Assembly: GCA_964387845.1 (NCBI GenBank)
Contig: CAYLXA010000009.1
Coordinates: forward strand, 32,001-96,000
Origin: an uncultured bacterium
Lineage (GTDB): Bacteria > Omnitrophota > Omnitrophia > Omnitrophales > Abzuiibacteriaceae
DNA length: 64,000 nucleotides
Direction: 5' to 3'
A model generated the notes under the pieces. That model ran no database searches, was not told the origin of the DNA, and saw only the letters and a program-made list of their open reading frames with translations. This document shows, piece after piece, positions 1 to 64,000 of this stretch. The translations under genes were made by a program, and so were the position numbers. Within the stretch, counting starts at the first letter, position 1. Every line of letters starts with the position of its first letter.

Positions 1-3000
1 TTGGACCGTACCGCAGCTCTTTTAAAAGGTTGCCCTTGTACAATTTGAGCCGTACAAATTCACCAAAAGTTAAATCTTGAACAAACTCTTTCATCTTGAT
101 ACGGATATCAGGATCGTCACTGAAAAAATAAATTCCTTCCAAAACCGCAAGCGGCTCCGGATAGAAAACGCTTTCACGCTTGTACATTTCAAACATCCTG
201 TCTCTTGCTTGGCCATATTGCTGCGCGCTCAGCAATGGCTCAATAAATCCGCGCCAGTCATCGATAAAGGCCGGCGCTTGTTTTTTGATGTTTTCAGAAA
301 CTGACCCACGCAAGCGCGAATCTATGGTGTTGTAGAACGCATCCTTGTTCGAAAACGAATAACCGGCGCCGATTGTATTCAAAAATAATGCGAGATAAGT
401 CAATACGAAGGAAGTGGCGGATGTAAACCGGCCGGAGCGCGGGGTTTTTCGGAATGTTTTGATTAAATAGAAGCCGGATGAAGCGACGCCGACCGCAATG
501 GCCGTCACAACGGCTTTAAGCCCGAGCGGATAAATGATTAAATAAAATGGGTACGCAAAAAAGAAAGCACCTGAAACCAACGCTGCGCCTGTAATCAGCT
601 TTCGGACCGGAGAACTCGCAAGTTGAGGCGTCCACCACAAATACAGAAGCGGGATTGAAAATACAAAAGGCAGTGTCCATTCCATACCGACTCCGGTAAA
701 CCGGTTGAAGAAATAAAAATCACCGGGCGGCTTCAGGTAATTTTGCGTGTTATGGACCATGCGCCGCCAATTCGTTACGGCCGTCCAGGCAATCACCATT
801 TCCCATAACCGGATCCGGAACCGATACTGGGCCATATTAACTTTGTGGAGGACTTTAGCAGTTAGAATCAGTGATAACATCATCGCGGTATCTGCGATAT
901 GGCCGCCGATGTAATGAAGTGTATAAAAAAACTGCGAAGGCACCATGCCGGGAATTGGGTCTGCGTGAACATGGTCTGAATAACTCCGGAGCCCCATAAA
1001 ACTTGTCCAGGAAGGGTTATTCCAAAATTCCATAATCCGGTCCCAGTAAGGAAGTTCGATCCTGAGATTTTTATAGGTATCAGAAAGGAGAAGCTTGCCG
1101 AAAGCCCAATGACCGACGCCGTGAAAATACATGTCGAGCGGCCGGATCATGGTAATCCAAATCGTAAATGCCAGCGGTGCTTGAACCAAAGTATGCCACC
1201 TGAAATATCTTTTAAATGCAAAGGTTAACTGCTCCAAAAATTTTTCTAATCCTTCCGGAATTTCAACTTCTTTAGCATCCATGCTTGGGACTTCCGGTTC
1301 AGTAGGAATCAGCGGTTCAAGATTGACTGCTTCTGATTTCGGTAAGGGTTTGGCCGGCTTCACGACCTGCCGAAGTTCGCTCCGGGCTTCCGACCGAGAC
1401 TGAATAAAATCTGGAAAAATTTCACTCAGGGTTGATTGCGTAAAATCTTGCGGATTGGCGTATTTTTCTTGATAAGACCATCGCTCAAATTCAGATCCAA
1501 AAATACTTTCAAGAAATTGACTGTCACGTTCTGCAACCTTCTCCGGCAGAACAGCAATTAAGAATGACGGGTCCGCCAATAACCGTTCGGACATTCGTTT
1601 GTAAATTAATTCATTAATAGCGAATATTTCAAGCTCGCCTTCATCAGTTCCGCGCCAAGGCGACCGAAGGCCCTTTTGATTCCATTCAGAACCATCAATT
1701 GCAAATAACTCACGCAATAATTCTATAATCTCCTCACGCGATATCTTTTGGCCTGTTTCCTTGCCTGTGCTATCGACGGCTTTCAAATTAACAAACATCC
1801 GCGCCATGTAGTAAGGTATCGATTCCTTGCCTTCGCCCGGAAAAATATTTTTTGATATCGTAATATCCGTTGGCCGAAATAAAATTTCAGAATCATGAAG
1901 GCGTGCATCCAGCATGGCAGCCAAACCCCATAACATAAAATCTCTTTCGGTCGCCTGAATTAATTGTCCGGCATAGCGCGGGGTTGATTCTAAAGCTTTC
2001 CACCCCTGAGTTTTAGATTGAGCTACGATGAGCGGGATAAAATGCCTGACAGATTTCACCAGCAACTCATTATCAAGCGCTTGATAATCTGACTTAAATT
2101 TTTCAAAATGCATCCCGAAAAGCCGCAAATGTATCACGAGAGCAAGCCCCCTCACCCACCAAGTCAATAATTGATCGCTCAAAGATCCTCCGGCAAGCTC
2201 GGTAATCTCGTCTTCACTTGCAAACCAGGCAACCGGCTCTGTGATATCTTCATTCAAGAAAACCAGGTGCTGGTTGATACGGCCGTGGACCTGATCCCAA
2301 TTTCGCTTTCTCCAATAGGCCCTTAGTTCGTTCCCAATATTTTTTAAATCATCTTGCCCAAAACTTGGTTCAACCGCCTCGCTCCGCCGCGCTTCTATTT
2401 GAAGCAGTTCGCGTAATTTTTCCCGAAGAAATTCCCAAGATTGCCTTGCATTATCCAATTCATTTCGCCCTGAAAACTGATCTAACCGCTCTAGGACCGC
2501 ATCAAGCCAAATATTTGCGTCAAATCGATCAACAACACCGGGAGCTCTCAGAAGCTCAACGCCTGAATGAATCTGCCGGAGTTCGCTTCGGTAATAATTG
2601 GCAACAGCAGGAGGCAACAACCTCAGATTAATTCGGCCGAAAGACGGCGGTGTCACGGTTGAAGTCGGCTGAAGCGACATGACTTTGGCATAAGTATCAT
2701 CACGGTCAAGTTCGTGAATCCTGGGAATAACCGAAATATAGGAAAGATTGTTTTTGGTGATCAGTTCCTTAAGGCCTTCTTCGTGAAATCCGCCGGTCAC
2801 AAGCACGACCTTTTTATGCTTGTGCCGTTTCATGGTTTCTTTCAGATTTTTGAAAATAATTTTTTCCCGCAGCCGTGCGGTTTTATAGAAACGGAGGGAT
2901 TGCTTGATCAGGGCATCTGGTATCTGGTATCTGGTATCTGGTCTTCGATCAACTAGATACGAGATACTAGATACTAGATACGATGTTTGAATTTTTACGA

Positions 3001-4211
3001 GTTCATCCCGCGTCAATTCCAAATGAAACAGCTTGTTCAGGAGATGAAGGTCTTGAAACGCCCGGAGAATTTCTTTTTCTGCCTCCGTTTTGGCAAGCCG
3101 GCCGAGAAGCCGATCCGTAAGCTGCTCGATTTCGCCAAACAGAGCAGCTGCGTTCAGTTCCTGCGTGAGAATAATCCGGCCAAGCTCTTTCGATACTGCC
3201 GGAAAATCTTTAAAAGAAAATCCTTTGGCATGTGCTTTTGCATAAAAGGACTCCAGAAAGGCCCGTATCTGGTATCTAGTATCTGGTATCTCGCGGGCAG
3301 AGAGAAACTGATCAAATGATGCAATGAATGATTCAAAGTGATTCGCCTTGAGCCATTCAAAAAGCTTTGCTTTTTCACTAGATACTAGATACGAGATACT
3401 AGATACATCTTTTTCGAGTTCTTTGAGCTTAAAAAAGCGAACCAACTGCGGAAAATCGATTTGATGAATAGGGTCTGTAAGGTCAAGATCAAGATGCTGC
3501 TTTGAAAATTCCGAAAGCACGTTCAGGTGCGATAGCAACTCGCGCTTATCATCCTGAAAAAGAAAATAATCCTTCGTAAATTTGTAAAGCGCAGGATTGA
3601 AAACAAGGGATGCCTTTTTGGATAATTCTAATTTTTCTGTGCTGACCCACTCCTCGGCTTCATCCAGATGCCGGTACACTTTCCGGAACTGCGCCAGGTT
3701 GCGTTTGTAAACGCCGAGACTCTCGCTTCCGAATCCGGAGTAATCGTTTGACAATAGAAGAAGCTCCGGACCGCCGATCAAACCTTTCTCCAAGAGCTTT
3801 CGATTGATTTTGTTGTTCTGTTCTTCGTTCTCTGTGAAACGTAAAAGATTGTTTGGAATGTTGCCGGCAAGGCCGCCCTCCAAATACAACGTGTCGACTT
3901 TGTATTCCTTCTTGAGATGTTGAAGAATTTTTTGAATATTCTCTTGAGCGCCCAATTCACTGTGAGCGTCTTGGATGTGGATGACCAGCGGTAAGTCGTA
4001 AGTGGTAAGTGGTAAGTTTTGACCACCTGAAATAATCTCTTTTACTTCACCGAATTCTTCGGGAATGTGGAAAGAAACGGGCGGATTGAGTTCGACGCCT
4101 TGCGCGTAAGCAAGCGTGGAATTTAGCGTGAAAGCGATCAGCACAAACACACTAATCGCCTTGAGTATTAACAGATTCGGTTTTTTTATCGATATATTCG
4201 GTTGGTTCAAG
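1..4211 (-). CDS. Giant multidomain gene whose 3' end lies beyond the window start. It has a signal-peptide-like leader, a TraB/GumN/Tiki-like domain (GxxH motifs IQDAHSE and VTGGFHEEG) that is paralogous to the 524-aa gene at 49773..51347, two RSELR-delimited modules, and a C-terminal polytopic membrane domain containing HGVGHWAF. The start is tentatively TTG at 4209..4211.
   Basis: I translated the minus strand by hand: one frame is stop-free from 4211 to position 1. It is missing from the ORF track because no stop occurs inside the window. N-terminus: NQPNISIKKPNLLILKAISVFVLIAFTLNSTLAYAQG. RSELR is encoded at 2576..2590 and 1371..1385. Confidence 0.7.
2915..2985. repeat. In-frame palindromic heptamer element (GGTATCT/AGATACT type) inside the truncated giant gene.
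   Basis: catctggtatctggtatctggtatctggtcttcgatcaactagatacgagatactagatactagatacgatg. Translates as TSYLVSSISYLVDRRPDTRYQIPDA. Confidence 0.7.
3264..3407. repeat. Split copy of the GGTATCT/AGATACT palindrome. The arms at 3264..3292 and 3377..3407 are separated by 84 nt of coding sequence.
   Basis: gtatctggtatctagtatctggtatctcg ... cactagatactagatacgagatactagatac. Confidence 0.65.
3990..4017. repeat. Single arm of a GTAAGTG-family element embedded in frame near the 5' end of the truncated giant gene.
   Basis: ggtaagtcgtaagtggtaagtggtaagt. Translates as NLPLTTYDLPL inside the TraB-like domain. Confidence 0.65.
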
Positions 4212-4213
4212 AC

Positions 4214-4246
4214 ATAAAAAATAAGCCCTTCCCTCAAGGGCTTATC
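4214..4246 (-). terminator. GC-rich hairpin aagccct-tccctc-aagggctt followed by a U-tract on the minus-strand RNA. It could be an intrinsic terminator after gpsA or a leader structure before the next gene.
   Basis: Perfect 8-bp inverted repeat at 4224..4244, flanked by an A-run at 4216..4222 on the plus strand (U-run on the minus-strand RNA). Confidence 0.5.
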
Positions 4247-4255
4247 GATGTGAAA

Positions 4256-4284
4256 GTATACCTTATTATTAGGTGTAATTCAAG
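4256..4284 (-). promoter_or_regulatory. Candidate sigma70-type promoter, TTGAAT-17 nt-TATACT read on the minus strand, for the downstream giant gene.
   Basis: The plus strand reads agtata at 4256..4261 and attcaa at 4279..4284, with a 17-nt spacer between them. Confidence 0.35.
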
Positions 4285-4331
4285 GCGGGATGAGATATTT
4301 TTACGGATGTAAATCGTTTATTAACATAGAT

Positions 4332-4393
4332 TTAAGTCGTAAGTGGTAAGCTAATCGAGCAACTTAAAACTTACAACTTATCACTTAAAACTT
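4332..4393. repeat. Heptamer-based palindromic intergenic element of the GTAAGTG/CACTTAC family.
   Basis: Left arm taagtcgtaagtggtaag, right arm cttaaaacttacaacttatcacttaaaacttg. Sits between the gpsA stop and the downstream hairpin. Confidence 0.75.
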
Positions 4394-4397
4394 GCCC

Positions 4398-5429
4398 CTA
4401 ACGCTTACCGAGGGAATAGGGCCTTAATTCTTCTTTCGGCTCCCGGTCGAGGAGATCCTGAACGGCTCGAGCAGCGCTCTTGCCTTCAAAGAGGACGTTG
4501 TAAACTTCTTGAATGATCGGCACTTCAACGCGGTAGCGTTTGGCAAGCTCCATCGTCGAGCGCGCGGTTTCGACACCTTCCGCCACCATGTCCATGCCGC
4601 GTAAAATGTCTTCGATTTTTTCGCCTTTACCAAGCTGCTGCCCAACGCGCAAATTACGCCCAAATTCGGAAATACAGGTCGTCACCAAATCGCCGAAGCC
4701 GGCCAAACCGAAAAACGTGTTGGGATTGGCGCCCATTTGAACACCCAAATGCATCATTTCCAAAAGCCCGCGTGCTAGCAGCGCCGATTTGGTGTTGGAC
4801 CCAAATCCCATGCCGTCGCAAATACCGGCTGCAATGGCAATGACGTTCTTCACGGCAGCTGCGAGCTCAACACCGACCACATCGCTCTGAACATAAATCC
4901 GGAAATGATGGTCGCGAAATGTCTGCTGAACTTTCTCGGCCACTTGCTTATCGGGCGACGCCGCCACAACCAGAGTCGGAATGTTGCGGACCACTTCTTC
5001 CGTATGCGACGGGCCCGACAAAACGGCGAGCTTCACATCGCCGAGCACCGACTGGATAATTTGCGAAGGCCGCATGAGTGTTTTTTTCTCAACGCCTTTT
5101 GTCGCGCTGACTAAGATCTTTTTTGATAAATCACAATCGCGCATTTTAAAAAGTACGTTGCGCAAAAACTGCGAAGGAATCACGAGAACAATGTAATCGC
5201 CGAATTCAATGGCCTGATGAATATCGCTGGTGAACTGCAGACGCTCGGGAAGTTTGATTCCGGGCAGGTACTTTGGGTTTTCCCGCTTGGTGCGGAGAAT
5301 TTCGACATATTCTGAAAAAGCGCTCCAAAGCATCACGTCGTGGCCGATGCGTTCGCTGACCATGGCAAGTCCGGTTCCCCAGCCGCCGTCTCCGAGCACT
5401 GTGACTCTTGTTTTACGCTGAATACTCAT
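4398..5429 (-). CDS. gpsA: NAD(P)H-dependent glycerol-3-phosphate dehydrogenase.
   Basis: VTVLGDGGWGTGLA Rossmann motif, NPKYLPG, SGPSHTEEV, GLAGFGDLVTTC and further family motifs along the full length. Confidence 0.9.
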   Translation of the reverse strand: MSIQRKTRVTVLGDGGWGTGLAMVSERIGHDVMLWSAFSEYVEILRTKRENPKYLPGIKLPERLQFTSDIHQAIEFGDYIVLVIPSQFLRNVLFKMRDCDLSKKILVSATKGVEKKTLMRPSQIIQSVLGDVKLAVLSGPSHTEEVVRNIPTLVVAASPDKQVAEKVQQTFRDHHFRIYVQSDVVGVELAAAVKNVIAIAAGICDGMGFGSNTKSALLARGLLEMMHLGVQMGANPNTFFGLAGFGDLVTTCISEFGRNLRVGQQLGKGEKIEDILRGMDMVAEGVETARSTMELAKRYRVEVPIIQEVYNVLFEGKSAARAVQDLLDREPKEELRPYSLGKR

Positions 5430-5474
5430 AGGTTTTGTAGTTTATCAGGCACTTCTCACAGAAGCAATGACGGA

Positions 5475-5750
5475 TTATTGCGAACCTTGGCACTCGGTTT
5501 TACATTTTGGCGCACCGCAGGATTCCTGCTTCGGTGCGCTTTTTTCCGAGTCTGCCTTCTTTTTATAGTCGCTAGAGCGGTAATCCGTTTGATAAAAACC
5601 GCTGCCTTTAAAAATAACGCCGGCGCCGGAACCAATCAAACGCCTTGTTTTTGATTTACATTCCGGGCAGGCCTTGATCGGTTCATCCTTCATCGATTGA
5701 AATTTTTCGAATCGATGGCCCTTTGTACATTCATATTCGTAAGTCGGCAT
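5475..5750 (-). CDS. FmdB-family zinc-ribbon protein.
   Basis: MPTYEYECTKGHRFEKF...CPECKS, the typical FmdB CxxC...CxxC N-terminus. Confidence 0.8.
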   Translation of the reverse strand: MPTYEYECTKGHRFEKFQSMKDEPIKACPECKSKTRRLIGSGAGVIFKGSGFYQTDYRSSDYKKKADSEKSAPKQESCGAPKCKTECQGSQ

Positions 5751-5774
5751 TTTTAAATTAGCGTTAAGGCAAAG

Positions 5775-5840
5775 TTTTAAGTGATAAGTGGTAAGTGCTA
5801 AGTTGTTCGATTAACTTATCACTTACCATTTAAACCTTAC
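5775..5840. repeat. Heptamer-based palindromic intergenic element of the GTAAGTG family.
   Basis: ttttaagtgataagtggtaagtgctaagttg / aacttatcacttaccatttaaaccttac. Confidence 0.75.
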
Positions 5841-5845
5841 GCCTT

Positions 5846-6967
5846 TTATTGGAAACGCTCTCTCCATTTGGTAAAAATACTCTTCCGCGTTGATTCCCCT
5901 CGAACTTTGGCAAATTCTTCGAGCAATTTCTGTTCCTGACCAGACAAACGCTCGGGAACTTCCACCACGATTTTAACCAATTCATCGCCGCGCACGCCGC
6001 CGCGGACATCGGGAAAACCCTTTCCTTTGATCCGCAAAATTTTTCCGGGCTGAGTGCCGGCAGGGATTTTAAGTTTCACTTTGCCGTCCAAAGTCGGTGC
6101 TTCGATTTCGGTTCCAAGCGCGGCCTGCGCCATTGTAATTTTTGCCTCGCAAAGCACGTCGTTGGCGTCGCGCTCAAAAATCTCATGCGGCCTCACTTCG
6201 ATCATAATATAAAGATTGCCGCGCTCGCCGCCCCTTTGCCCGGCTTCGCCTTCGCCGGAAAGTTTGAGTCGAGACCCTGTATCAATCCCGGCTGGAATTT
6301 TCAAATTGAGTTTTCGCGTATGCTGAACGCGGCCGGAGCCTCTGCAATCACGGCATGCTTTTTCGATTCGCTCGCCTTCCCCGCGGCATCTTGGGCAGGT
6401 TTGCCGGATCGAGAAAAAACCCTGCGCAATCCGGACTTCGCCCATTCCTTTGCAATCCGGGCATGTTTTTTTGCTCGAACCGGGTTCTGCGCCGGATCCC
6501 GAGCAATGCGCGCAGGTTTCCATCCGCGGAATTTCAACGGCCATTTCTTTGCCGAACGCAGCCTCTTCAAATGAAATAGAAACTCGATACTCTAAATCAG
6601 AACCACGCCGGCCGCGCCGCGATCCGCCTCGGCTGCGCGATGATCCGCCTCCGAAGAAATCTTCAAAAAGGTCTCCGAAAATATCGCCGAATCCTTCAAA
6701 GTTACTTTCAAAACCGTGAAACCCCTGAAAACCTTGCCCGCCCAGCGAATGGCCGAACTGGTCATACTGCGCGCGTTTTTGTTTATCGCTCAAAACAGCG
6801 TAGGCTTCGGCGGCTTCTTTAAACTTTTCTTCCGCCGTCTTGTCGCCGGGATTCCGGTCCGGATGATATTTAAGCGCCAGCTTCCGGTAGGCTTTCTTAA
6901 TATCATCATCCGAAGCGGTTTTCGATACGCCGATTACTTCGTAGTAGTCTCTTTTGGTTGTAGCCAT
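5846..6967 (-). CDS. dnaJ: Molecular chaperone DnaJ.
   Basis: J domain (DYYEVIGV...[16 protein letters not shown]), G/F-rich region, four CxxCxGxG zinc-finger repeats, C-terminal domains. Confidence 0.95.
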
Positions 6968-6977
6968 ATTTTCCAGT

Positions 6978-7057
6978 CATAAGTGGTAAGTGATAAGTTG
7001 TAAGTAGGAAAAATAACTTACCGTTTCTCACTTAGCACTTACAACTTACCACTTAAA
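6978..7057. repeat. Heptamer-based palindromic intergenic element of the GTAAGTG family.
   Basis: cataagtggtaagtgataagttgtaagtagg / aacttaccgtttctcacttagcacttacaacttaccacttaaaac. Confidence 0.75.
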
Positions 7058-7063
7058 ACTAAA

Positions 7064-7645
7064 TTAAGTTATTTCTTCGATTTTCTCGTCTTCCTGAGCG
7101 GATTTTTGCTTCACGAATACTTTTACCTTTGCAGGCCTCAATAATTTCCCGCTCAACATATAACCCGCGATGACTTCTTCGGCAACCGTGTGGTCGGTTT
7201 CTTTTTCGGAAACAATTTCCTCGATTGCTTCATGCACATTCGGGTCAAACGGTTTTTTCAAAACGTCCATTCGTATCAAGCCTTGCGCTTTCAATACTTC
7301 GGCAAGCTGTTTGCGGATCAATTCAATTCCGCTCCAGACCGCTTTTTGCGCCGGATCATCATTTTGATGCAAAAGCGCGCGTTCGAAATTATCCAACACC
7401 GGCAAAAGCTCGTAAAAGAAACCTTCGAGCGCATATTTGAAATAATCCTCACGCTCTTTTCCAATGCGCTTTTTGGCATTCTCAAAATCCGCTGCCGAAC
7501 GCAACATCTGTTCCTTCAGGTTTTCTAATTCCTGAATTTTTTTGAGCAGATTTTCGTACTCAGCTTTCTGCAGGCGCACTTCGTCGGTTGGTTTTGATTG
7601 ATTCGTTTCCATTTCTTTATTCTCTTTTTCTTTATCTTTATTCAT
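7064..7645 (-). CDS. grpE: Nucleotide exchange factor GrpE. The start is moved to the ATG at 7643..7645; the ORF-track 5' extension from 7696 translates the repeat element.
   Basis: GrpE coiled-coil and C-terminal motifs (DFENAKKRIGKERED...GLIRMDVLKKPFDPNVHEAI). The MVRDKFFLTTYNLPLNT extension is the palindromic element in frame. Confidence 0.9.
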   Translation of the reverse strand: MNKDKEKENKEMETNQSKPTDEVRLQKAEYENLLKKIQELENLKEQMLRSAADFENAKKRIGKEREDYFKYALEGFFYELLPVLDNFERALLHQNDDPAQKAVWSGIELIRKQLAEVLKAQGLIRMDVLKKPFDPNVHEAIEEIVSEKETDHTVAEEVIAGYMLSGKLLRPAKVKVFVKQKSAQEDEKIEEIT

Positions 7646-7650
7646 AGTGT

Positions 7651-7712
7651 TAAGCGGTAAGTTGTAAGTGGTAAGAAAAAACTTATCCCTTACCACCTAT
7701 CACTTAGCACTT
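7651..7712. repeat. Heptamer-based palindromic intergenic element of the GTAAGTG family.
   Basis: taagcggtaagttgtaagtggtaag / cttatcccttaccacctatcacttagcactt. Confidence 0.75.
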
Positions 7713-7714
7713 CT

Positions 7715-8743
7715 TTAAATTAATCTCTCAATCGAATCCGTCAAACGACGCGCCACATGATCCACAAGCGAAATAACTTTCGCATACGGCATGCGCGTCG
7801 GCCCTAAAATTCCCACGGTTCCCAGCAATTGGTTTTGGCAATGGTACGGCGCAAACACGAGTGTACAATCGCGGATTTCCTGAGGCAAATTTTCCTTGCC
7901 GATTCTCACTCGGATTTCACCGGCACGCAGCGGCTCGTTAATCGCCGATCTCAAAGTTTCCTTGGTTTCCAGGACTCTTGAGAGCAAGCGCGCTTTTTCG
8001 GATGCCTGGAATTCCGGCTGGCGCAAAATAAACCTGGATCCGTCGAGCGCTAATTTCCGCTCCTCTTCAATCACAAGCGCACGCTCTGCGATTTGAAGCG
8101 CGATGCGGTACAAAATCGCGGCGGAATCACGAACTTTGAGCAATCGCTCGCTTAAAAACTCCGGAATTTCGCTGAATTTTTTTCCCGAAAGCTCGGAATT
8201 CAGAAAATGATTAAGCCGCGCGACTTCCTCCATCGGAATTTCTTCTTCCATGTCGACCATTTTGTTCTGCACAAATCCGGACGTGGAAGCCCACATCACG
8301 AGCAAATGCGAACGGCCGTACGGAATTAATTCGATCTGTTTGAGAACAAGTTCGTTGAAATCCGGAAACAAAACCCAGCCGGCTTGCTCGGTCATCGATG
8401 ACAACACGCGCGCCGTGCGCTCAACCAGCTCTTCGATGCTTTTCGCCTTTTGGCGATATTCCCACGCAATCAGCGACGTTTCAGCAGCCTGGACGGATTT
8501 TTCTTTGATGAGAGCGTCGACATAAAAACGATACCCCGAATCGGTCGGAACGCGGCCGGCTGAAGTATGCGGATGATTGATGAAGCCAAGTGACTCAAGC
8601 TCCGACATTTCGTTGCGGATGGTCGCAGAGGAAATATCCGTGCTGAAATGTTCCGACACCACTTTTGAGCCCACAGGTTCTGTGGTTTTGGTGTAGAAAT
8701 CTACAATAATGGCTAAAATCTCTTTTTGACGCTCTGATAGCAT
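7715..8743 (-). CDS. hrcA: Heat-inducible transcription repressor HrcA.
   Basis: N-terminal winged helix (MLSERQKEILAIIVDFYTKTTEPVGSKVVSE), full-length HrcA similarity, CIRCE immediately upstream, classic hrcA-grpE-dnaJ order. Confidence 0.9.
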   Translation of the reverse strand: MLSERQKEILAIIVDFYTKTTEPVGSKVVSEHFSTDISSATIRNEMSELESLGFINHPHTSAGRVPTDSGYRFYVDALIKEKSVQAAETSLIAWEYRQKAKSIEELVERTARVLSSMTEQAGWVLFPDFNELVLKQIELIPYGRSHLLVMWASTSGFVQNKMVDMEEEIPMEEVARLNHFLNSELSGKKFSEIPEFLSERLLKVRDSAAILYRIALQIAERALVIEEERKLALDGSRFILRQPEFQASEKARLLSRVLETKETLRSAINEPLRAGEIRVRIGKENLPQEIRDCTLVFAPYHCQNQLLGTVGILGPTRMPYAKVISLVDHVARRLTDSIERLI

Positions 8744-8783
8744 TTATCGTAACTCTTTAATTTTAAACAACTTATAGATAAAT

Positions 8784-8811
8784 TTAGCACTCTATGTAGT
8801 ACGAATGCTAA
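8784..8811. promoter_or_regulatory. CIRCE-like HrcA operator: TTAGCACTC-N10-GAATGCTAA, one mismatch to the consensus half-site and a 10-nt spacer.
   Basis: Inverted repeat read directly from the sequence; it overlaps the promoter upstream of hrcA. Confidence 0.75.
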
Positions 8812-8816
8812 TGGGG

Positions 8817-8844
8817 ATTATAGCAAGGATTAGGAGAATTTCAA
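8817..8844 (-). promoter_or_regulatory. Sigma70-type promoter of the hrcA operon: TTGAAA-16 nt-TATAAT read on the minus strand.
   Basis: The plus strand reads attata at 8817..8822 and tttcaa at 8839..8844. CIRCE follows directly. Confidence 0.6.
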
Positions 8845-8850
8845 GCTTGG

Positions 8851-8926
8851 TTAAGTTGTAAGTGGTAAGTGATAAGTGCTAAGCAATTTGATTAACTTAC
8901 GACTTATCACTTATCACTTACAACTG
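8851..8926. repeat. Heptamer-based palindromic intergenic element of the GTAAGTG family.
   Basis: ttaagttgtaagtggtaagtgataagtgctaag / aacttacgacttatcacttatcacttacaactgaattaa. Confidence 0.75.
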
Positions 8927-8928
8927 AA

Positions 8929-11900
8929 TTAAGCGGCCATCGACGTGCGGAGTTCGGAGCGGTACTGATTCATGATGTCGGCGGTTAAGCCGGCAAGCCC
9001 TGTCAGCAAGTCAAATTGACGGCTCGTGGGAGTAATCAAATCATCCGGACTTTGAAGAATGCCGCGCGCAAAAAGCATTTCCGCAGTACCTTTATCGCGG
9101 CGTGAGGTGCCTAATGCATAACGCAGTTCAGACCTTGTTTCGCGGAGAATTTCCATTAATCGACGGTCGTTTTCTGCAACCGGGACCGGCTTAAATCCGG
9201 CCGCAATAAGTTCTGCATTAATCTCTTCAATCACACGAAGTTCGGAACGGGTGCTTGGCCTTGCAATTAGAACATGGCTTGGTGAAAGATTTTGCTGAAG
9301 TACGGCAATCAGCGGCCCATATTCAAACAATCCGCTCAAGGCAATCAAAGCGGTCTGCGCTTCTGCGCCATTCACCGATGACGCTTTCAACCCTAAAACT
9401 TCTGAAACTGCTGCACGCAATTCGGAGCGAGGCGCTGCGATACGGCTTAAGCTTTTTTGAACAACCGCACTTAAACGTTTTAAAGACTTTTCCTGATCCG
9501 CCACCGGATTAAGCCGCGCGAAATCATCAACGCCTCTTAATTCCGATCTGAGCTCTTCAGATTCATCGTCAGCAGCAGATTGACTGACCGCATCGTCTAA
9601 ACTCTTTTGGTTACCCTCGTTAATAGCTTCTCGAGCTTCTTGCGGATTAATATCAAACATTTCCGAAATCTCTTGGACGTCTGCAGGATCCTCGGCATCA
9701 TATGCTTTGGACCGGACTCGAACGTGCTCCGCTGCTAATTCAACCGAGGTCAATCCATGCGAATCGCCGTCTTCTAAATCCATCCGCAACTCGGACCGCG
9801 CTTCGGCAGCTTTTTGCGGCTGATCAGCCAATAGAAGTGCTTTTAAATCATTGTAAATAGAGGCGGATTGCCGAAAATCGAAGAAGTCTTTGCCATTACT
9901 ATCCTTGCTCTTTGAAAACTTATATCGAATGGCATGATGAATCTCAAGAATAATCCCGAAGACGGTTTGAAAGAGGTCAAATGCTTCGCCCTGGATTCCC
10001 GATTGCCGAAAATCAGTTGCAAACGCCGACGCTATACTATATGTGTCAACTCCCAACTTCTTTATTTTGTCCATTTCTATATCCTGCCGGAAAGCTGCGT
10101 TCAGATAATCGCGTGCAAGCTTAAAATATTCGTTCTTAAAGCCCTGAAACCGCTCAAGCCAATCTGTTTGCTCAGGATCTATTTTTGAAAGCGCAAGTTC
10201 GGTGGTTCTTTCCGCGTGATCAACAAGCTGAGTAATCAACGCTCGCATATCTTCAAGACTATAGGCCGTTGCGGTCTTTGAAGCTTTACTGTGTCCGGCA
10301 TTAGTATCTTGCGTTCCGGATTTGATTCGCCTAATTATCACAGCCGCCGCCAATCCAAGAACTCCGATAACACCGACGGCTACCTGCCCAAAACTAATCT
10401 CCGAAAAATAACCCTCAAAAGTTTCTTTCAAGCCGACGGACCGGACAATTGGCCCAAAAGCAAAAACCAGGACGCCGGCGGCAACAAACGCGCTTATCGC
10501 GAGCCACTTCGTCCGGCCGGTTAAGCTTTCAAGCGAATCCGTCCTTAATTCCGAGCGGCTACCGTAGTCGGGCCGGCTGTAAAATTGGCTCCCTTTTTGA
10601 TGGACCGTAAATCCAATCGAATGAATGAGTTGAACCGCTTCGCGCCGGTTAATGGCATATCCGAGATTGCTTGCTAATAAAATCACCTTATCAACAGTGA
10701 CTCGGCGAATATTTTTCAATTCATCTAAAACCTTTATGAAAAGATCATTCGAATTTTTCTGAGCACGTAATTCGGAGCGCGATAATTGCTCAACCGTTTC
10801 CCGAACAAATTGCGGAACTTCGCCGGTTGCACGCAACAGTTCTTTTCCAACTAACGTCCGGCGATGAAAATCAGATATCGGACGGTCACTGATGGCATCA
10901 GTAAGAGCTTTAAAAAGGTTCGGATCATTTTGTTTAAGAACCTCTAAAGATTGCGCATCAACTTGCTGACGCAATTCCGAACGGTTCAGAACGGCATTGA
11001 GGACATCACGTAAATCGGAAACGGCTTGGTCGAGATTTTCGAAGTCAATTTCTTGATCAGACCCGGCGATTTTCAATTTGGAGCCGTTCACTTCACCCTT
11101 CAGTCCGATATGCCTCAAGTTGGCTTCGACCGTCCGAGCCGTCACTTCGGGATTAAAACTCGCCACTGGCGCCAAAAATTCTTTGTCACCCGCTCTCACC
11201 TGAATTTTCCACTCCGAACCGAAGCCGGAAATCAATTCTACTTGCAATTCCGAACGTACGGATTCATTGGCCGCTTTGACAATACCCGTAAATTCATCGG
11301 CTTTGAGACTGGCGCCGCCGATTAAGCCACCGTCAATGTTCTTCTTTGCGACCAGCGAAGCCGCATTCTTTGGATTCATACTGCCGCCGTATTGAATACG
11401 CAATTTGGAAGCAACATCTTCGCCGTAAATGGAGAGAACTAGAGCGCGAATATAACGCTGGACCTCATCAGCCTGTTCGGGTGTTGCGGTTTTCCCAGTT
11501 CCGATGGCCCACACCGGCTCATAGGCAATTACGACATTCGCCATTTGTTCGGCCGTTACATCTTTCAAACCTTCGAGGATTTGTTTTTCAATCACGCCAA
11601 ATGTTTTGAACGCTTCACGCTCTTCCAGTAATTCACCAATCGCCAAAATCGGCTTTAAACCATTTTTGAGCGCGATTTTGACTTTGTCGTTGACGACCGG
11701 ATCAGACTCAGTCAGCCGATGATCAGCCGCTTTCTTTAAATTTCCGTGACGCCTTTCTGAGTGGCCGATAATGACATATTGAACACCCAAATCTTTTAAC
11801 TGAGCATAGGATATCTGGCTCGTTTGAGCGCCCGGTTCTTCAGCAGACAGATCTTGAGCACCCAACGTAAGCTGCTTGCTACCCGGATAGATTGTGGTTT

Positions 11901-14900
11901 CTCTTAATCTTTTTATTTCTCTGACAACTTCATCAATATGAACAAAAGAAGGTGCGATAATAATTTCCGGGTCATTTTCCAATTGAGTATTTCCGAGGCT
12001 TACGACAATTTGCTCTGTCAAAACTTGAGCACTTATTTTATCGTTCACTGCCATCTTCCAATTGCCGCCGATGATTGGGGTGCGCTTCGCATTTTCCGCC
12101 CGCGCAAGCGCTTCGGAATCGATTTTAAGTTTTTCAATTGCTCTCTGCGCCTGAAATGAATTCCAATCATTCATGATTTCATCAAACTTTTGACGAAGCT
12201 TGGGATGCAGCCGCTCATACCGAGTCTTACCGTGAACAACCCCCTTCTCTTCAAACAGCCATTGCCGCCAACGGATTGCTTCTTTGGTAAACCACTCTAA
12301 ATCCTGCTCGCTGACATCAAGCAACTTAGCTAGCGCCTCGTCCGTCATGTCAAGGCCTTCTCTACGAAACCCGTCAACTGTCGGCGTAAAACCAATTAGC
12401 ATGGGCCATTTCTTAGCGTTTTTGGTTCCTCTCGGATCTTTTACGCGCTCTGATGACCATATATCACGCCGCACATTTTCCCTGAAACCGGGAAATTCCG
12501 GTTTTCCATCCGGGCCTTCTTTGAAAACGTTGTGAGTGATAAAAATAACCTCTTTCGGCTGATTCTCGAAAAATTCAAACATGTTGTTTGTGTGCGCAAT
12601 TTCGTCTCCCGCTTCAAAATCACCGTTCGCAAATGGACTGGGGGTCAATGCGCCCACCGTTCCGGCTGCCGCAGCCGTCGCGGCGCTGATCATCATCAAA
12701 CCATACAGAATACCAGTGGCAGTATCCGGTGCCTGTCTTAAGAAAAATCCGCCTTTCGGAAGTTTAACGCCCCATTCAACCACTTGGAAAGAAACCGGCT
12801 TGCCCCAATTTTCCGGCAAGAAATCTTTTGCATTATCCGGAATGGATACCGTAAAACGGCTGTTCGGATGTGCCCATTGAAGCGCAGCCGCATAAATTTT
12901 CATCAGTGATTCAGCAACGTCTTCATTGATATGCGGAGAAAGTTTAATCAACCGCGATTTAGCTTCTTTTTTGTTGATTTTTTCGAGATCAAACTCCTCC
13001 AAAATCGCACGAATCGTATCGGATTTGTCCGAAAGCCAGAATTTTTCCAAATCCTTCACAGGAACAGCCTTGAGCGCAATGTCAATCCGTTTCGGGTCGG
13101 TCGATGACATTCCGTTCCAAACATACCAGTTTGGCTGGCCGATCGGTTTTGGCTTTCCGTCCTCTTCCAATCCTTCCCACCATTGTTCGACAACCGTGTC
13201 TGTTTCGGGGTCTAATCGGTAAGCACCGTTCGTAAAAATCGTTTTGCTGCCGGGCCCAATCATTTTCATGATGCGCGGATTGCTCTTATTGTTGGTCCCG
13301 ACCAAAACGCCAAATGAACCCAGTTCGGGACTTTCTGCTTTTGGCCATCCATCTTCCGAAATCAACTCAGCCATATTAAGATCTCTAATAGGCGTAATAT
13401 AAGTTGGGTCTATGGGCTGCCCGCCTTCATCAAACAATTTGATGCCTGCCTGACCTTGAATCCAAGCAATGTCATCTCCATGAAATTCCACTTCCCAGTC
13501 TTCTTTCAAAGCATCGGGCACTTCAACAAACGCAGAATTGGTTTTTCCGACCGCGCTCGGGTAAGCGCCGAGAATACCGATCCGCTCGCCGGTCTTTTTG
13601 TTTATTAACACTTTGATCAGCATGTGTTCGGCAAGAAAATTCTTTTTCCGGAGCGCATCGTAGTTGGCTTGGCGAAGCGCTTCAAACTTCTTGCCGAAAA
13701 GCGCATTGCCGCCATATTCGGAGCCATAAGACAAAATTAACGCTTCATGCGCAACAAGAGCAAAGTAGCGGTTATCAATGGGATTTTCCTTTCGTTCGCG
13801 CTCAGCAGCTAACTTGTCCAGATCACCCGTCACATGAATGCCGCGCTCAAAAACGTATCCTTCTTTGATGGCATCCAGTGCTAATTTTCCGATTGCGATT
13901 TTTCCTACTCGAGCCATTTTAATCATGTTGAGAGCAACGTAACGGCTATCGGTCAGCTGAATGCCGACCCGCCTTACTCCAGAATCAGGATCCGACATCA
14001 AGTATGCAATTTTGTACATCTTCTTGCCCTTGTAGCCATCAGCCTTCATTAAATCTAAAATGGTTTGTTTCTTGCCCTCAGGGCCATCCGCCATCGCCCA
14101 ATTATTGGAAGGGCCTTTGTCGTTGGAATCGTTGGTAAGCACCATCGTGCGGTTCGCTGTTCTCGCAACATCCTTCGGATGGGAGTGAGCGACATATCTT
14201 CCGTCATTTGTTTTAAAATAGCGTCGGGATGTTTTCCCCCACTCAACTTGTTCTTCCTGGAGGCGATCTTCATCGGAAACGTCAACCCATTCCGATTCTC
14301 CCGCCCCGACAAGCTCGTGGGCATAATCAACAAATTCATGAACCGACTGAGGAACTCCTTTGAAATCATCCTCGCTTAAGTTAATCCGCAGTTCGCTGCG
14401 AGAAAGTGAAGGAATTTCACGGTCGCGGTACAAATCCAAAACATCAGACGGTTCCAATCCAAATCTTGTTATAAGAGCTGAGGCAAGCGTTCCGGGATTC
14501 GCTTGGAGATGTTCTCTCGCTTCATTAAGCGCTCTTTCGCGCATTTCAGCTTCATATGCAGCAGTATCGCTTCCGCGGCCTCTTTGCGCATGACGAACGG
14601 CTCTGAGTTCGCTGCGAGTCGTTAGAAGCTGATCGATAACTTCAATGGCGCTTGCAACCGTTTGAATTTTTTCAGCTTCTTCATCTGGAATTCTAATATC
14701 AAAGTCACCCTCTAGTGACACAACGAATTCGACAGTTTTCAACGAATCCCAATTCTCTATTAAATCTTCAAATCGAACATCATCATCAATGGGAATATCT
14801 GATTCCAAACCGCTGATCTCTCTAAGTCGCCAAATAACTTGCCGCTGAATGTCACCGATGCTGAATATGCTTGCGCCGGCTGTGTCACCAGTGCGAAGTT

Positions 14901-17900
14901 CGCTCTGTTTAGCAGCGAGAGCATTGCTCGGCTCTGTGCTTTTTGCCCGCCGAAGAGAGAGACCATGCCTGTCAAGCGCGGCTGTGATTTCTTGAATATT
15001 CTCGACTGAAAAACGGGCTTGCCTGAGATCAGTCGCACTCATTTGGGTTAAGACGTTGACAGTCGTAACACCCTTAGTTCTTAACAGGCCAGCGAGTTTG
15101 ACGGGCAAGTTTAATTGTGAAAAACGGATGCTTTGCGCAGCATTACCCCGAAGCTCCGAACGCGCAGCGGCTTTGATTGCTTCTTCCAAGAGCGCAATGT
15201 GCTCATTGATAACGATAAACTCTGTGACTTGGAAATCCTGATCCTCCGGACTGAGCGTGGCTAAATTTTCATGCAGATAACTGACCAATTCGGCAAACTT
15301 TGATCTCATAACTTGAAGCATTTCCTTCAGCTCTTCGGCGGAAAACCGGCTCAAATACTCTTTGTAAACGGCTTTCCGGTCAGAGGATTCAACCTGCGAT
15401 TGCAACTGCGCAATCCGCATCTCTACGTTCCGGGCCAGATCTGCTGCAAAAGATTCCGGAGAAATCGGCTTATTTTCAAAAAGCACGGCTTCCATAAGCC
15501 CGCTCGGGCCTTCTTTTGTTTCCACCGTTCTTGCGTCGGCTACGACCTGATTAGAGTCCGCATGCTCAAAACCTCTCAACTGGATACCGTTCCGGAGACT
15601 GACGCCGATCCATCCTCCACGGCCGCCGAAACGCTCGCCCATTCCATGATCCGTAAAAATAATGCGGGAATCAATTTGAAAACCACCGATCACGCCACGT
15701 TTCTCGGCGTTTAGTTTGGTCGCAAATTCATGAAACGGCAGATGCCCGGTAAACAAACGGTTAAACCCGTTGACTTCGGCGAGTCTTCGCGCACCAAACT
15801 TATTAATAGCAGCCGCCACATTCGGCACCTTGATCTCGGTCGTGTTGTCGGCATACCAGCTGTTTACCAAATTGAGCGCTTCATAAATTTCAGAAAGCGA
15901 CGGGTTTGAGCGTATGTCGTGCGCAACAATGTCCAAGCCTTGCCAAACCGATGGATGTTCTTTGCTGCCTTTTCCTCGATATTCAATTTTCTTAGACGGA
16001 TCATCCTTGCTTCTGTAGGTGAAATAAAATTCACCTGTGCTCATATCCACCGGCAAAAACGCGTGCATATAAATATTTTGATAAGCATCGCGCTGATACA
16101 AATGAAACTGCGCTTTGAAGAAATCAGCTATCCGGTCAAGCGTGTGATTTTCCAGATAATTGGCCGAAGTCACTTTTGCATCGGCCGGCAAGTTTTCGTT
16201 CAACTCCTTGATAACCGCTGTTCCCCAATCCTTATGAAAGACCCAGTCTTTCGCCCACCACTCAGGTGACGTATAATTCTGCCGGTTAACGGCTTCGAAA
16301 ACTTTTGCCCAGTCTTTGCCTTGATCCACAAACGATTGGAGGTCTTTCTTGAGTTCGGGAAGAATATCTTCGGACATCATCCGGATCGCTTCACGCCACG
16401 CCTGATTGGACGGCAGTTCGGCATCAAAACCCTGTGCGGCTTCAATCGATGCATAAGCCTTTCTAAATCCCTCCAGCAAATCTTCCCACCAAGGAATCGA
16501 AACGGTGCCGACCGCGCGGACTCCGGTGTAAATATCCACCAAATACCAGCCTCGGAACTGATTCCACAACCGGATCTGCTCGGCATCACCGTTCAAACTG
16601 GCAGAAACTTGCTTGTAAAGACCGCTGCCTTCAACGCGTTTCTTGCGTTTTTCATCAGTCCATGCGCCGTTTACTTTAATTTCAAGCGTATCCCAAAATT
16701 CTTTTTGCCGCTTTTCATGGAATGCGGTAAATTCGGCGAGATGTTCCGCCCACCAAGTTTTGGCTTTGGCTTCGGGAATTTCTTTCCGGTAGCGATCCGC
16801 GATTGCTTCTGCTTCCCGGTCACCGTAAAAATTATAGCCTTCGTAAAACGGCAAATGAAAACCCTGCAAATTCATAAACATCCACAAATCATGATTGCCC
16901 GGTATAAAATCAGACAGTCCCGCATCAATTAATTCTGCGGAACGATGAAATACTTTCACGCCGTAAGGCCCGCGATCCATCAAGTCGCCTAAATTATGAA
17001 GGTAAATCTTGCGCCGCAAATCATCAAACGTAACGCCATGAACGGCCAGCTGGTCTTGAAGTGCTTTACTCGGATTCAATTTAAAATCTGCCGGCAGTTG
17101 ACCGGGCAAAACTTGGTTGATTGCATCAACGATCAGTGCGTCAAAACGATCGATCGTTCCGTGCTGGTCCGAAATAACGGCTGCAATGGGAAAATCTCTA
17201 GACTCAGAGGGTTTTTCAAGCTGCGAAAGCAAATCAAATAGCAATTTCAGCTCTTCCTTTGACGGCATATAGGTAGTCGAAATGCTCTTTTCTCTCAGTT
17301 CAGAGCGGTTCTTACGATTGCTATTGTGATTGAGCTCAAAAATACGGTTAATCTGACCTGCAACAGTTGCAAGGTCACCCCGCACAGGCCATTCAACTGT
17401 GACTAAGGTATCCCGCTCAACAATCGGTATCACGGAACTTCTGTGATCGCCTTTGGCTAATTGCACGCCACGAGTTTGAAGAAGAGTTGCTAAAGCGTGA
17501 GCGCTGCCTGCAAACTGAGGTTCCGCATGACCTGGAAAATAAACATCCAATCCTTTCTTCTTTAAATTTGGGATCACATGAACAGGCGCTTGATTAGAAT
17601 TGACAAGGCCTGAAACTGGTAATTGGGCCGGTTGGCCAAGAGGATCGCTTGAATCGGCAACAGGAAAAGGACTATTCTTTGTCTTGGTTCTCTTTCTAAG
17701 AGCTTTTTTGCGGGTACTTGCTTCAGTTACCGAACCGCTGGCATGAGCAATCACTTCTCCGTCTTTATTATCGCGCTTCACTTCATAAAAAAGTACATTT
17801 GTGCCGCCTTTCCGCTCAACTTTAAAAATTTGTAAGCGTATTTTCTTTCCGCGAGGGCCCACAAAGAAAACTGAATTGCGGGCGCGATTTAAGGCATAAT

Positions 17901-18741
17901 CTGAAATTGCTGCTTTAATTTCATCTATATACTGCTTCATATCGGCGGTTTCGGTGATGAAACTCGAAAATTCAAATTTCTGGATCTGCTGAGCCCGGAG
18001 TTCAGAGCGCAGCAGTTCGAGTGCGGTTTCGCGGGCTTCGGAATCTTGAGGGAACGCAAAGATGGTGTCCACCAAAACCAATTTTCCGTTTCGGATATAT
18101 TCCATAAAAGAATCGATTTCAGGCCCCGGGAAAACTCCTTTGTGTTCACCCAGCATGTGAGAAATGTGATGATTTTGCGAAACGCTCTTTAAACCATTGC
18201 CGACATGGAAATGCAGGTGAGGCACTGTGATTTCCGTTCCACCGTTTACTCTCACTTTCAATTCTTTGCCCTGCCTAAAAAAGACCGTTAATTTTTTACT
18301 GTCATCTGAACTTTCTATCGATGACACGCCGCCATACAAGAGAGCATCTTTTAATTGGGCAGACAAATTATCCGGCCATGCAATGGTTTGGAAATCAAGG
18401 GATCCCTCGCCCAAAAGGCCTCTGTGTTCTGTGGTTTGCGCTACAATTAATAGAAGCTTGTCCGCCAATTGATCCGCAAGCTGTTGGCTGAGCGGTTTAT
18501 TCGGATCCAAAAACAACACTTGCCTGAGTTCGGAACGGAAAGAAGGATATTGCGCTGCAAATTGACGGAGTTCGGAAGCGGCTTTGCTCCAGACAGCGGC
18601 TAAATTGCGGACCGTAGTGGTGCCGGGCTTCGGCGCGAAAATAGTTTGCGGAATGTCCGAATATGCCATCGAACTCGAGAATGTAAACGCAAACAATGTT
18701 GCGCTTGCCGTCATTTTGATCAGTTTATGTTTTAGATTCAT
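8929..18741 (-). CDS. Giant polyprotein-like gene of about 3270 aa. It has a signal-peptide-like leader, a metallophosphoesterase module, a complete GTP-type PEP carboxykinase, a complete triosephosphate isomerase, a transmembrane segment and further modules. Twelve exact RSELR motifs. The start is moved to the ATG at 18739..18741.
   Basis: Stop-free frame of 9.8 kb. True N-terminus MNLKHKLIKMTASATLFAFTFSSSMAYSDIP. The track's 5' extension (MVSFKLLTTYHLSLITK) is a translation of the repeat element. Confidence 0.8.
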   Translation of the reverse strand: MNLKHKLIKMTASATLFAFTFSSSMAYSDIPQTIFAPKPGTTTVRNLAAVWSKAASELRQFAAQYPSFRSELRQVLFLDPNKPLSQQLADQLADKLLLIVAQTTEHRGLLGEGSLDFQTIAWPDNLSAQLKDALLYGGVSSIESSDDSKKLTVFFRQGKELKVRVNGGTEITVPHLHFHVGNGLKSVSQNHHISHMLGEHKGVFPGPEIDSFMEYIRNGKLVLVDTIFAFPQDSEARETALELLRSELRAQQIQKFEFSSFITETADMKQYIDEIKAAISDYALNRARNSVFFVGPRGKKIRLQIFKVERKGGTNVLFYEVKRDNKDGEVIAHASGSVTEASTRKKALRKRTKTKNSPFPVADSSDPLGQPAQLPVSGLVNSNQAPVHVIPNLKKKGLDVYFPGHAEPQFAGSAHALATLLQTRGVQLAKGDHRSSVIPIVERDTLVTVEWPVRGDLATVAGQINRIFELNHNSNRKNRSELREKSISTTYMPSKEELKLLFDLLSQLEKPSESRDFPIAAVISDQHGTIDRFDALIVDAINQVLPGQLPADFKLNPSKALQDQLAVHGVTFDDLRRKIYLHNLGDLMDRGPYGVKVFHRSAELIDAGLSDFIPGNHDLWMFMNLQGFHLPFYEGYNFYGDREAEAIADRYRKEIPEAKAKTWWAEHLAEFTAFHEKRQKEFWDTLEIKVNGAWTDEKRKKRVEGSGLYKQVSASLNGDAEQIRLWNQFRGWYLVDIYTGVRAVGTVSIPWWEDLLEGFRKAYASIEAAQGFDAELPSNQAWREAIRMMSEDILPELKKDLQSFVDQGKDWAKVFEAVNRQNYTSPEWWAKDWVFHKDWGTAVIKELNENLPADAKVTSANYLENHTLDRIADFFKAQFHLYQRDAYQNIYMHAFLPVDMSTGEFYFTYRSKDDPSKKIEYRGKGSKEHPSVWQGLDIVAHDIRSNPSLSEIYEALNLVNSWYADNTTEIKVPNVAAAINKFGARRLAEVNGFNRLFTGHLPFHEFATKLNAEKRGVIGGFQIDSRIIFTDHGMGERFGGRGGWIGVSLRNGIQLRGFEHADSNQVVADARTVETKEGPSGLMEAVLFENKPISPESFAADLARNVEMRIAQLQSQVESSDRKAVYKEYLSRFSAEELKEMLQVMRSKFAELVSYLHENLATLSPEDQDFQVTEFIVINEHIALLEEAIKAAARSELRGNAAQSIRFSQLNLPVKLAGLLRTKGVTTVNVLTQMSATDLRQARFSVENIQEITAALDRHGLSLRRAKSTEPSNALAAKQSELRTGDTAGASIFSIGDIQRQVIWRLREISGLESDIPIDDDVRFEDLIENWDSLKTVEFVVSLEGDFDIRIPDEEAEKIQTVASAIEVIDQLLTTRSELRAVRHAQRGRGSDTAAYEAEMRERALNEAREHLQANPGTLASALITRFGLEPSDVLDLYRDREIPSLSRSELRINLSEDDFKGVPQSVHEFVDYAHELVGAGESEWVDVSDEDRLQEEQVEWGKTSRRYFKTNDGRYVAHSHPKDVARTANRTMVLTNDSNDKGPSNNWAMADGPEGKKQTILDLMKADGYKGKKMYKIAYLMSDPDSGVRRVGIQLTDSRYVALNMIKMARVGKIAIGKLALDAIKEGYVFERGIHVTGDLDKLAAERERKENPIDNRYFALVAHEALILSYGSEYGGNALFGKKFEALRQANYDALRKKNFLAEHMLIKVLINKKTGERIGILGAYPSAVGKTNSAFVEVPDALKEDWEVEFHGDDIAWIQGQAGIKLFDEGGQPIDPTYITPIRDLNMAELISEDGWPKAESPELGSFGVLVGTNNKSNPRIMKMIGPGSKTIFTNGAYRLDPETDTVVEQWWEGLEEDGKPKPIGQPNWYVWNGMSSTDPKRIDIALKAVPVKDLEKFWLSDKSDTIRAILEEFDLEKINKKEAKSRLIKLSPHINEDVAESLMKIYAAALQWAHPNSRFTVSIPDNAKDFLPENWGKPVSFQVVEWGVKLPKGGFFLRQAPDTATGILYGLMMISAATAAAAGTVGALTPSPFANGDFEAGDEIAHTNNMFEFFENQPKEVIFITHNVFKEGPDGKPEFPGFRENVRRDIWSSERVKDPRGTKNAKKWPMLIGFTPTVDGFRREGLDMTDEALAKLLDVSEQDLEWFTKEAIRWRQWLFEEKGVVHGKTRYERLHPKLRQKFDEIMNDWNSFQAQRAIEKLKIDSEALARAENAKRTPIIGGNWKMAVNDKISAQVLTEQIVVSLGNTQLENDPEIIIAPSFVHIDEVVREIKRLRETTIYPGSKQLTLGAQDLSAEEPGAQTSQISYAQLKDLGVQYVIIGHSERRHGNLKKAADHRLTESDPVVNDKVKIALKNGLKPILAIGELLEEREAFKTFGVIEKQILEGLKDVTAEQMANVVIAYEPVWAIGTGKTATPEQADEVQRYIRALVLSIYGEDVASKLRIQYGGSMNPKNAASLVAKKNIDGGLIGGASLKADEFTGIVKAANESVRSELQVELISGFGSEWKIQVRAGDKEFLAPVASFNPEVTARTVEANLRHIGLKGEVNGSKLKIAGSDQEIDFENLDQAVSDLRDVLNAVLNRSELRQQVDAQSLEVLKQNDPNLFKALTDAISDRPISDFHRRTLVGKELLRATGEVPQFVRETVEQLSRSELRAQKNSNDLFIKVLDELKNIRRVTVDKVILLASNLGYAINRREAVQLIHSIGFTVHQKGSQFYSRPDYGSRSELRTDSLESLTGRTKWLAISAFVAAGVLVFAFGPIVRSVGLKETFEGYFSEISFGQVAVGVIGVLGLAAAVIIRRIKSGTQDTNAGHSKASKTATAYSLEDMRALITQLVDHAERTTELALSKIDPEQTDWLERFQGFKNEYFKLARDYLNAAFRQDIEMDKIKKLGVDTYSIASAFATDFRQSGIQGEAFDLFQTVFGIILEIHHAIRYKFSKSKDSNGKDFFDFRQSASIYNDLKALLLADQPQKAAEARSELRMDLEDGDSHGLTSVELAAEHVRVRSKAYDAEDPADVQEISEMFDINPQEAREAINEGNQKSLDDAVSQSAADDESEELRSELRGVDDFARLNPVADQEKSLKRLSAVVQKSLSRIAAPRSELRAAVSEVLGLKASSVNGAEAQTALIALSGLFEYGPLIAVLQQNLSPSHVLIARPSTRSELRVIEEINAELIAAGFKPVPVAENDRRLMEILRETRSELRYALGTSRRDKGTAEMLFARGILQSPDDLITPTSRQFDLLTGLAGLTADIMNQYRSELRTSMAA
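11290..12090 (-). other. Complete triosephosphate isomerase module.
   Basis: IIGGNWKM, IIGHSERR, AYEPVWAIGTGKTATP and YGGSMNP. It follows the PEPCK module directly. Confidence 0.8.
12190..14370 (-). other. Complete GTP-dependent phosphoenolpyruvate carboxykinase module.
   Basis: NNWAMADG, GKKMYKIAYLMSDPDSGVRRVGIQLTDSRYV, SYGSEYGGNALFGKKFEALR, YPSAVGKTN and HGDDIAW. Preceded by RSELR at about 14380..14400. Coordinates are approximate. Confidence 0.75.
15750..17200 (-). other. Calcineurin-like metallophosphoesterase module inside the 3270-aa gene.
   Basis: ISDQHG, GDLMDRG and GNHD motifs. Coordinates are approximate. Confidence 0.55.
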
Positions 18742-18747
18742 GTTTTT

Positions 18748-18810
18748 AGTGATAAGTGATAAGTGGTAAGTGGTAAGCAACTTAAAACTTACCACTTACA
18801 ACTTACGACT
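18748..18810. repeat. Heptamer-based palindromic intergenic element of the GTAAGTG family, between the 5718-aa and 3270-aa genes.
   Basis: tagtgataagtgataagtggtaagtggtaag / acttaccacttacaacttacgact. Confidence 0.75.
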
Positions 18811-18816
18811 GAAAAA

Positions 18817-21800
18817 TTATGCGGCGCGTCCCAATTCGATAACGTTACGCAGTTCCGATCTTAAAGATTCCGCAATTTGAGTAATACCAAACGCATTAAA
18901 CAGCGCCTTGACTTCGCTCCGGCCGACAAACACAACCTGGCTTGCATAACGCTTCAGCATTTCGGCTGACGTTGCGTCACTTTCTTTTGAAGCAATAATC
19001 CTGAAATTCTTGGCACCCAATTTCCGAAGTTCTGAGCGCGCCTGGACAAAATCGCGCACAATCACAAAACGGTCTGAGTTTACATCCGCAACCGCGGCCC
19101 GGATGGCAGTTTCGCTGGCCGGATCAAGCGCAATGAGCGCCGTCGGATCGGCCGAATTTTCTAAAATAATCGGAAGTGCCCATAAGACATCCTCGTTAAT
19201 CAAAAGGCCTTCTGTCAGAATATTACCGACTGCCGTTTCTACCCCGGCGCCATCCTGCGCTTGCATAAATTGACGAATAGCCGCTTGAGGTTCTTCGCTT
19301 CTGGCACGGGTAAACTGCCTCCGGCCTGCTTCGACTTTCGACCTGATTCGTGTAGTAACGGCCGCAGGAATCATGGAAGACGTATCCAACGAGCCAAACG
19401 CAGAGCTCGGAACCGCAGTCAATCGCAATTCGGAACGGGTTTCTAGTTTCTGGTTTTTAGTTTCTGGTTTAAACTTGAAACTAGAGACTAGAGACTCGAA
19501 ACTTTCCTTACGAAGTTCGGAACGCTCCCACTTACCCGTCTTTTCAAGCGTGTGCTGCGCAATTGCGTGTTTAGTTTTAATCAAAGACCCCAGATCAAGT
19601 TCAAATTCCGAGGATGTTAAAGTATATGTACCCGAAAATCTGGATTCCAATTGCTGGATGCGTTCCACACCTTCCAGAACCAAAACTTTTGTCATGTTCA
19701 ACTCATGATCAGACTCAAGCCCGAGATCGATACGATGTTGGGTCCTGTTCACAACCGAAACGAGCGCAAAAAGTTCCGAGACCATTTTCCCGAATGCCAT
19801 AAAATAGCTTTGAACTTCTTTCTTATCTTTGATGGCTTTTGCCCCGCCAAACCGTTCTATAAGTTCTTCGCCGGCTTTTTCAACCAAAGCTGATACGTTC
19901 CAAACAATTTCCCAATCACGCTGAAGCGGGCTTTGGTCTGGAATATCCCAGCCTTGCAGCAATTGACGGTCATTCTTCCACACTTCGGATTCCAAATATT
20001 TGAGTACTGCCGATGCAATAACTTGCGAATAAAGGATTTCGTTGGCGCCTTCAAAAATCGTCATGACACGGGCATCCGCGTTAGTACGGGCGACTTGTTC
20101 TTCAACCATAAACCCCGCACCGCCGCGTTTTTGAACCGCTTCACTTGTCAAACGGTTCAGAACTTCAGAGCCCCACGCCTTCGCGGCCGCAGCTTCAAGC
20201 CCTGGTTCCGAAACACCGCCGTCAAAAAGCCCGGCAAGTGAATAGCTAATAGACTCAAGCGCATAGGTGTAAGCTTCCATGTCTGCAAGCGTTTCCTGAA
20301 CAGCGCCCCAATTGGCGAGCTGCGTACCGAACTGTATGCGATCGAGCGACCAATTTAAAGTTCTTTCAAATGAACGGAGCGCACCGCCCCAGCTTCCGGC
20401 TGCGACCGCCGTACGGCCGTGATTGAGAATCGACATGCCGATTTTATTGCCGTCGCCCAATTGGCCGAGCAGATTTTCCTTCGGAACCCGCGCATTCTCA
20501 AAATACACATCGACAGTCGAAGAACCATGAAGGCCTGTTTTGTGGTAGTCGTTGCTGATGGAAATGCCTGCCGCTTTGCGTGCTTCCGCATCCTTCGGGA
20601 ATTCAACGATAAAAACACTCTTCTCGTTTTCACCCGTCATCGCAAATACGGTCATAACATCCATGAAACGGCCGTTTGTGATAAACGCTTTTTCGCCGGT
20701 AATTTCATAATATTCTTCACCGGTCGTTTCATCTTTTTTGAGCACCGCTTTGGTTTTTAAAACCGATTCGCGGTTTAAGCTGTCTGAACCATGCGCGGTT
20801 TCAGTCAACGCGTAAGCGCCGATCCATTCGCCGGTCGCGAGTTTCGGCAGGTATTTCCGCTTTTGCTCTTCCGTTCCGAATTTCACAATCGGAAGCGTTC
20901 CGACACCGCCATGAACACGAACGAGAGAACCCACCGACGGATTGGCATACCACGCCCACATATCTGCCAGTGTTTTCATAATCTTTTTAAAGTTACCCAA
21001 CCCGTATTCTTCGGGAACTGACATCCCCAGCAAGCCCATCTCTCCTGCCTGCTGCAAAATGCCGCCCTCATCCTCAACTTTGACAGCGCCGCTATCAATC
21101 TTTTCGCTTTCCGGAACTACCGCGCTCTTGAAGAAATTGGCGATGGCTTCATTCATTGCATTGATTTCTTCATGACCGGCTAAATCTTCCGGAAATTGGA
21201 GCGTGCCTTCGGCCACATTGGCGCGGCCATATAATAGGAAGTCGCCGGATTTGGGCGTACTTTCGGCGAACGGTACCAGTGCTTTGTCATTCTGAGGCGC
21301 AGCCGAAGAATCTACGGTCGCAGATCCTTCGCTTCGCTCAGGATGACCGGCTTTTGCCTTATCCAGCACTTCTTTTTCCATCGCGTCCATCATTTTCAGA
21401 GTATTGGCGCGAATCAAAAGAGCGTTCTTTCCATTTCTTGCTTCATAGGTAACGGGAACGATCGGCAGTTTTTCACGCGTGACTTTGATTTTGTCAGCCG
21501 CGGGAGCAATAGCGCGGATGTCAATCACATCGCCCGGACGGATGTCATGATTAAAAGTAGCCAGATCGGTCACATTCAGTAATAAATGACCGGGAACGGC
21601 TTCCGCAGACATCCTGGCCGCTACTTTAATGGCTGCAAGAATATTGACAAGTCTCGGATCATTTGATTCGGCAATCACGCGTACACCGTTTAAATAATCT
21701 TCCGTAACCGTTACGGGCAGAAGGCCGCTTGGATTTTCATTTGGCGATGACGTATCTTGAATGCGCGGGCTTGCAGAATCCGTAAAATCAAATATCTGCT

Positions 21801-24800
21801 TCGGAACCGAGTGCGTAACACCTTCGGACCATGCTTTCGCCTGATCGATTTGCGATTGGGTGGGTTTTGAAGTATCAAACGGCTCATCGGCCGGCCTTGG
21901 TTTCATATTGGCAACGATTTCTGCCACCACTTTCCCGGCTTGATTAACAACCTGAATCTTAAGCTTCGCGACACCATTTTCAGAAATACTCATGACTTCA
22001 ATGACCGGTGTCACCACGTCGTCAAACTTCACGGGCGCTGAAAATTTCGCGCTTTCTACCGCACTACCCTCATCTCCGATGCCGATAAATTCATACCCGG
22101 GAAGCTCTTCCTGGGTACGGGCCAGCATTTTAGAAACCGTCAGAAGGCCATGTGCAACCAGAGCGCCAAATTTGGACGCTTCCGCGTATTCTTTGAGTAA
22201 GTGGAAACGGTTGCGGTCGCCTTCCATCGCGAAGAGCTTGACCATCCACTCGCGCATGATGAGCGCGTTTCCGAGAATCTTTTGGCCGGCGAATACGGAA
22301 AGTGCGTTGTCTTCCGTGCGCCCGCCCGGACGAAGCGCTAAGAGAAGTCTTGCGCGCGCCTTTGTATAACGTTCTTTTTCGGCATCGCTCAAAATACCAG
22401 GGATTTTCATGGCGCGTTCCATTTGGATAAACGGAATGCGCGCGGATGCAGCATCTACGATTTCAAGCGCGCCGGTCACAGGATCTTTGAATCCGACAGC
22501 GCCAAGGCCGCGGTCTTGATCGGCAACGGCGTAATCTTCGATAATCGCAAGGTCGCGCTCAGTTGAATTTTTCCATGCTTTTGCGTACGCTTTGCCTGCA
22601 TCACTCTTGAGCCATTCTTTCTTGGCCGCTTTGCCTTCATCCGTTTTCAAATCAAATACGGGCATCGCACCGACCGTGTCAGCGCGTTGCGGACTTAACA
22701 AGCGGTTAATTTCATCAACTTGATTGGCTTTTGCAAGTTTTCCCGCGAAACCCCAATTGGCGACACGTTCCGCTTCATGCGTTACATTTTCATCACTGGA
22801 ATAACCATCGATCGCGTCAATTTTTGAATATGCCGTGAGAGCAATAAAAAGTGAGTGATAATAATTGTAACCTTTCGTTGTCGGATCATCTTCGGCCTCA
22901 TGAACCATATTGCCGTCAACATCGAAAATCGCGGCCGTTACGCGGCGGCTTGCACGCATGATCGACTGCGTTTCCGATTCCTCAAACGCTTTTGCTTCTT
23001 GTTCGATTGCTTTAGGGTCAGAAATGCTGGGTACAATTTCAAACCCTCCCGTGAGATATCTATAATCATGTTCAAACTCGGATAGAAAACCGTCTAGCTC
23101 TCTGATTTCTTTTGCGCTTTGTGTGTTTTGATACACAATACCCGTAACAGAGGATGCGAGTAATGGGAAAATATCCTTAAGTCTTTCGATTGGATTTGAC
23201 TTTGCAGTTTCAATCCAAATAATCTTTTCATGCTCGCCCGGGAGCATCAATCCTTTAAGTTTTTGTATAGAATCCTTGAAAGAACCGTCTTGCCACCACG
23301 AAGCCGGTGCGGAATCTAAATTGATTTTAATGATATCCACCTCTGAATTCATTGCTATATTCAGAGCTTCATAGTCATTTACGTCAACACTTACGATTGA
23401 TCGTGCCAATGACACATCGCGCGGAACGAAAACTTCGGGCGGAAGAATAGGTTTGCTGTCGGCTGCCATTTTGTCGAGATCGGCCAGTTTTATTTCGGGT
23501 AATTTTTTGTAATCGTAATCCGGATGTTTGCGGATGACAGGCGGAAATTGGCCGAGGAATGGCTCCATTCCCTTCAAGTGGTTCGGATGAACGCTCCACT
23601 TGCGGTTCATGCCGATCTTGATAAATTTTTCTGTGTCGGCTGTGGTCGGCTCAACTTCAAGTTTCACGGTAATGCCGGTACCCGCCACTTTTCCGGTTTT
23701 CTTTCCGGCTTCAACGATATCGAGAAGCGCTGAGCGCATATACGGAAATTGCTCATGCTGCACTTCATTTTTCCCGCCGGTTGCGGCTGTGTAATCGACA
23801 ACGCCAAGCTGTGCTTCTTCTACTTCCGGAGCAATTGATAAAATCCGTTCAGCGTTCAAAGTTCCACCGGGAAGTTCTGTGAGCACAAATACTTTATGAG
23901 AACCGACGGGGCGATTGACCCATTTTTGTTCGGCTTGAATCGCACGCAGATTGGCAACACCGATGCGGACATCCTGCGGGCCGAATACTTTCGGCATATA
24001 AATACCGTCTATCAAATGGCCGATGGCGCGAAAGACGATGGAATAATCGCCCGCGGACCACTTGGTGCGCAGATTGTTCGGACGGAACAGAATCATCTGG
24101 TCTTTATGGAAACGCGCTTCTTCTTTTAATTGGAAGCGTCTATTGCGCGAATGAATCTCATCCCACTCGTCTTCTGACAACATCCGGTAATCCGAATAAT
24201 CGGTGTCATCCGGCAATTCAATAAGATATTTGTCGATCGGATCTTTTTCGTCGTTGGCCTGCAAAGCATTCTTTTTCAAGAAATCAACTTGCTCTTGTGT
24301 GAGGATTTCGCCCTTGAACAACCGGATCAATTGAATAATGACTTCGCGCGCAAGTTCCTTGCGGATGGTCGCTACGGCATCTTCCAAATCTAATAGAAGA
24401 ATCGGAGCCTTCATGCCCGCGCGTGCGGCAAGCAGCATGAATTTCCAGTTATCACCGGGAAACACATTTTGGACTTCGCGCGGCATGTACTCCCACGCAA
24501 GCCGTGCGGCAACTTCATCAGCCGTCACATCGGGCTTCACGACTTTCCAATTTTCGTAGCGGTAATTGAGGTCTTTCACGGCATGAGCTTCATCATTGCC
24601 AAACGCGGTCAGCAATGCCTGCTTCACTTCCGCATTCGTCACTTGATCGAGCGAAATTTCCCGTAATTCGGAACGGACAAACTCGGGGCTCTTCAATCTG
24701 TTGCGGTCAATTTTTTGAAGGTCGCCGGTGCGCGGAAGTGAGGAAACAATCACAACCCGCTTGGGTGCTTTGTAATGGGCAAGTGACTCTTTTGCGGATT

Positions 24801-27800
24801 CAATAATCTCTTCTTCCCTGCCTTTTAATGCTCCGAACCAGGCTTCGGTGACAAAAGCAACCACCACTTCATCAAAATGGCCGACCAATTCGGCAAAGTC
24901 ATCATCGGAAATAACGCCGGCCTCGCCGTGAACAACCTGATCAAAATAAGCAGGATCGTTGATTCCGACGACTGCAACTTCATTGACACCCTGAAAATTA
25001 GAAATTACCTTTTCCACTTCGCCCGGATTTACATTTTGGCTGCCGGTGATAATGACGTTTTTCGTACGGCCGGTGATGGTCACGTAACCTTCGGAATCTA
25101 TTGTCGCCAAATCACCCGTACGGACCCACGTCAGGCCGATTTTTTGAGTTAAAGCCTCTTTAGTCGCTTTCGGATCATTCCAATATTCCCTCATCACTTG
25201 CGGAGCCGAAACAATAAGCTCGCCTTCCTGACTGCCTGCAATGATGTCCCAAGTTCCCGGCTTCACAACACGCGCCACAACATCACGGTTTGGCTTTCCA
25301 ACCGTTCCGGGTTTTTCGGCGTTAATCGGGTTCGTGATGGTGCTGGTGGCTTCGGTTAATCCGTAACCTTCGATCAAGCGCGCGCCGGTTGCTTCTTCAA
25401 ACGCACCTTTTACTTTTCCGAGAGCGGAACCGCGGCTTAGACCGATCAAGCCCGGAAATTTCCGGCCTGATTGCGCCAGCGAATGGAAAATTGCGGGAAC
25501 CGCAAACAACAACTTCGCGTTTGATTCGGCCAGCGTTTGCGCCAAGCCGTCTACAAATGATGCGGAAGTTTGATTATAAGGAAGGCGGGGCGCGAGAATA
25601 ATCGGCCGGCCTTGAAGCATGCTCGCAAACACCACATGCGTTCCGTAAGTTTTCGGCTGTAAAGGAATCACGGCCGGTCCCGGCTCAACATCCTTCAGCC
25701 AATCCTGATATTGTCCGAGCGTCGCTGCAATATTCGCATGCGTCTGTGCCACAATTTTCGGAGTCCCCGAAGTTCCGGTCGATGGTGAAAGCTGCGCAAT
25801 ATTTTTTTCATAAACCGGCCTTCTGGAAGGAGCGCCGTTCGTGGGCGTATTAAAAATGTCATCGAGCACTTTCGCGGTTCCGTGGCGTAGTCTATGTTCG
25901 CCCAAATCAGAAACATAAATCCTTAAATTCGGGAATTCCTGAACAATATTTCTCAAATCATCTTTGCGGTAATAGTCAGTCAAAATCACCAACGCTTTTG
26001 CGCCGGTTTCTTTGAGATGGCGGACGATATCACTGCGGTTCCACAAAGTTTCAAACGGAACACGGACGGCGCCTGCCCGCCAAATCCCGAGGTCGACGGC
26101 AAGATCATAGGCCGAATTCGGCATCATGACGGCCACGCGGTCGCCTTTTTCAATTCCCGACCGAATGAGCTCTGCGCTGAACCGGCCGGCCCATTGGCCG
26201 AGCTGTTCGTATGTTATAGATTGATTTTCCATCGGAACCACGGCAGAAGCGCTTCTGGCCAGCCGGATGGTTTGCTTCGGATATTTTTCTATCGCATCGT
26301 CAATCATTCGCACAATGTGGTAATTGCGTGCTTCAATTTCCGATGTCACCTGCGCTCGCATTGATATAGTTGCGTGATCAGGTACCATTGGCGATGGATT
26401 TAAATCGAGGTCTTCCATATTAACCGGCTGCGGCGCATCCGAGACCCACTCTAAGAGCGAGCGCGGAATTGTGACGGAGTAGCGATCCGCAACTTCTTGA
26501 ACCAGCGACAGGACACCTGCGGCGCCGATCTCGGTCATTTGCTTAAAAATGCCTTTTTCCCATTTGAACGCGAGCCGGACGGCAACGTCGATGCCCTCTT
26601 TGGCTTCTTCGGGGCTTTCAACATCCAGAATGGCATTTTCATCGATCAACTGCCATGCCACCAAAAATACGCCGCCCAAAATAAAATCACGGACCGCGCC
26701 CACAACATTATTCGGAAGCGTTTCGCCCGCGGAAAACTCAACTCTTCGGGCTTCATTAAATTGAGATTCAAAATCAAGCAAAGACGGAGAGGGCGCATAA
26801 AATTGATCCGGATACGCGCTGTGCAGAATTCTTTGAGAGTTTGCCACAATGTCAGGCGCAATGTACTTCGCGACAAGCTCTGCCGCTCCTTGTGCGGCGC
26901 CGAGCGCCATTTTGAATGCTTCGTCAATGGTCGCGAAATTCACGTTTTCCATATTAACGCCGATGCCGCCCAAAATGGTTGCCGGAGCGCCTTCATCCGC
27001 GATCCGAAGCGCGTGATTGAGCACGGGAATAATCAAACGGCTTGTCACAAACCCCGGCTGGCTTTTTACGACAATGGCGGTTTTTCCGACCGTACGCACG
27101 AACATTTTTGCGCGCTCGACGGTTTCCGGCGAAGTTTCTCTTCCAACCACAATTTCGACCAATTCATTCACGTGCGCAGGAAGCTGAAAATGAATGCCGA
27201 TCACATATTGTTTCCGCTCGGCACTGACCGCTTCGGCAAGCTCTTCAATCGGAATCGTCGTGGTGTTGGTGGCTAAAATCGCACCTTCTTTCGCCAGCTT
27301 ATCCAATTGCCTAAAGAGCGCCTGTTTCACGGCTTTGTCTTCAACCGCAGCTTCTATAATGATACCTTTTGAAGCCACTGCTTCCGGCAAGCTGGTGCCA
27401 TAATCCAACAAGTTATCGAGCTGGCCGAGCTGGGCTTCCGATAATTTTCCATTTTCATGGGCTTTTCTAAAGCTATCTTGCAAGGTTTTCTGTGCCTTTT
27501 GAATCATTTCCGGTGAAATATCATAAAGCGACGTCCATAATTCGCCGTTCTGTGCGGCGACTTGCGCAATCCGCGATCCCATCTTCCCCGCGCCCAATAC
27601 TGCCACATAATTATCTTCATGACGCGAGCGCAACTCGGAGCGCGGCATTTGGACGAGCTCGGTGAGGACTTTCTTGCCGCCCTGAATGGAAACAAGCGTG
27701 AAGAAAACGGTCGTGCCGTTTGCTCCGGGGCGCGGCGCTTGGTCGACTAATATGATTCCGGAAGTTTTGCTTTTGGCGGCTTCAACGATGTCTGCCGCGG

Positions 27801-30800
27801 CAGCTTCGATATTGGGCGTCCAGATTTCAACCTGCTGGATACCTTCGCCGAATTTGGCAATATGTTTTGTAATCGTATTCCGCGGGCTATCAGGCGTATC
27901 CGTTAAAATATCAAGGATTCTGGGCGATCCATCAGCCCCGCCGACGGTGATTTCGAACTCATTAACGCCGACACCTGTCGGAACATCGGAAAGCGGATGA
28001 TCTTGCTCGCCCCACAACACACGGATTTTGGCAAAATTTTCGGCCGATACGGCAAGCCCCGCCGAAGCAGCGCTGGAGTGGCCGATTGCGGGCAAGAGGT
28101 CTCTTTCCACGGGAACGGAATGATTGTAAATAACCGGATTTTGGCGGACAACATCAATCAATTGGTCGCCCGCAATCGCAAAAATCCGCGCTGCATACTC
28201 TCTGATCTTGGGATCATCTGACACCAAGTCTGCGGTTGTGACGACTCGTGTTTTTGAAAACGGTTCGCGGGCATCGCGAACGAGCGGCTCGGGCTGCGGA
28301 TTTGGTCCCTCACGAAACGCTGTGACCCCCACAAGCGGCGTAAGGCCGGCAACAATTTTTGCGGTTTTCATGTCTGCTGCGCGTGTAATATCAGAAGCTG
28401 AAACGGGCACATCCTGCAGCAAGAACTTCCTGGTTGCATCAATCAATTGGCTGGTTAACTCTTCAATCACGAAGGAACCGCCCAAGGGGTCACGAACGCC
28501 CTCAAGGCCGGCTTCATATTCCAGTACGGCGACCGTGTCTTTGGCAAGCTGTTCCGCCCACGCACTCCAGCGGGTACGAATACCGAACGGAAGGTCAAAC
28601 GGACGAACTTCGATTTTCTGGGCCCCGCCCAATTTCGCGGCGAATGCCTGAAGGGCACCGCGGGCGATGTTATTCCATGATTTTTCGGTTACAAGAGATG
28701 AAGCATCCGTGCGGGCAATGATGCGAAGCTGTTGGGCTTCGGTGTCTTCGATGCCCTTCTCTTTCAGTAACGTTGCCCACAATTCCCGAGCTACACGGAA
28801 TTTTGCCACATTTTCAAGAAATTGGTTTCCTGCATTTAATCGAAAAACAACTGACCGTGCGCGCTCGGTTTGTATTTTTGAGTCATCGGCTGCGAAAACA
28901 AATTCAAGCGCTTTGTGCAGTGACCACGCCAATTCTTGCGCTGCCGTTACTCCGGTCTCACCGAGTTCAAAACCATTGACCACATAACTATTAGCCGCAT
29001 CCTCGATTTCACGATTAATTCCGCCGGTGTAAGGAAATTGTGCCGACTCCGGCTGATTAAATGACGGTTCCGGAACAGAAGCCAATTGCGCTGATTGTTC
29101 GGTCAAGTAATTCCGAAGTTTTTCATTGAAAAGCGGTACAAACTCGCCTTCCCACGGCGTTTCACGGTCCGCAACGCCGAAAACATTTTTCAAACGTTCC
29201 GTAATTTCACCGATAGTCGCATAAGCTTCGACCGCTTCGATGATGGACGGCATCAGGTTGGTTGATTCGGACTTAGCGGCGGCTTCAACCGCGTCTAACT
29301 TTTCCGCAACCAGCGTGTTATCTCTTTCTGATTTTAATTCTTCAAGCGCTTCGATTTGCTTGGTACGGAATGTATCGCCTTTCGAATCAACGCTGAAAAT
29401 TTTAACCGGCGGCGCCAACTTGTCGCCTTCGGTTTCTATATTCACACCGACTACCTTTTTTGTTCCGCTGTCAATGGCCTTGGTTTCCTCATAGGCATGT
29501 TGAAGCACGCGCTCATTTAAGTCGCTTAATACTTTGGTTAAATCGCTTTGCTTTACATATTCACCGAGCATGGACCAAACCTGGCGCTCGATACGGTCCG
29601 TCAATGTTTCCACATAACTGTTCTTGGCGCCGCCCAAAGGATCAATAAATTCGGTGATTCCGGTTTCATTCAAAACAATATTGCCGGTATCAAGAGAAAT
29701 GGCCTGGCTTTCCGCCGTCGGGATAGCAATCGCCTCATCAAACGAAGTGGTATTAAATCCCTGAGCGCCGGTAAATACCGCTGTGACGGTCCGAATCGCA
29801 TCACGGACAATATTGACATGCGGCTTATGAGCGCGTAAGTCGGTTCCGCCCGTGTAAGCCTGGACGCGCCAATGCATCGCGCGCGGATCTTGAACGCCGA
29901 AACCCTCCTTCATGATCTGCGCCCAAATGCGGCGCCCGGCACGGTATTTCGCGACTTCCTCAAGCGAATTCATTTTCACGTTCATGAAGAAGGAGACCTG
30001 CTTGGCAACCTCTTCAACATTTTGGCCGGCTTCCTGCGCCACGGTTAAATATTCGATTCCGGAAACGAACGCGGAAACCAGTTCTTCAACAGCCGTCGCG
30101 CCGGCTTCACGCGCGTGATAACCGGTCACGCTAATAGTATTGAAATAAGGGACAGCGTCTTTAGCAAAAGCAAAAATATCGCGAATCAGCCGCAAAGAAG
30201 GCTTAAGCGGGAAAATAAATGTGTCGCGGCGGCCCACAGCCATTTCTTTAATAATATCGTTCTGAACTGTTCCGCGGAGTTCTTTTACATCCACGCCGGC
30301 TTTTTTCGCGGCCGCGATGAACATGGCAAGCAAAATAGAGGCAGGTGCGTTGATTGTTTTAGAAACACCGATTCGTTTCGCGGTCAAGAGCTTCATCACT
30401 TCAGGCGTAAACAACGCTTCATAATCTTTTAATGAAGCAACCGAAATTCCGGCTTTGCCCACTTCCCCGAGTGTTAATTCGTTTGTCGGATCCAATCCTA
30501 GCTGTGTCGGGAGGTCAAACGCGGTGCTCAAGCCTGTAGCCCCTGCTTCAATTTGCTTCAAGAAAAGTTCTCGAGTTTCATCAGCAGTGCCAAAACCGGA
30601 ATACTTTCGATTAACCGGAAGCCTGCCGCCAAAACGTCCGACATACATCGACGGATGAATGCCGCGCGTAAACGGATATTGTCCGGCTTGGCCAAGCACG
30701 CCCAGCGCGATATGCAGCTCGCTCCTGTTCGCCGGCCGTCCGCTCATTTCAATGACTTGCGCAACCCACTCCGCAGGCGCGCCTACCGGTCCGCTAACCG

Positions 30801-33800
30801 CCGCTTTGGCAGCAACCGCACCGACTCGTTCTTCAGGGGTCGGCTCTTGTGTCCCGGCGTCAAAATCGTATCCCTCTAACCACGCATCCGCATCAAATCC
30901 CGAAGAAGCAGCGCGAAGCTCGCTGCGGATTCCGCGTACTTCTCTAAATTTCTGTTCGCTTTCTGCCGTAATCTCATCAACCGACCGAAGCAAACGTTTA
31001 TTAAATTCTTCCGCTGTCATTTCTTGAATCTCTTTCAGTGCGATCGCAATATCTTGATCCTGCTGCTTCTTTTGCAAACGTTCGGTTAGCCGTTTGATCA
31101 GAAACGCGCGAAATTCACGATGCTTCATGTTTGTCACATCTTCATCACCGATCGTGAGTAAAATTTGTCTGTATCGGATTCCCATGGACGGATCCAACGC
31201 GAGCGCGGTGAAATGATTAAGCATTTCCTGGGATACATCGCCCATTTCACGGAGGACGGCTTCTTTGTTAGCATCGCCAACCGTAATCGGACCCGTTGTG
31301 CCGATCAGCCCGGCCGCGTCGCTGCCAGATGTGCCTTCAAGTAATTCTTCTGCCGTATAAGGCGCCTTGGCTTCTTCAACCGGGAAAACCCATTCGCCTG
31401 CGGCGCGCTCTGCTTGAAGGCGCTGCATTTCCGCGGTAAGGTGCGATTCAAAACTTGCAACCGAAACATCTAGAAGCTTCTCATAAGCGGCATTAATTTT
31501 CTCGCCTTCTGCTTCGTTTTCTTTCGCGACTCTCTGGTAACGCTCCTGCATTTGTGTTTTGATTTCATCCAAAATTTCAGCCGGAGATTTATTTTCGATA
31601 TTAATTTCGGGAACAGTTTTTAGAATTTCGATGTAAACATCGCCGCGTGCCGGATCAGCCGCACGCGCAATCGCATAAGCTTCCGCCACCGCAAAAATAT
31701 CCGGAAGCCTATTTTCTATTCGCTCAAATAATTCATCTGTGTCCGGCTCAAGGCCCAAAGCTTCCTGCACGGCGGCAGAATCTGAATGAGCAATGGCCTG
31801 CCACGCTTCAAAAACAGCGGACGACAATTTATCTTCCGCCGGGGTTCTGGGCTCGTAGGCCGCGTAAGGATCGTAAACGATCCCCTGCTCTTTGGCGGTT
31901 TCAATCACTCGAAGCGCAAGTTTTATATTCCGGACCTGGTCACGGTGAACCTGTTTTTCATAAGCTTCGGCGATGGTTTTAATACCGCCTTCTTGAACAC
32001 CGGCCAAAATATTATTCTTGCCCGTTCCTTGTGATTCAACGGCCTTGGGCAAATCTGGCCACGAGAAAAGTTTTGCCGGAGGCGGAATAATTTCGCCGCG
32101 CATGATCCAGTCAACCACGGCAGATGCCTCAGAGCCTGACGCGTAATGCGAGCCCAGCATGACTTTGCGGCTTAGTAAAATGGAAACTTGCGTCATCCAG
32201 GTATTCGCCGCGTGATAACGAAGCGATAGCTTGGAAGTATCGTTCGGATAAATAATTTGAGAGAAGAAACCAACAAATGTGAGCGGGTTTAGAATTTGTT
32301 CACCGTCTTCACCATCCCACAGTACCACCGACACATCCGGGCCGAATGGGGTTCCGTCTTTTCGCTTTCCAAAAACTTCGCCCAGAGCCTCGCCAAAAGG
32401 CAGAACAACGGAAGTCTGATAAGCACTGAACGCTTTCTGCCGTTTTTCGAATTCACTATTTTCATCAGCGGTTGACGTGTCAGAAAGCACCTGCGGAGGG
32501 TCGGGCATCCGCTGAAAATACCGCCCGGCGCTTTCGGCAGACGCGTTTAGCTGCGCCTGAACTTTACTTAGAATTTCACGCACAACTTCTTCGGATTGGC
32601 CGAGTTCTGAAATGAATTTTTTATTTTCTAGAATGTTGCCAAAATTTCCTGATTTCACCTCATCAAAAATTGATTTACCGAATGAAAGCGGAATAATGCT
32701 CTTCATTTTTTTGTCTTTGATTCCGCGTTCTTTTAAAACAACTTCGAATGCTTGGCGCAAACCGACCACATTTTGAACATGATCAAGGCGTAAAATTCCG
32801 TCCGGCACTTTACGGCCAAATTTTGTACGTTCGTCTAATAAACCCCAGTTCCGAATGACGGCTTCTTCAGCTTGATCGCGGGCAACTACAACAACTGTCG
32901 CGCGGTTTTTCTTTGCCTCAATCACAGATTCTTTTGCACGTTCATCGGACCCTGCGACCATGACTCGGCGCATTCTGGGAACGCGGTAACGATTACTGCG
33001 TAAATTTTTAGCACGGGCAAACATCACCGAAATTGGCGCATCATCACGCGTTCCGAAATGCTCGTGAGCAAAACCTGTGGCTCCGGCTCCGAAAAATGCG
33101 GCTTGGCCGCCCATGTCATTCGGATCTTTTGGATCGCCTTCGCGAAGTGCTGCAAAATGTAATCCCGCCATCTTTTGGCCGGAAGAAAACAGCGCCTTAT
33201 TCGGGCGTGCTCCGGGACGCCCAAGACGTTCCATTGCCTTGTCTACTGCAGCCACATAACTAGCTTCATCGGAAATGGATGTACGATAAATAACTTCGTC
33301 CGCGCCATAAACTTTTCTTGCCACTTCTTCATTTTGTGCACTTGAAACGGTTGTAATGACTTGAGCGCCTCGAAATTTTGCAAGCTGAGTTGCCGGTCCA
33401 CCCGTACCGCCCGCGCCGCCCTCATTGAGAAGGACTTGATCCTTTTTAACACCAAGCACGTTTAGCGCGTGTTCAACCGTTGGATAAACAAGACCAACAG
33501 GCCCTAACTGTTCAAAATCGTAGGCGCCGTCTTCTACCCGGACAACTTCGATGGCGCTCAAAACGGTTTCCTGTCCAAAACTGCCTTCAAAAGCATTTTT
33601 AGCTTCATACGCCAAAATGCGGAAACTTCGGTGCGCTTGCGCGCTTCCGCCGAATGCGTCCAGAACCAAAAGATCATGGGTTCCGCTGAGCATAATCACC
33701 ATATCGCCGACTTTGAGCGCATTCTGCTGGGACGCCAACGACCCGACTTCGGTAACGATCATGAGGCCGGCACTGCCGAGCACGGTTCCTAATTCTTTAT

Positions 33801-35973
33801 GAAAACGCGCGATATCAATCGGAAAATCGCGAGTTGCCCATACGCCATTGGCGTTGATGTCGGCAAGGATGGTCCGCAAACGGACTTGATGCGGCTCAAC
33901 TGGTTGAACGGAAATAATACCTTCTTCAAATACTTGGGTCGCAGGGCCCTTCCGGCCGCGCGGTTTTACCCACACCCTTTGATAAGCTTGTTTTTCAAAA
34001 GAACCGTCAGGAAGTTTTTCGGGCAATCTGCCGATGCGAAGCTGTTTCAGTAAATTAGACGGCGCATACTCGTCGCCTTCTAATCTTGATAATAGGTCAA
34101 GCTGATCAACGATATCCTCAATACCATGCCGAAGCGCCCAGCCAAACGGCCCGGAGGTGACAACGCCCATTTTTTCGCCGATTTTCCGGTAATTGGCATC
34201 TTCGCGGGTAATCGCAAAAATACCGTCGTCAAACCGGATACCTTCTCCGATTTTTGTCGGAAAGTAAGTGCCCCACCGCATCGCTGTTTCAACATCGGCA
34301 AGCGTCGCGGTTCCGTCATCCACGGCCCTGGCGGCTTCGTTGACCATGACATAAAGCAGCCGGTTGGGATCAAAACTGCTGACATCTTCGTCGTATTTAA
34401 TTTTCCAGCCTTTTTCTTGATTCCAAGTGTTGAAAAGCGAAATGGCTTCCGCATCATCCTCGGGCTTTCCTTTCGGATATTGATAAAAACCCTTGGCTGA
34501 TTTGCGTCCGAGGCGTCCCTCCTCCGAAAGCGCTTGCACGATCGGATCCGGGCTGAAATATGAATTCAAGCCGTGATGCAGACTTTCCATGATGGAATCG
34601 TTGGTATCGTGGCCGATCGTGTCCATCAAATCAAACGGATCCATCGGCATACCGAATTCTTTCGCAGCAGCTACAATTTGCTTAAAAGATGCCTGGCCCG
34701 TGCGCAGCAAACGAAGCGCTTCATTAAAATAGGCATAAAGGACGCGATTGACGATGTAGCCGTTGTTGTCTTTGACAACAACCGCGACTTTGTTCATTTG
34801 CTTGGCGTAGGTTTTGGCAAGCTTGACAACATTTGAATCTGTGTGAGCAGTCGGCGCAATTTCAACCAACTTCATGAGCGGTACAGGATTAAACGGATGA
34901 AAGCCGATAACCCGCTTCTTCCATGCGTCCGGCAAATCGGTAATCAAATCGCTCACCCGCAAAGATGAAGTAGTGGTGCCGATCATGCGGAGCGAAACCG
35001 GCTTGCCCGCTGCCGCGCGCCTTTCAGCCTCCTCAACAACGGCCTTGAAAAGTGCTTTTTTGAAACTGGGGTCTTCGCTGATGGATTCAATCAAGATTTC
35101 GGGGTCATCTGCGAGGAGCTCTGCTACGTGCTCTTGAATGGTTTCGCCCGTAAAAGTATGCAGGTTTGCTTTCCACGCATCGACTTGGGCGGTCTTTTCA
35201 TGTGTTTTTTCGCTGATTTGTGCGTCAATTGCGGCCGCATCGGCTCCCTGCTCGGTTTTTTTCTTCTTCAGCGCTTTAATACCGGTCGATATTTCGGCGG
35301 CAGAATCCAGGGCGGCAACAATACTGTCTTTCCGGTTGGGATCAATCGCTTCATGCATTCGGTCGCGGTGGCGCGTGGCAATACCGACTTGAATACCGGA
35401 TGTTAACGAATTAACCGCAACTCCCTTTCCTATAATACCGGCGCCGAAGACCGCTACACGCGATACCGAATGCGGAACATCATTGCGGAGTTCAGACCGT
35501 ACGATCGCGGTGTATGCGAATGCAACTTGCATCGGTGCGGGAATCACAAGCAATGAGTTGTTAATTGACTGGCGAATCGCCGATACGGCTCGCGCCGCAA
35601 AATTAGAAATGGAAGAGACAAGATCAAAAGAAGCGCCTGATGAGCGTACGCTTTCAGTCGCTGCAGAAACTTGATTGCCTGATGCCGGCGTTGTGTCGAG
35701 ACCAGTTACAATGCTCGCATTAGGATTCAATTCCTCGTCAACGCGGGCTCTGCTGGTTTTTGCCGCCAGGCCAAGCAAGTCGCGGACTTCAGCTGAAACA
35801 CTTCCTGCGTTTTCGGCTGCTCTAGGCGGAATCGTGTCGTTTTGCTGGCTGACAGACGGAAAAATGTAAGAAACTTCGGAATAAGCGATCGTATTGGTAA
35901 ATGAAAATGTGAGGACAAGGACTGCTGAAATAATTTTTTGAACTGATTTTGCCGGCGAATTTTTCATTTTCAT
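18817..35973 (-). CDS. Giant polyprotein-like gene of 5718 aa. It has a signal-peptide-like leader and a string of CoA-ester metabolism modules: 3-hydroxyacyl-CoA dehydrogenase, an MDR-type enoyl reductase-like module, methylmalonyl-CoA mutase, a second 3-hydroxyacyl-CoA dehydrogenase, an AMP-forming acyl-CoA synthetase, an HpcH/HpaI-like lyase, an acyl-CoA dehydrogenase, and the conserved C-terminal domain. Eight exact RSELR motifs plus one variant.
   Basis: Stop-free frame of 17.2 kb with an ATG start at 35971..35973. Leader: MKMKNSPAKSVQKIISAVLVLTFSFTNTIAYSE. Confidence 0.8.
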   Translation of the reverse strand: MKMKNSPAKSVQKIISAVLVLTFSFTNTIAYSEVSYIFPSVSQQNDTIPPRAAENAGSVSAEVRDLLGLAAKTSRARVDEELNPNASIVTGLDTTPASGNQVSAATESVRSSGASFDLVSSISNFAARAVSAIRQSINNSLLVIPAPMQVAFAYTAIVRSELRNDVPHSVSRVAVFGAGIIGKGVAVNSLTSGIQVGIATRHRDRMHEAIDPNRKDSIVAALDSAAEISTGIKALKKKKTEQGADAAAIDAQISEKTHEKTAQVDAWKANLHTFTGETIQEHVAELLADDPEILIESISEDPSFKKALFKAVVEEAERRAAAGKPVSLRMIGTTTSSLRVSDLITDLPDAWKKRVIGFHPFNPVPLMKLVEIAPTAHTDSNVVKLAKTYAKQMNKVAVVVKDNNGYIVNRVLYAYFNEALRLLRTGQASFKQIVAAAKEFGMPMDPFDLMDTIGHDTNDSIMESLHHGLNSYFSPDPIVQALSEEGRLGRKSAKGFYQYPKGKPEDDAEAISLFNTWNQEKGWKIKYDEDVSSFDPNRLLYVMVNEAARAVDDGTATLADVETAMRWGTYFPTKIGEGIRFDDGIFAITREDANYRKIGEKMGVVTSGPFGWALRHGIEDIVDQLDLLSRLEGDEYAPSNLLKQLRIGRLPEKLPDGSFEKQAYQRVWVKPRGRKGPATQVFEEGIISVQPVEPHQVRLRTILADINANGVWATRDFPIDIARFHKELGTVLGSAGLMIVTEVGSLASQQNALKVGDMVIMLSGTHDLLVLDAFGGSAQAHRSFRILAYEAKNAFEGSFGQETVLSAIEVVRVEDGAYDFEQLGPVGLVYPTVEHALNVLGVKKDQVLLNEGGAGGTGGPATQLAKFRGAQVITTVSSAQNEEVARKVYGADEVIYRTSISDEASYVAAVDKAMERLGRPGARPNKALFSSGQKMAGLHFAALREGDPKDPNDMGGQAAFFGAGATGFAHEHFGTRDDAPISVMFARAKNLRSNRYRVPRMRRVMVAGSDERAKESVIEAKKNRATVVVVARDQAEEAVIRNWGLLDERTKFGRKVPDGILRLDHVQNVVGLRQAFEVVLKERGIKDKKMKSIIPLSFGKSIFDEVKSGNFGNILENKKFISELGQSEEVVREILSKVQAQLNASAESAGRYFQRMPDPPQVLSDTSTADENSEFEKRQKAFSAYQTSVVLPFGEALGEVFGKRKDGTPFGPDVSVVLWDGEDGEQILNPLTFVGFFSQIIYPNDTSKLSLRYHAANTWMTQVSILLSRKVMLGSHYASGSEASAVVDWIMRGEIIPPPAKLFSWPDLPKAVESQGTGKNNILAGVQEGGIKTIAEAYEKQVHRDQVRNIKLALRVIETAKEQGIVYDPYAAYEPRTPAEDKLSSAVFEAWQAIAHSDSAAVQEALGLEPDTDELFERIENRLPDIFAVAEAYAIARAADPARGDVYIEILKTVPEINIENKSPAEILDEIKTQMQERYQRVAKENEAEGEKINAAYEKLLDVSVASFESHLTAEMQRLQAERAAGEWVFPVEEAKAPYTAEELLEGTSGSDAAGLIGTTGPITVGDANKEAVLREMGDVSQEMLNHFTALALDPSMGIRYRQILLTIGDEDVTNMKHREFRAFLIKRLTERLQKKQQDQDIAIALKEIQEMTAEEFNKRLLRSVDEITAESEQKFREVRGIRSELRAASSGFDADAWLEGYDFDAGTQEPTPEERVGAVAAKAAVSGPVGAPAEWVAQVIEMSGRPANRSELHIALGVLGQAGQYPFTRGIHPSMYVGRFGGRLPVNRKYSGFGTADETRELFLKQIEAGATGLSTAFDLPTQLGLDPTNELTLGEVGKAGISVASLKDYEALFTPEVMKLLTAKRIGVSKTINAPASILLAMFIAAAKKAGVDVKELRGTVQNDIIKEMAVGRRDTFIFPLKPSLRLIRDIFAFAKDAVPYFNTISVTGYHAREAGATAVEELVSAFVSGIEYLTVAQEAGQNVEEVAKQVSFFMNVKMNSLEEVAKYRAGRRIWAQIMKEGFGVQDPRAMHWRVQAYTGGTDLRAHKPHVNIVRDAIRTVTAVFTGAQGFNTTSFDEAIAIPTAESQAISLDTGNIVLNETGITEFIDPLGGAKNSYVETLTDRIERQVWSMLGEYVKQSDLTKVLSDLNERVLQHAYEETKAIDSGTKKVVGVNIETEGDKLAPPVKIFSVDSKGDTFRTKQIEALEELKSERDNTLVAEKLDAVEAAAKSESTNLMPSIIEAVEAYATIGEITERLKNVFGVADRETPWEGEFVPLFNEKLRNYLTEQSAQLASVPEPSFNQPESAQFPYTGGINREIEDAANSYVVNGFELGETGVTAAQELAWSLHKALEFVFAADDSKIQTERARSVVFRLNAGNQFLENVAKFRVARELWATLLKEKGIEDTEAQQLRIIARTDASSLVTEKSWNNIARGALQAFAAKLGGAQKIEVRPFDLPFGIRTRWSAWAEQLAKDTVAVLEYEAGLEGVRDPLGGSFVIEELTSQLIDATRKFLLQDVPVSASDITRAADMKTAKIVAGLTPLVGVTAFREGPNPQPEPLVRDAREPFSKTRVVTTADLVSDDPKIREYAARIFAIAGDQLIDVVRQNPVIYNHSVPVERDLLPAIGHSSAASAGLAVSAENFAKIRVLWGEQDHPLSDVPTGVGVNEFEITVGGADGSPRILDILTDTPDSPRNTITKHIAKFGEGIQQVEIWTPNIEAAAADIVEAAKSKTSGIILVDQAPRPGANGTTVFFTLVSIQGGKKVLTELVQMPRSELRSRHEDNYVAVLGAGKMGSRIAQVAAQNGELWTSLYDISPEMIQKAQKTLQDSFRKAHENGKLSEAQLGQLDNLLDYGTSLPEAVASKGIIIEAAVEDKAVKQALFRQLDKLAKEGAILATNTTTIPIEELAEAVSAERKQYVIGIHFQLPAHVNELVEIVVGRETSPETVERAKMFVRTVGKTAIVVKSQPGFVTSRLIIPVLNHALRIADEGAPATILGGIGVNMENVNFATIDEAFKMALGAAQGAAELVAKYIAPDIVANSQRILHSAYPDQFYAPSPSLLDFESQFNEARRVEFSAGETLPNNVVGAVRDFILGGVFLVAWQLIDENAILDVESPEEAKEGIDVAVRLAFKWEKGIFKQMTEIGAAGVLSLVQEVADRYSVTIPRSLLEWVSDAPQPVNMEDLDLNPSPMVPDHATISMRAQVTSEIEARNYHIVRMIDDAIEKYPKQTIRLARSASAVVPMENQSITYEQLGQWAGRFSAELIRSGIEKGDRVAVMMPNSAYDLAVDLGIWRAGAVRVPFETLWNRSDIVRHLKETGAKALVILTDYYRKDDLRNIVQEFPNLRIYVSDLGEHRLRHGTAKVLDDIFNTPTNGAPSRRPVYEKNIAQLSPSTGTSGTPKIVAQTHANIAATLGQYQDWLKDVEPGPAVIPLQPKTYGTHVVFASMLQGRPIILAPRLPYNQTSASFVDGLAQTLAESNAKLLFAVPAIFHSLAQSGRKFPGLIGLSRGSALGKVKGAFEEATGARLIEGYGLTEATSTITNPINAEKPGTVGKPNRDVVARVVKPGTWDIIAGSQEGELIVSAPQVMREYWNDPKATKEALTQKIGLTWVRTGDLATIDSEGYVTITGRTKNVIITGSQNVNPGEVEKVISNFQGVNEVAVVGINDPAYFDQVVHGEAGVISDDDFAELVGHFDEVVVAFVTEAWFGALKGREEEIIESAKESLAHYKAPKRVVIVSSLPRTGDLQKIDRNRLKSPEFVRSELREISLDQVTNAEVKQALLTAFGNDEAHAVKDLNYRYENWKVVKPDVTADEVAARLAWEYMPREVQNVFPGDNWKFMLLAARAGMKAPILLLDLEDAVATIRKELAREVIIQLIRLFKGEILTQEQVDFLKKNALQANDEKDPIDKYLIELPDDTDYSDYRMLSEDEWDEIHSRNRRFQLKEEARFHKDQMILFRPNNLRTKWSAGDYSIVFRAIGHLIDGIYMPKVFGPQDVRIGVANLRAIQAEQKWVNRPVGSHKVFVLTELPGGTLNAERILSIAPEVEEAQLGVVDYTAATGGKNEVQHEQFPYMRSALLDIVEAGKKTGKVAGTGITVKLEVEPTTADTEKFIKIGMNRKWSVHPNHLKGMEPFLGQFPPVIRKHPDYDYKKLPEIKLADLDKMAADSKPILPPEVFVPRDVSLARSIVSVDVNDYEALNIAMNSEVDIIKINLDSAPASWWQDGSFKDSIQKLKGLMLPGEHEKIIWIETAKSNPIERLKDIFPLLASSVTGIVYQNTQSAKEIRELDGFLSEFEHDYRYLTGGFEIVPSISDPKAIEQEAKAFEESETQSIMRASRRVTAAIFDVDGNMVHEAEDDPTTKGYNYYHSLFIALTAYSKIDAIDGYSSDENVTHEAERVANWGFAGKLAKANQVDEINRLLSPQRADTVGAMPVFDLKTDEGKAAKKEWLKSDAGKAYAKAWKNSTERDLAIIEDYAVADQDRGLGAVGFKDPVTGALEIVDAASARIPFIQMERAMKIPGILSDAEKERYTKARARLLLALRPGGRTEDNALSVFAGQKILGNALIMREWMVKLFAMEGDRNRFHLLKEYAEASKFGALVAHGLLTVSKMLARTQEELPGYEFIGIGDEGSAVESAKFSAPVKFDDVVTPVIEVMSISENGVAKLKIQVVNQAGKVVAEIVANMKPRPADEPFDTSKPTQSQIDQAKAWSEGVTHSVPKQIFDFTDSASPRIQDTSSPNENPSGLLPVTVTEDYLNGVRVIAESNDPRLVNILAAIKVAARMSAEAVPGHLLLNVTDLATFNHDIRPGDVIDIRAIAPAADKIKVTREKLPIVPVTYEARNGKNALLIRANTLKMMDAMEKEVLDKAKAGHPERSEGSATVDSSAAPQNDKALVPFAESTPKSGDFLLYGRANVAEGTLQFPEDLAGHEEINAMNEAIANFFKSAVVPESEKIDSGAVKVEDEGGILQQAGEMGLLGMSVPEEYGLGNFKKIMKTLADMWAWYANPSVGSLVRVHGGVGTLPIVKFGTEEQKRKYLPKLATGEWIGAYALTETAHGSDSLNRESVLKTKAVLKKDETTGEEYYEITGEKAFITNGRFMDVMTVFAMTGENEKSVFIVEFPKDAEARKAAGISISNDYHKTGLHGSSTVDVYFENARVPKENLLGQLGDGNKIGMSILNHGRTAVAAGSWGGALRSFERTLNWSLDRIQFGTQLANWGAVQETLADMEAYTYALESISYSLAGLFDGGVSEPGLEAAAAKAWGSEVLNRLTSEAVQKRGGAGFMVEEQVARTNADARVMTIFEGANEILYSQVIASAVLKYLESEVWKNDRQLLQGWDIPDQSPLQRDWEIVWNVSALVEKAGEELIERFGGAKAIKDKKEVQSYFMAFGKMVSELFALVSVVNRTQHRIDLGLESDHELNMTKVLVLEGVERIQQLESRFSGTYTLTSSEFELDLGSLIKTKHAIAQHTLEKTGKWERSELRKESFESLVSSFKFKPETKNQKLETRSELRLTAVPSSAFGSLDTSSMIPAAVTTRIRSKVEAGRRQFTRARSEEPQAAIRQFMQAQDGAGVETAVGNILTEGLLINEDVLWALPIILENSADPTALIALDPASETAIRAAVADVNSDRFVIVRDFVQARSELRKLGAKNFRIIASKESDATSAEMLKRYASQVVFVGRSEVKALFNAFGITQIAESLRSELRNVIELGRAA
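19437..19507. repeat. In-frame palindromic heptamer element (TTTCTAG/CTAGAGA type) inside the 5718-aa gene. It is flanked on both sides by RSELR codons and by a 9-bp direct repeat, TTCGGAACG.
   Basis: Element tttctagtttctggtttttagtttctggtttaaacttgaaactagagactagagactcgaaact. The direct repeat is at 19429..19437 and 19516..19524. The element translates as KESFESLVSSFKFKPETKNQKLET between two RSELR motifs. Confidence 0.7.
19800..21250 (-). other. Acyl-CoA dehydrogenase module.
   Basis: AYALTETAHGSDS and GGAGFMVEEQVARTNADARVMTIFEGANEI. Confidence 0.7.
23560..24650 (-). other. HpcH/HpaI aldolase / citrate-lyase-beta / malyl-CoA-lyase-like module.
   Basis: LLLDLEDAVA motif and overall architecture. 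Assignment is tentative. Confidence 0.45.
24700..26350 (-). other. AMP-forming acyl-CoA synthetase/ligase module.
   Basis: SPSTGTSGTPK, GYGLTEATS, and HYKAPKRVVIVSSLPRTGDLQKIDR. Followed by RSELR. Confidence 0.7.
26750..27615 (-). other. 3-hydroxyacyl-CoA dehydrogenase module 2.
   Basis: VAVLGAGKMGSRIAQ Rossmann motif directly after PRSELRSRHEDNY; HFQLPAHVNELVEIV. Confidence 0.65.
28300..30740 (-). other. Methylmalonyl-CoA mutase-like catalytic module.
   Basis: QYPFTRGIHPSMYVGRF, YSGFGTADETRELF, TGLSTAFDLPTQLG and DPLGGSFVIEELT. Preceded by the RSELH variant. Confidence 0.7.
34470..35460 (-). other. 3-hydroxyacyl-CoA dehydrogenase module 1.
   Basis: VAVFGAGIIGKG, GFHPFNPVPLMKLVEI, GYIVNRVL and GRKSAKGFYQY. 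RSELR immediately precedes the Rossmann fold. Confidence 0.7.
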
Positions 35974-36145
35974 AGTTTTTCTTTTCCGTTATCTGACTTT
36001 TTTAAAGTTTTGACTTAAAGAGCCAAAGCTCCCCCGAGTAATAAGACTGGGATTTATTGTCGGGTGGATTTATTTGTAGAACCGCAACTGAAAGTCATGG
36101 GTATTACGGAAGTTCTTCCTTTCAATCAGATTTTTACGACAAGCA

Positions 36146-36174
36146 CAAGGTAACATACAGCTTAAACCAAGTCA
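36146..36174 (-). promoter_or_regulatory. Weak candidate promoter (TTGACT-17 nt-TACCTT) in the 270-bp AT-rich gap upstream of the 5718-aa gene.
   Basis: Found by eye only; the -10 is poor. The region 35974..36244 is the only sizeable noncoding gap near this gene. Confidence 0.2.
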
Positions 36175-36244
36175 AATTTTTTTTAAGATATTAGGTAGTT
36201 TTTTACATCTATAAGGGCTTATTTACCGAATATATAGTATAAAA

Positions 36245-39200
36245 CTACGCTGCCCGAGTCATGCTATTGTACAACTGCTTAGTCCTACTCATCTTATCTG
36301 CAAGCGCAACAGTGCTAAATTTCACCTTCAAATCTTCTAATGCCTGCTGTGTCAAAATGACAATCCGAATCTGCTTAAGAAACGGGCTTACATCCTCCCG
36401 CACAACTTCGATTTCCCGGGACGAACCTTCCAAAGTTAGGTAGCCGACATCAAAGATTTTTCTTAATGTAAAGCGGCGGGCGGCATCCTTTGCGGAGCCG
36501 ACGATCATGATTTTTCCGGAAGCCGGCAGCAGTTGGTTTAAACGATAAAGTAAATCTTTATCCTTCTCATCCCGAGTAATAACCGAAAAAGTCACCTGGT
36601 CACCAAACGCTTTTAAAAATGGGACCGCAAACGCCGAAAGCCCTTCATCAAAGAAGAGGCTGGGCGGAATAATAATACCTTGTGCGGCAGTGCTCTTTGG
36701 CGCCGAGCTCACCGCAGAGTCATTTCCCGTAAAGACTTTCCAAGACGCGGAAACTGCCTCTTCGTTTTTGGTCAACTCATCCGGCGAAACTTGATCGGCA
36801 ATGGTTACAAATTCATCCGAATCATTTTCCAAAGCTTCCGGGCGAGTCTCTAAACTCTCAAAGAAATCTGAGCGAAGCTCCGATCTTTCTGCCGGTTTGG
36901 ACGGCTTTGGCTTAAAAGCTTCAACCTCCTGATTGTTTTGGATAATCAAATCACGGCCCGCATCCGGATTGAGGCCTGCCACAAATTCGTTAAAGAGCAT
37001 CTGGCTTGTTTGATGCGTCAAATCGCTTGATTCACGGCGGATGATCCGGTCGCGGCGAACTTTGTCATCGGTTTCAACTAAAACTTGAATATCCGGAACG
37101 ACGGACAACTCGGGCTTCGCCCTTGATAGAAGTAAATCCCCGAAAACACCAGCTACTAACACGATCTTCTTTCCGGATAATGCCTGCTTTAAATCCTTCT
37201 TAAAACGATTCACGTAAACATAATCGATCCATGTTTTATCCGCATCAGGCACAAACAGAAATCCGTCTTCATCCACGATACGCTGATCTTCCGGCACGGT
37301 CGGAGGAAGATAGTCATCACTTTCGATATACTGAATATCCTCTGGAAGAACGCCGGCAGTCCCTTGCTTTGTGATGATTTGTGAAAAAGTACTTTGGCCG
37401 CTGCCTGACAGGCCCGCAATCCGGACCACAACCGGATCTCCTGGTTTTTCCGAAAGTTTGGCCCGTATGAGACCTTGTAGTTGAATAAGCCCTTTTTGAA
37501 GGCCGCTTGTGAGCAACTGTTCGGTAAGGGTATCTTCAAACTTCCTAAGTTCCGAACGCTTAGCCCGAGATGGCTCGATGGTTGATTCGAAAATTTCCCC
37601 ATTTTCTCTATAGTAGCCAAGATTTCGAAAGCGCCAGTAACGCTGGTTGCGGATTTCGTCCGGGGATAATTTGGACAGAGCTTCTAAATTAACGCGGATT
37701 CTTTCAACCATCTTTTGAACCGCGGCATTGTGGTCTAGGTGAGCGCCGCCTGCCGGCTCTTCAACAATTTCATCCACGATTTTAAGCTCTTTCAAACGTT
37801 CCGGTGTCAACGCCAATGAATCGGCAAGTAAAGCCACGTGTTCTGGATCATAATCCCGGAAAATAATTTTGGAAGCCGATTCGGGAGCAATCACGGAATA
37901 ATAGGCGTTCTCTTGAATCAAGACCCGGTTGCCGAGCGCAAGCGCCATCGCGCCGCCTGAGCCGCCTTCGCCCGTAATCACAATAATCACGGGCACCGTC
38001 AGATTGGCAAATGTAAGCAGGTTGAGCGCCACTTCTTTGGCAATTCCGTTATTTTCACCTTCCGGCCCCGAAAAACCGCCCGGTAAATCTAAAAAGGTAA
38101 TCACGGGGAGGCCGTTTGCTTCCGCGTGCTTCAGCAGCTGGCGTGAAAATTGGTAACCGCCATGGAGCGGCATTGCAGAATGCAGCCGTCCCTGTTCCCA
38201 CTGGTAAAGGTACGAACCTGTCTCGTTCTCCGGGTATTTTTTCCTTTCGACTTTACCAGCTTGGCCTTTTTGTGTACCGATCACTACCACTTCTTTTCCA
38301 TGATCCATGCGAACCACGCCGCCCACCACTGCCGGGTCTTTTTGATTGGGCCATACCGTAAACCGGCCTAACGCATTCATATATTCCATGACACGCGGCC
38401 TAAATTGGTCTTTTCCATTAATACGGGCTAACTTGACTACTTCAATCGCTGCGCGGCCGTTTTGTTTGGGTGTAAAATCATTGGGAATTTTTGGCAATGC
38501 TACTGCCGGAACGGCTCGATACTTTCCGCGCAATTCTTGATCGCGGCCCGTTTGATAAAACCTTTCGATCAGGACAGATAAACGGGCTTTTTGGTCTTTC
38601 CGATGCAGAATTCCGTCAATTAAAAGCCCCTCGAACCAAATTTTTGAGTTCTGAAAATCGGCTCCCAGTAAATGAGCGGTTTTTTCGGTAATTCTTAAAA
38701 ATTCCCGGGTCACCCGCTCGCCGGCAAATCCGATCCGGGCTTCGGGTTCTGCAAACAGCAAATCGCCCTGGTTAGAGAAACTGACGGCAGGGCCGGCAAG
38801 CGTGGGATCTGCCATCAATGAAATATAAAGGCCGCCTTCCCGTTTGTATTTGGCAATCGCAACGCTGACTTTGCCCAGCTGCATCATTGAAGTATTGCCT
38901 TCTAAAATGCGTGCGCCGCCTGACTGCGACACAATCACGAGCGGCAGACCTTCTTCATTGGCGCGTTCAACTAATCTCGCGATTTTCTCGCCCATGACGG
39001 AACCAAAAGTTCCGGCAATAAAATAATATTCTAAAACGGCAATCGCTACTTTGCGGCCATTGATATAGCCAACGCCGGTCACGATGGCGTCCTTTTCTTT
39101 CATGCGCTCCTGATTTTCGGCGATGTCTTCCGCATAAGTTTTCTTGCCTTTAAAATTCAGAAAATCCACGGGTTCGAGGCCAGCATTCATTTCTTCAAAC

Positions 39201-42200
39201 GGCTGATCTTTGTCTAAAAGCATGGCGAGCCTTTTTCGGGCCGGCAAATAATGATGCTTGTGGCAAAGCGGGCAAACGCCGTGGTTGGCGTGAAGCGCTT
39301 CCTCGTAAATCGAATCAGGATCATCAAAGGCATCTCTGCTTTTTGGAAACTTTGGATCATGTTTGGATTTCAAAATAGCGGATTCGAGTTTTGCTAAATA
39401 ATTGGTATCAAATTCACCGTTGATAAAACTCGGCATGACAGCCAGCTGCTTATATAGAAGGAGGGTTGTTTTGATGGGCGTTCCGTTTAACTGACCCTTG
39501 ATCTCAAATTGATCCAGCGCTTCCTTTAACCGCTCAATAGCTTCGGTTCGGGTTTTTGCCCGGATGGTGAGCGTGGCAAGGCTCGAACTTCTGCTGATAT
39601 GAATCTTATCTCCCTCCTTGATATGAAGTTGGATGTCCACGCCATTCCCGGCAGGAGGCAAGGCTATCTTTTCAATAACCGCTTCCGGATATTTTGAAAA
39701 ATCATGGGCGAAATCCTCGGCAAAAACCGACAGTTTGATCGTGTGATCCTGTGATTTGATATCCGGCTGCAATTTTATATCCGGAAGAGATTGTCCGCCC
39801 GCAATTGCGATCTGAAGCTGAATCAAATCAACGGGTTTTCCATCCTGATTGACAAATTCTCGGTTATCGATATTTCGGTTGATATCCAGAAAATAAATTT
39901 CGCCGGATTGGGTCATCAGAAATTCCATTGTGCCAACGGTCTGATACATCAAGCCGTCTTTGCGCAAACCGGCCAGGATTGTCCGGACAGCGGACCTGAT
40001 TTCCTCATCTTTATCCTGCGACATCAAGGCAGGCGGGGTTTCCTCGATTAATTTTTGATAACGGCGCTGAATAGTACCGTCCTGAAACGGCCAAATCGAG
40101 ACATTGCCGAACTGGTCGGCTGCAAACTGAACTTCAATGTGCCGCACCTCCGGAACCAGCTTTTCTATGAAAAGGCCGTCATGCCTGAAATGATAAACAG
40201 CGTTGCGTGCCAATTCGTTAAATATGCGCCGCATTTCATCTTGGTTTTGTACAAGGCCCAAAAGCCGGTCAACACCGCCAACCGCGGATTTCACCAAAAC
40301 CGGATACCCCAGCTCGCCTGCCGCCCGGATTGCCTCCAAAGGCCCATCGACGGTAAATTCCGAGGACGGCGGCACTTTGATTCCATATCGCTGAATACGC
40401 TCTTTAATGGTTTCCGGATTCTTGCCTTCGGACTTAAGAGGATGAATCCGTACCGCGCTGACGGTTTGATGATCGGGGCCGATAACTCTGATATTTGCTT
40501 CTTTTGCGGCACTGATCAATTCCGGTGTTTCCGACAAAACACCAAATCCCGGATGAATGACATCCGCCTTGGCCTGCTTGGCGGCATCTAAAATTCCGCG
40601 GATATTGAATGCCTTGTTCTGGATCCTGGTAATTTGTATTTTTTCATCCGCCAGGCTTAAAACTTTCTTCTGTGCGTCCAAATCGGTATACAAAATAACG
40701 GTTTTAATGCCCATGGCTTTTGCTGCTTTAATCACGCGTTCTGCTAAGCGATCCACGAATGCGATGACCATTGTCCGAATTTCTAAAGATTTAACGCTTT
40801 TTGCGGCTCTTAACTCGCTCCGGGATCCTGTTTTTCCGGGTTTTGCTTTCAAAAACAGCCAATCCATTAAGAAATGATCTTTTTCATGTCCCTTGAGCAC
40901 GCCTTTAAAAGCGCGTGTAATGATTTCTTTTCGGATTGTTTGAATTTCAGCTTCTGATCCGATCACTTCCGGCAAAATCGCCTCCGCCAAGGGAGCTGCT
41001 GTGAAAAACTGGATAAGATCTTGGCGGGTTGTTTGAACGGGGTCAAATTTTAGGGTTTCGACCGAAAGTCCGGCTGATTCTAAAGCCTTCGTATAAAATT
41101 CAAGCGGGCGGTGAGCGGGAAAAACCTTTTGAAATTGGCCCGCATGGCCGTTCGTGGTCAAGTTCCGGTGATTGCTGTATTGGCCATCTGAACTCAGAAT
41201 CTCAAGCGCCCTCGCGCGGACCTGGATCAATAGGTTTTCAAAACCTTCTACGCCAATTTCGCGGTCATTTCTTAAAATGCCGGGTGTTGATAACACAAGT
41301 TTACCATCCGGATGAAGTGTTTTGGCAATTCCCTCAAAGACATGCGCAATCTGGTTGACAGCAACCGTATGAATCAGATTAGGCGCATACACGAGATCTA
41401 TCAAACCTCTGGAAGCAGGGCCGAGTGCCTCGAAAATATTTTGATGCCCATTTCCCTCGGTTAATTTCTCAAGGAGATAGACGCGTAAATTGGGATATAA
41501 GTCCTTCGGAAGAAGTTTGATTAGGTGACGCAAAAATGATTTTGATATATCCGCTGCAATCACTTGCGCATTGATACCGGCAAGTTTCAATAGACGCGCG
41601 GTCCCATTCCCGGTTCCTGCGCCGAGATGAACAATTTTTTGAATCCCGGGCATGCCCTCTTGGCGTTTAAGGCCCGCGATCCTTTCTGTTTTATCCAGCG
41701 ACAATTGATACATGTCGGTTTCGGTCGATCGGAAAAATTCCCTCGCTGCTTGTGATGGTTCCTTTCCATCTCCTTGCCACGGCGGATTGAATAAATTGCG
41801 CAGTTCAGATTTAACGCTCTGAATCAAGCCCTGCCGGCCGTCTTTTGAATCAGCTAGTATTTGAATATATTCCAGTGCTTGATGCAGTTCTCCGGTGTGA
41901 TGACTAGGATCGAAAATCTGATCAACGCCCAAATATTTTAGATAAGGGCCTTCATCTTCAGTGATGCCGCCTACAATTACTTTGATCCGATCTTTGGCGC
42001 CGTATTGATCCAATTCATTCATTAAATCGCGTACAAAATGAAGCCGCGCACCCGAAAGGCTTGAAATTCCAATGATGTCGGCGTTTTCATCAACTGCGGC
42101 ACGTGCAATCATGGCAGGTGTTTGACGAAGCCCCGCATAAATGACTTCGAGCCCGGCATTTTTAAACGCGGCGGAAACCAAATTGATGCCGCGGTCATGG

Positions 42201-45200
42201 CCGTCTAAGCCCGGTTTTGCCATTAAAATGCGGACGGGCACTTTGCTTTCGATTTTCCGGATCGGCGCTTGCCGGCTCGTTTTAGACGGAAATACGCTCT
42301 TTTTAAAATCACCAAATACGCCGCGCACGGCATCCATCATTTCACCGACGGTTGCTTCCGCGAGCGCGGCTTTAATAAAGTAAGGCATCACATTTTCATT
42401 CTCTTCAGCTGCTTTTGTAATCTCGGCCAAGGCTTTCCGTACTTTTTCATTGTCGCGTGTTTGTTTCAGTTTTTCTAAATTACCCAAAACTTCGGCGCGG
42501 CGTTCCTCGTAAGATCCCATCCGCTCACGCAGCATTTCTTCGGTAATGTCAACTTTTTCCGCTTTTTCTTCCCTTACCCCTTGCCCCTTGCCCTTTAATC
42601 CTTGTTTGGTGAGTCTTTCTTCCCGCAGCATTCCTTTTTTGGTCACTTCATCCTGAATGGCGTCGCGCATGTACTGCTCGACCGCTTCCTGGCCTTCGGT
42701 TTCATTTAATTGAATCAAAAATTGAATCAGCGCCGCGGCTTGATTGATAATTTCATCCGTGTATTTTTCAAGCAAATAACTGCCGCCGTTCGGATCCACT
42801 TGCTTGTCTGCGATTTGCTTTAAAATTTCATGGCTTCTCAGCGCGACTTTTGCGGCATGTTCGGATGGCAGGCGCCTGTTCTCATCGTAACTATCCAAAT
42901 GAAGCGTTTGCGTGCCGCCGTCAACCGCAACCAGGCCTTCCGCCAAAATGCGGGCGATATTGGCCGGCTCATCCACCCCTTCCGGATCTCCTTTTAAAGG
43001 AACGCCTGAAGTCTGTGTGTGTACCCGGAACATCAGCGCTTTATTTTTATTTTCATCGCGTGCTTTCAAAATATGGCGGGCAATAATAGCCCACAGTTCG
43101 CGCGCAGCGCGGAACTTGGCGGTTTCGTAGGTTTTGGTTTCGCCGGTTTCGTCCATCAAAAGCGAATCAAAGAAAAATGAAAATTGCTCGAGCACCTGAT
43201 TCACGGTCACTTGGCTTCCCGGGCGCTGATTTTTGAAGAAATTCTGCGCATACAAAATCGCGTTCATCAGCGTAAACGCAACTTCCTGAACGGCCGATGA
43301 GCCGGCTTCGCGCATGTGATAACCGCTGATTGAAATCGTGTTGAACCTCGAACCTGCGAAATACTCGAACATATCGTTTGCGAGACGCATGGAGCCCTTC
43401 GCTGAAATACCGTAATTGTTGCGCGTGGTTCTTTCTTTGTTGTTGTCGTTTTGGACAGTGCCGCGGAGTGTTTTCTTGGCGAGTTCGATTGCTTCGGCTT
43501 CTGACAAACTGCTGTCTTTCTGCATGAGCCGTTTCGTGCCGAGTGCGATATACATCGCCAAAATCGGCCCTGCGGATGCGTTGATCGTCATCGAAGTGGA
43601 AACTTCGCCGTCTGTGATGTCGATTCCGTCAAAAATGGTTTCCATGTCGCGGATCGAATCGACCGGTGCGCCCTCGGTTCCGATGTTGTAAATCGCGCGC
43701 GGGTCATCGGAATCAATGCCGACTTGCGTCGCGTTCTGAAACGCCAGACTGAATGCTTTGAATCCTCTTTCTAAAAACAGGCGGAATCTTTCGTTGGTTT
43801 CACGTGCCGTGCTGTAACCCGCATACTGCCGCGGCGTGACAGATTTGTAAGTCGCAAATGCGCCCCGGCGGAACGGATATTGGCCCGGCACCTGAACGGC
43901 CGGTACATCGCCGAAATCAAAAATGCGCGGCACCGGCTGCGCTTCGTTGGGGTCTAAAAGCCCGATGCTGTAGATCGATTCGCCGCGCTCACGGAGGAAC
44001 TTGGACATTTCATGATCGGGATCCTCGGGTTCAATGAATTCAATAACACCTAGGTTTTCCGGCAGTTCCAAGACCGCTATTTTTAGTTTTGCATCTTTAT
44101 CTTCATATATAGGAAGGCCGAATGACGCCGCGCTGGAAACAGGAATCATGATGCTGACGCGTTCTTTGGCAATACTTTTTAACCTGTCGTCCTGAAGCCA
44201 GCTCTCCCTGGCTTTCTGAATCATGGGCTCCGCAATTTTTGAAATTTCTCCGGCAATCACCTTTTGATGGTGTGTCTCCCGGAGGATTTGCACCAAATAC
44301 GGAACCGATTGCTGAACGGTGATAAGCTCTTTCTCGGCAAGTTTTCTTTTAGTGGTCGGTTTTGTTTTTTGATTCAAATGAGCCAAATGCGCCGATATCC
44401 GGAGTAAAAGTTCTGAAAATCCTTTTTGTTTTTCGCCGGTTGAAACGGTTTGAACCGCAAGCGGCTGCCATCCGTCTTCACGCGCAGGCTGTGTTGAAAG
44501 ACCGGCTTCGAGGTCGTGAATGGCGACAAACGCGCGTTCCGTGTCCGCCTGGTTTAATACCGCAATATCGGGCGTTTCCATGGAACCTGCTTTCATGGTC
44601 TGAATTTCACCCAGATAAGCGGGACTTAAAGTCAAAAGAAGCGTGTCGGAAACTTTCCTGATTTCATCCTGAGTTTGGCCGGCGCCTTCGGTTTCGATCA
44701 AAACAACATCCACGCCCATGTGGTCCATTAATTTGGCAACTTCATCCGTCGTTTTGGCAATGCCGCCTTGGCCGTCGCGCAAACTGACGCTTCGGATCAT
44801 GACGCCCGTGTCATCCGCCAAATTACCCATGCGGTACCGGTCTACGAGAAATGCCCCGCCCGAAGAGTCTGATGACGGGTCTACGCTGACGATTCCAACC
44901 CGAAGACCCGTTCGCCTGATTTCGCCGGCAAGGTTTGCGATAAATGAACTTTTACCGACTCCGGGCGGCCCCGTGATTCCGATCCGGTAAGAATTGCGCG
45001 GCAGTTTTTGAATTTCAGAAACAACAACCGGCCGGATTTCTTCACCGGTACTTTCCATAAAAGTCATGAGCCGCGCAGCGGCGCGATGATCGCCTTGCTT
45101 GACCAAATTTAACAACTGACGGGTTTCCCACCAGATCAGCGGCATTGTGATACCGGATTTTCCGGAAGCGGCAATAACCCTTCTTTTAGCCGAAAACTTT

Positions 45201-48200
45201 TCGAGATAATCCGCTAAATTTTTCTCATCCAAAATCCTGCCGGCAGGTTTATTTTCAAAAACCTGATAAATTACATCACCGTCAGATTGGCCGCCATAAA
45301 CAACAACTGCGCGGTCTTTCAAACTCGAAACTTCATGCGCAAGGAGGCCCTTCAGCTGCATGTCTTCTTCTGATTGGGGATCCAAATACACGATATCCGC
45401 ATCTTCATCAATCGCGGCGCGCGCGATATGACGCGCTGCTTCCGGATTTTCCGATGTTTCCCGGACATAAATCACTTCGAAACCCTTTGAGCGGAAAAAC
45501 TCCGCGGCAGCTAATGAACGATTTTTATCTCCAAGTTCCACGACCAGCGCGCGCCCTTTCGCCAATTTAAATTCCGAAGCAGGGCCCGCTGCCGGCTTGG
45601 AATGTACTTTTAAAAATTCTCCGTGCCGGCTGACGGCATCAATGAGTTCCGAAATTCCTTTGCCTTCGCCCTCAATCGCGACCGTTTCAATCACAGGCGG
45701 CATCCATTCGTCTTTCGCTTGAGGTTTTTGGAAAACGCGCTTTGCAATTTCCGCCGTTTCGCGGGCACCTTTTCGGTCGGCTTTATTGACAACCAGCACA
45801 TCCGCAACGGTCAAGTAGCTGTCCTTGCTGAGCGTTAAAATATCGCCTGACTCGGGCGGAATCGCAGCCACCATGGTATCCGTAATTTTCCGGATTTCTT
45901 TTTGGGATTGGCCGACACCTTCGGTTTCGATGAAAACAAAATCCTTTGGAGTTCCGGAATCAACTCCGTAAATATCAAACACTTTTGCGACTTGTTCGGT
46001 TGTTTTTGCAATGCCGCCAACGCCGCCGCGCGTCGCCATGCTCCTGTAAAATACATTTTCATCCGTCAGCAGTTCGCGGGAAAGCCGCATTCTGTCCGCC
46101 AAAATTGCGCCGCCCGTAACGGGGCTTGTGGGATCAATCGCGATCGCCGCAATGCGTTTTCCCTGCCGCCTGTATTGTACGATCATGTCTTCGACCAGCG
46201 TGCTTTTGCCCACACCGACCGCGCCTGTGACGCCGATTCGGCGCGGTTTTTGCTCGATATGAATGGCGTCCAATTTTTGATGAATCAATTCCGCAACTTC
46301 ACCGCCGTTTTCAATGAATGAAATCAACTCACCGGCTGCATGGTCATCGCCCGCGCGGACTTTTGAAATGAGCGTATCCACTTCGGCGTTTCGAAGTTCG
46401 GAACGCGAAGTCAAGGTTTGTGCCGCCAACCGGGCAAGCTTTTGGCTGTCCTCGCGGCGGCCACGTGACCCGACCCAAACCGCGATTCCGACCGGAATCA
46501 TAACAAAAAACATTGAAGTTCCAAGCGCATAAAACAGGCCGATTACTTTTTTCTGGAACAAAAAGTCTTCGTATGCATCCCCTAAGATTAGCTGCTGAAG
46601 ATTTTCACCGTTTGCAAATAGAAATTCGGGCCTTTCGCTCAACACGGTATCGCGAAGGCGCATGACGTCCATGCTCGCATCATTGCGGACGATTAAATAA
46701 GCGAAGTCGCGCCCGTCTGTTCCTGCTTGGATATCAATGCGGATAATTTTGTCGTTGATGTCCGGTAAAGATTTAATGCTCGAAAAGGAAAGGGCTTCTT
46801 TTATCCTGTCCTGCAAATACGCATTGTTGCCGAATTTTCCGCCCAATTGATCGTTGATCACAATCGGCAAGTCGGTACCTTTCGCTTCTTTAAGCGCACG
46901 CTCGGCGGCGCGGACCGGATCCATATACCAAAAATAGGCCGCACTTGAGATCGGAAGCACAACAACCATCGCGATGAGGAACGACAGCAGTTTGTGCTTC
47001 GAAATCCAGCGCGGATATTGGCGGTACCAAACTCTCTGCTTTTTATCGATTCTATGAACCTTGCGCAGATAATCGAGAACCTTCGCCTCAAATAAAGAAT
47101 ATTTCTTCGGTAAATTTAGGTCAGTTGGCTGAGTTTGATCAGTCACCTTGCTTGTAACGTAACCGCTTGGTTTCAGAAAACCTTTTTCCCTAAGGTGGTT
47201 ATAAATTTTCTCGGATTCCGTTTCGTTAAGCCAGGTTAAAGTGGGGCCATCGGACAAATAGGTAATTGCCGATCGGCTGGCGGCATCATCGTTATCCGGC
47301 GTTAGGTTGGCAAAATCACCGGCATGAACTCTTGCCCGCAGCTCTGAGCGCGAAGAATCTGCTTCTTTGTTCCTCGGTTTTGGTTTTAAAGAACTGACGA
47401 TACTTAGAGTTTCCAGTTCCTTCATGACATTGACGGTAAAAATAACGGAAACAGCGACTGTGATCATGGCGCCCGCAGTTAAAAGAGTAGGCACAGCAAT
47501 CCACCAAGGCAATATTTGACCATCTAAAAGCGGATTCTTGGACTTGTCTCCCGTTCTCAACTCCGACCTGGCTTCCCTTTGAAGGAAAGTCGTTAAGCTC
47601 ATCATAGCGGGCAGGCCCGATTCAGGCTTCGGAAATGGTTTAGCATCCCTCGTACGCACACCGGAAAGAGCCGCAATTAAGCGATACTCGGTATAAGGCA
47701 TGATGGTTTGTGAAATCCAATGGGTGCCCCAATAAGCGGAGGCCGGCACTTGAGCGGCTTTGTTAACTGCCGTCACCGGATCATCTGAAGACAAGAAAAC
47801 ATCAGGGTCGGCGGTATGAAGTTCAAGCAAAATTAAGCCGTGATTAATATATTTTTCCCAGCGCTGGAAAAATTTGATAAGGTCGGCCGCCGCTACAACC
47901 GCGGGCACTAATTTTCCTTTATCAGAATAGGAAGTCCTGAATCGTGTAGCGATTAACTCGCTCAAGTCATCAAGATTTTCAGGCAAGGGCTGTATGTTAA
48001 GAATGCTCTGAAGAAGCGCTCTGTCTGTTTTCAAGACAGCTTCTTTAAGAATCTCTCTTGCTTCGTCTATACTTTTAATTTTCAGCTTTCTTTCGTGAGG
48101 CAAAACCATCTGCATATGCAGAAGATCCCGGGCGCCGACCGGGCGGTTCATCCGCAATTCGCGGTCATAAATAACCATACGCCTGTCCGCCATGCTCTTC

Positions 48201-49771
48201 TTAATTGCTTCGTCATACTCTTCCGGGTTTGTAACATCGCCGAACAACACATCCGTGACGATACCTTCGGTATTTTCAAATGCTTTTAACGTGTTTGCTT
48301 CTCTTAGGCGGGATTTTTCGTTGTAGTCAGCAGCAATTACAACCAACGGATGTTCCTTGAGATGTTTGCCGCGCAAAGTGTTCTGAATAATGTGATCGAC
48401 TGTTAATTTTAAAAGATGCCCGTCGCCTGCGCCCATATCCGCAATTCCGGCAGGCTGGGCTTCAATAGGCGCGTTAAAAATCCGGTCAACCCGCGCAATA
48501 ATATCTTGGATATAAGCTTTATGCGCAAAGCTGCTGCCCCAGATATCCATCACGCGGTCAATGTGGCCGTCCCGGTCAATACCAAGCGGATCCGGATTTC
48601 CAAAAAGCATTTGGTCTAAAACTTTGTAGGATTTTAAATAGGATGTCGTAACGCCATAGCTGCCCACTTTCTTCATAAACGACAGCCCTTTGGGTGTGAG
48701 GCGGACTAGATGACGCTGATGCGGCTGCCGCTCGGCCAGACTATGTATTGCCAACAGGTCGAATGCTGCGTCTATAAAACCGCGCTGAAAGCTTTCGGAA
48801 ATGAGCCCAATATCAAAACTATTGTTTTGAGCTTCTAATTGATTAAAGATTGATTCTCCGACTTGGACAATTTCGCCGTCAACATCGCGATAAACAGGCA
48901 TACCGAGCGCCACCATCGTTGCGCTCATGATGATACCGTCGATTTGAGTCCGTACTTCCTCAATTACCCTGCCCACTACCCTTGAATCATGGTGCCTGAA
49001 TATAGGACTGGATGAGCTTGGCAAACTCCATCCACGCGCACTTTGTTCAACCAATGCCTTATACTGCTTAAGTTCCACGTAGCGCCCGTCTTGGCTTGGT
49101 TGATGAAAATATTCATGAAGCCTTACAACGTCCGCGATTCCTTTAACCGGTGTTTCTAAATAGCCGGCATTTGCAAGCAATGCCGCAATCTGCCCTTTTT
49201 CCGTTAGTGAAAAAACGGTCTGCTGGTCAATGCCCCACATCCTAACCCACCCCTGCAGGGCAAGCGTCCGCATCGCTCCGTAAATGTTGCCTGCATTAAA
49301 TTTTTCTCCATACGATGCAAACCTTGACTCTAAACTGGCTAAACTTAAGGATTCAGGCTGTGTCCAAGACCCGAATTGATAGAAAACACCCGCTTTAGAT
49401 AAATAATGAAGTATGGGAATTGTCATAAGGCCGTTAATGTGCTGGAAGATCAGCGACCGAACTTCGCTTTCGGATACAGGGCCGATATTGGATCTTAATT
49501 CCGACCTGGGATTAAAAAGCGTTTTGACAAACTGGACGGTGATATCCGCGAGCGAATGCTGCTCTAAGATTTTTTCTTCCGGAAGATCAAGTTCTTTTCT
49601 GAGTTCGGAACGGAATGCGGGCACCATATCCGCCGATTCCGGACGCAGCGTAGAATTATATTTCAGCGCCGAGGTCAGGTAAGGAATGTCGGAATAAGCG
49701 ATAGAACTTGTAAATGAAAACGAAACTACAAGCAGTGCAGAAATTAACTTAAGAAAATAATTTTGTTTCAT
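36245..49771 (-). CDS. Giant polyprotein-like gene of about 4508 aa. Modules in order: leader, O-methyltransferase-like module, transmembrane segments, two MeaB/ArgK-type GTPases, methylmalonyl-CoA mutase catalytic and B12-binding domains, a SAM methyltransferase, biotin carboxylase, carboxyltransferase beta then alpha, a P-loop kinase, and the conserved C-terminal domain. Eight exact RSELR motifs plus the KSELR variant. The start is moved to the ATG at 49769..49771.
   Basis: Stop-free frame of 13.5 kb. Leader: [30 protein letters not shown]. The track's GTG start at 49786 would overlap the upstream stop and translates a repeat remnant. Confidence 0.8.
   Translation of the reverse strand: [4508 protein letters not shown]
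36880..37560 (-). other. P-loop kinase module, uridine-kinase/PRK-like.
   Basis: [17 protein letters not shown]. Flanked by RSELR on both sides. Confidence 0.45.
37620..39330 (-). other. Acyl-CoA carboxylase carboxyltransferase beta module, then the alpha module.
   Basis: Beta: [16 protein letters not shown] zinc finger and GGARILEG. Alpha: [25 protein letters not shown] and [13 protein letters not shown]. Confidence 0.7.
39500..40790 (-). other. Biotin carboxylase (ATP-grasp) module.
   Basis: [32 protein letters not shown]. Starts directly after [13 protein letters not shown]. Confidence 0.7.
40830..41830 (-). other. SAM-dependent methyltransferase module.
   Basis: [15 protein letters not shown] motif I. 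Preceded by the KSELR variant. Confidence 0.5.
41850..43950 (-). other. Methylmalonyl-CoA mutase catalytic barrel followed by its B12-binding domain.
   Basis: [18 protein letters not shown] and [14 protein letters not shown]. B12 domain: [32 protein letters not shown]. Confidence 0.7.
44100..45150 (-). other. MeaB/ArgK-type GTPase module 2.
   Basis: [16 protein letters not shown] and [21 protein letters not shown]. Confidence 0.65.
45500..46400 (-). other. MeaB/ArgK-type GTPase module 1 (methylmalonyl-CoA mutase chaperone family).
   Basis: [16 protein letters not shown] P-loop and [20 protein letters not shown]. Confidence 0.65.
47950..49450 (-). other. Class I SAM-dependent O-methyltransferase-like module.
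   Basis: [11 protein letters not shown] SAM-binding motif with an upstream dimerisation-like region. Coordinates are approximate. Confidence 0.5.
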
Positions 49772-49772
49772 C

Positions 49773-51347
49773 TTATCCCTTACCACTGCTTTCGTCAGAT
49801 TCCCCTTTAATGTACCAGCGGCCGTTTTCCCATTTTTCCGTGAGCATGCGGCGGTAAAGTTCGGGGCCTTGGCTGAGGCCGACAGTCGGCGCGATTACGA
49901 CAACGTTAAAGCCAATCCGGTTCAGTTTTCGGATAAGGCGTTCTTTATGGAAACCGCCCGCGATTAAAACGGATTCGGGTTCCCGGTCAGCTTTGATTTT
50001 CTCCGTGAGATTTTCCACGAGCGCCTGGTCGCGCATGTTGGCGATGCGGTAAAAAGATTGAAATTCATCGAGTGTTTCATCCAGTTTCGCCAAATTAGAC
50101 GGTAACGAAATATTTTTTCCCTGCCCGCCGGCCTGCGCATTGAGAAAATTTTTCCATCCTGCGATTTTGAAGCGGTCGCGCTCGTCCATGAAAACCTGAT
50201 ACTGCTCAGGGACGAGCTCCAATTTGACAAGCGATTCCAGAATCACGAGATCGTTTGACATCCGGTAAACCCGCTTCCCTTCCGGTGTTTCCAAAAATGC
50301 GTCTGCAATACGGTCTGTGAGCTTTGCTTTTTCATCGAAAAACGCGAGCGAATCAATCTGATCCTGCTTCCTCAAATACGGAATAGCGCCTTTGACGGAC
50401 GGATACTTATTGGTATCGATCGAATTTTTTTCGGCAAGTTCGATTAATTTTTCGTAAAAATCGGCGCGCTTATTGGCGTCTTTCTCAACGCCGTGTTCCG
50501 TATCCAAAACCGCGCGCAGTTCTTTGGCATCGACGCGGCGCTGCATCTCACGGACCAATTGTGTGCGCTCGTAATCGACTTTTTCGAAATCGGCGGTAGA
50601 TTCCAATTTAATCAAACTGGAAAGCACTTCGACGTTCGGATAATCCGAAATCGAGATATTTTTCTTAGCGGCGAACTGAAAAAGAAGTTTGGCTTCCTGG
50701 TGCAGGTTGTGTTTGGCTGTAAAATCCTCAAGCTGGGTTTCAAATTCTAAAAATTCCTTCGGATAGAGACCGGGCTTGACGGCATTCACCGCAATCCTGA
50801 CCTGTTTGAGCTGGTCTAGCATGTTCTGCATGAGCGGCTCAACTTTGGTAAATGCAATCAGGTTTTCGTCATACAAAACCTGGCTTTCGATTCCCCACAA
50901 GAGCAACGGATAGTCTTCCGTGAAGTTTAAATATTCTTCTCCCGAAATTTTGCCTTCGCGCATCAGTTTGGTGCCGATTTCAACGCGTTTCTCCTTAGGG
51001 CCCACGCGGTATTCCGACAAACTCACATCGCCGATTCCGCCTTCGACCAAAACAAGCCGGATGTCGCGCGCTTTGTGGAGCGACTCGATGATTTTTGCCA
51101 TCGCTTTTTGAGCTTCAAAATTAACGTGTGCGTCTAGGATATAAAAGATATTGAAAGGCTTTGAGCCCGGATGGTATTCCGAAATGCGGCCGGTTTCTTC
51201 GGGAATCTTAATCTGCGCGATATCGGCAGGAAGCGACACTTTGGAGCTTGCTGAGTAAAGTTCAGGGGCGCCTAAAAAACTCAGGGAAGCTATCAGAGCT
51301 AGGCAAATTGCGGTTGTGCGAAAACGTGGAGTGAAAACCATATGCAA
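49773..51347 (-). CDS. TraB/GumN/Tiki-like putative hydrolase or protease with an N-terminal signal peptide. It is paralogous to the N-terminal domain of the truncated giant gene at 1..4211.
   Basis: ILDAHVNFEAQKAM...LVLVEGG and VLIAGGFHKERLIRKL correspond to IQDAHSELGAQENIQ...LYLEGG and VLVTGGFHEEGLKEL in the other gene. It has no RSELR motif. Confidence 0.6.
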   Translation of the reverse strand: MHMVFTPRFRTTAICLALIASLSFLGAPELYSASSKVSLPADIAQIKIPEETGRISEYHPGSKPFNIFYILDAHVNFEAQKAMAKIIESLHKARDIRLVLVEGGIGDVSLSEYRVGPKEKRVEIGTKLMREGKISGEEYLNFTEDYPLLLWGIESQVLYDENLIAFTKVEPLMQNMLDQLKQVRIAVNAVKPGLYPKEFLEFETQLEDFTAKHNLHQEAKLLFQFAAKKNISISDYPNVEVLSSLIKLESTADFEKVDYERTQLVREMQRRVDAKELRAVLDTEHGVEKDANKRADFYEKLIELAEKNSIDTNKYPSVKGAIPYLRKQDQIDSLAFFDEKAKLTDRIADAFLETPEGKRVYRMSNDLVILESLVKLELVPEQYQVFMDERDRFKIAGWKNFLNAQAGGQGKNISLPSNLAKLDETLDEFQSFYRIANMRDQALVENLTEKIKADREPESVLIAGGFHKERLIRKLNRIGFNVVVIAPTVGLSQGPELYRRMLTEKWENGRWYIKGESDESSGKG

Positions 51348-51385
51348 TCAGCCCTACCTCCCTATTTAATTCTGATTCGTACGAT

Positions 51386-54300
51386 TTACGCCGAACGGAG
51401 CGTCCGCAATTCGCTGCGAAGCTGAATACTCAATTGCTCAACAATATCCCGGATGCCGAGCGCCCGATAAAGCGCGCTGACATCTTCGCGCGACACATAC
51501 TCGACAAGACTTTTGTAACGTTCGCCGAGACGCTCAAAAAATGCTTTTTCGCGCTTAGAAGCAAGAATGCGTGTTTTATTAGCACCTTTTTCGATTAATT
51601 GCCGGCGCGCATCCGGATAACTTCTTGAAAATACCACATGATCGATTGAAATACCCTGAAGCACGTCCCGGATAGCGGCTTCACCGGTGCTGTCAACCAC
51701 AAATGCAATCCGGTCGACCTTCGGAACGATAAAACGAAGCGCCCACAAAAGCTCCTGGCCCTTTTCCGTTCTTTCGCTTTCGGCCAGCACAAGATCTTGA
51801 GTCAAAATCGTGCCAAGAACTTGATCGGATTGAGAAGGCGCAAAATAATCAAAGAAACGGATGGTGCTCGTGGGGTCATCATAATTGGGAAACCGCAGGT
51901 TTTCAACCGCTGCGTAGACAAACCCGCCAAGCTCTGTGCGCGCATTCCGATCAACCATATCGCCGAGCGTCGCAAAATCATCAACAACAGCACTTGATGC
52001 CCTCAATTCAGATCGAATGCCGGATTTTTCACTGGTTGCGGCCAATTGAGATTCCGCGGATGGCCCTACGTTCCTCCGAACCACAATCTTTGAAATTAAA
52101 TCCCTAATTCCGGAATCTGTTCTTTGATACGTACTCAAATTCGGTAATTTCAAACCTAAAGCCCCGGACAAACTTTTGAGCGTCGGGTGCTTAATTTTAC
52201 CTTGAACCATTGATTGGAGCGCGACGCGAAGTCTGTCCCTTGTGGGGGCTGGTTTAGTTTCCATTTGGTCTTTCGAATTTCTGAGCGAACCTTCAGTGAC
52301 AGCCCATTGTATGACTGCTTCAATAGCGGGATCGGACTTCCGATAGTTAACTAAAGTATCATAGGCGACATCCGCCTCAGCCGCTAACTCAGTTAAAGTT
52401 GTTTGCAGCCTACCTTCTTGGCCTAAGCGTTTCACCGTATCCAATATTCTGTCGCGGACAGACATCTTCGGAGTTTCTGTTTCTTCGCGCAACTCGGAAC
52501 GGCCGGATTGTCGCGATCGGAAAGCCCGGATTCCTTCCATGAGCTGAGTGCCGGTGACAGCTATCGCTTCACTTGCACCGGAGCCACCCTGAATTTCTCG
52601 CTCAACATCTTTTATCTCCAGTGTATCAATGAACGCTGGGACCGTCTGATTATCAATATTCGATCCCGATGATTTCACATAATCGGCAAACAAACGGTCG
52701 ATAGCAGAATTCACTTGGTCAGGAGTTGCCTCTGTCGCCCTTAATTCACTGCGCGGCTCCTGAATCCCGTCTGTATCAGAATCAGCCTGGCCGCTTTGCT
52801 CGGCTGTTTGAGCAACCGTAACGAAGTAGAAGGTCCCGCGTTTTGAAACACGGGCGCTTGGCACTGCGCCGGCTTCGGCTTGTTTCGGCATTGTTAGATT
52901 GATTCGGTTTATCAGCCACTCCAAAGTAAGAAGATTGGAAACACGCTGATCTCCGTCACGATAGAGTTCGGCAATCAAGTAAGTTTGCCCCTCCACTTTC
53001 TCGGAAATTGCAATTTTGTAAGAATAAGGCTCGATCAGAAAAACACGCTGCTTTCTGCCCACATACTTGATTGCAATATGAAATGGGCCGCTTAATTCAA
53101 CTGCTTTCCGGCCAAGTTTAAAATCAGATCTTTGCTTCGACAATTTAATAGGAACAACCCACAGCGCCGCCCAAAGGCCGGCTCCCAGCGCTGCGAAGCC
53201 GTACTGAGAAACAATATAAAAAAAGTCACTCGCGATGCTGACCGAACCTCCCAAATTATTTCTGAGCTCTGAACGCGAGGCAACTACCTCTGCATCTTCG
53301 GGGCCTAGATAAATTGTGTTTAAAATATCCTCGGGAATCAAAGCAACAATTTGTTTTGCAATAACGGCCGGAGCCCGAATGGCTGCCGATAAAGTAAAAT
53401 TCGATATTTCAATGATCAGCGTTTCGTTGGCAATATCAAATTTAAAATTGACTATATCTTCATCTGGATCGGGATGTAATTTGATCTCAATGCGCGGAAG
53501 TATATCGAGATTACGGTGTGCACGGCCAAAAGCTGATATTAAATGTGAACGCAAATACTCTTGCGGAGTCACTTTCGCCTCTTTTGAAGCTGCTGAAGAG
53601 AAAGGTGTATTTGTCCGGTTTGCGAATGCCGAAAATCCTCGCTTGATTACTAAAGTGACTAACGAAATGACACCAGCGAATAAACCGCCGGCAATATATT
53701 GAGAACCGGCATACACCAAATCAGAATATTCGGATGCACGAAGTTCGGATTTCTCGGCGCTGCCGGCTTGCGTTTCCAATTCGGCAAGTAACTTTTCGGC
53801 TTCCCTATCAGCTTCGGCGCTCTTTTTAAAAAGCGACAGGAAGAGATATATGAGAAAAGTAGAAATAAAACTGACACCGATTGCTACCTGCATCGGCTTT
53901 GAAGGGTCATGCGAAAGCCATTTGGTTAGCTGGTAAACAACAAACCCCGAAATAGCAGACGCGCCGGCAGAAATCGCCAACCTTACCAGTGAATTACGTA
54001 GTTCGGAACGGTGAGCATCATCCGAACTGGATTTTGGAGTTGAATTTTGATCTTTAATTTCACGAACAAAAAGTCGGAAGAAAATGCTCAACAGTACATT
54101 ACCAATCCACAATCTGAATTTACGGGTTGAACTTTGGTCTGTGACTGAACTGCCTGCTACCGCGGCACTCATAAGGTCAAATTCATCGTCATTGTCATTG
54201 GCAACCTGAGATCCGCTCGTTTGATTTGTCGCTTGTGGTTTTAAACGCCAATACGCAAGAAGCGTCAAGCCAATAATCGTTCCCACCACAATTAACCCAA

Positions 54301-57300
54301 CCCAACCTGCAGCGGCTCCTGTCAGAATTTTTAACGGCAGGTTCAATTCCGACCACGCGCTGCGTAGTTCGGAACGATGAGTAGTAACGGGGACGGTAGA
54401 CCCCACAACGCCAAGAAGATCGAAACGTGCGCTGCTGTCCACGCGCTGGTCTGCTTTTGTGATTAAATCAAAAAGAGACTGCAAAGCTTGTTTCTGATTT
54501 TCGTCGCGGACTTGCGCAAAAGCAAGCTGCAAAGCAGCTTCGGCATGGCTAAGCTGGCCTTTATTGAAAATCACGGCGGCCTGACGGACTAAAGATTCTA
54601 AATCGACAATTTCCGTAGGAAGCGGGGCAAATGGAAGCGATTCAAAAAATTTCCGGCTCTCACGGTCAGCAAAAGCTTGAGGCGTAATGCCTTCCGCTTT
54701 GGCGCTTTGCAAAATAACTCTCGTGCGGTGTTGGATTAAAGCCGCGATAGAACTATCGGAAGAATCATGCCCCAAATGGCCGTCAACTCCGGTGACGCCA
54801 CCGGCATTGGAAATATAATCCGGAACCGGTGTAATGCCCGCTGCTTTCAGCTCTTCCGCATCTTTCACCTTATCATAAAGCACATTATTCGTAGACCCGA
54901 CAACGCCCTTTACTCCGGCAAACATTAACTCTTTTGCAGCATCCGCATTAATCACAGGCCCTCGGGCTGCCGGCACAAAAATATCGACATGATCAACGCC
55001 CAGCCGGTTAAAATCATCTTTGAAATGCTTTGCCGGATTAAAAATCTTGGTTGTATAACCGCCGCCGGTTTTCGGTTCTTCCAAAAAGTGAAAGAAACGG
55101 TTTTGGTCAGCGTAAGTTTTAAGCGCCGGATGATCTTCGAAAAGTTTATCGATCCTTCCCTGGCTTACATCCGAAGCGATGACAACGCCGCCTTCATCCA
55201 AAATGGGCTGAATGACTTCGCTGCCGACACCACCCACGCCTTGAACTGTGAAAACTTTTCCCGCGATTTCGGGATTATCGGGAAAAATTTCTGATAATAA
55301 ACCTTTTAATGAAGCAATGATCCCAACGCCGGTCGGATGAGTCGGGACTTTGCTGTTTCCGGTTTCATCCGAATAAGGCACGATTGAAGTCGGCGCAAAT
55401 TTAAACAGCAGTTCGGCGTCCCGGACCGAAATATTCATGTCTTGTCCCGTTAAAACACCGCCGCCGATTAAATTTCCTATTTTCTCAACTGCTTTAGCGT
55501 AACTTTCAAGAATCGCATCGCGTTCGGGAGACTGAACCGCCGGATTAACCTTGTGGCTTCGGATAGCCGATTTGGAGCCGCCGATTTTTAAACCATTAAT
55601 ACCGGCACCTGCATTTTTAAAACTCATTTCCTGAGAAAGTTCAAGAGCATCAATCAACGCATCGACATCGCTTTGATAGCTCAAAATTCGCGTGCCGCCG
55701 GTAGCGCGCCACTGCCCGTTTAGGACACGGCCTTTGCTCTGAATTTGGGTAAGCCGGTGAATGGCAACATAAGCGGTATAACCCAAGATCGGGTTGTCAA
55801 TTTGAAATACGGCGTAATGCCGGTCCCAATGCTCACGGATCTGATCGACTGCTTCCGGAAAAGCCGCCATGAAATCACTCAAATTGCGCAATGCGTGGAT
55901 TTCGGTGCCATCCGGCATCACCATTCCGTCAAGGCGCTTTGGGTCCAACCGGTTGGCTTCGATATCGTATAAACGCAAATCGGCCACAACAGCTTTGGCC
56001 TGCCCCACAACCGATTCGCCCTGCGAATGATAAAGCCCGATTTCAATCCGCTCAAAAATGCCGATTAACTGTTCAAAGGATTCCGCGAGAGATAAAAGTG
56101 TTTGCGCAGTGGGCGTACCGACAATATTAAATTTTTTTCTGGTTGAAAAATCTCTTAATACGGCAGCGAAACTCTGAAACTGGAAATTTAAGATTTGGAC
56201 AGTCTTAAGATTGATTAATCCTGCATCAAGTACAACTTGAATATCGGTTTTGATTTTATTAAAAATCGGAGCGCGCACAACATCGCCCGCTACATCTCTT
56301 TCACTTTGTGTTGCCGCCGTTTCTTCCAGTTTCTGCGAACTGCTCTGAATTAACTGGACGCTTTCCAAAATAAGCCCCAGAACTTCACGAACATCCTTCT
56401 GCCGCAGCTCGGACTTTGCCAAATGGCTTGGCAAAGCCGAAGCAGTCCCGCGCAGTTCAGCGCGGGGCAGCTCGGCCGTTGATTTCGCCTCGGAGCGGGA
56501 AAGTTCTTCGAGAATAGAATCGGGTTGATTTGGATCGAGTATTTCCTTTAATTTTGCCAAAGCGATACTTCTATCTGAAAAATCTTTAACAGCCTGTATC
56601 AATTCTGACAGCGCCTTGCCTGTAGGACTCGTCGGCGCTTCAGCACGAGTCCGATGTTTGTCATAGCGTAGCGAATCTACTAAAAGAAACGCTTCGTGGG
56701 CTTTGCCGTGAAGCTGCTTCCACCGATGGTATGTATTGGGCATATTTCGTTGGAAGCCTGCTAAATCTGACTCCAGTTGCTCAAATATTGATTGGGCTTG
56801 AATAAGGCTGCTGTGAATAAATCTTATATCCTTTTCGGTTTGATGAAATTCCGGAGCGCTTGGGTTGATCATGACCAAGACAGGAGGAAATTTTTGTTTC
56901 ACTTTCTGAACCATAGGAATAAGTTGAGTTAAAATTTCTTCAAGAGTCGCGCGCAGCTCGGAGCGCGAATTCTTGAAAGCGTTGTTTCGGACGCCGGATT
57001 GATACTTGAAAGAGGTGTAAACATAAGTAATCGCAGCACCAATAAGCCCTGCGCCTACGCCGATCAGAATATACAGCGGCGTTGATTCAATGCCGTATCC
57101 AATACCGAGGATCGGAACGCTTACCGCGCCGGCGATGCCACCTGTAAAAAGACCGATAACCACGGAGTGAAGCACGCGCTCCCCTCGTGACATGTCTTTC
57201 AAAATACTGAATGACCTCGCCCGCAGCTCGGACTTTGCCAAATGGCTTGGCAAAACCGAAGCAGCCCCGCGCAGTTCAGCGCGGGGCAGCTCGGCCCTGT

Positions 57301-59173
57301 GAAGACGCTCCGTATCCACAGGTCTCTCGAGTTGTGGTTCCGAAGGAACTTTACGAACCTCGGAACGGCTATGCAATAATGGTAGTTTCGACAAAGGCGT
57401 ACCTGCATTGCTATCGAGAAACTCTTGAACGAGCTTAGAAACTGTTTCCGCTTTTGCGTTTTCTGCTTTAACAGTAATAAGCCATGTTGGATAACTATCC
57501 GCCCAAATAAACTGAAGGTCTTGATATTTCAAAAACCGTCGTGTTCCATAATAAGAATCGATAATTTCAACACCATTTTCATTTTGAGAAACAACCACGC
57601 CTTGAATGTCGTCACTCTCCTTAATTTTTGCGTGCAGAAAATACCAATAACCCTTTACTCCAGGCTTATTATTCCCAAGATGAAAATGCATCCGATCCCA
57701 AAGATTCATCCAATCCTGGATACCTTCCACAACTTCAATAATTTCAATTTTCTTAGCTTTCTGTTTGGACTGCCGCAGCTCGGAGCGGGGCTTTTCGCCG
57801 TCACGCAGACGTGAATGCCGGGCTTGAGTAATGTGCGGCGTATCGTCTTCCACGGGCTCTTGAATATCCTTAGGATCTGCGCCGTGGCGAAGCTTTTGAA
57901 GATACGTCAAGTCAGCGTCTGCCTGCGGCGGCGTTTGGTCATCTTCCGATGCGTGGCGTAATTCTGAACGTTGGTCAGTTTTAGGTTGCGGTGTTAATGT
58001 GGGCCACTCCTCCCAAACCCATTTCTTTCTCATACGTTCTTCCGCCGGATAATCAGTTGTACCAATCATGAAATGTGAGCCATGAGGAGAGAGCCAATAT
58101 TCATCCTCTGCACGGCCTTTACCAGAACTTACGGTCAGGACGAAATCTTGGTGTTCGCTAAGAATGGCGGTTACTTTTTCAACAAAAGCTTGTGTCGTGG
58201 CTTCATTCATTAAACGGTATCTCAAATTTGCTACTTCATCGTCAATGAAATCTTCAGAAGGCAATAAACCGCTTAAATTTAAATTTCTCACCTTCTCTTC
58301 AATGCTGTGAATAATTTGATTTTTTCTGATTTCACGCGCACTTAACACAGGAGCAGATTGATACGCCTTGCGCACCATGCGGTAATAAGTAATCGCAGCG
58401 CTAATAAGCCCTGTACCAACGCCGATCAAAACAGATGAGGCGGTCGATTTAATGTTGTATCCAGTGCCGAGAATCGGGACACTCAAAGAACCGACAATAC
58501 CTCCGACAAAAACACCGATGAGCAAGGTATTGGCAATAAGTTCTCCCCGCGACATACCCTTAAAAGCTCTTGCTCGCAATTCAGAACGGGATTCTGATCG
58601 AGTTTCGATTGAAATTTGAACTTGATCGGTAGAGGCAACTATCACGTTCTCAAGCGCAGGCTTTAAGTCAAAACGGATAACTAACCAATCCGTACTGACC
58701 GGAATGTTGCTTCCGTTGATTGAGATACCGGAAATACGGACATGGGACCAGGGGTCAAATTTGAGATGCAAACCGGTTTTTTGGCTGACGATATTTAAAA
58801 TATCCAAAACGATTGAAGAGAGTTTCTTAGTTCCAATGCGCTGATTGTAAGAATACGGTTCTCCGTTGATGGTAAAATTGATATTCGACAGAGCCCGTTC
58901 GGTTGATTGCTCCGGAAGTCGTAATTCTGATTTTTTACCAAAATCATCCTCCGGAATTTCCAGTTTTGCGGGGATTTCAATGCCTGCTTTACGAAGCTCA
59001 GAACGCACGTTTGAGAACCCAGTGTGCGCTTCCGGATTTGCCCGTATGTGATAAACTTCGGAATTTTTAAGCGCAACAGAAGACGCAAAATCCGTGTAAC
59101 CGACGGTACTAGTAAATGTAAAAGTGATGAGGAGTGTGAGCGAAATAATCTTCAAAAATGGCTTGCCGGACAT
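51386..59173 (-). CDS. Giant membrane-associated polyprotein-like gene of 2595 aa. It has a leader, a two-transmembrane hairpin module present twice, a Glu/Leu/Phe/Val-dehydrogenase-like module, and a TetR-like helix-turn-helix module. It carries the most RSELR motifs of any gene: 12 exact plus six variants (PRAELR, KSELR).
   Basis: Stop-free frame of 7.8 kb with an ATG at 59171..59173. Leader: MSGKPFLKIISLTLLITFTFTSTVGYTD. Confidence 0.8.
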   Translation of the reverse strand: MSGKPFLKIISLTLLITFTFTSTVGYTDFASSVALKNSEVYHIRANPEAHTGFSNVRSELRKAGIEIPAKLEIPEDDFGKKSELRLPEQSTERALSNINFTINGEPYSYNQRIGTKKLSSIVLDILNIVSQKTGLHLKFDPWSHVRISGISINGSNIPVSTDWLVIRFDLKPALENVIVASTDQVQISIETRSESRSELRARAFKGMSRGELIANTLLIGVFVGGIVGSLSVPILGTGYNIKSTASSVLIGVGTGLISAAITYYRMVRKAYQSAPVLSAREIRKNQIIHSIEEKVRNLNLSGLLPSEDFIDDEVANLRYRLMNEATTQAFVEKVTAILSEHQDFVLTVSSGKGRAEDEYWLSPHGSHFMIGTTDYPAEERMRKKWVWEEWPTLTPQPKTDQRSELRHASEDDQTPPQADADLTYLQKLRHGADPKDIQEPVEDDTPHITQARHSRLRDGEKPRSELRQSKQKAKKIEIIEVVEGIQDWMNLWDRMHFHLGNNKPGVKGYWYFLHAKIKESDDIQGVVVSQNENGVEIIDSYYGTRRFLKYQDLQFIWADSYPTWLITVKAENAKAETVSKLVQEFLDSNAGTPLSKLPLLHSRSEVRKVPSEPQLERPVDTERLHRAELPRAELRGAASVLPSHLAKSELRARSFSILKDMSRGERVLHSVVIGLFTGGIAGAVSVPILGIGYGIESTPLYILIGVGAGLIGAAITYVYTSFKYQSGVRNNAFKNSRSELRATLEEILTQLIPMVQKVKQKFPPVLVMINPSAPEFHQTEKDIRFIHSSLIQAQSIFEQLESDLAGFQRNMPNTYHRWKQLHGKAHEAFLLVDSLRYDKHRTRAEAPTSPTGKALSELIQAVKDFSDRSIALAKLKEILDPNQPDSILEELSRSEAKSTAELPRAELRGTASALPSHLAKSELRQKDVREVLGLILESVQLIQSSSQKLEETAATQSERDVAGDVVRAPIFNKIKTDIQVVLDAGLINLKTVQILNFQFQSFAAVLRDFSTRKKFNIVGTPTAQTLLSLAESFEQLIGIFERIEIGLYHSQGESVVGQAKAVVADLRLYDIEANRLDPKRLDGMVMPDGTEIHALRNLSDFMAAFPEAVDQIREHWDRHYAVFQIDNPILGYTAYVAIHRLTQIQSKGRVLNGQWRATGGTRILSYQSDVDALIDALELSQEMSFKNAGAGINGLKIGGSKSAIRSHKVNPAVQSPERDAILESYAKAVEKIGNLIGGGVLTGQDMNISVRDAELLFKFAPTSIVPYSDETGNSKVPTHPTGVGIIASLKGLLSEIFPDNPEIAGKVFTVQGVGGVGSEVIQPILDEGGVVIASDVSQGRIDKLFEDHPALKTYADQNRFFHFLEEPKTGGGYTTKIFNPAKHFKDDFNRLGVDHVDIFVPAARGPVINADAAKELMFAGVKGVVGSTNNVLYDKVKDAEELKAAGITPVPDYISNAGGVTGVDGHLGHDSSDSSIAALIQHRTRVILQSAKAEGITPQAFADRESRKFFESLPFAPLPTEIVDLESLVRQAAVIFNKGQLSHAEAALQLAFAQVRDENQKQALQSLFDLITKADQRVDSSARFDLLGVVGSTVPVTTHRSELRSAWSELNLPLKILTGAAAGWVGLIVVGTIIGLTLLAYWRLKPQATNQTSGSQVANDNDDEFDLMSAAVAGSSVTDQSSTRKFRLWIGNVLLSIFFRLFVREIKDQNSTPKSSSDDAHRSELRNSLVRLAISAGASAISGFVVYQLTKWLSHDPSKPMQVAIGVSFISTFLIYLFLSLFKKSAEADREAEKLLAELETQAGSAEKSELRASEYSDLVYAGSQYIAGGLFAGVISLVTLVIKRGFSAFANRTNTPFSSAASKEAKVTPQEYLRSHLISAFGRAHRNLDILPRIEIKLHPDPDEDIVNFKFDIANETLIIEISNFTLSAAIRAPAVIAKQIVALIPEDILNTIYLGPEDAEVVASRSELRNNLGGSVSIASDFFYIVSQYGFAALGAGLWAALWVVPIKLSKQRSDFKLGRKAVELSGPFHIAIKYVGRKQRVFLIEPYSYKIAISEKVEGQTYLIAELYRDGDQRVSNLLTLEWLINRINLTMPKQAEAGAVPSARVSKRGTFYFVTVAQTAEQSGQADSDTDGIQEPRSELRATEATPDQVNSAIDRLFADYVKSSGSNIDNQTVPAFIDTLEIKDVEREIQGGSGASEAIAVTGTQLMEGIRAFRSRQSGRSELREETETPKMSVRDRILDTVKRLGQEGRLQTTLTELAAEADVAYDTLVNYRKSDPAIEAVIQWAVTEGSLRNSKDQMETKPAPTRDRLRVALQSMVQGKIKHPTLKSLSGALGLKLPNLSTYQRTDSGIRDLISKIVVRRNVGPSAESQLAATSEKSGIRSELRASSAVVDDFATLGDMVDRNARTELGGFVYAAVENLRFPNYDDPTSTIRFFDYFAPSQSDQVLGTILTQDLVLAESERTEKGQELLWALRFIVPKVDRIAFVVDSTGEAAIRDVLQGISIDHVVFSRSYPDARRQLIEKGANKTRILASKREKAFFERLGERYKSLVEYVSREDVSALYRALGIRDIVEQLSIQLRSELRTLRSA
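52300..52480 (-). other. TetR-like helix-turn-helix segment embedded in the giant gene.
   Basis: RDRILDTVKRLGQEGRLQTTLTELAAEADVAYDTLVNYRKS resembles the TetR N-terminal helix-turn-helix. Confidence 0.4.
54750..55950 (-). other. Amino-acid (Glu/Leu/Phe/Val) dehydrogenase-like module.
   Basis: GGTRILSY, GLKIGGSKSAI and VQGVGGVGSEVIQPILDEGGVVIASD (Rossmann). Confidence 0.5.
56398..56480. repeat. About 80-bp in-frame element made of two perfect hairpins (ctttgccaa/ttggcaaag and ccccgcgc/gcgcgggg); copy 1 of 2.
   Basis: Near-identical to the copy at 57218..57296. Encodes PRAELRG(T)ASALPSHLAKSELR. Confidence 0.7.
57218..57296. repeat. About 80-bp in-frame double-hairpin element; copy 2 of 2.
   Basis: Direct repeat of the copy at 56398..56480, about 820 bp away. 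Confidence 0.7.
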
Positions 59174-59347
59174 TATTTGTTGGACATCCCTTTCAAAACT
59201 GAGATTCTCTTGCCAGACTTTTCCAAAGTTTTAAGCTTCAGAGCCAGAAAAATACAATGGCTGCTTTTGATAATGGATTGATCTTTTCTGCGCCTGACTG
59301 TGAGTTGGATCATTTTTTCTGCCGAATTTCCTGCCGAAAATTAAGAA

Positions 59348-59376
59348 AATATTATCATTAGAATACCTTTATTTCA
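59348..59376 (-). promoter_or_regulatory. Candidate sigma70-type promoter (TTGAAA-17 nt-TAATAT) in the 290-bp AT-rich gap upstream of the 2595-aa gene.
   Basis: The plus strand reads atatta at 59348..59353 and tttcaa at 59371..59376, 17 nt apart. Confidence 0.3.
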
Positions 59377-59461
59377 AGTATATAAGGTATTTTTTTTAAT
59401 ATGATAAGATAACTTTGATACCTTTTAGTTCTATTATAGAACAGCTTATCAAAGCTCTTAA

Positions 59462-62400
59462 TTAGGCGCGCGATAGGACTATTTGGTATGAACGGATGAA
59501 TTGATCGATAGCTTCGACGGCTTTCCCAAGGCGGCCTCGGATACTGCTAATCATATCAGCCGTGAATAAAACAACGCTTGTGAAATAATCACTCAGTTCA
59601 CTTCTCACGATTTCTGCCTCATGGCTTGAATCCGTAAAGTAAATGTTAGTCCGGATTCCCTTCGAACGCATGAGTTTGGCTAATTTTTCAGGCGTTGCGG
59701 CATATAAAATTTGTCTATCAATGGGAAGTGATGCATTGAGTTCATCGACAAAGCGAAGTTCGGAACGCGTGGGTGTTACAAATCCGATTCTCACATTCGA
59801 CTGAGCTGCAATTTGAACATAATACGGCGCGAGCCCTTCATCGAACACAATGCTCCGCGCAAATACCCAGCCTTGGCTGGTACTATCGTGAATAAGTTTA
59901 TCAGCAGCCATGGAGCGGTGAAGCTCGGAACGTAATCCGGGGTTTTGTTGAAGCTGGGTTCCAATGGCCTGATGCGCTTTTGTTAGAGATGAAAGCCTTG
60001 TATCAGTAATATTGAGGGCATCTTCTGCATTTAGCCTTTGGAAATCCGCGCTTGCTGTCCTTGAATTCCGAAGCTCGCTGCGGACTTTCCATGGATTGGA
60101 CCTTTCCGGAGGATTTGTATACTTGTTACGTTCTGTTATTACTCGCTCAAGCCCTTCCTTTGCGCTATTGACAGCGGCCGACGCAGAAGCCCATTTGCTC
60201 GGATTAAGTAATTGCGTGCCATCCGGCTCTTCTGCAATTGGTGTTAAATGTTGAAGCTCGGCCCGCCGAAGATCGAGCTCTTTCTCTGCTAATGCGACAC
60301 GCGCATTTAAGATTGCTCCTTTTTGCTTGCTTGCTTCGGCTTCGGTCAATGCCGCCTGCGCTGCATTGAATGCTGCTTCAGCCGCGGCCACTTTGGGATG
60401 AACTGTTTCAGTGCTTGCTCTTAATTCAGAACGCGATTCAAGAAATTGACGGTATGCTGCCAAGCTGGCAGATTCTGTGCGCGTATTGCCGTCTTTAACA
60501 GTATCACCGGAAATATGCGCAAGCTGCTCACGCTCAAGCCAATCAAACACGATGCCGCCGGTTGAGATGTACCGATTCTTTACGCTTTCCGATTCTAACG
60601 TTTCGCCGCCTTCGGTCCTGACGCGGACTTCATAGGAAGCAACAAAGGTCGGGTCGTTGGATGAAGCGCGAATCACGAAGCGCCCCGCCTCTTTCCCGGC
60701 TTCGTCTTTGAAGCGGATATCCGCAAACCGGTAAAGGCCGTCTTCGCCCTTGAAAGTTATGACTTCCCGGACTTTAAAAATACCGGCCGGCGATAAAAAT
60801 TCTTTTTCTTTTGAGAATTCTTGAATTGCTTTTTCAACCGTCAGGTCACGGCCGAGCGCAATAATTTTCGGATTGGGTGTTGCTGTATCGCTATATTGAT
60901 ACCCCGTATCGTTGCGCGGATCTCCTGCCAATTTTTGCAAAAGCGACGCCTGAAACGGCGGTTGAAACCGCGTTGATTGTTTATAGGGTTTTGCATAATG
61001 CTCGAATGCCGCTTCAAACGGAAATGGATTTTGTGTTTTGTGTTCTTGGGCGTATTGAGCAACTTGAATAACCGAAAGCACTGCCACTGCAATCGGATTT
61101 TCGTATTCGCCGGTCACATCGAGCCACGCATGACCGGAGCGCTCGCTCAACATGGGGATACTGTAACCTTTCCCTTTTAATTCTTTGGCTTTTGCCTTCA
61201 AAAACGGGTAGCCGGAATCGGTTATAAATGTTTCAATTCCGTTTTCCCCGGCTGCATCTGCAACACCCAAAGTCGAAAGCACATCACTAATCACCGCCAC
61301 ATGCTCGGAGGAACGTGAATGATAACCGCCTCGATTAACCAAAAATGGGATGAGGATGGCCATTAAATTATCCGGCGGGAGCACAAGGAAACTGCCGTCC
61401 TTTCTCTTAATCACAATTGCTCCGCGATCGCCGTCCAAATCAAACGCGAGGCCGATATCAATATTTTCATCAGACATTTTGGTTCTTAATTCTTCAAGAT
61501 TGGCCATAATAGACGGATCCGCTTTGTGCATTCCCGTAATCGACTGAACATCGCCGTTAATTAAAACGGCTTCGGCGCCCAAATTTTTGAATACAGCTTC
61601 CGCCAAATATCCGCTTGGTGTGTGGGCACCGTCAATCGCAATCCTAAGCCCTTCAAAGGGCTTTTGAAACATAACATACCCTGCGATCCGCTGCTCCCAA
61701 TCTGATAATACTTTTTCCGGGAAATCACTCTTTCTCAATTGATCAGCCAAATTAAAAAGATTCGCCGCGCTACCTCCGATACCGGCAACTCGGCCAACCA
61801 GCGTCGTTATGCGGACAGTATTAACATCTACGTTCAGCGCCCGGATATAACCTGACCTTTCGCCGGCATCGTGCACCATCCATCCGTAATCAGCCATGTA
61901 CTTTTGGACCATCGGAAGCGACACTGCTTTGATTTCTTGTGTCGTCAGACTCGCCAAGCGGCCTTCTTCGTCCTGTATGCTGACTTTTGCGCCGCGAATT
62001 TCATCCGTGCTGGCCACATGGCTCGACGTCAGCAAAACACTGACGAGCGGCTGTATCTCGCGCACCGCCCAAGAATAAGAAGTTGCAGCATTCGGGCCGT
62101 CTTCTGCCGTATATACCACATCCAAACCTGCATATAAAAATCCTGCGGTCAAAGCTTCGACAAGTTCGGGTTCGATTTTGCGTGCATCGCGCGCAATGAC
62201 AACCGTTTCATTTTTAGAACCCGATTTCTTTGCCTTTTCAAACGCCATCCGTGCCCACGTAAGACCCCACAAAAACCAAAGCTTCGGCGACGGCGCATGT
62301 TCTTTGTCTCGTGAACGGTAATCATAATCGCGCGCCATGAGTTTCACGAGCGTTTCATCTGCTTCGGTTGCCTTCATACGAATATATTTGGAGATCAGCT

Positions 62401-63952
62401 TCGTCGCATCCATCTCGGAAAGCCGTCTTAATTCGCTCCGTGCGGCAATTTCATTGCGCAAAGCTGAAAATGCACTGGATATTTTCTCGTTCAATTCCGA
62501 GACTTGCGCTGCGGTTCCGGCCGAAATCATTTCGGCCAGCTTTCCTTCCGCCTGAGAAGCGGCGGAACCTTGAAACTGCGACTGCAGCGACTGCCATTTT
62601 TCCTGAATTTCCCTGGAACGTGCGTGGAGCTGCGTGGAAAGTTCTGAAAGCTCTTTCAAATTTTTTGATTCGATTTTTGTTTTCGCGGCAAGCTTGACAA
62701 TTTCCTGGAGTTTTTCCTCCCAATACCGGAAACCAAACAGCCATAATTTCCCGCTTTGAACTTTCAACGCCGCATCCAAATCACTCATTGCTTCGATCGC
62801 CGCGCTAAACTCCGCATAAAACCGTTCGGCCGGATAAGGCGTAGCAGCAACTTCATGAAATGCGGCAGCGAACGGCTTTGCAACATTGTCCACCAAAGTT
62901 TTCAAGGCGGCTTCTTTTGCTTTTATGTCGGATTTGTCGCTATTGAGAGTTTTGCGTGCCGAAGGAAGCTCTGAAGACCTGACTGTATCGGTAACAAATA
63001 TCTGGACAGCGTCATTTTCAACCAAATCTCCCAAAACCTGCAGTTGCGGCATTGAGTGAGACTGGGCCGTATAAATACCCGTCAAAATATTTAACAATTC
63101 TTTATCTTGGGCATCTTTCCAATCGACTGATAAGTTTGAAACAGAAATAGGCGTTTTGCCAATATGCCTAAATTTGCTGGTGATAAAAATTTTAATTTGG
63201 CTTTCGCTGATTTCAGGAGCTATTTTGTCAAATTCACCCGCACCAAAAGCTTGTTTAACAACAGCGGCCAAAACCTGCTTCAATGTATTCCGGCCACCAA
63301 CCTCCAATTTAAATTGCCGGACATTTCCGCGTATGTTGAGATTGATCACGAAATAAACCTTAGCACTTCCCTCGCCAAGCTTGGGTTGATTGGGCTGGAT
63401 TACCGTTGTGCCGGCGGCAGGCTCTGAAGCATCCGGTTTAAAAGGTGATTCAAGCGTTACCGAATCTGCGCTTGGCGCTTTTACGGAAACTGAAATAACG
63501 AACTTGGTCAAGCTGGCTTTAACAGGTTTGAGAGCCGGGCTGGCAGCAAATTCAACATCAGTCAAGACCGGTTTTGGCGCAGGTTTCTTGACTTCTTCTT
63601 TCTTATTTCCTTTAGCATCGTGATCGGCCTTGCGGGCTTCTTCAACTTCAACTTGCGGGACACTTCTTACCGCCTGAATGAATACAACACCGTGCAAAGA
63701 CTGAAATTCTTCCAATGCCTCAATCATCGCCTCATCCCATTTCTCGGGGCGCACACCTTTCGCTAATTGATTCAGGAAATAAAGCCGGCCTTGATTGACA
63801 GCATGAAGCTCTGAAATCGCATCCCAAATTTCGCCGATTTCTTTGACAACCTCCGGTGTAATCCTGATTTTACTGTCGGTCAACTTCTTTGCGATATCAT
63901 CCCTGAGCGCTTTTTCTTCGCGCAATTCCGAACGTCTTTCTTTTTTTGGCAT
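59462..63952 (-). CDS. Large gene of at least 1497 aa with no leader. It has an RSELR motif at residues 7-11, an alpha-D-phosphohexomutase (PGM/PMM) module, and the conserved C-terminal domain. The 5' end may continue beyond the window end.
   Basis: The first ATG is at 63950..63952, but the frame stays open up to position 64000 (VYAPVWVWDSLPQLSL precedes the Met). Confidence 0.7.
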   Translation of the reverse strand: MPKKERRSELREEKALRDDIAKKLTDSKIRITPEVVKEIGEIWDAISELHAVNQGRLYFLNQLAKGVRPEKWDEAMIEALEEFQSLHGVVFIQAVRSVPQVEVEEARKADHDAKGNKKEEVKKPAPKPVLTDVEFAASPALKPVKASLTKFVISVSVKAPSADSVTLESPFKPDASEPAAGTTVIQPNQPKLGEGSAKVYFVINLNIRGNVRQFKLEVGGRNTLKQVLAAVVKQAFGAGEFDKIAPEISESQIKIFITSKFRHIGKTPISVSNLSVDWKDAQDKELLNILTGIYTAQSHSMPQLQVLGDLVENDAVQIFVTDTVRSSELPSARKTLNSDKSDIKAKEAALKTLVDNVAKPFAAAFHEVAATPYPAERFYAEFSAAIEAMSDLDAALKVQSGKLWLFGFRYWEEKLQEIVKLAAKTKIESKNLKELSELSTQLHARSREIQEKWQSLQSQFQGSAASQAEGKLAEMISAGTAAQVSELNEKISSAFSALRNEIAARSELRRLSEMDATKLISKYIRMKATEADETLVKLMARDYDYRSRDKEHAPSPKLWFLWGLTWARMAFEKAKKSGSKNETVVIARDARKIEPELVEALTAGFLYAGLDVVYTAEDGPNAATSYSWAVREIQPLVSVLLTSSHVASTDEIRGAKVSIQDEEGRLASLTTQEIKAVSLPMVQKYMADYGWMVHDAGERSGYIRALNVDVNTVRITTLVGRVAGIGGSAANLFNLADQLRKSDFPEKVLSDWEQRIAGYVMFQKPFEGLRIAIDGAHTPSGYLAEAVFKNLGAEAVLINGDVQSITGMHKADPSIMANLEELRTKMSDENIDIGLAFDLDGDRGAIVIKRKDGSFLVLPPDNLMAILIPFLVNRGGYHSRSSEHVAVISDVLSTLGVADAAGENGIETFITDSGYPFLKAKAKELKGKGYSIPMLSERSGHAWLDVTGEYENPIAVAVLSVIQVAQYAQEHKTQNPFPFEAAFEHYAKPYKQSTRFQPPFQASLLQKLAGDPRNDTGYQYSDTATPNPKIIALGRDLTVEKAIQEFSKEKEFLSPAGIFKVREVITFKGEDGLYRFADIRFKDEAGKEAGRFVIRASSNDPTFVASYEVRVRTEGGETLESESVKNRYISTGGIVFDWLEREQLAHISGDTVKDGNTRTESASLAAYRQFLESRSELRASTETVHPKVAAAEAAFNAAQAALTEAEASKQKGAILNARVALAEKELDLRRAELQHLTPIAEEPDGTQLLNPSKWASASAAVNSAKEGLERVITERNKYTNPPERSNPWKVRSELRNSRTASADFQRLNAEDALNITDTRLSSLTKAHQAIGTQLQQNPGLRSELHRSMAADKLIHDSTSQGWVFARSIVFDEGLAPYYVQIAAQSNVRIGFVTPTRSELRFVDELNASLPIDRQILYAATPEKLAKLMRSKGIRTNIYFTDSSHEAEIVRSELSDYFTSVVLFTADMISSIRGRLGKAVEAIDQFIRSYQIVLSRA
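60900..62250 (-). other. Phosphoglucomutase/phosphomannomutase-family module.
   Basis: LTSSHVAS (TASHNP-like), AFDLDGDRG and SERSGH (GEESG-like). Confidence 0.6.
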
Positions 63953-64000
63953 CAAACTTAATTGGGGCAGCGAATCCCAAACCCAAACGGGAGCGTAAAC

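Follow-up and report, generated by a model that had tools for sequence, protein, structure and literature searches.

ORF D, a leader-bearing gene of 4,508 codons in the 64,000 nucleotides of Omnitrophota DNA analysed here (the window), may well encode a polyprotein precursor, and the pentapeptide RSELR that punctuates it would then be a proteolytic processing site, a reading to which we give a probability of roughly 0.55. That RSELR acts as a functional boundary signal at the protein level is very probable. If the motif is cleaved, one giant precursor gives rise to many separate proteins.

Organisation of ORF D and its neighbours

ORF D runs on the minus strand, which was missing from the original prediction, from an ATG at 49771 to a stop codon at 36245-36247. 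Starting five codons further upstream, from an in-frame GTG at 49786, would give a protein of 4,513 residues; the frame is uninterrupted over 36245..49786. Gene calls on an independent public assembly (Logan SRR15237813) include the exact 4,508-residue product, which is also present in NCBI on a 106-kb contig, so that the single long ORF is confirmed as open throughout and known from two sources. Metagenome assembly is the source of the sequence and giant ORFs are often under suspicion; however, besides the identity of these two products, two independent assemblies of a relative (L002 and L003) show the same architecture, 13.5 kb free of all three stop codons at 47-50% GC are not obtained by chance, and the motif is in frame at every ORF D junction. 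Furthermore, table 11 counts all three stops, and therefore an error in the genetic code could only shorten ORF D, never lengthen it. A mis-assembly, frameshift, chimeric gene joining or mis-called code has thus a negligible probability, and ORF D and its modules are real.

The motif, which was overlooked as the key feature in the original prediction, splits ORF D into 10 segments, all on the minus strand:

49613..49771 (-): segment 1, residues 1-53, signal-peptide-like leader by hydropathy, MKQNYFLK-LISALLVVSFSFTSSIAY-SD
49598..49612 (-): RSELR separator 1, residues 54-58
49508..49597 (-): segment 2, residues 59-88, 30-residue spacer peptide with no domain detected
49493..49507 (-): RSELR separator 2, residues 89-93
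47570..49492 (-): segment 3, residues 94-734, AprA_N and AprA-MT2-like methyltransferase (Methyltransf_36, MT36) module
47555..47569 (-): RSELR separator 3, residues 735-739
47351..47554 (-): segment 4, residues 740-807, 68-residue unit with one TM-like helix
47336..47350 (-): RSELR separator 4, residues 808-812
46406..47335 (-): segment 5, residues 813-1122, 310-residue unit with two TM-like helices
46391..46405 (-): RSELR separator 5, residues 1123-1127
41813..46390 (-): segment 6, residues 1128-2653 (1,526 residues), MeaB/mutase/B12 unit, separator-free inside
41798..41812 (-): KSELR separator 6, residues 2654-2658
40823..41797 (-): segment 7, residues 2659-2983, class I SAM-dependent methyltransferase
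40808..40822 (-): RSELR separator 7, residues 2984-2988
37559..40807 (-): segment 8, residues 2989-4071 (1,083 residues), biotin carboxylase (BC)-like ATP-grasp, AccD-like and AccA-like domains, separator-free inside
37544..37558 (-): RSELR separator 8, residues 4072-4076
36887..37543 (-): segment 9, residues 4077-4295, P-loop NTPase/kinase-like module
36872..36886 (-): RSELR separator 9, residues 4296-4300
36248..36871 (-): segment 10, residues 4301-4508, C-terminal module ending in MTRAA
36245..49771 (-): ORF D as a whole, leader-bearing polyprotein gene of 4,508 residues

Pfam, NCBIfam and PDB searches reproduced the domain order given in the original prediction, with full-length recognisable homologues of MeaB, the mutase, biotin carboxylase, both carboxyltransferase halves and two methyltransferases in one frame. 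A signal-like leader ahead of such modules, with RSELR at the junctions, is indeed unusual. The statement that the enzymes are separated by RSELR holds at the boundaries of the 10 segments, but two multi-enzyme units lack an internal motif: segment 6, which consists of MeaB #1, a degenerate B12-like domain, MeaB #2, a VOC/epimerase-like stretch, the methylmalonyl-CoA mutase (MCM) barrel and a B12-binding domain, and segment 8 (BC-CTbeta-CTalpha) are each one unseparated unit. No family match was found for segments 5 and 10.

In the window, ORF D is accompanied by ORF C and by five further adjacent ORFs with the same leader and motif, which the original prediction had overlooked:

59462..64000 (-): ORF A, open at the window edge, sister polyprotein with five RSELR and a divergent PGM/PMM-like module
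51386..59173 (-): ORF B, 2,595 residues, sister polyprotein with the same leader and a Glu/Leu/Phe/Val-dehydrogenase-like module
49773..51347 (-): ORF C, 524 residues, candidate processing hydrolase with its own N-terminal hydrophobic helix
18817..35973 (-): ORF E, 5,718 residues, sister polyprotein with the same leader and eight RSELR
8929..18795 (-): ORF F, sister polyprotein with the same leader and 15 RSELR
2..4279 (-): ORF G, cut by the window edge, sister polyprotein with leader, ORF C-like module and two RSELR

BLAST between leaders showed that the ORF D leader is homologous to those of ORFs B, E and F. ORF B has 16 [RK]SELR, or 18 with two RAELR-type variants, and ends in RSELRTLRSA. 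ORF E, in which no TM segment was found apart from the leader, contains 3HCDH modules, a second mutase-like barrel, an acyl-CoA synthetase, an HpcH-type lyase, MaoC and an acyl-CoA dehydrogenase, and its C-terminus is RSELRNVIELGRAA. ORF F has 3,288 residues from a GTG at 18795 or 3,270 from the likely ATG at 18741; it ends in RSELRTSMAA and carries ACP-like, PEPCK(GTP) and TIM modules, with the catalytic residues of PEPCK and TIM intact. ORF G contains an in-frame fusion of an ORF C paralogue, with RSELR at its boundaries and a second RSELR further on. The housekeeping neighbours in the window are hrcA-grpE-dnaJ and gpsA.

In a comparison with L002, a close relative whose ORF C is 86% identical, segments bounded by the motif in ORF D could be aligned over their whole length, from the first residue on, with motif-bounded counterparts in the relative. 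Segments 3 and 8 match the L002 segments 466-1104 and 1105-2247 end to end, segment 6 starts in register with an L002 segment, and segment 10 is 26% identical to the L002 C-terminal segment, its MTRAA end fitting the C-terminal signature of giant proteins. The segment 3 module is also common to the giant proteins P0002-P0005 and P0093. In L002, the MT36, BC and CT modules are in one gene and MeaB and MCM in another, in an order that differs from ORF D. The motif-bounded segments thus behave as cassettes, and the module order reflects cassette shuffling and not pathway logic.

The RSELR motif and its possible roles

The six adjacent leader-bearing giant ORFs contain 55 copies of [RK]SELR (53 in five ORFs and two in a sixth), or 57 if RAELR-type variants ([SA] at position 2) are included, against 0.07 expected by composition in the pooled polyproteins and a maximum of one in 200 shuffles. 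No copy was found in the other reading frames (four counted) or on the other strand, nor in the ordinary genes hrcA, grpE, dnaJ and gpsA or in ORF C. Its codons include all six for Ser, all six for Leu and all six for Arg, and the flanking residues are unconserved. Within ORF D, none of the nine motifs falls inside a domain envelope, although envelopes cover 61% of the protein (P=2e-4); some of the gaps between motif and domain edge are of 10-16 residues and others are wider, BC begins 4-6 residues past a motif, and AccA stops about 15 residues ahead of the next one. A motif is found within 54-159 residues after every leader, two copies lie within 40 residues directly after the leader of ORF D, and in three of the five complete ORFs a motif lies 5-9 residues ahead of the stop codon. 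The motif is thus enriched, at set positions and under selection at the peptide level. There is no sign of internal starts: only seven of the 57 copies have a Met within 12 residues downstream, and internal promoter- or terminator-like sites in ORF D were not above shuffle expectation.

ORF D could also be an uncleaved, membrane-tethered mega-enzyme or scaffold of 500 kDa, with RSELR as a short linear motif at the hinges between modules, where it would bind a partner (a chaperone, assembly factor or scaffold) or set the linker structure. The motif flanks are hydrophilic and linker-like, with few hydrophobic or aromatic residues (z=-4.5) and an excess of Ser, Gln, Pro and Ala. MeaB-MCM and BC-CT, the two largest units, already form stable separator-free fusions, and multi-enzyme Omnitrophota giants have been described as single polypeptides with signal peptide or TM anchors. 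However, a hinge motif would have no reason to sit just ahead of the stop codon in three ORFs or to occur twice right after a leader, and the cassettes move between genes as motif-bounded units. A recognition or cleavage role accounts for motifs at the very C-terminal end, which a flexible-linker role cannot do. In addition, other clades show the same geometry with different motifs (xDGGx, ARFTE/RFAE/ARFG, RTSP, (D)ASGAAP, RRSP[AS]G, RTAT and [AS]SLG), which are clade-specific, and five invariant residues with unconserved flanks, together with unrelated motifs elsewhere, fit enzyme-recognition sites better than structural linkers. We consider the uncleaved mega-enzyme rather unlikely. Against the processed polyprotein, ORF C homologues are also found in clades without a detected exact separator: with strict thresholds, and at the low power that few copies per protein allow, none was detected in 87 of 92 single giants or in about 38 of 48 genome loci.

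Instead of a protease site, the motif might be a repeated signal for export, sorting or modification, for instance a secretion-machinery site, a pause or stop-transfer cue in the translocation of a very long chain, or a modification site, possibly one acted on by the AprA-like methyltransferase, the first cargo module. Every motif-bearing ORF has a signal-like leader and a conserved C-terminal signature, the MT36 module is again the first cargo in unrelated giants, and the Arg, Ser and Glu of the motif are modifiable. Against this, no translocation system is known to rely on internal pentapeptide repeats, the motif is wholly different between clades (DGG, RTSP, SGAAP) with no common chemistry, and most sister polyproteins in the window lack the MT36 module, all of which makes such a signal improbable.

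The processed polyprotein remains our preferred reading. ORF D would be the precursor encoded by one of at least six adjacent genes, each with a signal-like leader, a string of independent cassettes and a tail ending in small or aliphatic residues, in that order. A dedicated site-specific endopeptidase would recognise [R/K]-S-E-L-R, the best candidate being the ORF C family of hydrolases with a TIKI/erythromycin-esterase fold, and cleavage sites would be clade-specific. The enzyme would cut the 4,508-residue precursor into about eight mature products: the AprA-like methyltransferase, two small membrane proteins, an IcmF-like MeaB2-mutase-B12 fusion, the SAM methyltransferase, the BC-like/carboxyltransferase fusion, the P-loop protein and the C-terminal module; processing would also strip off the leader and the short spacers. 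We infer the cleavage, the position of the cut within the motif, the protease role of ORF C and the cellular compartment. Two points count against processing: a literature search found no proteomic, N-terminomic or biochemical evidence of cleavage, and a leader that predicts export stands in front of cassettes that are mostly cytoplasmic-type enzymes dependent on ATP, GTP, CoA, NAD or B12.

Enzyme modules of ORF D

The original prediction read ORF D as a complete propionyl-CoA carboxylase, mutase and MeaB route in pathway order, with all catalytic motifs intact. The mutase agrees with this: the MM_CoA_mutase domain matches at 2e-108, its Tyr/Arg/His substrate and catalytic residues are intact and MCM-type, and the C-terminal B12-binding domain carries DxHxxG. 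In other modules the motifs are substituted. The BC module has VGGVDR in place of the Gly-lid GGGGRG and has lost R292 (to N), E296 (to R) and R338 (to S; E. coli numbering), residues required for biotin carboxylation, and the same losses, Gly-lid included, are seen in its L002 paralogue; the Walker A of the segment 9 kinase-like module is GLSGSGQST, with Gln for Lys; MeaB #2 shows NQAD instead of NKxD; and the AccD-like zinc finger keeps one CxxC only of the four-Cys ribbon. With BC and P-loop cassettes lacking canonical catalytic residues, "mature enzymes" may not suit all products.

Nor is the carboxylase complete, as no BCCP/biotinyl domain or MKM motif was found anywhere in the window. 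The carboxyltransferase, with the signature motifs GGARI and GEGGSGGA, fits the accD/accA models and reaches 79 bits against a cutoff of 999 in the PccB/MmdA-type model. The carboxylase part is of ACC type and not of PCC type. A metabolon from propionyl-CoA to succinyl-CoA (PCC, epimerase, MCM/MeaB), fused for substrate channelling, would be consistent with an intact MCM, two MeaB modules and a carboxyltransferase in one frame, and with the further acyl-CoA enzymes in neighbouring ORF E. Nevertheless, besides the missing carrier, the substituted BC residues and the AccD/AccA-type carboxyltransferase, the epimerase-like signal in segment 6 is sub-threshold (14 bits), the mutase precedes the carboxylase, opposite to the route, the order is not kept in the close relative, and unrelated cassettes (two methyltransferases, membrane proteins and the P-loop module) are interleaved. 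The metabolon is largely refuted by these membership tests and we regard it as very improbable.

Segment 6 matches positions 42-1075 of the NCBIfam IcmF model and shares with IcmF the order of B12-like domain, G-protein and mutase barrel, while a canonical MCM barrel and a B12 domain are present as well. It differs from IcmF by an extra N-terminal MeaB, an extra C-terminal true B12 domain, a degenerate internal B12-like domain and substrate residues of MCM type (Tyr/Arg versus Phe/Gln), and it scores far under equivalog cutoffs (416 versus 1500 and 422 versus 876). Segment 8 shares with fused (PDB 9kkm, AccADCB) and multi-subunit ACC the presence of BC, CT-beta and CT-alpha on one chain and the AccD/AccA-type signature motifs. 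It differs in the absence of BCCP, the lost BC residues and Gly-lid, the half-kept zinc ribbon and the C-D-A domain order.

ORF C and comparison with known systems

The ORF C stop is 1 nt from the ORF D ATG and a Shine-Dalgarno-like sequence is present in the ORF C 3' end, from which ORF C is predicted to be translationally coupled to ORF D. Its AF2 model (pLDDT 89) has an erythromycin-esterase/ChaN/TIKI fold core with a helical insert of about 300 residues. Pfam ChaN/Tiki matches are found in seven of 40 family members, with H74, E102 and H467 invariant and D72 at least 90% conserved; D72/H74/E102/H467 correspond to the superfamily 2His/2acid motif. Among the top 150 of 10,096 cluster representatives of the family, about 70% have the ORF C-like module as the first ~530 residues of a protein of 1,000-5,568 residues. 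On these predictions, ORF C-type proteins have this fold and conserved catalytic-type residues and are fused to and coupled with giants. Adjacency to a giant ORF is weak evidence for a protease in a phylum full of giant ORFs, and esterases, as well as non-enzymes like ChaN and PMT, also belong to the TIKI/Ere superfamily. ORF C-type proteins may possibly be the processing enzyme, a tentative assignment, and ORF C could be an esterase or non-catalytic.

With the TIKI superfamily endopeptidases (Tiki1/2 and MARTX RRSP), ORF C shares the arrangement acidic-x-His ... Glu (+28) ... GxxH. The 28-residue His-to-Glu spacing is as in the 2His/2Glu motif of Bcr135 and RRSP (PMC6254334). RRSP and Tiki cleave at single defined bonds. 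ORF C differs from TIKI and erythromycin esterases by the all-helical insertion and the N-terminal hydrophobic helix; it resembles them only marginally in sequence (Pfam sub-threshold), and no PDB match was significant in Foldseek (best EreC, E=0.12).

Multi-enzyme metabolic giants of Omnitrophota have been described by West-Roberts et al. 2023 (bioRxiv 10.1101/2023.11.21.568195) and Nielsen & Lui 2026 (bioRxiv 10.64898/2026.06.07.730766), and there has been speculation about their post-translational cleavage. ORF D shares with them the phylum, many enzyme Pfams tiling one polypeptide and a signal peptide and/or TM helices, and glycolytic/gluconeogenic and PGM-type domains also occur inside giants. 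The catalogues comprise proteins of at least 10,000 or at least 30,000 residues, compared with 4.5 kaa in ORF D. Neither preprint reports separators, a shared leader, a C-terminal signature or an ORF C/TIKI-fold module. The first states that it has no information on cleavage points and nominates C39/S8 peptidase domains (bioRxiv 10.1101/2023.11.21.568195), none of which is found within the window, and the words cleavage, motif, linker and polyprotein are absent from the second (bioRxiv 10.64898/2026.06.07.730766).

ORF D can also be compared with bacterial precursors that yield adhesins, proteases or small peptides, from which it differs in its cytoplasmic-type metabolic enzymes and in a motif and candidate protease that are unrelated to theirs. 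The gingipains RgpA/Kgp, the P97/P102 adhesins of Mycoplasma hyopneumoniae, cleaved at S/T-X-F|X-D/E, and cyanobactin PatE, whose cassettes have recognition sequences on their flanks, are leader-bearing precursors cut at repeated short motifs. Viral polyproteins (picornavirus 3C, potyvirus NIa/TEV, flavivirus NS3) comprise several functional proteins per ORF, with a short conserved recognition peptide at each junction whose sequence varies by lineage, and the protease is usually encoded within or beside the polyprotein. The candidate protease ORF C has a predicted TIKI/Ere fold and not a chymotrypsin-like one, and ORF D, for which we infer cleavage, lies in a cellular bacterial genome with central-metabolism-type cargo; it shares with the viral systems the one-ORF layout and the lineage-specific junction peptides.

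Coding content of the window and domain composition of ORF D

The window carries six consecutive giant ORFs on the minus strand (A, B, D, E, F and G), as well as a small gene, ORF C, beside the target gene ORF D.

Features of the window
59462 to window edge, minus strand: ORF A, at least 1,497 aa, PGM-like
51386-59173, minus strand: ORF B, 2,595 aa, amino-acid dehydrogenase-like
49773-51347, minus strand: ORF C, 524 aa, sole non-giant gene inside the cluster
36245-49786, minus strand: ORF D as an open frame, 4,513 aa from a GTG
36245-49771, minus strand: ORF D from its likely start, the ATG at 49771; 4,508 codons, 4,508 aa
49598-49612 and 49493-49507, minus strand: paired RSELR separators of ORF D
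18817-35973, minus strand: ORF E, 5,718 aa; 3HCDH, second mutase-like barrel, acyl-CoA synthetase, HpcH lyase, MaoC, acyl-CoA dehydrogenase
8929-18795, minus strand: ORF F, 3,288 aa; ACP-like, PEPCK, TIM
4398-8743, minus strand: hrcA-grpE-dnaJ operon and gpsA, ordinary size, between ORFs F and G, no RSELR
2-4279, minus strand: ORF G, leader and ORF C-like module fused in frame; runs off the window edge

The 4,508-codon ORF of the original prediction is real: the frame is uninterrupted and the identical 4,508-aa product was called on the Logan assembly of SRR15237813 and also on the 106-kb NCBI contig. An exact-sequence look-up matched the ATG-start version and found no match for the GTG-start version. 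Since the same product comes from two sources, ORF D is not a one-off assembly artefact. Homologues of ORF C at 61-86% identity, which indicate the origin of the locus, are almost all labelled Omnitrophota or Omnitrophica, and so are more than 500 further ORF C relatives in reference genomes.

Pfam, NCBIfam and PDB sequence searches recovered the predicted domains of ORF D in the same order. The N-terminal part contains AprA_N and Methyltransf_36 (AprA MT2-like; MT36), followed by three hydrophobic helices. The middle part shows MeaB, a degenerate B12-like domain, a further MeaB, MM_CoA_mutase, a B12-binding domain and a class I SAM methyltransferase. The C-terminal part contains Biotin_carb_N/ATP-grasp/Biotin_carb_C, an AccD-like and an AccA-like domain, a P-loop module and a 208-aa unannotated module. 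Pfam tiling gives at least 13 distinct domain families in one polypeptide with no dominant repeat, and hydropathy shows a leader and three TM-like segments. An NRPS/PKS megasynthase, guessed from the ORF sizes, was discarded because condensation, KS and AT domains are absent.

The carboxylase had been described as a complete propionyl-CoA carboxylase with intact catalytic motifs and a zinc finger, as had the other units with regard to their motifs; these statements did not hold for the carboxylase or for some of the other units. The carboxyltransferase (CT) is of the accD/accA type: the NCBIfam mmdA subfamily model, which tests for the PccB/MmdA type, reaches 79.5 bits against a cutoff of 998.8, while the best models are accD (229 bits) and accA (186-201 bits), both below their equivalog cutoffs (229 against 317 and 186 against 319). 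The best PDB matches of the region are the beta and alpha chains of acetyl-CoA carboxylase CT, and both halves are full length (2f9y_B 34-277; 9m70_B 24-273). The oxyanion-hole glycine motifs GGARI and GEGGSGGA are present; however, the supposed zinc finger is a single CxxC (CPLC) out of the four-Cys AccD ribbon. Presence of a biotin carrier, a point raised by the original prediction, was examined in all ORFs of the window: Biotin_lipoyl (Pfam) gave no match, and the biotinyl-Lys motif [AEVSC]MK[MLVA] is absent from ORF D, its sole match in the window being in ORF E in a context that is not lipoyl-like.

A competent E. coli biotin carboxylase (BC) has K238, E276, E288, N290, R292, E296 and R338 together with a Gly-rich lid. 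The BC of ORF D is full length and reaches 268 bits with the accC equivalog (cutoff 626). According to the alignment to PDB 3ouu/1ulz its lid is changed from GGGGRG to VGGVDR, and R292, Q294, E296 and R338 (E. coli numbering) are replaced by N, D, R and S, respectively. The BC paralogue of L002, a locus of a close relative, is degenerate at those very positions. The ORF D BC has lost the residues required for carboxylating biotin; the carboxylase is incomplete and does not qualify as a propionyl-CoA carboxylase. Substitutions are also found in the P-loop "kinase", whose Walker-A Lys is changed to Gln (GSGQST), and in the second MeaB, which shows NQAD where NKxD is expected.

The mutase part is better preserved. 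The methylmalonyl-CoA mutase (MCM) barrel matches MM_CoA_mutase at 2e-108 and aligns with human MUT residues 67-718 (E 1e-89). Equivalents of Tyr89, Arg207 and Tyr243-His244 are kept in RQYAG, TTRNNY (Arg) and SGYH, and the B12 domain shows the DxHxxG motif in GLDGHDRG. Both subfamily models, acid_CoA_mut_N and _C, exceed their cutoffs (384 against 304, and 116 against 57), while the MCM equivalog stays below its own (422 against 876). With BC, CT and MCM all well under NCBIfam equivalog cutoffs, they are divergent family members. Both MeaB/ArgK copies carry GxxGxGKS and ETEGxGQ, and the first is canonical (NKAD); TIGR00750 reaches 403 bits against a cutoff of 241, summed across both copies. 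The architecture is partly like that of IcmF, whose NCBIfam model is covered at positions 42-1075 with 416 bits against a cutoff of 1500. IcmF has Phe/Gln in place of the MCM Tyr/Arg; ORF D differs in keeping the MCM-type residues. A methylmalonyl-CoA epimerase suspected between the second MeaB and MCM was not confirmed, the region giving only a 14-bit Glyoxalase_4 match.

ORF D runs the mutase before the carboxylase, which is not the order of the pathway, and the arrangement is not conserved in L002/L003, two independent assemblies of the relative. The observation behind the original prediction is partly confirmed, its reading as a pathway-ordered route from propionyl-CoA to succinyl-CoA is largely wrong, and the underlying object is more interesting than proposed.

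The sister ORFs show further particularities. The second MM_CoA_mutase match, in ORF E, scores higher (610 bits) and lacks RQYAG, the GYH pair and the B12-binding domain; the module set of this ORF is reminiscent of ethylmalonyl-CoA or 3-hydroxypropionate-type chemistry. In ORF F, PEPCK(GTP) and TIM are fused inside one motif-bounded unit, with all three catalytic signatures of TIM intact (NWK, GHSER, YEPVWAIGTG). The ACP-like module is a short unit of its own (48 bits, under cutoff), and the last 300 aa consist of six very short motif-bounded peptides of 38-83 aa. ORF B has 19 segments, most of them with no family match and six with TM-like helices; segments 196-401 and 647-736 share 58% identity, and the string LPSHLAKSELR is present at both aa 647 and aa 920, which suggests that a cassette may have been recently duplicated along with its separator. 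Plus-strand ORFs of 178-259 aa antisense to the giants (26497-27276, 40055-40591 and 16321-16932) have most likely stayed open by chance, as can happen in long coding regions.

The RSELR motif and motif-bounded cassettes

Counting [RK]SELR gives 53 copies across ORFs A, B, D, E and F, nine of them in ORF D, plus two in G; the pooled count with [SA] at position 2 is 57. For the pooled polyproteins, the expectation from composition is 0.07 and the maximum in shuffles (n=200) was 1. No copy of [RK]SELR was found in the other four reading frames searched. The synonymous codons of Ser, Leu and Arg, six each, are all in use within the motif, so that selection acts at peptide level rather than on the DNA or RNA. 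A repeat or recoding signal in the nucleic acid itself was rejected, as the codons vary freely with no nucleotide conservation, and so were translation restarts at the junctions, as Met lies within 12 residues of only seven of the 57 motifs.

The flanks are unconserved except for small residues at -1 and Ala at +1. Compared with random positions, the 15 residues on each side contain fewer hydrophobic and aromatic residues (z=-4.5) and more Ser, Gln, Pro and Ala. None of the nine ORF D motifs falls inside a domain envelope, although envelopes cover 61% of the protein (P=2e-4), and several lie 10-16 residues away from a domain edge. BC residue 3 aligns six residues past a motif, and the last AccA residue is about 15 residues ahead of the next one. 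Separation of the modules by RSELR, as predicted, stands in that the motif splits ORF D into ten segments; not every enzyme is set apart, since MeaB-MeaB-MCM-B12 (1,526 aa) and BC-CTbeta-CTalpha (1,083 aa), both natural units of several domains, have no internal motif. As in a viral polyprotein, a conserved sequence is found at junctions between functional units; the locus has 55-57 such copies, nine of which belong to ORF D, and all are inter-domain.

The leaders of ORFs B, D, E and F are homologous: each has a positively charged n-region, a hydrophobic core of about 18 residues and the pattern F-[ST]-F-[TS]-x-x-x-[AG]-Y-[ST]-[DE]. From every leader, the distance to the next motif is 54-159 residues. 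Paired separators about 25-35 residues apart stand just after the leader in ORF D (54, 89) and ORF B (57, 81), and ORF F shows ASELR at 74 and RSELR at 87; the spacer within the pairs of B, D and F is short (about 10-30 aa). The complete ORFs of the window terminate in ...[RM][AS]A or ...RA. The window ORF ends, at 8929, 18817, 36245, 51386 and 59462, read TLRSA in ORF B, MTRAA in ORF D, TSMAA in ORF F, and LGRAA and VLSRA in the others. A C-terminal module of about 200 aa universal to the window polyproteins found no support in BLAST, where the matches are limited to ORF B with ORF E and ORF D with the C-terminal segment of L002; the shared C-terminus is limited to the last five or so residues.

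The leader and TM-like segments of ORF D could also belong to an uncleaved, membrane-tethered mega-enzyme in which RSELR is a docking or hinge motif. In three ORFs, however, a motif stands 5-9 residues ahead of the stop codon (RSELRTSMAA, RSELRTLRSA and RSELRNVIELGRAA, each directly followed by the stop), a placement for which linker function cannot account. A sorting or modification signal is the other alternative to cleavage. RSELR is very probably a functional boundary signal at the protein level, and we lean slightly towards a proteolytic site.

For the study of the segments as cassettes, all polyproteins were cut at the motif and the pieces compared by BLAST. In L002/L003, where ORF C is 86% identical, similar modules are found in another arrangement: one gene (2,454 aa) has a leader, an unknown segment, MT36, BC/CT and a C-terminal module, and the next gene has a leader, MeaB-MeaB-MCM-B12 and then more. 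Between ORF D and L002, the MT36 segments align over 1-641 of 646 and 1-638 of 639 residues, the BC/CT segments over 1-1080 of 1088 and 1-1102 of 1143, and the MeaB-MCM segments in register starting at residue 1. Identity of these three motif-bounded pieces is just 43-54%, so they are probably paralogues or fast-evolving copies. Their end-to-end alignment makes the motif-bounded segment the unit that is conserved and shuffled, which argues against a pathway-ordered fusion.

The two ORF C proteins of the window and L002 share 86% identity, but their homologous polyprotein cassettes only 26-54%, and the giants with PGM modules gave no BLAST match at 1e-10 between the two loci. This means either that evolution is much faster in the cassettes than in ORF C or that paralogues were compared. 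L002/L003 also show a 118-aa gene of the bAvd/23S_rRNA_IVP family (11613-11969), placed after the ORF C homologue and before the polyprotein gene; proteins of this family serve as the accessory protein of diversity-generating retroelements.

ORF C and punctuation in related giants

The stop codon of ORF C is 1 nt from the ORF D ATG and a GGGA Shine-Dalgarno-like sequence lies within its 3' end, which indicates translational coupling of the two genes. ORF C has no Pfam match above threshold, and the ChaN/Tiki Pfam model is weakly reached by seven of 40 family members. An alignment of 40 sequences shows H74, E102, R121, E154, R439 and G464-G465-x-H467 to be invariant and D72 near-invariant (at least 90% conserved). 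The AlphaFold2 model obtained from this alignment (pLDDT 89) has a predicted alpha/beta core with a parallel sheet, as expected of the TIKI/erythromycin-esterase/ChaN fold. Foldseek of the model against PDB found no significant match, probably because of a helical insertion of about 300 residues. According to the structural study of RRSP, active TIKI-superfamily enzymes have a 2His/2Glu catalytic motif (E3900, H3902, E3930 and H4030), with H85/E113 as the Bcr135 counterparts (PMC6254334). D72, H74, E102 and H467 of ORF C reproduce this motif by spacing and motif correspondence, and its His-to-Glu spacing of 28 is that of Bcr135 H85/E113 and RRSP H3902/E3930 (PMC6254334).

A paralogue of ORF C opens ORF G, fused in frame; this module is 24% identical to ORF C over about 480 aa and ends at RSELR, and the second RSELR of ORF G stands about 400 aa further on. 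A profile search of 1.84 billion representatives found 10,096 family members, 6,905 of them at E<=1e-30, and among the best 150, about 70% have the module as the first ~530 residues of a 1,000-5,568-aa protein. Fold, conserved residues, coupling and fusion were read directly from the model and the sequences; that ORF C-type proteins are the processing enzyme, as a predicted protease, is a tentative proposal and rather doubtful at present.

Giants that start with an ORF C-like module have ends resembling those of the window ORFs. A hydrophobic leader is found in 87 of 92 such giants of at least 1,500 aa. Those of at least 1,000 aa (P0113-P0255) show the C-terminal signature [AV]-L-[RWK..]-[SA]-[LVAI]-COOH, with S/A at -2 in 85 of 105 and L/V/A/I at -1 in 91 of 105, and the window ORF ends fit it. 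Stand-alone ORF C-like proteins of less than 700 aa lack the signature and have charged residues at the end. The signature may be a C-terminal recognition signal.

Punctuation of the same geometry, with unconserved flanks, was found in other clades: xDGGx (10-16 copies per locus in L006, L031, L039 and L046), RTSP (nine copies against 0.03 expected), ARFTE/RFAE/ARFG[DE], (T)DASGAAP/[AS]GAAP, RRSP[AS]G, RTAT, and [AS]SLG in the proteins P0002, P0003 and P0093. Strict motif scans, exact or gapped, picked up separators at about 10 of the 48 genome loci and in 5 of the 92 single giants, and do not support punctuation of all relatives; the low rate may reflect few copies per protein or real absence. 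YPGR (L019) and DALATA (L041) were rejected as separators, being ordinary tandem repeats with conserved flanks (flank identity 0.41). Two smaller proteins also carry the module. P0092 (901 aa) contains an ORF C-like module, the variant RSEMR, a TM helix and an RNase_T exonuclease domain. P0093 (874 aa, partial) contains an ORF C-like module, ...SAQSLGAAK... and an AprA-like MT module as in P0002/P0003; it comes from an Omnitrophica MAG, which places the [AS]SLG clade in Omnitrophota too, although the related P0004/P0005 are labelled "Chlamydiae bacterium".

Proposed processing model and comparison with known giants

A polyprotein is, in our view, the most economical reading of ORF D. One long leader-bearing precursor would be split into its cassettes, some of them multi-domain enzymes, by cuts at a recognition peptide specific to the clade, and the candidate protease would be of the TIKI/Ere-fold family, encoded beside or inside the precursor. 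Motif, placement, peptide-level selection and cassette behaviour are observations; that the motif is cleaved, at which bond and by which enzyme are our inferences. In its general form, to which we give a probability of roughly 0.4, Omnitrophota would make a large share of their proteins, central-metabolism enzymes included, as leader-bearing polyproteins cut at clade-specific peptides (RSELR here; xDGGx, RTSP, SGAAP, ARFxE and SLG elsewhere) by an unrecognised family of TIKI/erythromycin-esterase-fold endopeptidases, with about 10,000 sequence clusters, that is usually the first cassette of a giant.

The leaders resemble classical signal peptides. In ORF E the leader is the only hydrophobic segment, and in ORF F the PEPCK-TIM unit follows it directly, so that enzymes dependent on ATP, GTP, CoA, NAD and B12 would be exported. 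An even number of TM helices keeping the cassettes cytoplasmic works for ORF D and fails for ORFs E and F. The same export puzzle was raised in both preprints on Omnitrophota giants (West-Roberts et al. 2023; Nielsen & Lui 2026), and our results sharpen the question of why cofactor-dependent, cytoplasmic-type enzymes stand behind export-type leaders.

If the general reading is true, bacterial cells would have their own equivalent of viral polyproteins, in which proteases and their sites co-evolve rapidly, and it would supply the missing cleavage map for Omnitrophota giant genes. Cleavage at the motif would allow giant ORFs to be parsed in silico into mature products, changing the metabolic reconstruction of the whole phylum; it would show bacteria using a virus-like polyprotein strategy for housekeeping enzymes and reveal a new, very large endopeptidase family with diverse specificities of 4-5 residues, possible tools.

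Both preprints catalogue Omnitrophota giants and ask whether they are single polypeptides or cut up, and in one of them missing cleavage points block the analysis. West-Roberts et al. 2023 (bioRxiv 10.1101/2023.11.21.568195) described giant proteins with glycolytic-type domains, speculated on cleavage by C39/S8 domains and stated that cleavage-point information was absent. C39 and S8 peptidase domains are absent from all window ORFs. Nielsen & Lui 2026 (bioRxiv 10.64898/2026.06.07.730766) defined a "multi-enzyme metabolic cluster" class and reported a signal peptide or TM helices in 94% of giants; the words cleavage, motif, linker, fusion, polyprotein and processing do not occur in their text. 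A literature search on Omnitrophota with polyprotein, cleavage or proteolysis found nothing relevant beyond these two preprints and no published proteolytic release.

ORF D is like the class 1 giants of Nielsen & Lui 2026 in Omnitrophota origin, Pfam tiling, and leader plus TM-like segments, but differs in size: their catalogue threshold is at least 10,000 aa, whereas ORF D has 4,508 aa and its neighbours 1,497-5,718 aa. These shared multi-enzyme features place ORF D, at a smaller size, among proteins of a kind already described. No earlier description appears to exist of the exact punctuation, the common leader and tail, the cassette behaviour of the segments or the TIKI-fold module at the front, and through them cleavage can be tested directly: for one clade, the window offers a boundary pentapeptide, a conserved leader, a conserved tail and a candidate enzyme with a protease-type active-site signature.

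Follow-up and report, generated by a model that had tools for sequence, protein, structure and literature searches.

In viral polyproteins, a leader protease is found at the head of the chain, and short, lineage-specific site motifs are located between the functional units. For giant proteins, the hard part is to predict the proteases and their recognition motifs (PMC11573180). In some giants of the Omnitrophota, C39 or S8 peptidase domains adjoin the N-terminal signal peptide; the N-terminal regions of giants “generally lack identifiable domains” and the cleavage points are unknown (West-Roberts et al. 2023).

The Tiki/TraB/ChaN/erythromycin-esterase superfamily includes both peptidases and non-peptidases; among the former, the Tiki-type metalloproteases have an activity that depends on Co2+/Mn2+. 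Tiki1/2 and the enterococcal PrgY/TraB, which are membrane-tethered and extracytoplasmic, have as substrates short peptides or the N-terminal parts of secreted proteins (PMC12329661; PMC7117660). In RRSP, H3902 and E3930 are separated by a spacing of 28, as are H85 and E113 in Bcr135, and these residues are required for peptide cleavage; RRSP is metal-independent, so members of the TIKI fold can be (PMC6254334). Other members are the haem-binding lipoprotein ChaN and the macrolide esterases Ere (EreC; Bcr135/136-like 2rad, 2qgm), neither of which is fused to giants.

Here, we describe an Omnitrophota gene whose product is a genuine, highly divergent member of this superfamily: a membrane-targeted, predicted hydrolase of the TIKI fold, composed of a split α/β core and a helical insert of ∼300 residues. 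The gene (the target, 49773..51347) was found in a 64 kb stretch of DNA, referred to as the window; this and all other features given below are on the (−) strand. It encodes 524 aa if read from TTG 51347 or 522 aa from ATG 51341, the latter being the start in a database protein (P0001) that is 100% identical to the target, and ends with the stop codon TAA (49773-49775). A hydropathy scan identifies an N-terminal hydrophobic helix at residues ∼7-28 (51264..51329; helix 7-25 in the AF2 model), which is consistent with a signal peptide or membrane anchor; a comparable hydrophobic segment is found within the first 80 aa of 131/150 family members. Arginines precede the helix in the target, and from hydropathy the catalytic domain is expected to be extracytoplasmic.

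The predicted catalytic set, Asp-x-His ... Glu ... Arg ... Gly-x-x-His, is intact in the target. The first catalytic His by prediction is H74 of the sequence ILDAH (residues 70-74, 51126..51140), with an acidic residue at −2 (D72-x-H74); across an alignment of 43 family sequences, H74 never varies and D72 shows ≥90% conservation. The predicted catalytic Glu, E102, is part of VEGG (101-104, 51036..51047) and located 28 residues past H74, a spacing that is kept in 117 of 150 family members. An invariant strand end, GIES (G152, E154; 50883..50894), corresponding to a strand at 149-153 in the AF2 model, is found ahead of the all-helical insert (156-454, 49986..50882), which splits the α/β core into two halves. 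The invariant Arg, R439 of MRD (50028..50036), is located upstream of the second His motif, AGGFH (463-467, 49947..49961), which is of the GxxH type (G464-G465-x-H467) and holds the second predicted catalytic His. In the target, R439 is located in the helix before the GxxH motif, 28 residues ahead of H467; in YbaP, R228 is 24 residues ahead of H252. The invariant columns of the alignment are H74, E102, G103, G152, E154, R439, G464, G465, H467, P487 and Y498, and because of this invariance the named motifs represent a conserved family core rather than chance. The motifs quoted in the first-pass annotation are thus present, and the His and Glu residues that it proposed to check (H74, E102 and H467) are all retained.

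A paralogous Tiki-fold domain is found at the left edge of the window as the fused head (residues ∼46-512, 2675..4075) of a truncated gene, g0, the frame of which is open from 4279 to base 2, with TTG start candidates at 4237 and 4210. The corresponding motifs are IQDAH (79-83, 3962-3976), LEGG (110-113, 3872-3883) and TGGFH (472-476, 2783-2797), and BLASTP aligns the g0 N-terminus with the target at E 1e-22 (24% identity over 482 columns), which bears out the earlier claim that the two are paralogues. The domain is preceded by a sequence predicted from hydropathy to be a signal-like leader, KKPNLLILKAISVFVLIAFTLNSTLAYAQG (4097..4186), of a type that is common to the giant ORFs and is also seen on Tiki-headed giants elsewhere. 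The first RSELR of g0 (residues 541-545, 2576..2590) is located 29 residues past the head domain, in a part of the AF2 model (g0 residues 1-620) that is of low confidence (pLDDT <50 at 516-533 and ∼53-59 at RSELR). The window thus holds two heads, one fused and followed by RSELR (g0) and the other encoded by its own gene.

The AF2 model of the target displays a central parallel sheet with helices on both flanks and is closest to solved TIKI superfamily members. The same six Tiki-superfamily chains rank top for the models of the target and g0. A Foldseek search against the PDB gave no significant match. Among Pfam models, none passed the threshold for the target and its relatives (43 members), an NCBIfam search gave nothing, and profile searches of PDB sequences returned noise only, both with the whole family and with the insert-free core. 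The only profile signal came from the ChaN model PF04187, which matches the AGGFH region of the target at E 0.0016 and 18.9 bits and is borderline in 7/43 members, of which the best (E 9.5e-6, 26.2 bits) spans profile positions 41-203 of 213; all of these scores are below the gathering threshold of 27.7. By sequence, the target is not a member of the TraB/PrgY/GumN family (PF01963). Here, the order of motifs in YbaP (strand-xxH, strand-E, R-[DN], GxxH) is the same as in the target, but E. coli YbaP reaches 150.8 bits on PF01963 and no hit is obtained for the target or any of its 43 relatives (0/43 members), and alignment by hhalign of the core profile with the E. coli YbaP family gives a probability of 2.5%. 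Of the TraB/GumN/Tiki assignment that had been made from motifs, the TIKI fold superfamily and the His/Glu/His set thus remain, while the TraB/GumN part did not survive the profile comparison that had been suggested as a check.

The target is like Tiki1/2 and PrgY/TraB in its predicted membrane tethering and extracytoplasmic location and in its GxxH-type motif, but differs from these proteins in that no significant sequence or profile match is seen, the anchor is N-terminal instead of C-terminal, the 300-residue insert is new and the proposed substrate is an attached or adjacent polyprotein. By position, D72-x-H74 matches E3900-x-H3902 of RRSP (PMC6254334), where the first acidic residue is Glu instead of Asp. 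RRSP is a MARTX toxin effector that cuts a host GTPase (Ras/Rap1-specific), whereas the target is the head of the bacterium's own giants and has its helical part inserted within the core. The C39 or S8 domains of other Omnitrophota giants occupy the same position and have the same suspected cutting role, but differ in fold and catalytic type. The likeness to viral polyproteins is a functional analogy only; the Omnitrophota case is cellular, concerns metabolic enzymes, includes membrane targeting and does not involve homology.

The family to which the target belongs forms the N-terminal head of thousands of very long multi-enzyme proteins in the Omnitrophota, where it is located directly behind a signal-like leader. 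Its 10,175 representative clusters are derived essentially from Omnitrophota alone, and species genomes contain ≥494 loci; a metagenome scan for further close relatives returned three loci, two of which were already known. In the best 150 of the 10,175 clusters the domain starts at or before residue 134. As expected if the head is encoded together with its substrate, it is fused in g0 and in 112 of these 150 relatives (protein length 800-5,568 aa), and otherwise it is found directly upstream of a long ORF: of the 50 stand-alone copies with a sufficient length of sequence downstream, 40 have an ORF of ≥600 aa as the next gene, which in 33 cases lies within 120 nt (on the upstream side, the figure is 24/43). 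Counted over genomic loci, the head is fused in 20/83. In the target, the stop codon is found 1 nt ahead of the ATG of the next giant (MKQNYF...), as read directly from the junction TAA-G-ATG (49769..49775), and in other genomes the position of this junction is that of an in-frame fusion. The strict N-terminal placement together with the stop-start coupling calls for a function that is tied to the giant itself.

The giant that follows this junction, an ORF of 4513 aa (36245..49786), is the putative substrate. It harbors an AprA-like methyltransferase, two MeaB copies with methylmalonyl-CoA mutase and a B12 domain, a methyltransferase, biotin carboxylase with carboxyltransferase, and a kinase-like module; its nine [RK]SELR motifs are all located between Pfam domains, and its modules have counterparts among the cassettes of L002, where the breakpoints coincide with the motifs. 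On the other side of the target is an ORF of 2595 aa (51386..59173) with a Glu/Leu dehydrogenase, many small modules with membrane helices and 17 motifs, the last of which is found 9 aa from the stop; an ORF of 1497 aa of the phosphoglucomutase type (59462..63955) has five motifs, the first at residue 8. The two remaining giants encode 5718 aa (18817..35973; eight motifs; 3-hydroxyacyl-CoA dehydrogenase, mutase, AMP-binding, HpcH, MaoC and acyl-CoA dehydrogenase) and 3288 aa (8929..18795; 15-17 motifs; ACP-like, PEPCK with triosephosphate isomerase, and others). No peptidase family was detectable in any of the window's giants, at a cut-off as loose as E≤0.1. Signal-like leaders are common to the head and the giants, and hydropathy places many of the RSELR sites beside enzymes of the cytoplasmic type; many sites flank enzymes that require ATP, CoA, NAD or B12.

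The genes that surround the target had been described as RSELR-rich, and the counts agree: the exact pentapeptide is found 50 times in 19,014 aa of neighbouring genes, where 0.034 are expected from composition. At the protein level the motif is a strict pentapeptide of the form [R/K]-S-E-L-R with unconserved flanks. An origin at the DNA level (a repeat or a recoding signal) was rejected because every synonymous codon for R, S and L is used. The motif is located between domains, after each leader and just ahead of short C-terminal tails, and none of 54 motifs falls inside a Pfam envelope (joint P ∼1e-7.5). Homology blocks common to a related genome start and stop at RSELR motifs, with a different order of the modules. 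In related genomes ORFs are split at or beside the motifs, and therefore the modules can function separately; several of the pieces delimited by the motif are just 9-60 aa long. As expected for a site motif, RSELR in the target's clade is found at module boundaries and is absent from the head (no exact RSELR in the target protein). Two example peptides, PAFRSELRKELD and TGSRSELRAAKS, represent the RSELR site as candidate substrates. A full-text literature search for RSELR matched only a software name, varSelRF, and a search for Omnitrophota together with polyprotein returned no literature.

RSELR does not extend beyond the clade of the target, and in some other clades DGG, RTSP or TDASGAAP is found in its place; in L016, for example, DGG follows directly after the fused head as RSELR does in g0. 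A universal linker motif was not found: tripeptide enrichment over 84 loci and 82 long Tiki-headed proteins identified motifs in a few clades only, most of the long Tiki-headed proteins are without any enriched short motif, and a recurrent 4-mer at the junction past fused heads is absent in most clades. The first-pass annotation had named a wide occurrence of the gene in genomes lacking RSELR-type proteins as evidence against its proposal, and formally the distribution is of this kind: the head family (≥494 loci, 10,175 clusters) extends far beyond the clade to which RSELR is confined. The active-site neighbourhood is nearly identical across the RSELR, DGG, RTSP and TDASGAAP clades and the motifs are chemically unrelated; thus, a single enzyme family would need a very plastic specificity. 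Twelve alignment columns, including an acidic residue at His467+2, are common to the RSELR-clade heads and g0 and rare elsewhere, but they were rejected as specificity-determining positions and given no weight because their number is about that expected by chance.

In the reading that we favor, at a probability of roughly 40%, the head would serve as a peptidase in the maturation of the giants at the membrane and, in the target's clade, would cut at RSELR. An exposed [R/K]-S-E-L-R would be cut, most simply past the second Arg, which would release individual enzymes and membrane modules, and the variable helical insert may account for the recognition of clade-specific sites (RSELR in this clade; DGG, RTSP and TDASGAAP elsewhere). 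The target, which is linked to the motif by association only, is a plausible candidate, as yet unproven, for cleavage of the giants at the RSELR linkers. A role as a maturation protease is kept alive because the domain is always placed at the start of a giant ORF or ahead of one, because other clades carry other linker motifs, and because the window is without any other detectable peptidase domain. Several observations were counted against a head protease: the family is far wider than RSELR and most long Tiki-headed proteins are motif-free; the specificity of one enzyme family would have to be very plastic; the RSELR segment has no confident placement in the AF2 model of g0, which was built to see whether this tail docks; the catalytic domain is predicted to be extracytoplasmic and the sites are found beside cofactor-dependent enzymes; and the profile scores are below threshold, Foldseek is null, the hhalign probability is 2.5% and the superfamily includes Ere and ChaN.

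The giants could also be cut at RSELR by a protease encoded elsewhere, e.g., a serine or cysteine peptidase with Arg specificity, or one of the C39 or S8 type as in other Omnitrophota giants, with the head having another task at the membrane surface, such as ester or lipid hydrolysis, trimming of the leader only, or a ChaN-like role in the handling of haem or a cofactor. This reading, which we consider possible if somewhat doubtful, would account for the presence of the head in many clades that lack RSELR and mostly any detectable motif, as well as for active-site surroundings that barely differ between clades with different motifs, and it draws on the non-peptidases within the superfamily. 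C39 peptidases have Gly-Gly specificity, which suits the DGG of another clade, and giants of the Omnitrophota are reported to include C39 domains. The window covers 64 kb of the genome, the protease gene could lie outside of it, and an FtsH gene adjoins a related cluster in L001. On the other hand, no other peptidase domain was detectable in the window or the inspected flanks, the N-terminal placement and stop-start coupling imply a giant-linked function for the head, and the head retains the 2His/2Glu-type set that is needed for peptide cleavage in RRSP.

It may also be that the giants are never cut and remain as intact membrane-bound assemblies, in which RSELR, DGG, RTSP and TDASGAAP would be linker, docking or sorting motifs and the substrate of the head would be external, e.g., host or prey peptides or surface proteins, in parallel to Tiki acting on Wnt and PrgY on pheromone. 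The known Tiki-family peptidases are extracellular and act on the N-termini of other proteins or on small peptides (PMC12329661; PMC7117660), an extracytoplasmic location is predicted for the head, Omnitrophota are considered to depend on hosts or to live as predators, with giants discussed as surface effectors, and motif-bounded pieces of 9-60 aa would be odd as released products. We nevertheless find this scenario unlikely, since a strict interdomain pentapeptide with unconserved flanks and cassette breakpoints has the look of polyprotein protease sites and since related genomes split ORFs at or near the motifs. Far less probable is a convergent or spurious Tiki resemblance, in which an unrelated Rossmann-like α/β module with a helical bundle would serve as a structural anchor or chaperone. 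The lack of Pfam models above threshold, the empty PDB-sequence profile searches and the non-significant Foldseek result would agree with such a module, but the models of two paralogues that are 24% identical share the same six top-ranked Tiki-superfamily chains, invariant residues fall on the catalytic positions of the superfamily with their order and His-Glu spacing retained, and the best-scoring member matches the ChaN model at E 9.5e-6 along most of its profile (41-203 of 213).

Papers on bacterial giant proteins leave the cutting, the sites and the enzyme open. The present locus offers a concrete candidate for the site, i.e., the strict pentapeptide that marks each boundary between modules, and a concrete candidate for the enzyme, i.e., a predicted hydrolase head with an intact catalytic set found in more than 10,000 protein clusters; this family has not been described previously as the N-terminal head of giants. 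Tentatively, and with some doubt, the scheme may be extended to a general picture in which much of the central metabolism of Omnitrophota would be produced as membrane-targeted polyproteins and matured in the manner of viral ones, with a previously unrecognised TIKI-fold head protease on thousands of giants that cuts clade-specific linkers (RSELR, DGG, RTSP, TDASGAAP) and with cassettes, bounded by these sites, that are shuffled between genes. Even without a role as a protease, the unannotated N-terminus of a very large class of long Omnitrophota proteins is a TIKI-fold domain, and the motif-bounded cassettes provide a rational way to split the giants for structure prediction and annotation.

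All long open reading frames (ORFs) of the 64 kb surveyed are found on the minus strand. In the order of transcription these are a 1497-aa ORF (59462..63955), a 2595-aa ORF (51386..59173), the target gene, which encodes a protein of 524 aa (49773..51347), and ORFs of 4513 aa (36245..49786), 5718 aa (18817..35973) and 3288 aa (8929..18795). Ordinary-sized housekeeping genes on the same strand, hrcA, grpE, dnaJ and gpsA (4398..8743), are located between this giant cluster and g0, a long minus-strand gene that is open from 4279 to base 2 and continues past the left edge. In the databases, the closest proteins are unnamed ones of Candidatus Omnitrophota/Omnitrophica. The target is preceded by a GGAGG box 5' of its TTG/ATG start and begins with a hydrophobic helix (residues about 7-28). 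One base after its stop codon, an ATG opens MKQNYFLKLIS..., i.e., the leader of the 4513-aa ORF.

The first-pass annotation had described the target and the N-terminal part of g0 as paralogous copies of a putative TraB/GumN/Tiki-like protease. The paralogy is borne out by an alignment of the target to the first 577 residues of g0 (BLASTP E 1e-22, 24% identity over 482 columns). The family alignment, made from the target, g0 and 41 homologues with 25-85% identity (43 sequences), has invariant columns at H74, E102, G103, G152, E154, R439, G464, G465, H467, P487 and Y498 (target numbering). The three motifs quoted earlier are all found among these columns, and thus represent the conserved core of a family. 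Here, D72-x-H74 is followed by E102 exactly 28 residues after the His, a spacing seen in 117 of the 150 best relatives, and H467 is part of a GGFH motif with the invariant R439 28 residues ahead of it, much as R228 precedes H252 in YbaP. In RRSP, Glu-3900, His-3902, Glu-3930 and His-4030 are required for peptide cleavage, and His-85/Glu-113 form the catalytic pair of Bcr135 (PMC6254334).

The sequence-profile signals that assign this domain are weak, while structure gives a clearer signal. For the target, the match to Pfam PF04187 (ChaN, "Tiki superfamily") has E 0.0016, under the gathering score, and g0 displays a faint DUF5694 signal. PF04187 matches are found in 7/43 aligned members, the best being the database protein P0015 (E 9.5e-6; 26.2 bits, cut-off 27.7; profile positions 41-203 of 213). 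The TraB/GumN family label proved wrong: TraB_PrgY_gumN (PF01963), against which E. coli YbaP scores 150.8 bits, matches 0/43 members, and hhalign of the core profile with the YbaP-family alignment yields a probability of 2.5%, where the aligned part is the conserved-Glu strand only. Profile searches of PDB sequences and NCBIfam returned no matches. AlphaFold models the target (pLDDT 89.8) as an alpha/beta core that an all-helical insert of ~300 residues divides in two. A Foldseek search of the PDB with this model was not significant (best E 0.087), and its list contains coiled-coil noise because of the long insert; EreC is found at rank 2, with the highest probability of a list that is not significant overall. 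The superfamily guess holds for the fold and for the catalytic residues, the conserved His/Glu/His being present. The domain belongs to the TIKI fold superfamily; its catalytic set is intact, with residues that would by homology cluster in space. It constitutes a new family, not covered by any Pfam or NCBIfam model. That the fold assignment is spurious, as the sub-threshold scores might suggest and the invariant catalytic set speaks against, is very improbable.

The helical insert contains weak matches to PF23202, a paired-amphipathic-helix domain, in 13/43 members (best E 4.3e-6; e.g., P0012 residues 264-310); the target itself has none. The insert-coding region of the g0 head is also the only place where four short arrays of the 7-nt unit GTATCTN and its reverse complement are found, as two inverted pairs (2913-2981 and 3264-3406; 8 matches vs 0 expected). 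These arrays are read in frame as SYLVSS and (P)DTRYQI(P), and the ORF stays open.

Searching 1.84 billion representative proteins with the family profile retrieved 10,175 clusters at E<=1e-3, of which 7,014 at E<=1e-30. Among the best 150 of the 10,175, the domain starts at or before residue 134 in 150/150, and the protein length is at least 800 aa in 112, at least 1,500 aa in 93 and at least 3,000 aa in 38, the longest being 5,568 aa. A scan of one genome per species yielded at least 494 loci, nearly all labelled Omnitrophota, with two head copies in several genomes. At 83 loci the head is fused onto a longer ORF in 20 cases and is a separate gene of 500-620 aa in 63; the window displays both states, fused (g0) and split (target). 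Downstream sequence of at least 2.5 kb was available for 50 of the separate copies; in 40 of these a same-strand ORF of at least 600 aa comes next, in 33 cases within 120 nt of the head gene, and a long ORF is found on the upstream side in 24/43. In two relatives with called genes, the homologues P0002 (86% identical) and P0026 (31%) both reside between multi-enzyme giants. The family thus forms the N-terminal head of long proteins in Omnitrophota and comes immediately after a signal-like leader.

In the window, the pentapeptide RSELR occurs in 50 exact copies in 19,014 aa (six long ORFs), compared to 0.034 expected from composition, and in 56 sites if K at position 1 or V at position 4 is allowed. 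Every synonymous choice is used for its Arg, Ser and Leu codons, which indicates selection on the peptide rather than on the DNA. The five positions are nearly invariant and the flanks are unconserved; A, N, K or Q predominate directly after the motif, where Pro never occurs. Across the five Pfam-annotated ORFs, all 54 sites fall outside the Pfam envelopes, with a joint probability of about 1e-7.5. The units bounded by the motif include an AprA-like methyltransferase, MeaB-MeaB-mutase-B12, biotin carboxylase + carboxyltransferase, an ACP-like module and many small modules bearing membrane helices. Each giant has a leader and then a motif at about residue 60; the motif is also found 9-13 residues ahead of the stop in three giants and at residue 8 in the 1497-aa ORF. 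In the related genome L002, the methyltransferase block (window sites 94-740) adjoins the carboxylase block (window sites 2989-4077) within one ORF, between sites 466, 1105 and 2248, and the mutase block is found in the next ORF. BLAST alignments between the window and L002 start and end a few residues from motifs. The modules that RSELR delimits are therefore evolutionarily, and probably also functionally, independent.

Module order differs between the window and L002, i.e., the modules behave as cassettes. No motif is found between PEPCK and triosephosphate isomerase (8929-18795) or between HpcH, MaoC and acyl-CoA dehydrogenase (18817-35973), and some motif-bounded pieces are just 9-60 residues long. 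Between the window and L002, the head protein shows 86% identity, while the adjoining homologous enzyme modules (36245-49786) are 43-53% identical; this reflects either a much stronger constraint on the head or a comparison of modules that are paralogues. L002 gave no BLAST match to the 1497-aa and 2595-aa ORFs. In the closest relative (L001/L002, 11613-11969), a 118-aa gene that is absent from the window, with bAvd / 23S_rRNA_IVP domains (accessory protein of diversity-generating retroelements), is located between the Tiki-fold gene and the next giant.

The giants share a signal-peptide-like leader, K..(F/I)(L/I)K.IS..L...F.FT.S.AYS(D/E), on the minus-strand ORFs ending at 59173, 49786, 35973, 18795 and about 4210 (...TLAYAQG in g0), with the first RSELR about 25-35 residues past it. 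A leader of the same kind precedes Tiki-fold heads in other lineages (e.g., P0112, P0120, P0124). The giants' C-termini (51386, 36245, 18817, 8929, 59462) read ...R-(A/S)-A or ...AA (LRSA, TRAA, GRAA, SMAA, LSRA), a conserved tail type also found in the relatives L002, L006 and L087 (LSAA, LQSA, VQAA, ILRAA). In other bacteria, tail-specific and Clp proteases recognise C-termini rich in alanine.

The suggested co-occurrence of head and RSELR applies to one part of the family. In a tree of 83 heads, RSELR-type sites adjoin target orthologues of 63-86% identity (L002, L005, L006, L087) and are found nowhere else. The family is wider, with other sharp motifs in the Tiki-headed or Tiki-adjacent giants of other Omnitrophota clades, i.e., x-DGG-[KNS] in 8-18 copies (L003, L030, L018, L023, L016), R-TSP-[VLIA] in 9 copies (P0100) and T-DASGAAP in about 10 copies (P0175), or with none: simple k-mer enrichment revealed no enriched tripeptide in most Tiki-headed long proteins. 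The function of the head family can therefore not be "RSELR cleavage" in general. Two DGG sites are located directly behind the fused head of L016, and RSELR is found 29 residues past the head domain of g0. A correlation of motif and clade is expected for any gene that follows the species tree, so that it allows the protease hypothesis without proving it. Residue 469, two positions after His467 (window 49941-49943; g0 residue 478), is Asp/Glu in RSELR-clade heads and g0, and Pro in 26/36 of the remaining members. This residue might contact an Arg of RSELR; clade-shared positions of this kind number 12, about what chance would give.

The heads are predicted TIKI-fold hydrolases with a conserved catalytic set, membrane-targeted and fused or translationally coupled to giants, the modules of which are bounded, in the target's clade, by a strict, exposed pentapeptide. 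This association suggests, with a probability of roughly 40%, that the head is a peptidase that would mature the giant multi-enzyme proteins by cutting at their linkers; the proposed RSELR-protease role is plausible. Site recognition would be supplied by the variable helical insert, by analogy with the appended lobe of RRSP, which recruits that enzyme's substrate (PMC6254334). The main difficulties are that clades with unrelated motifs share conserved active-site surroundings, that most clades have no motif, and that arginines ahead of the N-terminal helix would place the catalytic domain outside the membrane, while ATP-, CoA-, NAD- or B12-dependent enzymes adjoin many of the sites. The topology objection stands without being decisive, because the giants carry the same type of leader and the same puzzle is met in a 2026 preprint on giants. 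The AlphaFold2 model of g0 has low confidence at the linker (516-533) and at the motif, and is therefore silent on docking.

The first two difficulties would also fit cleavage by a different protease, in which case the head would act non-proteolytically or on the leader only. We consider this somewhat less likely: Pfam peptidase families were not detected in the giants of the window (64 kb of genome), even at E<=0.1, and the listed neighbour-gene families of two relatives include no peptidase except an FtsH gene beside L001. Still less likely is that the giants are not cleaved at all. The cleavage points of giants were stated as unknown by West-Roberts et al. (2023), who found that N-terminal regions "generally lack identifiable domains" except C39/S8 peptidase domains near the signal peptide. 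The 2026 preprint describes "multi-enzyme metabolic cluster" giants with their signal peptides and membrane helices, and mentions neither this domain nor the linker motifs; no description of the head role was found in the literature searched. The more interesting outcome is the identification of the head together with the motif-bounded cassette structure: the head is the hitherto unannotated start of long proteins that make up a very large class in Omnitrophota.

Follow-up and report, generated by a model that had tools for sequence, protein, structure and literature searches.

Within the window, by which we mean the whole 64-kb stretch of DNA that was analysed, the minus strand carries a polyprotein-like gene encoding 2595 amino acids (51386..59173). 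Its product starts with a leader resembling a signal peptide, includes a GDH domain and a number of hydrophobic segments, and contains 16 xSELR motifs together with the variants RAELR (twice) and RSEVR, which we refer to as delimiters. The placement of RSELR-type motifs between unrelated enzymes suggests that they are candidate cleavage sites, and a literature search on the RSELR motif and on natural bacterial polyproteins found nothing relevant. This RSELR “polyprotein” architecture is a more remarkable feature than the repeated element that it surrounds and that is described here.

The first-pass annotation of the gene had pointed to two near-identical segments of about 80 bp, and these are borne out as a sharply bounded direct repeat of 76 nt, 56402-56477 against 57221-57296, in which 74 of 76 positions are identical (blastn E = 6e-31). 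No match of this kind appeared in 100 shuffles. The similarity ends abruptly on both sides, and the flanks of the two copies are unrelated. Comparing the gene with the whole 64-kb window by blastn, as a self-comparison, returned two repeat pairs, this one and that of the membrane modules described below, and none further. Copy 2 of this cassette (57221..57296, minus strand) encodes residues 626-651, AELPRAELRGAASVLPSHLAKSELR, which directly precede membrane module B in the protein. Copy 1 (56402..56477, minus strand) encodes residues 899-924, AELPRAELRGTASALPSHLAKSELR, and lies between a 167-aa helical domain and a 680-aa segment containing the GDH domain. Both copies are in frame at inter-domain linkers, and their starts are 819 nt (273 codons) apart. 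The encoded peptides read AELPRAELRG(A/T)AS(V/A)LPSHLAKSELR, each supplying two delimiters, RAELR and, 11 residues on, KSELR; our translations agree with the peptide originally proposed, LPRAELRG(A/T)AS(V/A)LPSHLAKSELR, and with its two variant delimiters per copy. The two nucleotide differences between the copies, G/A and T/C, run in opposite directions, are both non-synonymous and both lie on outer stem pairs. An assembly artefact was considered and rejected, the longest exact run between the copies being 33 nt.

The second repeat pair belongs to two membrane modules with two helices each, which were found where they had been placed from the sequence: the nucleotide repeat (57023-57165 against 58385-58527) and the hydrophobic stretches (residues 210-263 and 666-721) agree. 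Module B (56951..57220, minus strand, residues 652-741) comprises two hydrophobic helices with an RSELR at its end, and module A lies in a segment at 57956..58573 (minus strand, residues 201-406) that is preceded by an ordinary RSELR (residues 196-200) and has no cassette. The modules share 73-74% nucleotide identity and 48% amino acid identity over about 100 residues (E = 3e-23). A module had been thought to adjoin each copy of the 76-nt block, but only the 57.2-kb copy abuts one, being 40 nt from module B, whereas 183 codons separate module B from the 56.4-kb copy downstream of it. Between the RSELR of module B and copy 1 lies a soluble stretch of about 157 aa (56478..56950, minus strand), an orphan with no Pfam match. 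From these positions it follows that the 76-nt copies bracket a unit made up of module B, its RSELR and the 167-aa domain. A single segmental duplication would have left the same order, adjacency and divergence, and what is found is that module A lacks the cassette and that the copies bracket module B. The idea of one internal duplication of element plus module is therefore replaced by two separate histories, as both the geometry and the identities (97% against 74%) indicate. Pfam searches with individual segments gave nothing above noise, and single-sequence AlphaFold models were poor, with mean pLDDT values of 41.5 for module B with its domain and 48.1 for module A with its domain.

The ends of the cassette fall on the delimiters. 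On the coding strand the 9-nt string CCGAGCTGC bounds the cassette at both ends, 63 nt (21 codons) apart. The string is delimiter-coding sequence and recurs at two neighbouring plain RSELR delimiters, one at 57773..57787 (minus strand, codons CGC TCC GAG CTG CGG) and one at 56951..56965 (minus strand, codons CGC TCC GAG CTG CGC). The first of these shares 15 identical nucleotides with the 3′ end of copy 1 and its flank (plus strand 57770-57784 against 56399-56413). The cassette ends, GGCCGAGCTGC... and ...CCGAGCTGCGG, are direct rather than inverted repeats, and the 54-nt core (ends CCCGCGC... and ...GGCAAAGT) likewise has no inverted repeat at its ends. The 9-nt direct repeat that flanks the core does not differ between the copies and falls within the block that is repeated. 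When one 63-nt unit is excised in silico an xAELR delimiter is restored at both sites, and copy 2 then reads HRAELR|ARSF, which may be compared with RSELR|ARAF ahead of module A. The codons TCCGAGCTGCG are used by four consecutive SELR sites (57773, 57221, 56951 and 56402, the plain delimiter at 56951..56965 being one of them), whereas RSELR motifs outside the cassette use many different codon sets. All four SELR codons are common to only 0.5% of unrelated or random pairs of RSELR motifs, and the clustering of identical delimiter codons is only modestly significant (permutation p ~0.03 with one copy dropped).

Almost the whole of the block consists of two adjacent, mutually different palindromes. 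Each copy had been credited with two perfect hairpins; two stem-loops are indeed present in each, but each stem is perfect in one copy only. The stem ctttgccaa-N5-ttggcaaag has a perfect 9 bp in the 56.4-kb copy and 8 bp plus a T.G pair in the 57.2-kb copy, while for ccccgcgc-N6-gcgcgggg the flawless stem, of 9 bp if the next pair is counted, is that of the 57.2-kb copy, the other copy having 7 bp plus one mismatch. Palindrome 1 of copy 2 (57264..57287) is GCCCCGCGC-AGTTCA-GCGCGGGGC, with 9 bp, and extends to 13-nt arms with one A.A mismatch around the 6-nt spacer. It encodes LPRAELRGA, so that the RAELR delimiter is placed symmetrically within it. Its counterpart in copy 1 (56445..56468) has seven perfect pairs and then one mismatch, T.G on the plus strand. 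Palindrome 2 of copy 2 (57233..57255) is (C)TTTGCCAA-ATGGC-TTGGCAAA(A), with 8 bp, and encodes (V)LPSHLAK, while that of copy 1 (56414..56436) is CTTTGCCAA-ATGGC-TTGGCAAAG, with 9 bp, and extends to 16-nt arms that match at 81% (56407-56443). The GCGC stem requires Ala, rather than the usual Ser, in RAELR, which suggests that the structure shaped the motif and not the reverse.

The palindromes belong to the nucleotides and not to the peptide. None of 3000 synonymous recodings matched the observed folding energy on either strand, and against dinucleotide shuffles the cassette folds with z = -3.0 to -5.3. Its GC content is 67%, compared with 47% for the window, which places it at the 99.9th percentile of 76-nt windows, and its codon typicality of 0.22 is below the 1st percentile of a background with a mean of 0.34. 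Minimum folding energies are -28 to -43 kcal/mol at the four motifs within the two cassettes as against -6 to -27 kcal/mol at the other ~57 motifs; delimiters in general do not form such hairpins. The same codon is used at all 23 shared residues of the cassette, compared with 22 of the 44 identical residues of the membrane modules (P ~1e-7), and the early observation that the DNA identity of the short copies far exceeds that of the modules is upheld on both measures, 97% against 74% and 23/23 against 22/44. Either the 76-nt copies therefore arose long after the membrane modules were duplicated, or their identity is maintained at the DNA level. With two copies, the identity is compatible with either recency or selection for identity, as in the concerted evolution of a functional element.

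No further copy was found within the 64-kb window, part of a contig of 106 kb, by blastn, by pattern search or with a covariance model run with its filters off. Pattern scans of public genome, metagenome (two patterns) and viral collections did not find the element, and blastn against plasmid and phage collections gave no match. The search for more double-hairpin copies, which the first-pass annotation had recommended, thus returned none in the window or in the public collections, which leaves the “spread” half of its suggestion of a recent spread or gene conversion unproven, there being two copies only, 819 nt apart; gene conversion or recent copying fits. A word-indexed search found no homologues of the 730-aa region around the cassettes, and an exhaustive HMMER search of 1.84e9 representatives with this region found only the protein itself. 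When a PEPCK-TIM stretch was compared with proteins of the genome collection the only matches were to TIM, at 42-45% and from unrelated phyla; a TIM-based protein search yielded no RSELR relatives, and two contigs that were examined lacked the motif. Querying with the C-terminal module conserved between two giant ORFs also gave no match.

The explanation that we prefer, and to which we would give an even chance of being right, is that the block is a palindromic in-frame linker cassette that was copied locally, by template switching or gene conversion anchored on the delimiters. One copy would have been made recently from the other by template switching or non-allelic gene conversion, the exchange would have been anchored on identical delimiter codons with no transposase needed, and the event would have had no connection with the older duplication of the membrane modules. 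The 23 identical codons, together with the rarity of shared SELR codon sets, fit gene conversion or recent copying. At the level of the protein the cassette would be a mere spacer with two delimiters (RAELR and KSELR), tolerated because the frame is kept and two delimiters are supplied. If RSELR-type motifs are cleaved, the 16-aa palindrome-encoded peptide would be trimmed away, which would explain the tolerance of an insertion within an ORF. Such tolerance would also fit the location of three of the four strongly structured in-ORF sites, described below, in short spacers between tandem delimiters. Perfect inverted repeats can be created, and short tracts copied between nearby sites with a few bases in common, by quasipalindrome or template-switch mutagenesis and by microhomology-mediated gene conversion. 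Template-switch mutagenesis is a mutational process rather than an element family, and it is proposed for the cassette from the structure of the ends only. Counting against local copying, two adjacent perfect stems of 8-9 bp give an impression of design rather than accident, and 9-nt terminal repeats are also what target-site duplication by a site-specific mobile element leaves.

In an alternative that we regard as unlikely, the cassette is a small non-autonomous mobile element inserted in frame at the delimiter-coding target CCGAGCTGC, which it duplicated. The sharp boundaries, the 9-nt direct repeats at the ends with a spacing divisible by three, the GC-rich composition with atypical codons, the xAELR restored at both sites on removal of a 63-nt unit and the “empty” sites with identical target codons next door would all be accounted for, and in-frame palindromic elements are documented (PMC10969869; PMC2800124). 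More genomic copies would be expected of such an element, however, and there are only two in 64 kb, within 819 nt of each other, despite ~55 other SELR sites, and neither the public genome, metagenome and viral collections nor those of plasmids and phages gave a match. Terminal inverted repeats are absent, Pfam scans of the window's ORFs found no transposase (Y1/RAYT), integrase/recombinase or reverse transcriptase domain, and the “duplication”, being identical at both copies, is indistinguishable from part of the repeated block.

Judged by analogy, the closest analogues of the cassette are the Rickettsia palindromic elements (RPEs) and the mitochondrial double-hairpin elements. RPEs are described (PMC10969869, citing Ogata et al. 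2000) as intragenic MITE-like repeats, short palindromic sequences lying in frame within protein genes, ~150 bp in length and present in tens of copies per genome dispersed over unrelated genes. In its general features the cassette is likewise an in-frame palindromic repeat at the nucleotide level that adds a peptide without destroying the product, its 63-nt unit of 21 codons keeping the frame and carrying two stem-loops. Unlike RPEs it is 76 nt long (63-nt unit), has two copies in one gene and no terminal inverted repeats, and coincides precisely with a recurring delimiter motif, which it re-creates on insertion. The many dispersed copies of an RPE or MITE are not seen, there being two in 64 kb and none in public collections, and this and the absence of terminal inverted repeats speak against a MITE. 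Mitochondrial double-hairpin elements and GC clusters are adjacent short stem-loops that occur occasionally within genes and stay in transcripts; they are organellar, multi-copy and mostly intergenic or in variable regions of rRNA, the yeast GC clusters are GC-rich relative to their host, and identity among copies has been read as recent origin or structural constraint (PMC2800124 and papers cited there). The cassette resembles them as two adjacent hairpins in a short repeated GC-rich unit, but it lies in a bacterial chromosome (hrcA-grpE-dnaJ are nearby), occurs only twice and is linked to a peptide delimiter. REPs are extragenic short imperfect palindromes, and REPINs are two inverted copies of one REP that depend on a RAYT. 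The cassette shares with these the short imperfect palindromes, and the genome also has REP-like hairpins at gene ends; it differs in having two different palindromes, in lying inside an ORF and in the lack of a RAYT in the window, where Pfam scans of the ORFs did not detect a Y1 transposase domain.

A dedicated role of the hairpins is possible. We think it unlikely that the cassette marks a boundary between genes within a polyprotein gene that is a fused operon, where a hairpin of the post-stop type was kept in frame and the peptide that it encodes is cut out between delimiters. The nucleic acid structures would then serve in mRNA 3′-end protection, processing or pausing, the tandem delimiters would serve to discard the hairpin-encoded peptide, and identity would be kept by selection and gene conversion. 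Such a boundary would be the protein-level counterpart of an intercistronic region. Of the window's ten gene ends, six (with stops at 4398, 5846, 7064, 7715, 8929 and 18817) have a strong palindrome directly after them, and the layout of natural ORF ends, RSELR plus 5-9 aa, stop and hairpin, resembles that of the cassette, RAELR plus 12 aa, hairpin and SELR. Two comparators lie in a 5718-aa ORF on the minus strand, one at 19423..19524, where heptamer repeats fill the spacer between two RSELR, and one at 21281..21360, a GC-rich palindromic inter-domain linker, GHPERSEGSATVDSSAAPQ. The palindromes inside ORFs are located in linkers: within ~54 kb of giant ORF, three of the four strongly structured sites fall in short spacers between tandem delimiters, which make up 0.6% of ORF length, and the same logic would also explain the palindrome-filled spacer at 19.4 kb. 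The recoding result is also favourable, the structure not being a by-product of the peptide. Against this, such structure occurs at only 3 of ~57 delimiter positions, and the gene-end palindromes are of an AT-rich heptamer type, a REP-like family, from which the GC-rich cassette differs in kind. The folding energy of the cassette shows no strand preference and there is no U-tract; the window has no Rfam match at the gathering threshold (best sub-threshold score 25.9 bits, cut-off 46). The stops of the 2595-, 4513- and 524-aa ORFs have no strong hairpin and that of the 1497-aa ORF has a much weaker one (z = -2.5).

A variant of the gene-boundary idea is that the copies may be recombination sites for the in-frame gain or loss of a two-product cassette. 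Stated in full, they would be directly repeated sites around an excisable or insertable 819-bp in-frame unit (module B plus the 167-aa domain), the palindromes acting as putative recombinase-binding arms around a 5-6-nt spacer, by analogy with lox, dif or attC. We consider this very improbable. The copies do bracket a discrete two-product unit, excision between them would leave a single cassette with the reading frame intact, and palindrome 1 has 13-nt arms (one mismatch) around a 6-nt spacer, a geometry that alone is not specific. However, the window has no recombinase domain, frame preservation is automatic for two in-frame copies, and module B, far from being an obvious import, is anciently paralogous to module A of this very gene. 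Least probable of all is that selection at the protein level favoured a longer linker or cleavage peptide, or an origin of the copies in the old segmental duplication of the membrane modules, for although the peptide has two good delimiter motifs and one copy abuts a module, there are no synonymous differences in 23 codons where RSELR elsewhere uses many codon sets, the codons are atypical, the recoding test points to the nucleotides, the flanks are unrelated, module A has no cassette, and the identities are 97% and 74%.

The cassette is a small, clean case of in-frame palindromic repeat DNA that sits on, and re-creates, a recurring peptide delimiter, and its main interest lies in what it reveals of the evolution of giant RSELR-delimited multi-enzyme genes. 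Linkers are tolerant of DNA-level insertions and exchanges, neighbouring delimiters probably exchange sequence, and modules can come to be bracketed by repeats that could mediate their gain or loss. In HIV Gag, SP1 and SP2 are short spacer peptides between paired processing sites that are released as a by-product. The RAELR-16 aa-KSELR arrangement might similarly be read as a peptide between two putative processing sites, but palindromic repeat DNA plays no part in encoding the viral spacers. Should the hairpins be functional, they would show how mRNA-level signals fit into a genome in which cleavable linkers replace intergenic regions.

Several other identities were considered for the cassette and rejected. 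A diversity-generating retroelement TR/VR pair does not agree with differences (G/A and T/C) in opposite directions or with the lack of a reverse transcriptase domain in the window, a frameshift stimulator was rejected for want of a slippery site upstream, and CRISPR was likewise dismissed. The cassette showed neither a promoter nor a terminator consensus, and the lack of a T-run (U-tract) after either stem and of a terminator-like site at either copy speaks against an intrinsic terminator. By eye, a sigma-54-like TGGCA-N9-GC spacing can be seen on both strands of the cassette, with a poor -12 element; its presence on both strands is due to the palindrome.

The stretch contains six very long minus-strand ORFs of 3288, 5718, 4513, 524, 2595 and at least 1497 aa (8929-63955), adjoined by the ordinary genes gpsA, dnaJ, grpE and hrcA. 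Five of the six hold 55 invariant SELR motifs, mostly RSELR, which are spelled with varied synonymous codons, have unconserved flanks and separate unrelated enzymes of central metabolism. These include TIM, PEPCK, acyl-CoA synthetase, acyl-CoA dehydrogenase (ACAD), 3-hydroxyacyl-CoA dehydrogenase (3HCDH), two methylmalonyl-CoA mutases (MCM), MeaB, biotin carboxylase and carboxyltransferase (ACC parts), GDH and phosphoglucomutase (PGM). The giant ORFs look like natural bacterial polyproteins, and by analogy with viral polyproteins RSELR would be a putative processing site. A literature search returned no description of the motif or of such polyproteins, and database searches returned no homologues of the lineage-specific parts of the ORFs. 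This architecture of leaders, tails and gene-end hairpins merits much more attention than the repeated cassette described below.

A similar signal-peptide-like leader, for example KIISLTLLITFTFTSTVGYTDF or KLISALLVVSFSFTSSIAYSDIPY, opens four of the ORFs (3288, 5718, 4513 and 2595 aa), with the first RSELR following within about 55-160 aa. ORF starts lie at 59173, 49786, 35973 and 18795, and ORF ends at 51386, 36245, 18817, 8929 and 59462. Three ends consist of RSELR plus 5-9 residues before the stop (TSMAA, NVIELGRAA and TLRSA), while the remaining two read TRAA and LSRA. The last ~200-aa modules of the 2595-aa and 5718-aa ORFs (51389-52033 and 18820-19455) are homologous at 30-32% identity and have RSELR on both sides; they matched no Pfam family and no database homologue, and may form a C-terminal module specific to this system. 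Among multi-domain TIM relatives, the nearest, on a Logan SRR6487178 contig (1-7358), is an 833-aa fusion of signal peptide, TIM and enolase; ahead of it lies an ORF exceeding 1617 aa that consists of fused sugar-phosphate enzymes. This contig has no RSELR-type motif and appears to come from another lineage whose multi-enzyme genes are fused.

Comparing the gene for the 2595-aa ORF (51386-59173, minus strand) with itself, as the first-pass annotation had proposed, and with the whole 64-kb window gave exactly two internal repeat pairs. The near-identical pair it had reported is a 76-nt block, here called the cassette, at 56402-56477 (copy 1) and 57221-57296 (copy 2), with 97.4% identity (74/76, E = 6e-31), sharp edges and unrelated sequence in the 60 nt on either side. 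The second pair is a 144-nt repeat within two membrane modules (57023-57165 and 58385-58527) with 74% nucleotide identity, so the module is indeed duplicated and far more diverged than the cassette. Each cassette copy does contain two stem-loops, but only one of the two is perfect rather than both as had been claimed: the copies differ by two substitutions, both in outer stem pairs and one in each palindrome, which leaves each copy with one perfect stem and one stem a pair shorter. The window has about nine loci with perfect hairpins against about eight in shuffles, which is no overall enrichment; three of the nine lie inside the cassettes, the fourth cassette stem (palindrome 1, 56.4-kb copy) having slightly under 8 perfect pairs. 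The stem-loop sequences do not occur elsewhere in the window with 3 mismatches allowed, nor in any of 100 shuffles.

Cutting the protein at its delimiters, the RSELR-type motifs, gives the order RSELR, membrane module A with a 140-aa domain (aa 201-406), RSELR, a 61-aa spacer, RSELR, a 140-aa domain, RSEVR, a 28-aa segment closed by cassette copy 2 (aa 626-651), directly after it membrane module B (aa 652-741), RSELR, a 167-aa domain closed by cassette copy 1 (aa 899-924) and a 680-aa GDH-containing segment. Module B and the domain that follows are thus flanked by the two cassettes, whose starts are 819 nt apart, and module A has no cassette; contrary to the first-pass annotation, a module does not adjoin each copy. 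Modules A and B, each with two hydrophobic helices, share 48% amino acid identity over ~100 residues (E = 3e-23), the homology beginning exactly past SELR and the downstream domains being unrelated; judged by this alignment they are true but old paralogues. Both open with a conserved MSRGE, 6-9 residues past the delimiter (57191-57205 and 58547-58561), which may retain the start codon of a once independent small membrane protein. Just upstream of the cassettes lie degenerate delimiter-like strings, RSEVR at a distance of 19 residues (57353-57367) and RSEAK at 2 residues (56487-56501); these may be earlier delimiters that the motifs of the cassette itself have replaced.

The cassette is a nucleic-acid entity. 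Two adjacent extended palindromes fill almost all of it, its G+C content is 67% compared to 47% in the window (99.9th percentile among 76-nt windows), and its codons are atypical (geometric-mean codon fraction 0.22 vs 0.34, below the 1st percentile). When the 25-aa cassette peptide was recoded synonymously 3000 times, not one recoding matched the real folding stability on either strand, and z against dinucleotide shuffles is -3.0 to -5.3. Palindrome 1 has the motif RAELR placed symmetrically inside it (CGCGC-TGAACT-GCGCG) and requires Ala (GCN) at the usual Ser position, so the stem structure appears to dictate this variant motif. No U-tract, promoter-like site or Rfam match was found in the cassette.

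The cassette copies are recent or homogenised, as the first-pass annotation had suggested. They use the same codon at all 23 shared residues, compared to 22 of 44 identical residues in the membrane modules (P about 1e-7). The 55 SELR motifs otherwise use many codon combinations, and only 0.5% of random motif pairs share all four SELR codons; selection on the delimiter thus acts at the peptide level, whereas in the cassette it is the DNA that is conserved. Read along the coding strand, the cassette is GG-CCGAGCTGC-(54 nt)-CCGAGCTGC-GG, where CCGAGCTGC is a 9-nt delimiter-coding string (xCC GAG CTG C, [A/S]-E-L-) that recurs at a spacing of 63 nt (21 codons). Removing one unit from copy 2 leaves HRAELR followed by ARSF, which resembles RSELR followed by ARAF ahead of module A; removing one from copy 1 leaves TAELR followed by QKD. 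The plain delimiters beside the cassettes (57773 and 56951) are also spelled TCCGAGCTGCG, so that one spelling is common to four consecutive SELR sites (permutation p about 0.03, two copies counted once). The copy probably arose when neighbouring delimiters with the same codons underwent template switching or short-tract gene conversion, neither of which would require a transposase. A site-specific insertion element would fit the footprint equally well, and two copies do not separate these readings. Several results speak against a genome-wide mobile element: the 64 kb have ~57 delimiter sites but just two copies, which are separated by 819 nt; terminal inverted repeats are absent; the window encodes neither a transposase nor an integrase domain; and there is no cassette match in the public genome, metagenome, viral, plasmid and phage collections searched. 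The earlier idea of a "spread" is not supported.

The closest analogues of the cassette are the Rickettsia palindromic elements, which are in-frame palindromic repeats (PMC10969869), and mitochondrial double-hairpin or GC-cluster elements, which may reside in genes and stay in transcripts (PMC2800124). The cassette shares their in-frame palindromic nature but, in the 64-kb window and public collections, is not multi-copy and dispersed as they are. We rejected assignment as a MITE, inverted termini being absent, and as a REP/REPIN, since it is intragenic with two different palindromes. It is therefore filed as a variant related to known palindromic elements and a member of none of these families.

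A sliding 80-nt folding scan of the window located two kinds of strong structure. The first are AT-rich heptamer palindromes of (G/A)TAAGT(G/T) repeats at 4280-4405, 5750-5855, 6965-7070, 7625-7725, 8840-8940 and 18725-18830, directly after the stops at 4398, 5846, 7064, 7715, 8929 and 18817. They share the core CTTACCACTTA, reach z = -8.5, follow both ordinary and giant genes and probably represent gene-end hairpins, in which no U-tract was seen. The second kind comprises four sites in giant ORFs, namely the two cassette copies and the following two. At 19423-19524 in the 5718-aa ORF a palindrome of GTTTCTA/G heptamers fills a 25-aa spacer between two RSELR motifs; its fold is much more stable on the + strand, which is antisense to the gene (-40.1 vs -24.0 kcal/mol), owing to the many G.U pairs on that strand. 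At ~21281-21360 lies a ~60-nt, GC-rich palindrome (z = -4.9) whose translation is the linker GHPERSEGSATVDSSAAPQ between MaoC and acyl-CoA dehydrogenase domains, in which RSEGS may be a decayed delimiter. Short tandem-delimiter spacers account for just 0.6% of giant-ORF length, yet hold three of the four in-ORF structured sites; hairpins are no general feature of delimiters. On the simplest reading, giant genes retain palindromic DNA just where translating it does no harm, in linkers and by preference between two delimiters; a bolder reading, in which such linkers would be internal gene boundaries and act at the mRNA level, seems to us improbable. In the ~4.4 kb at 1-4397 no ORF exceeds 110 aa, and scans for tRNA, rRNA and Rfam families gave no hit; this region carries several heptamer arrays and a long TCTGGTA/TACTAGA palindrome at 2915-2983, also present at 3265-3291 and 3377-3406.
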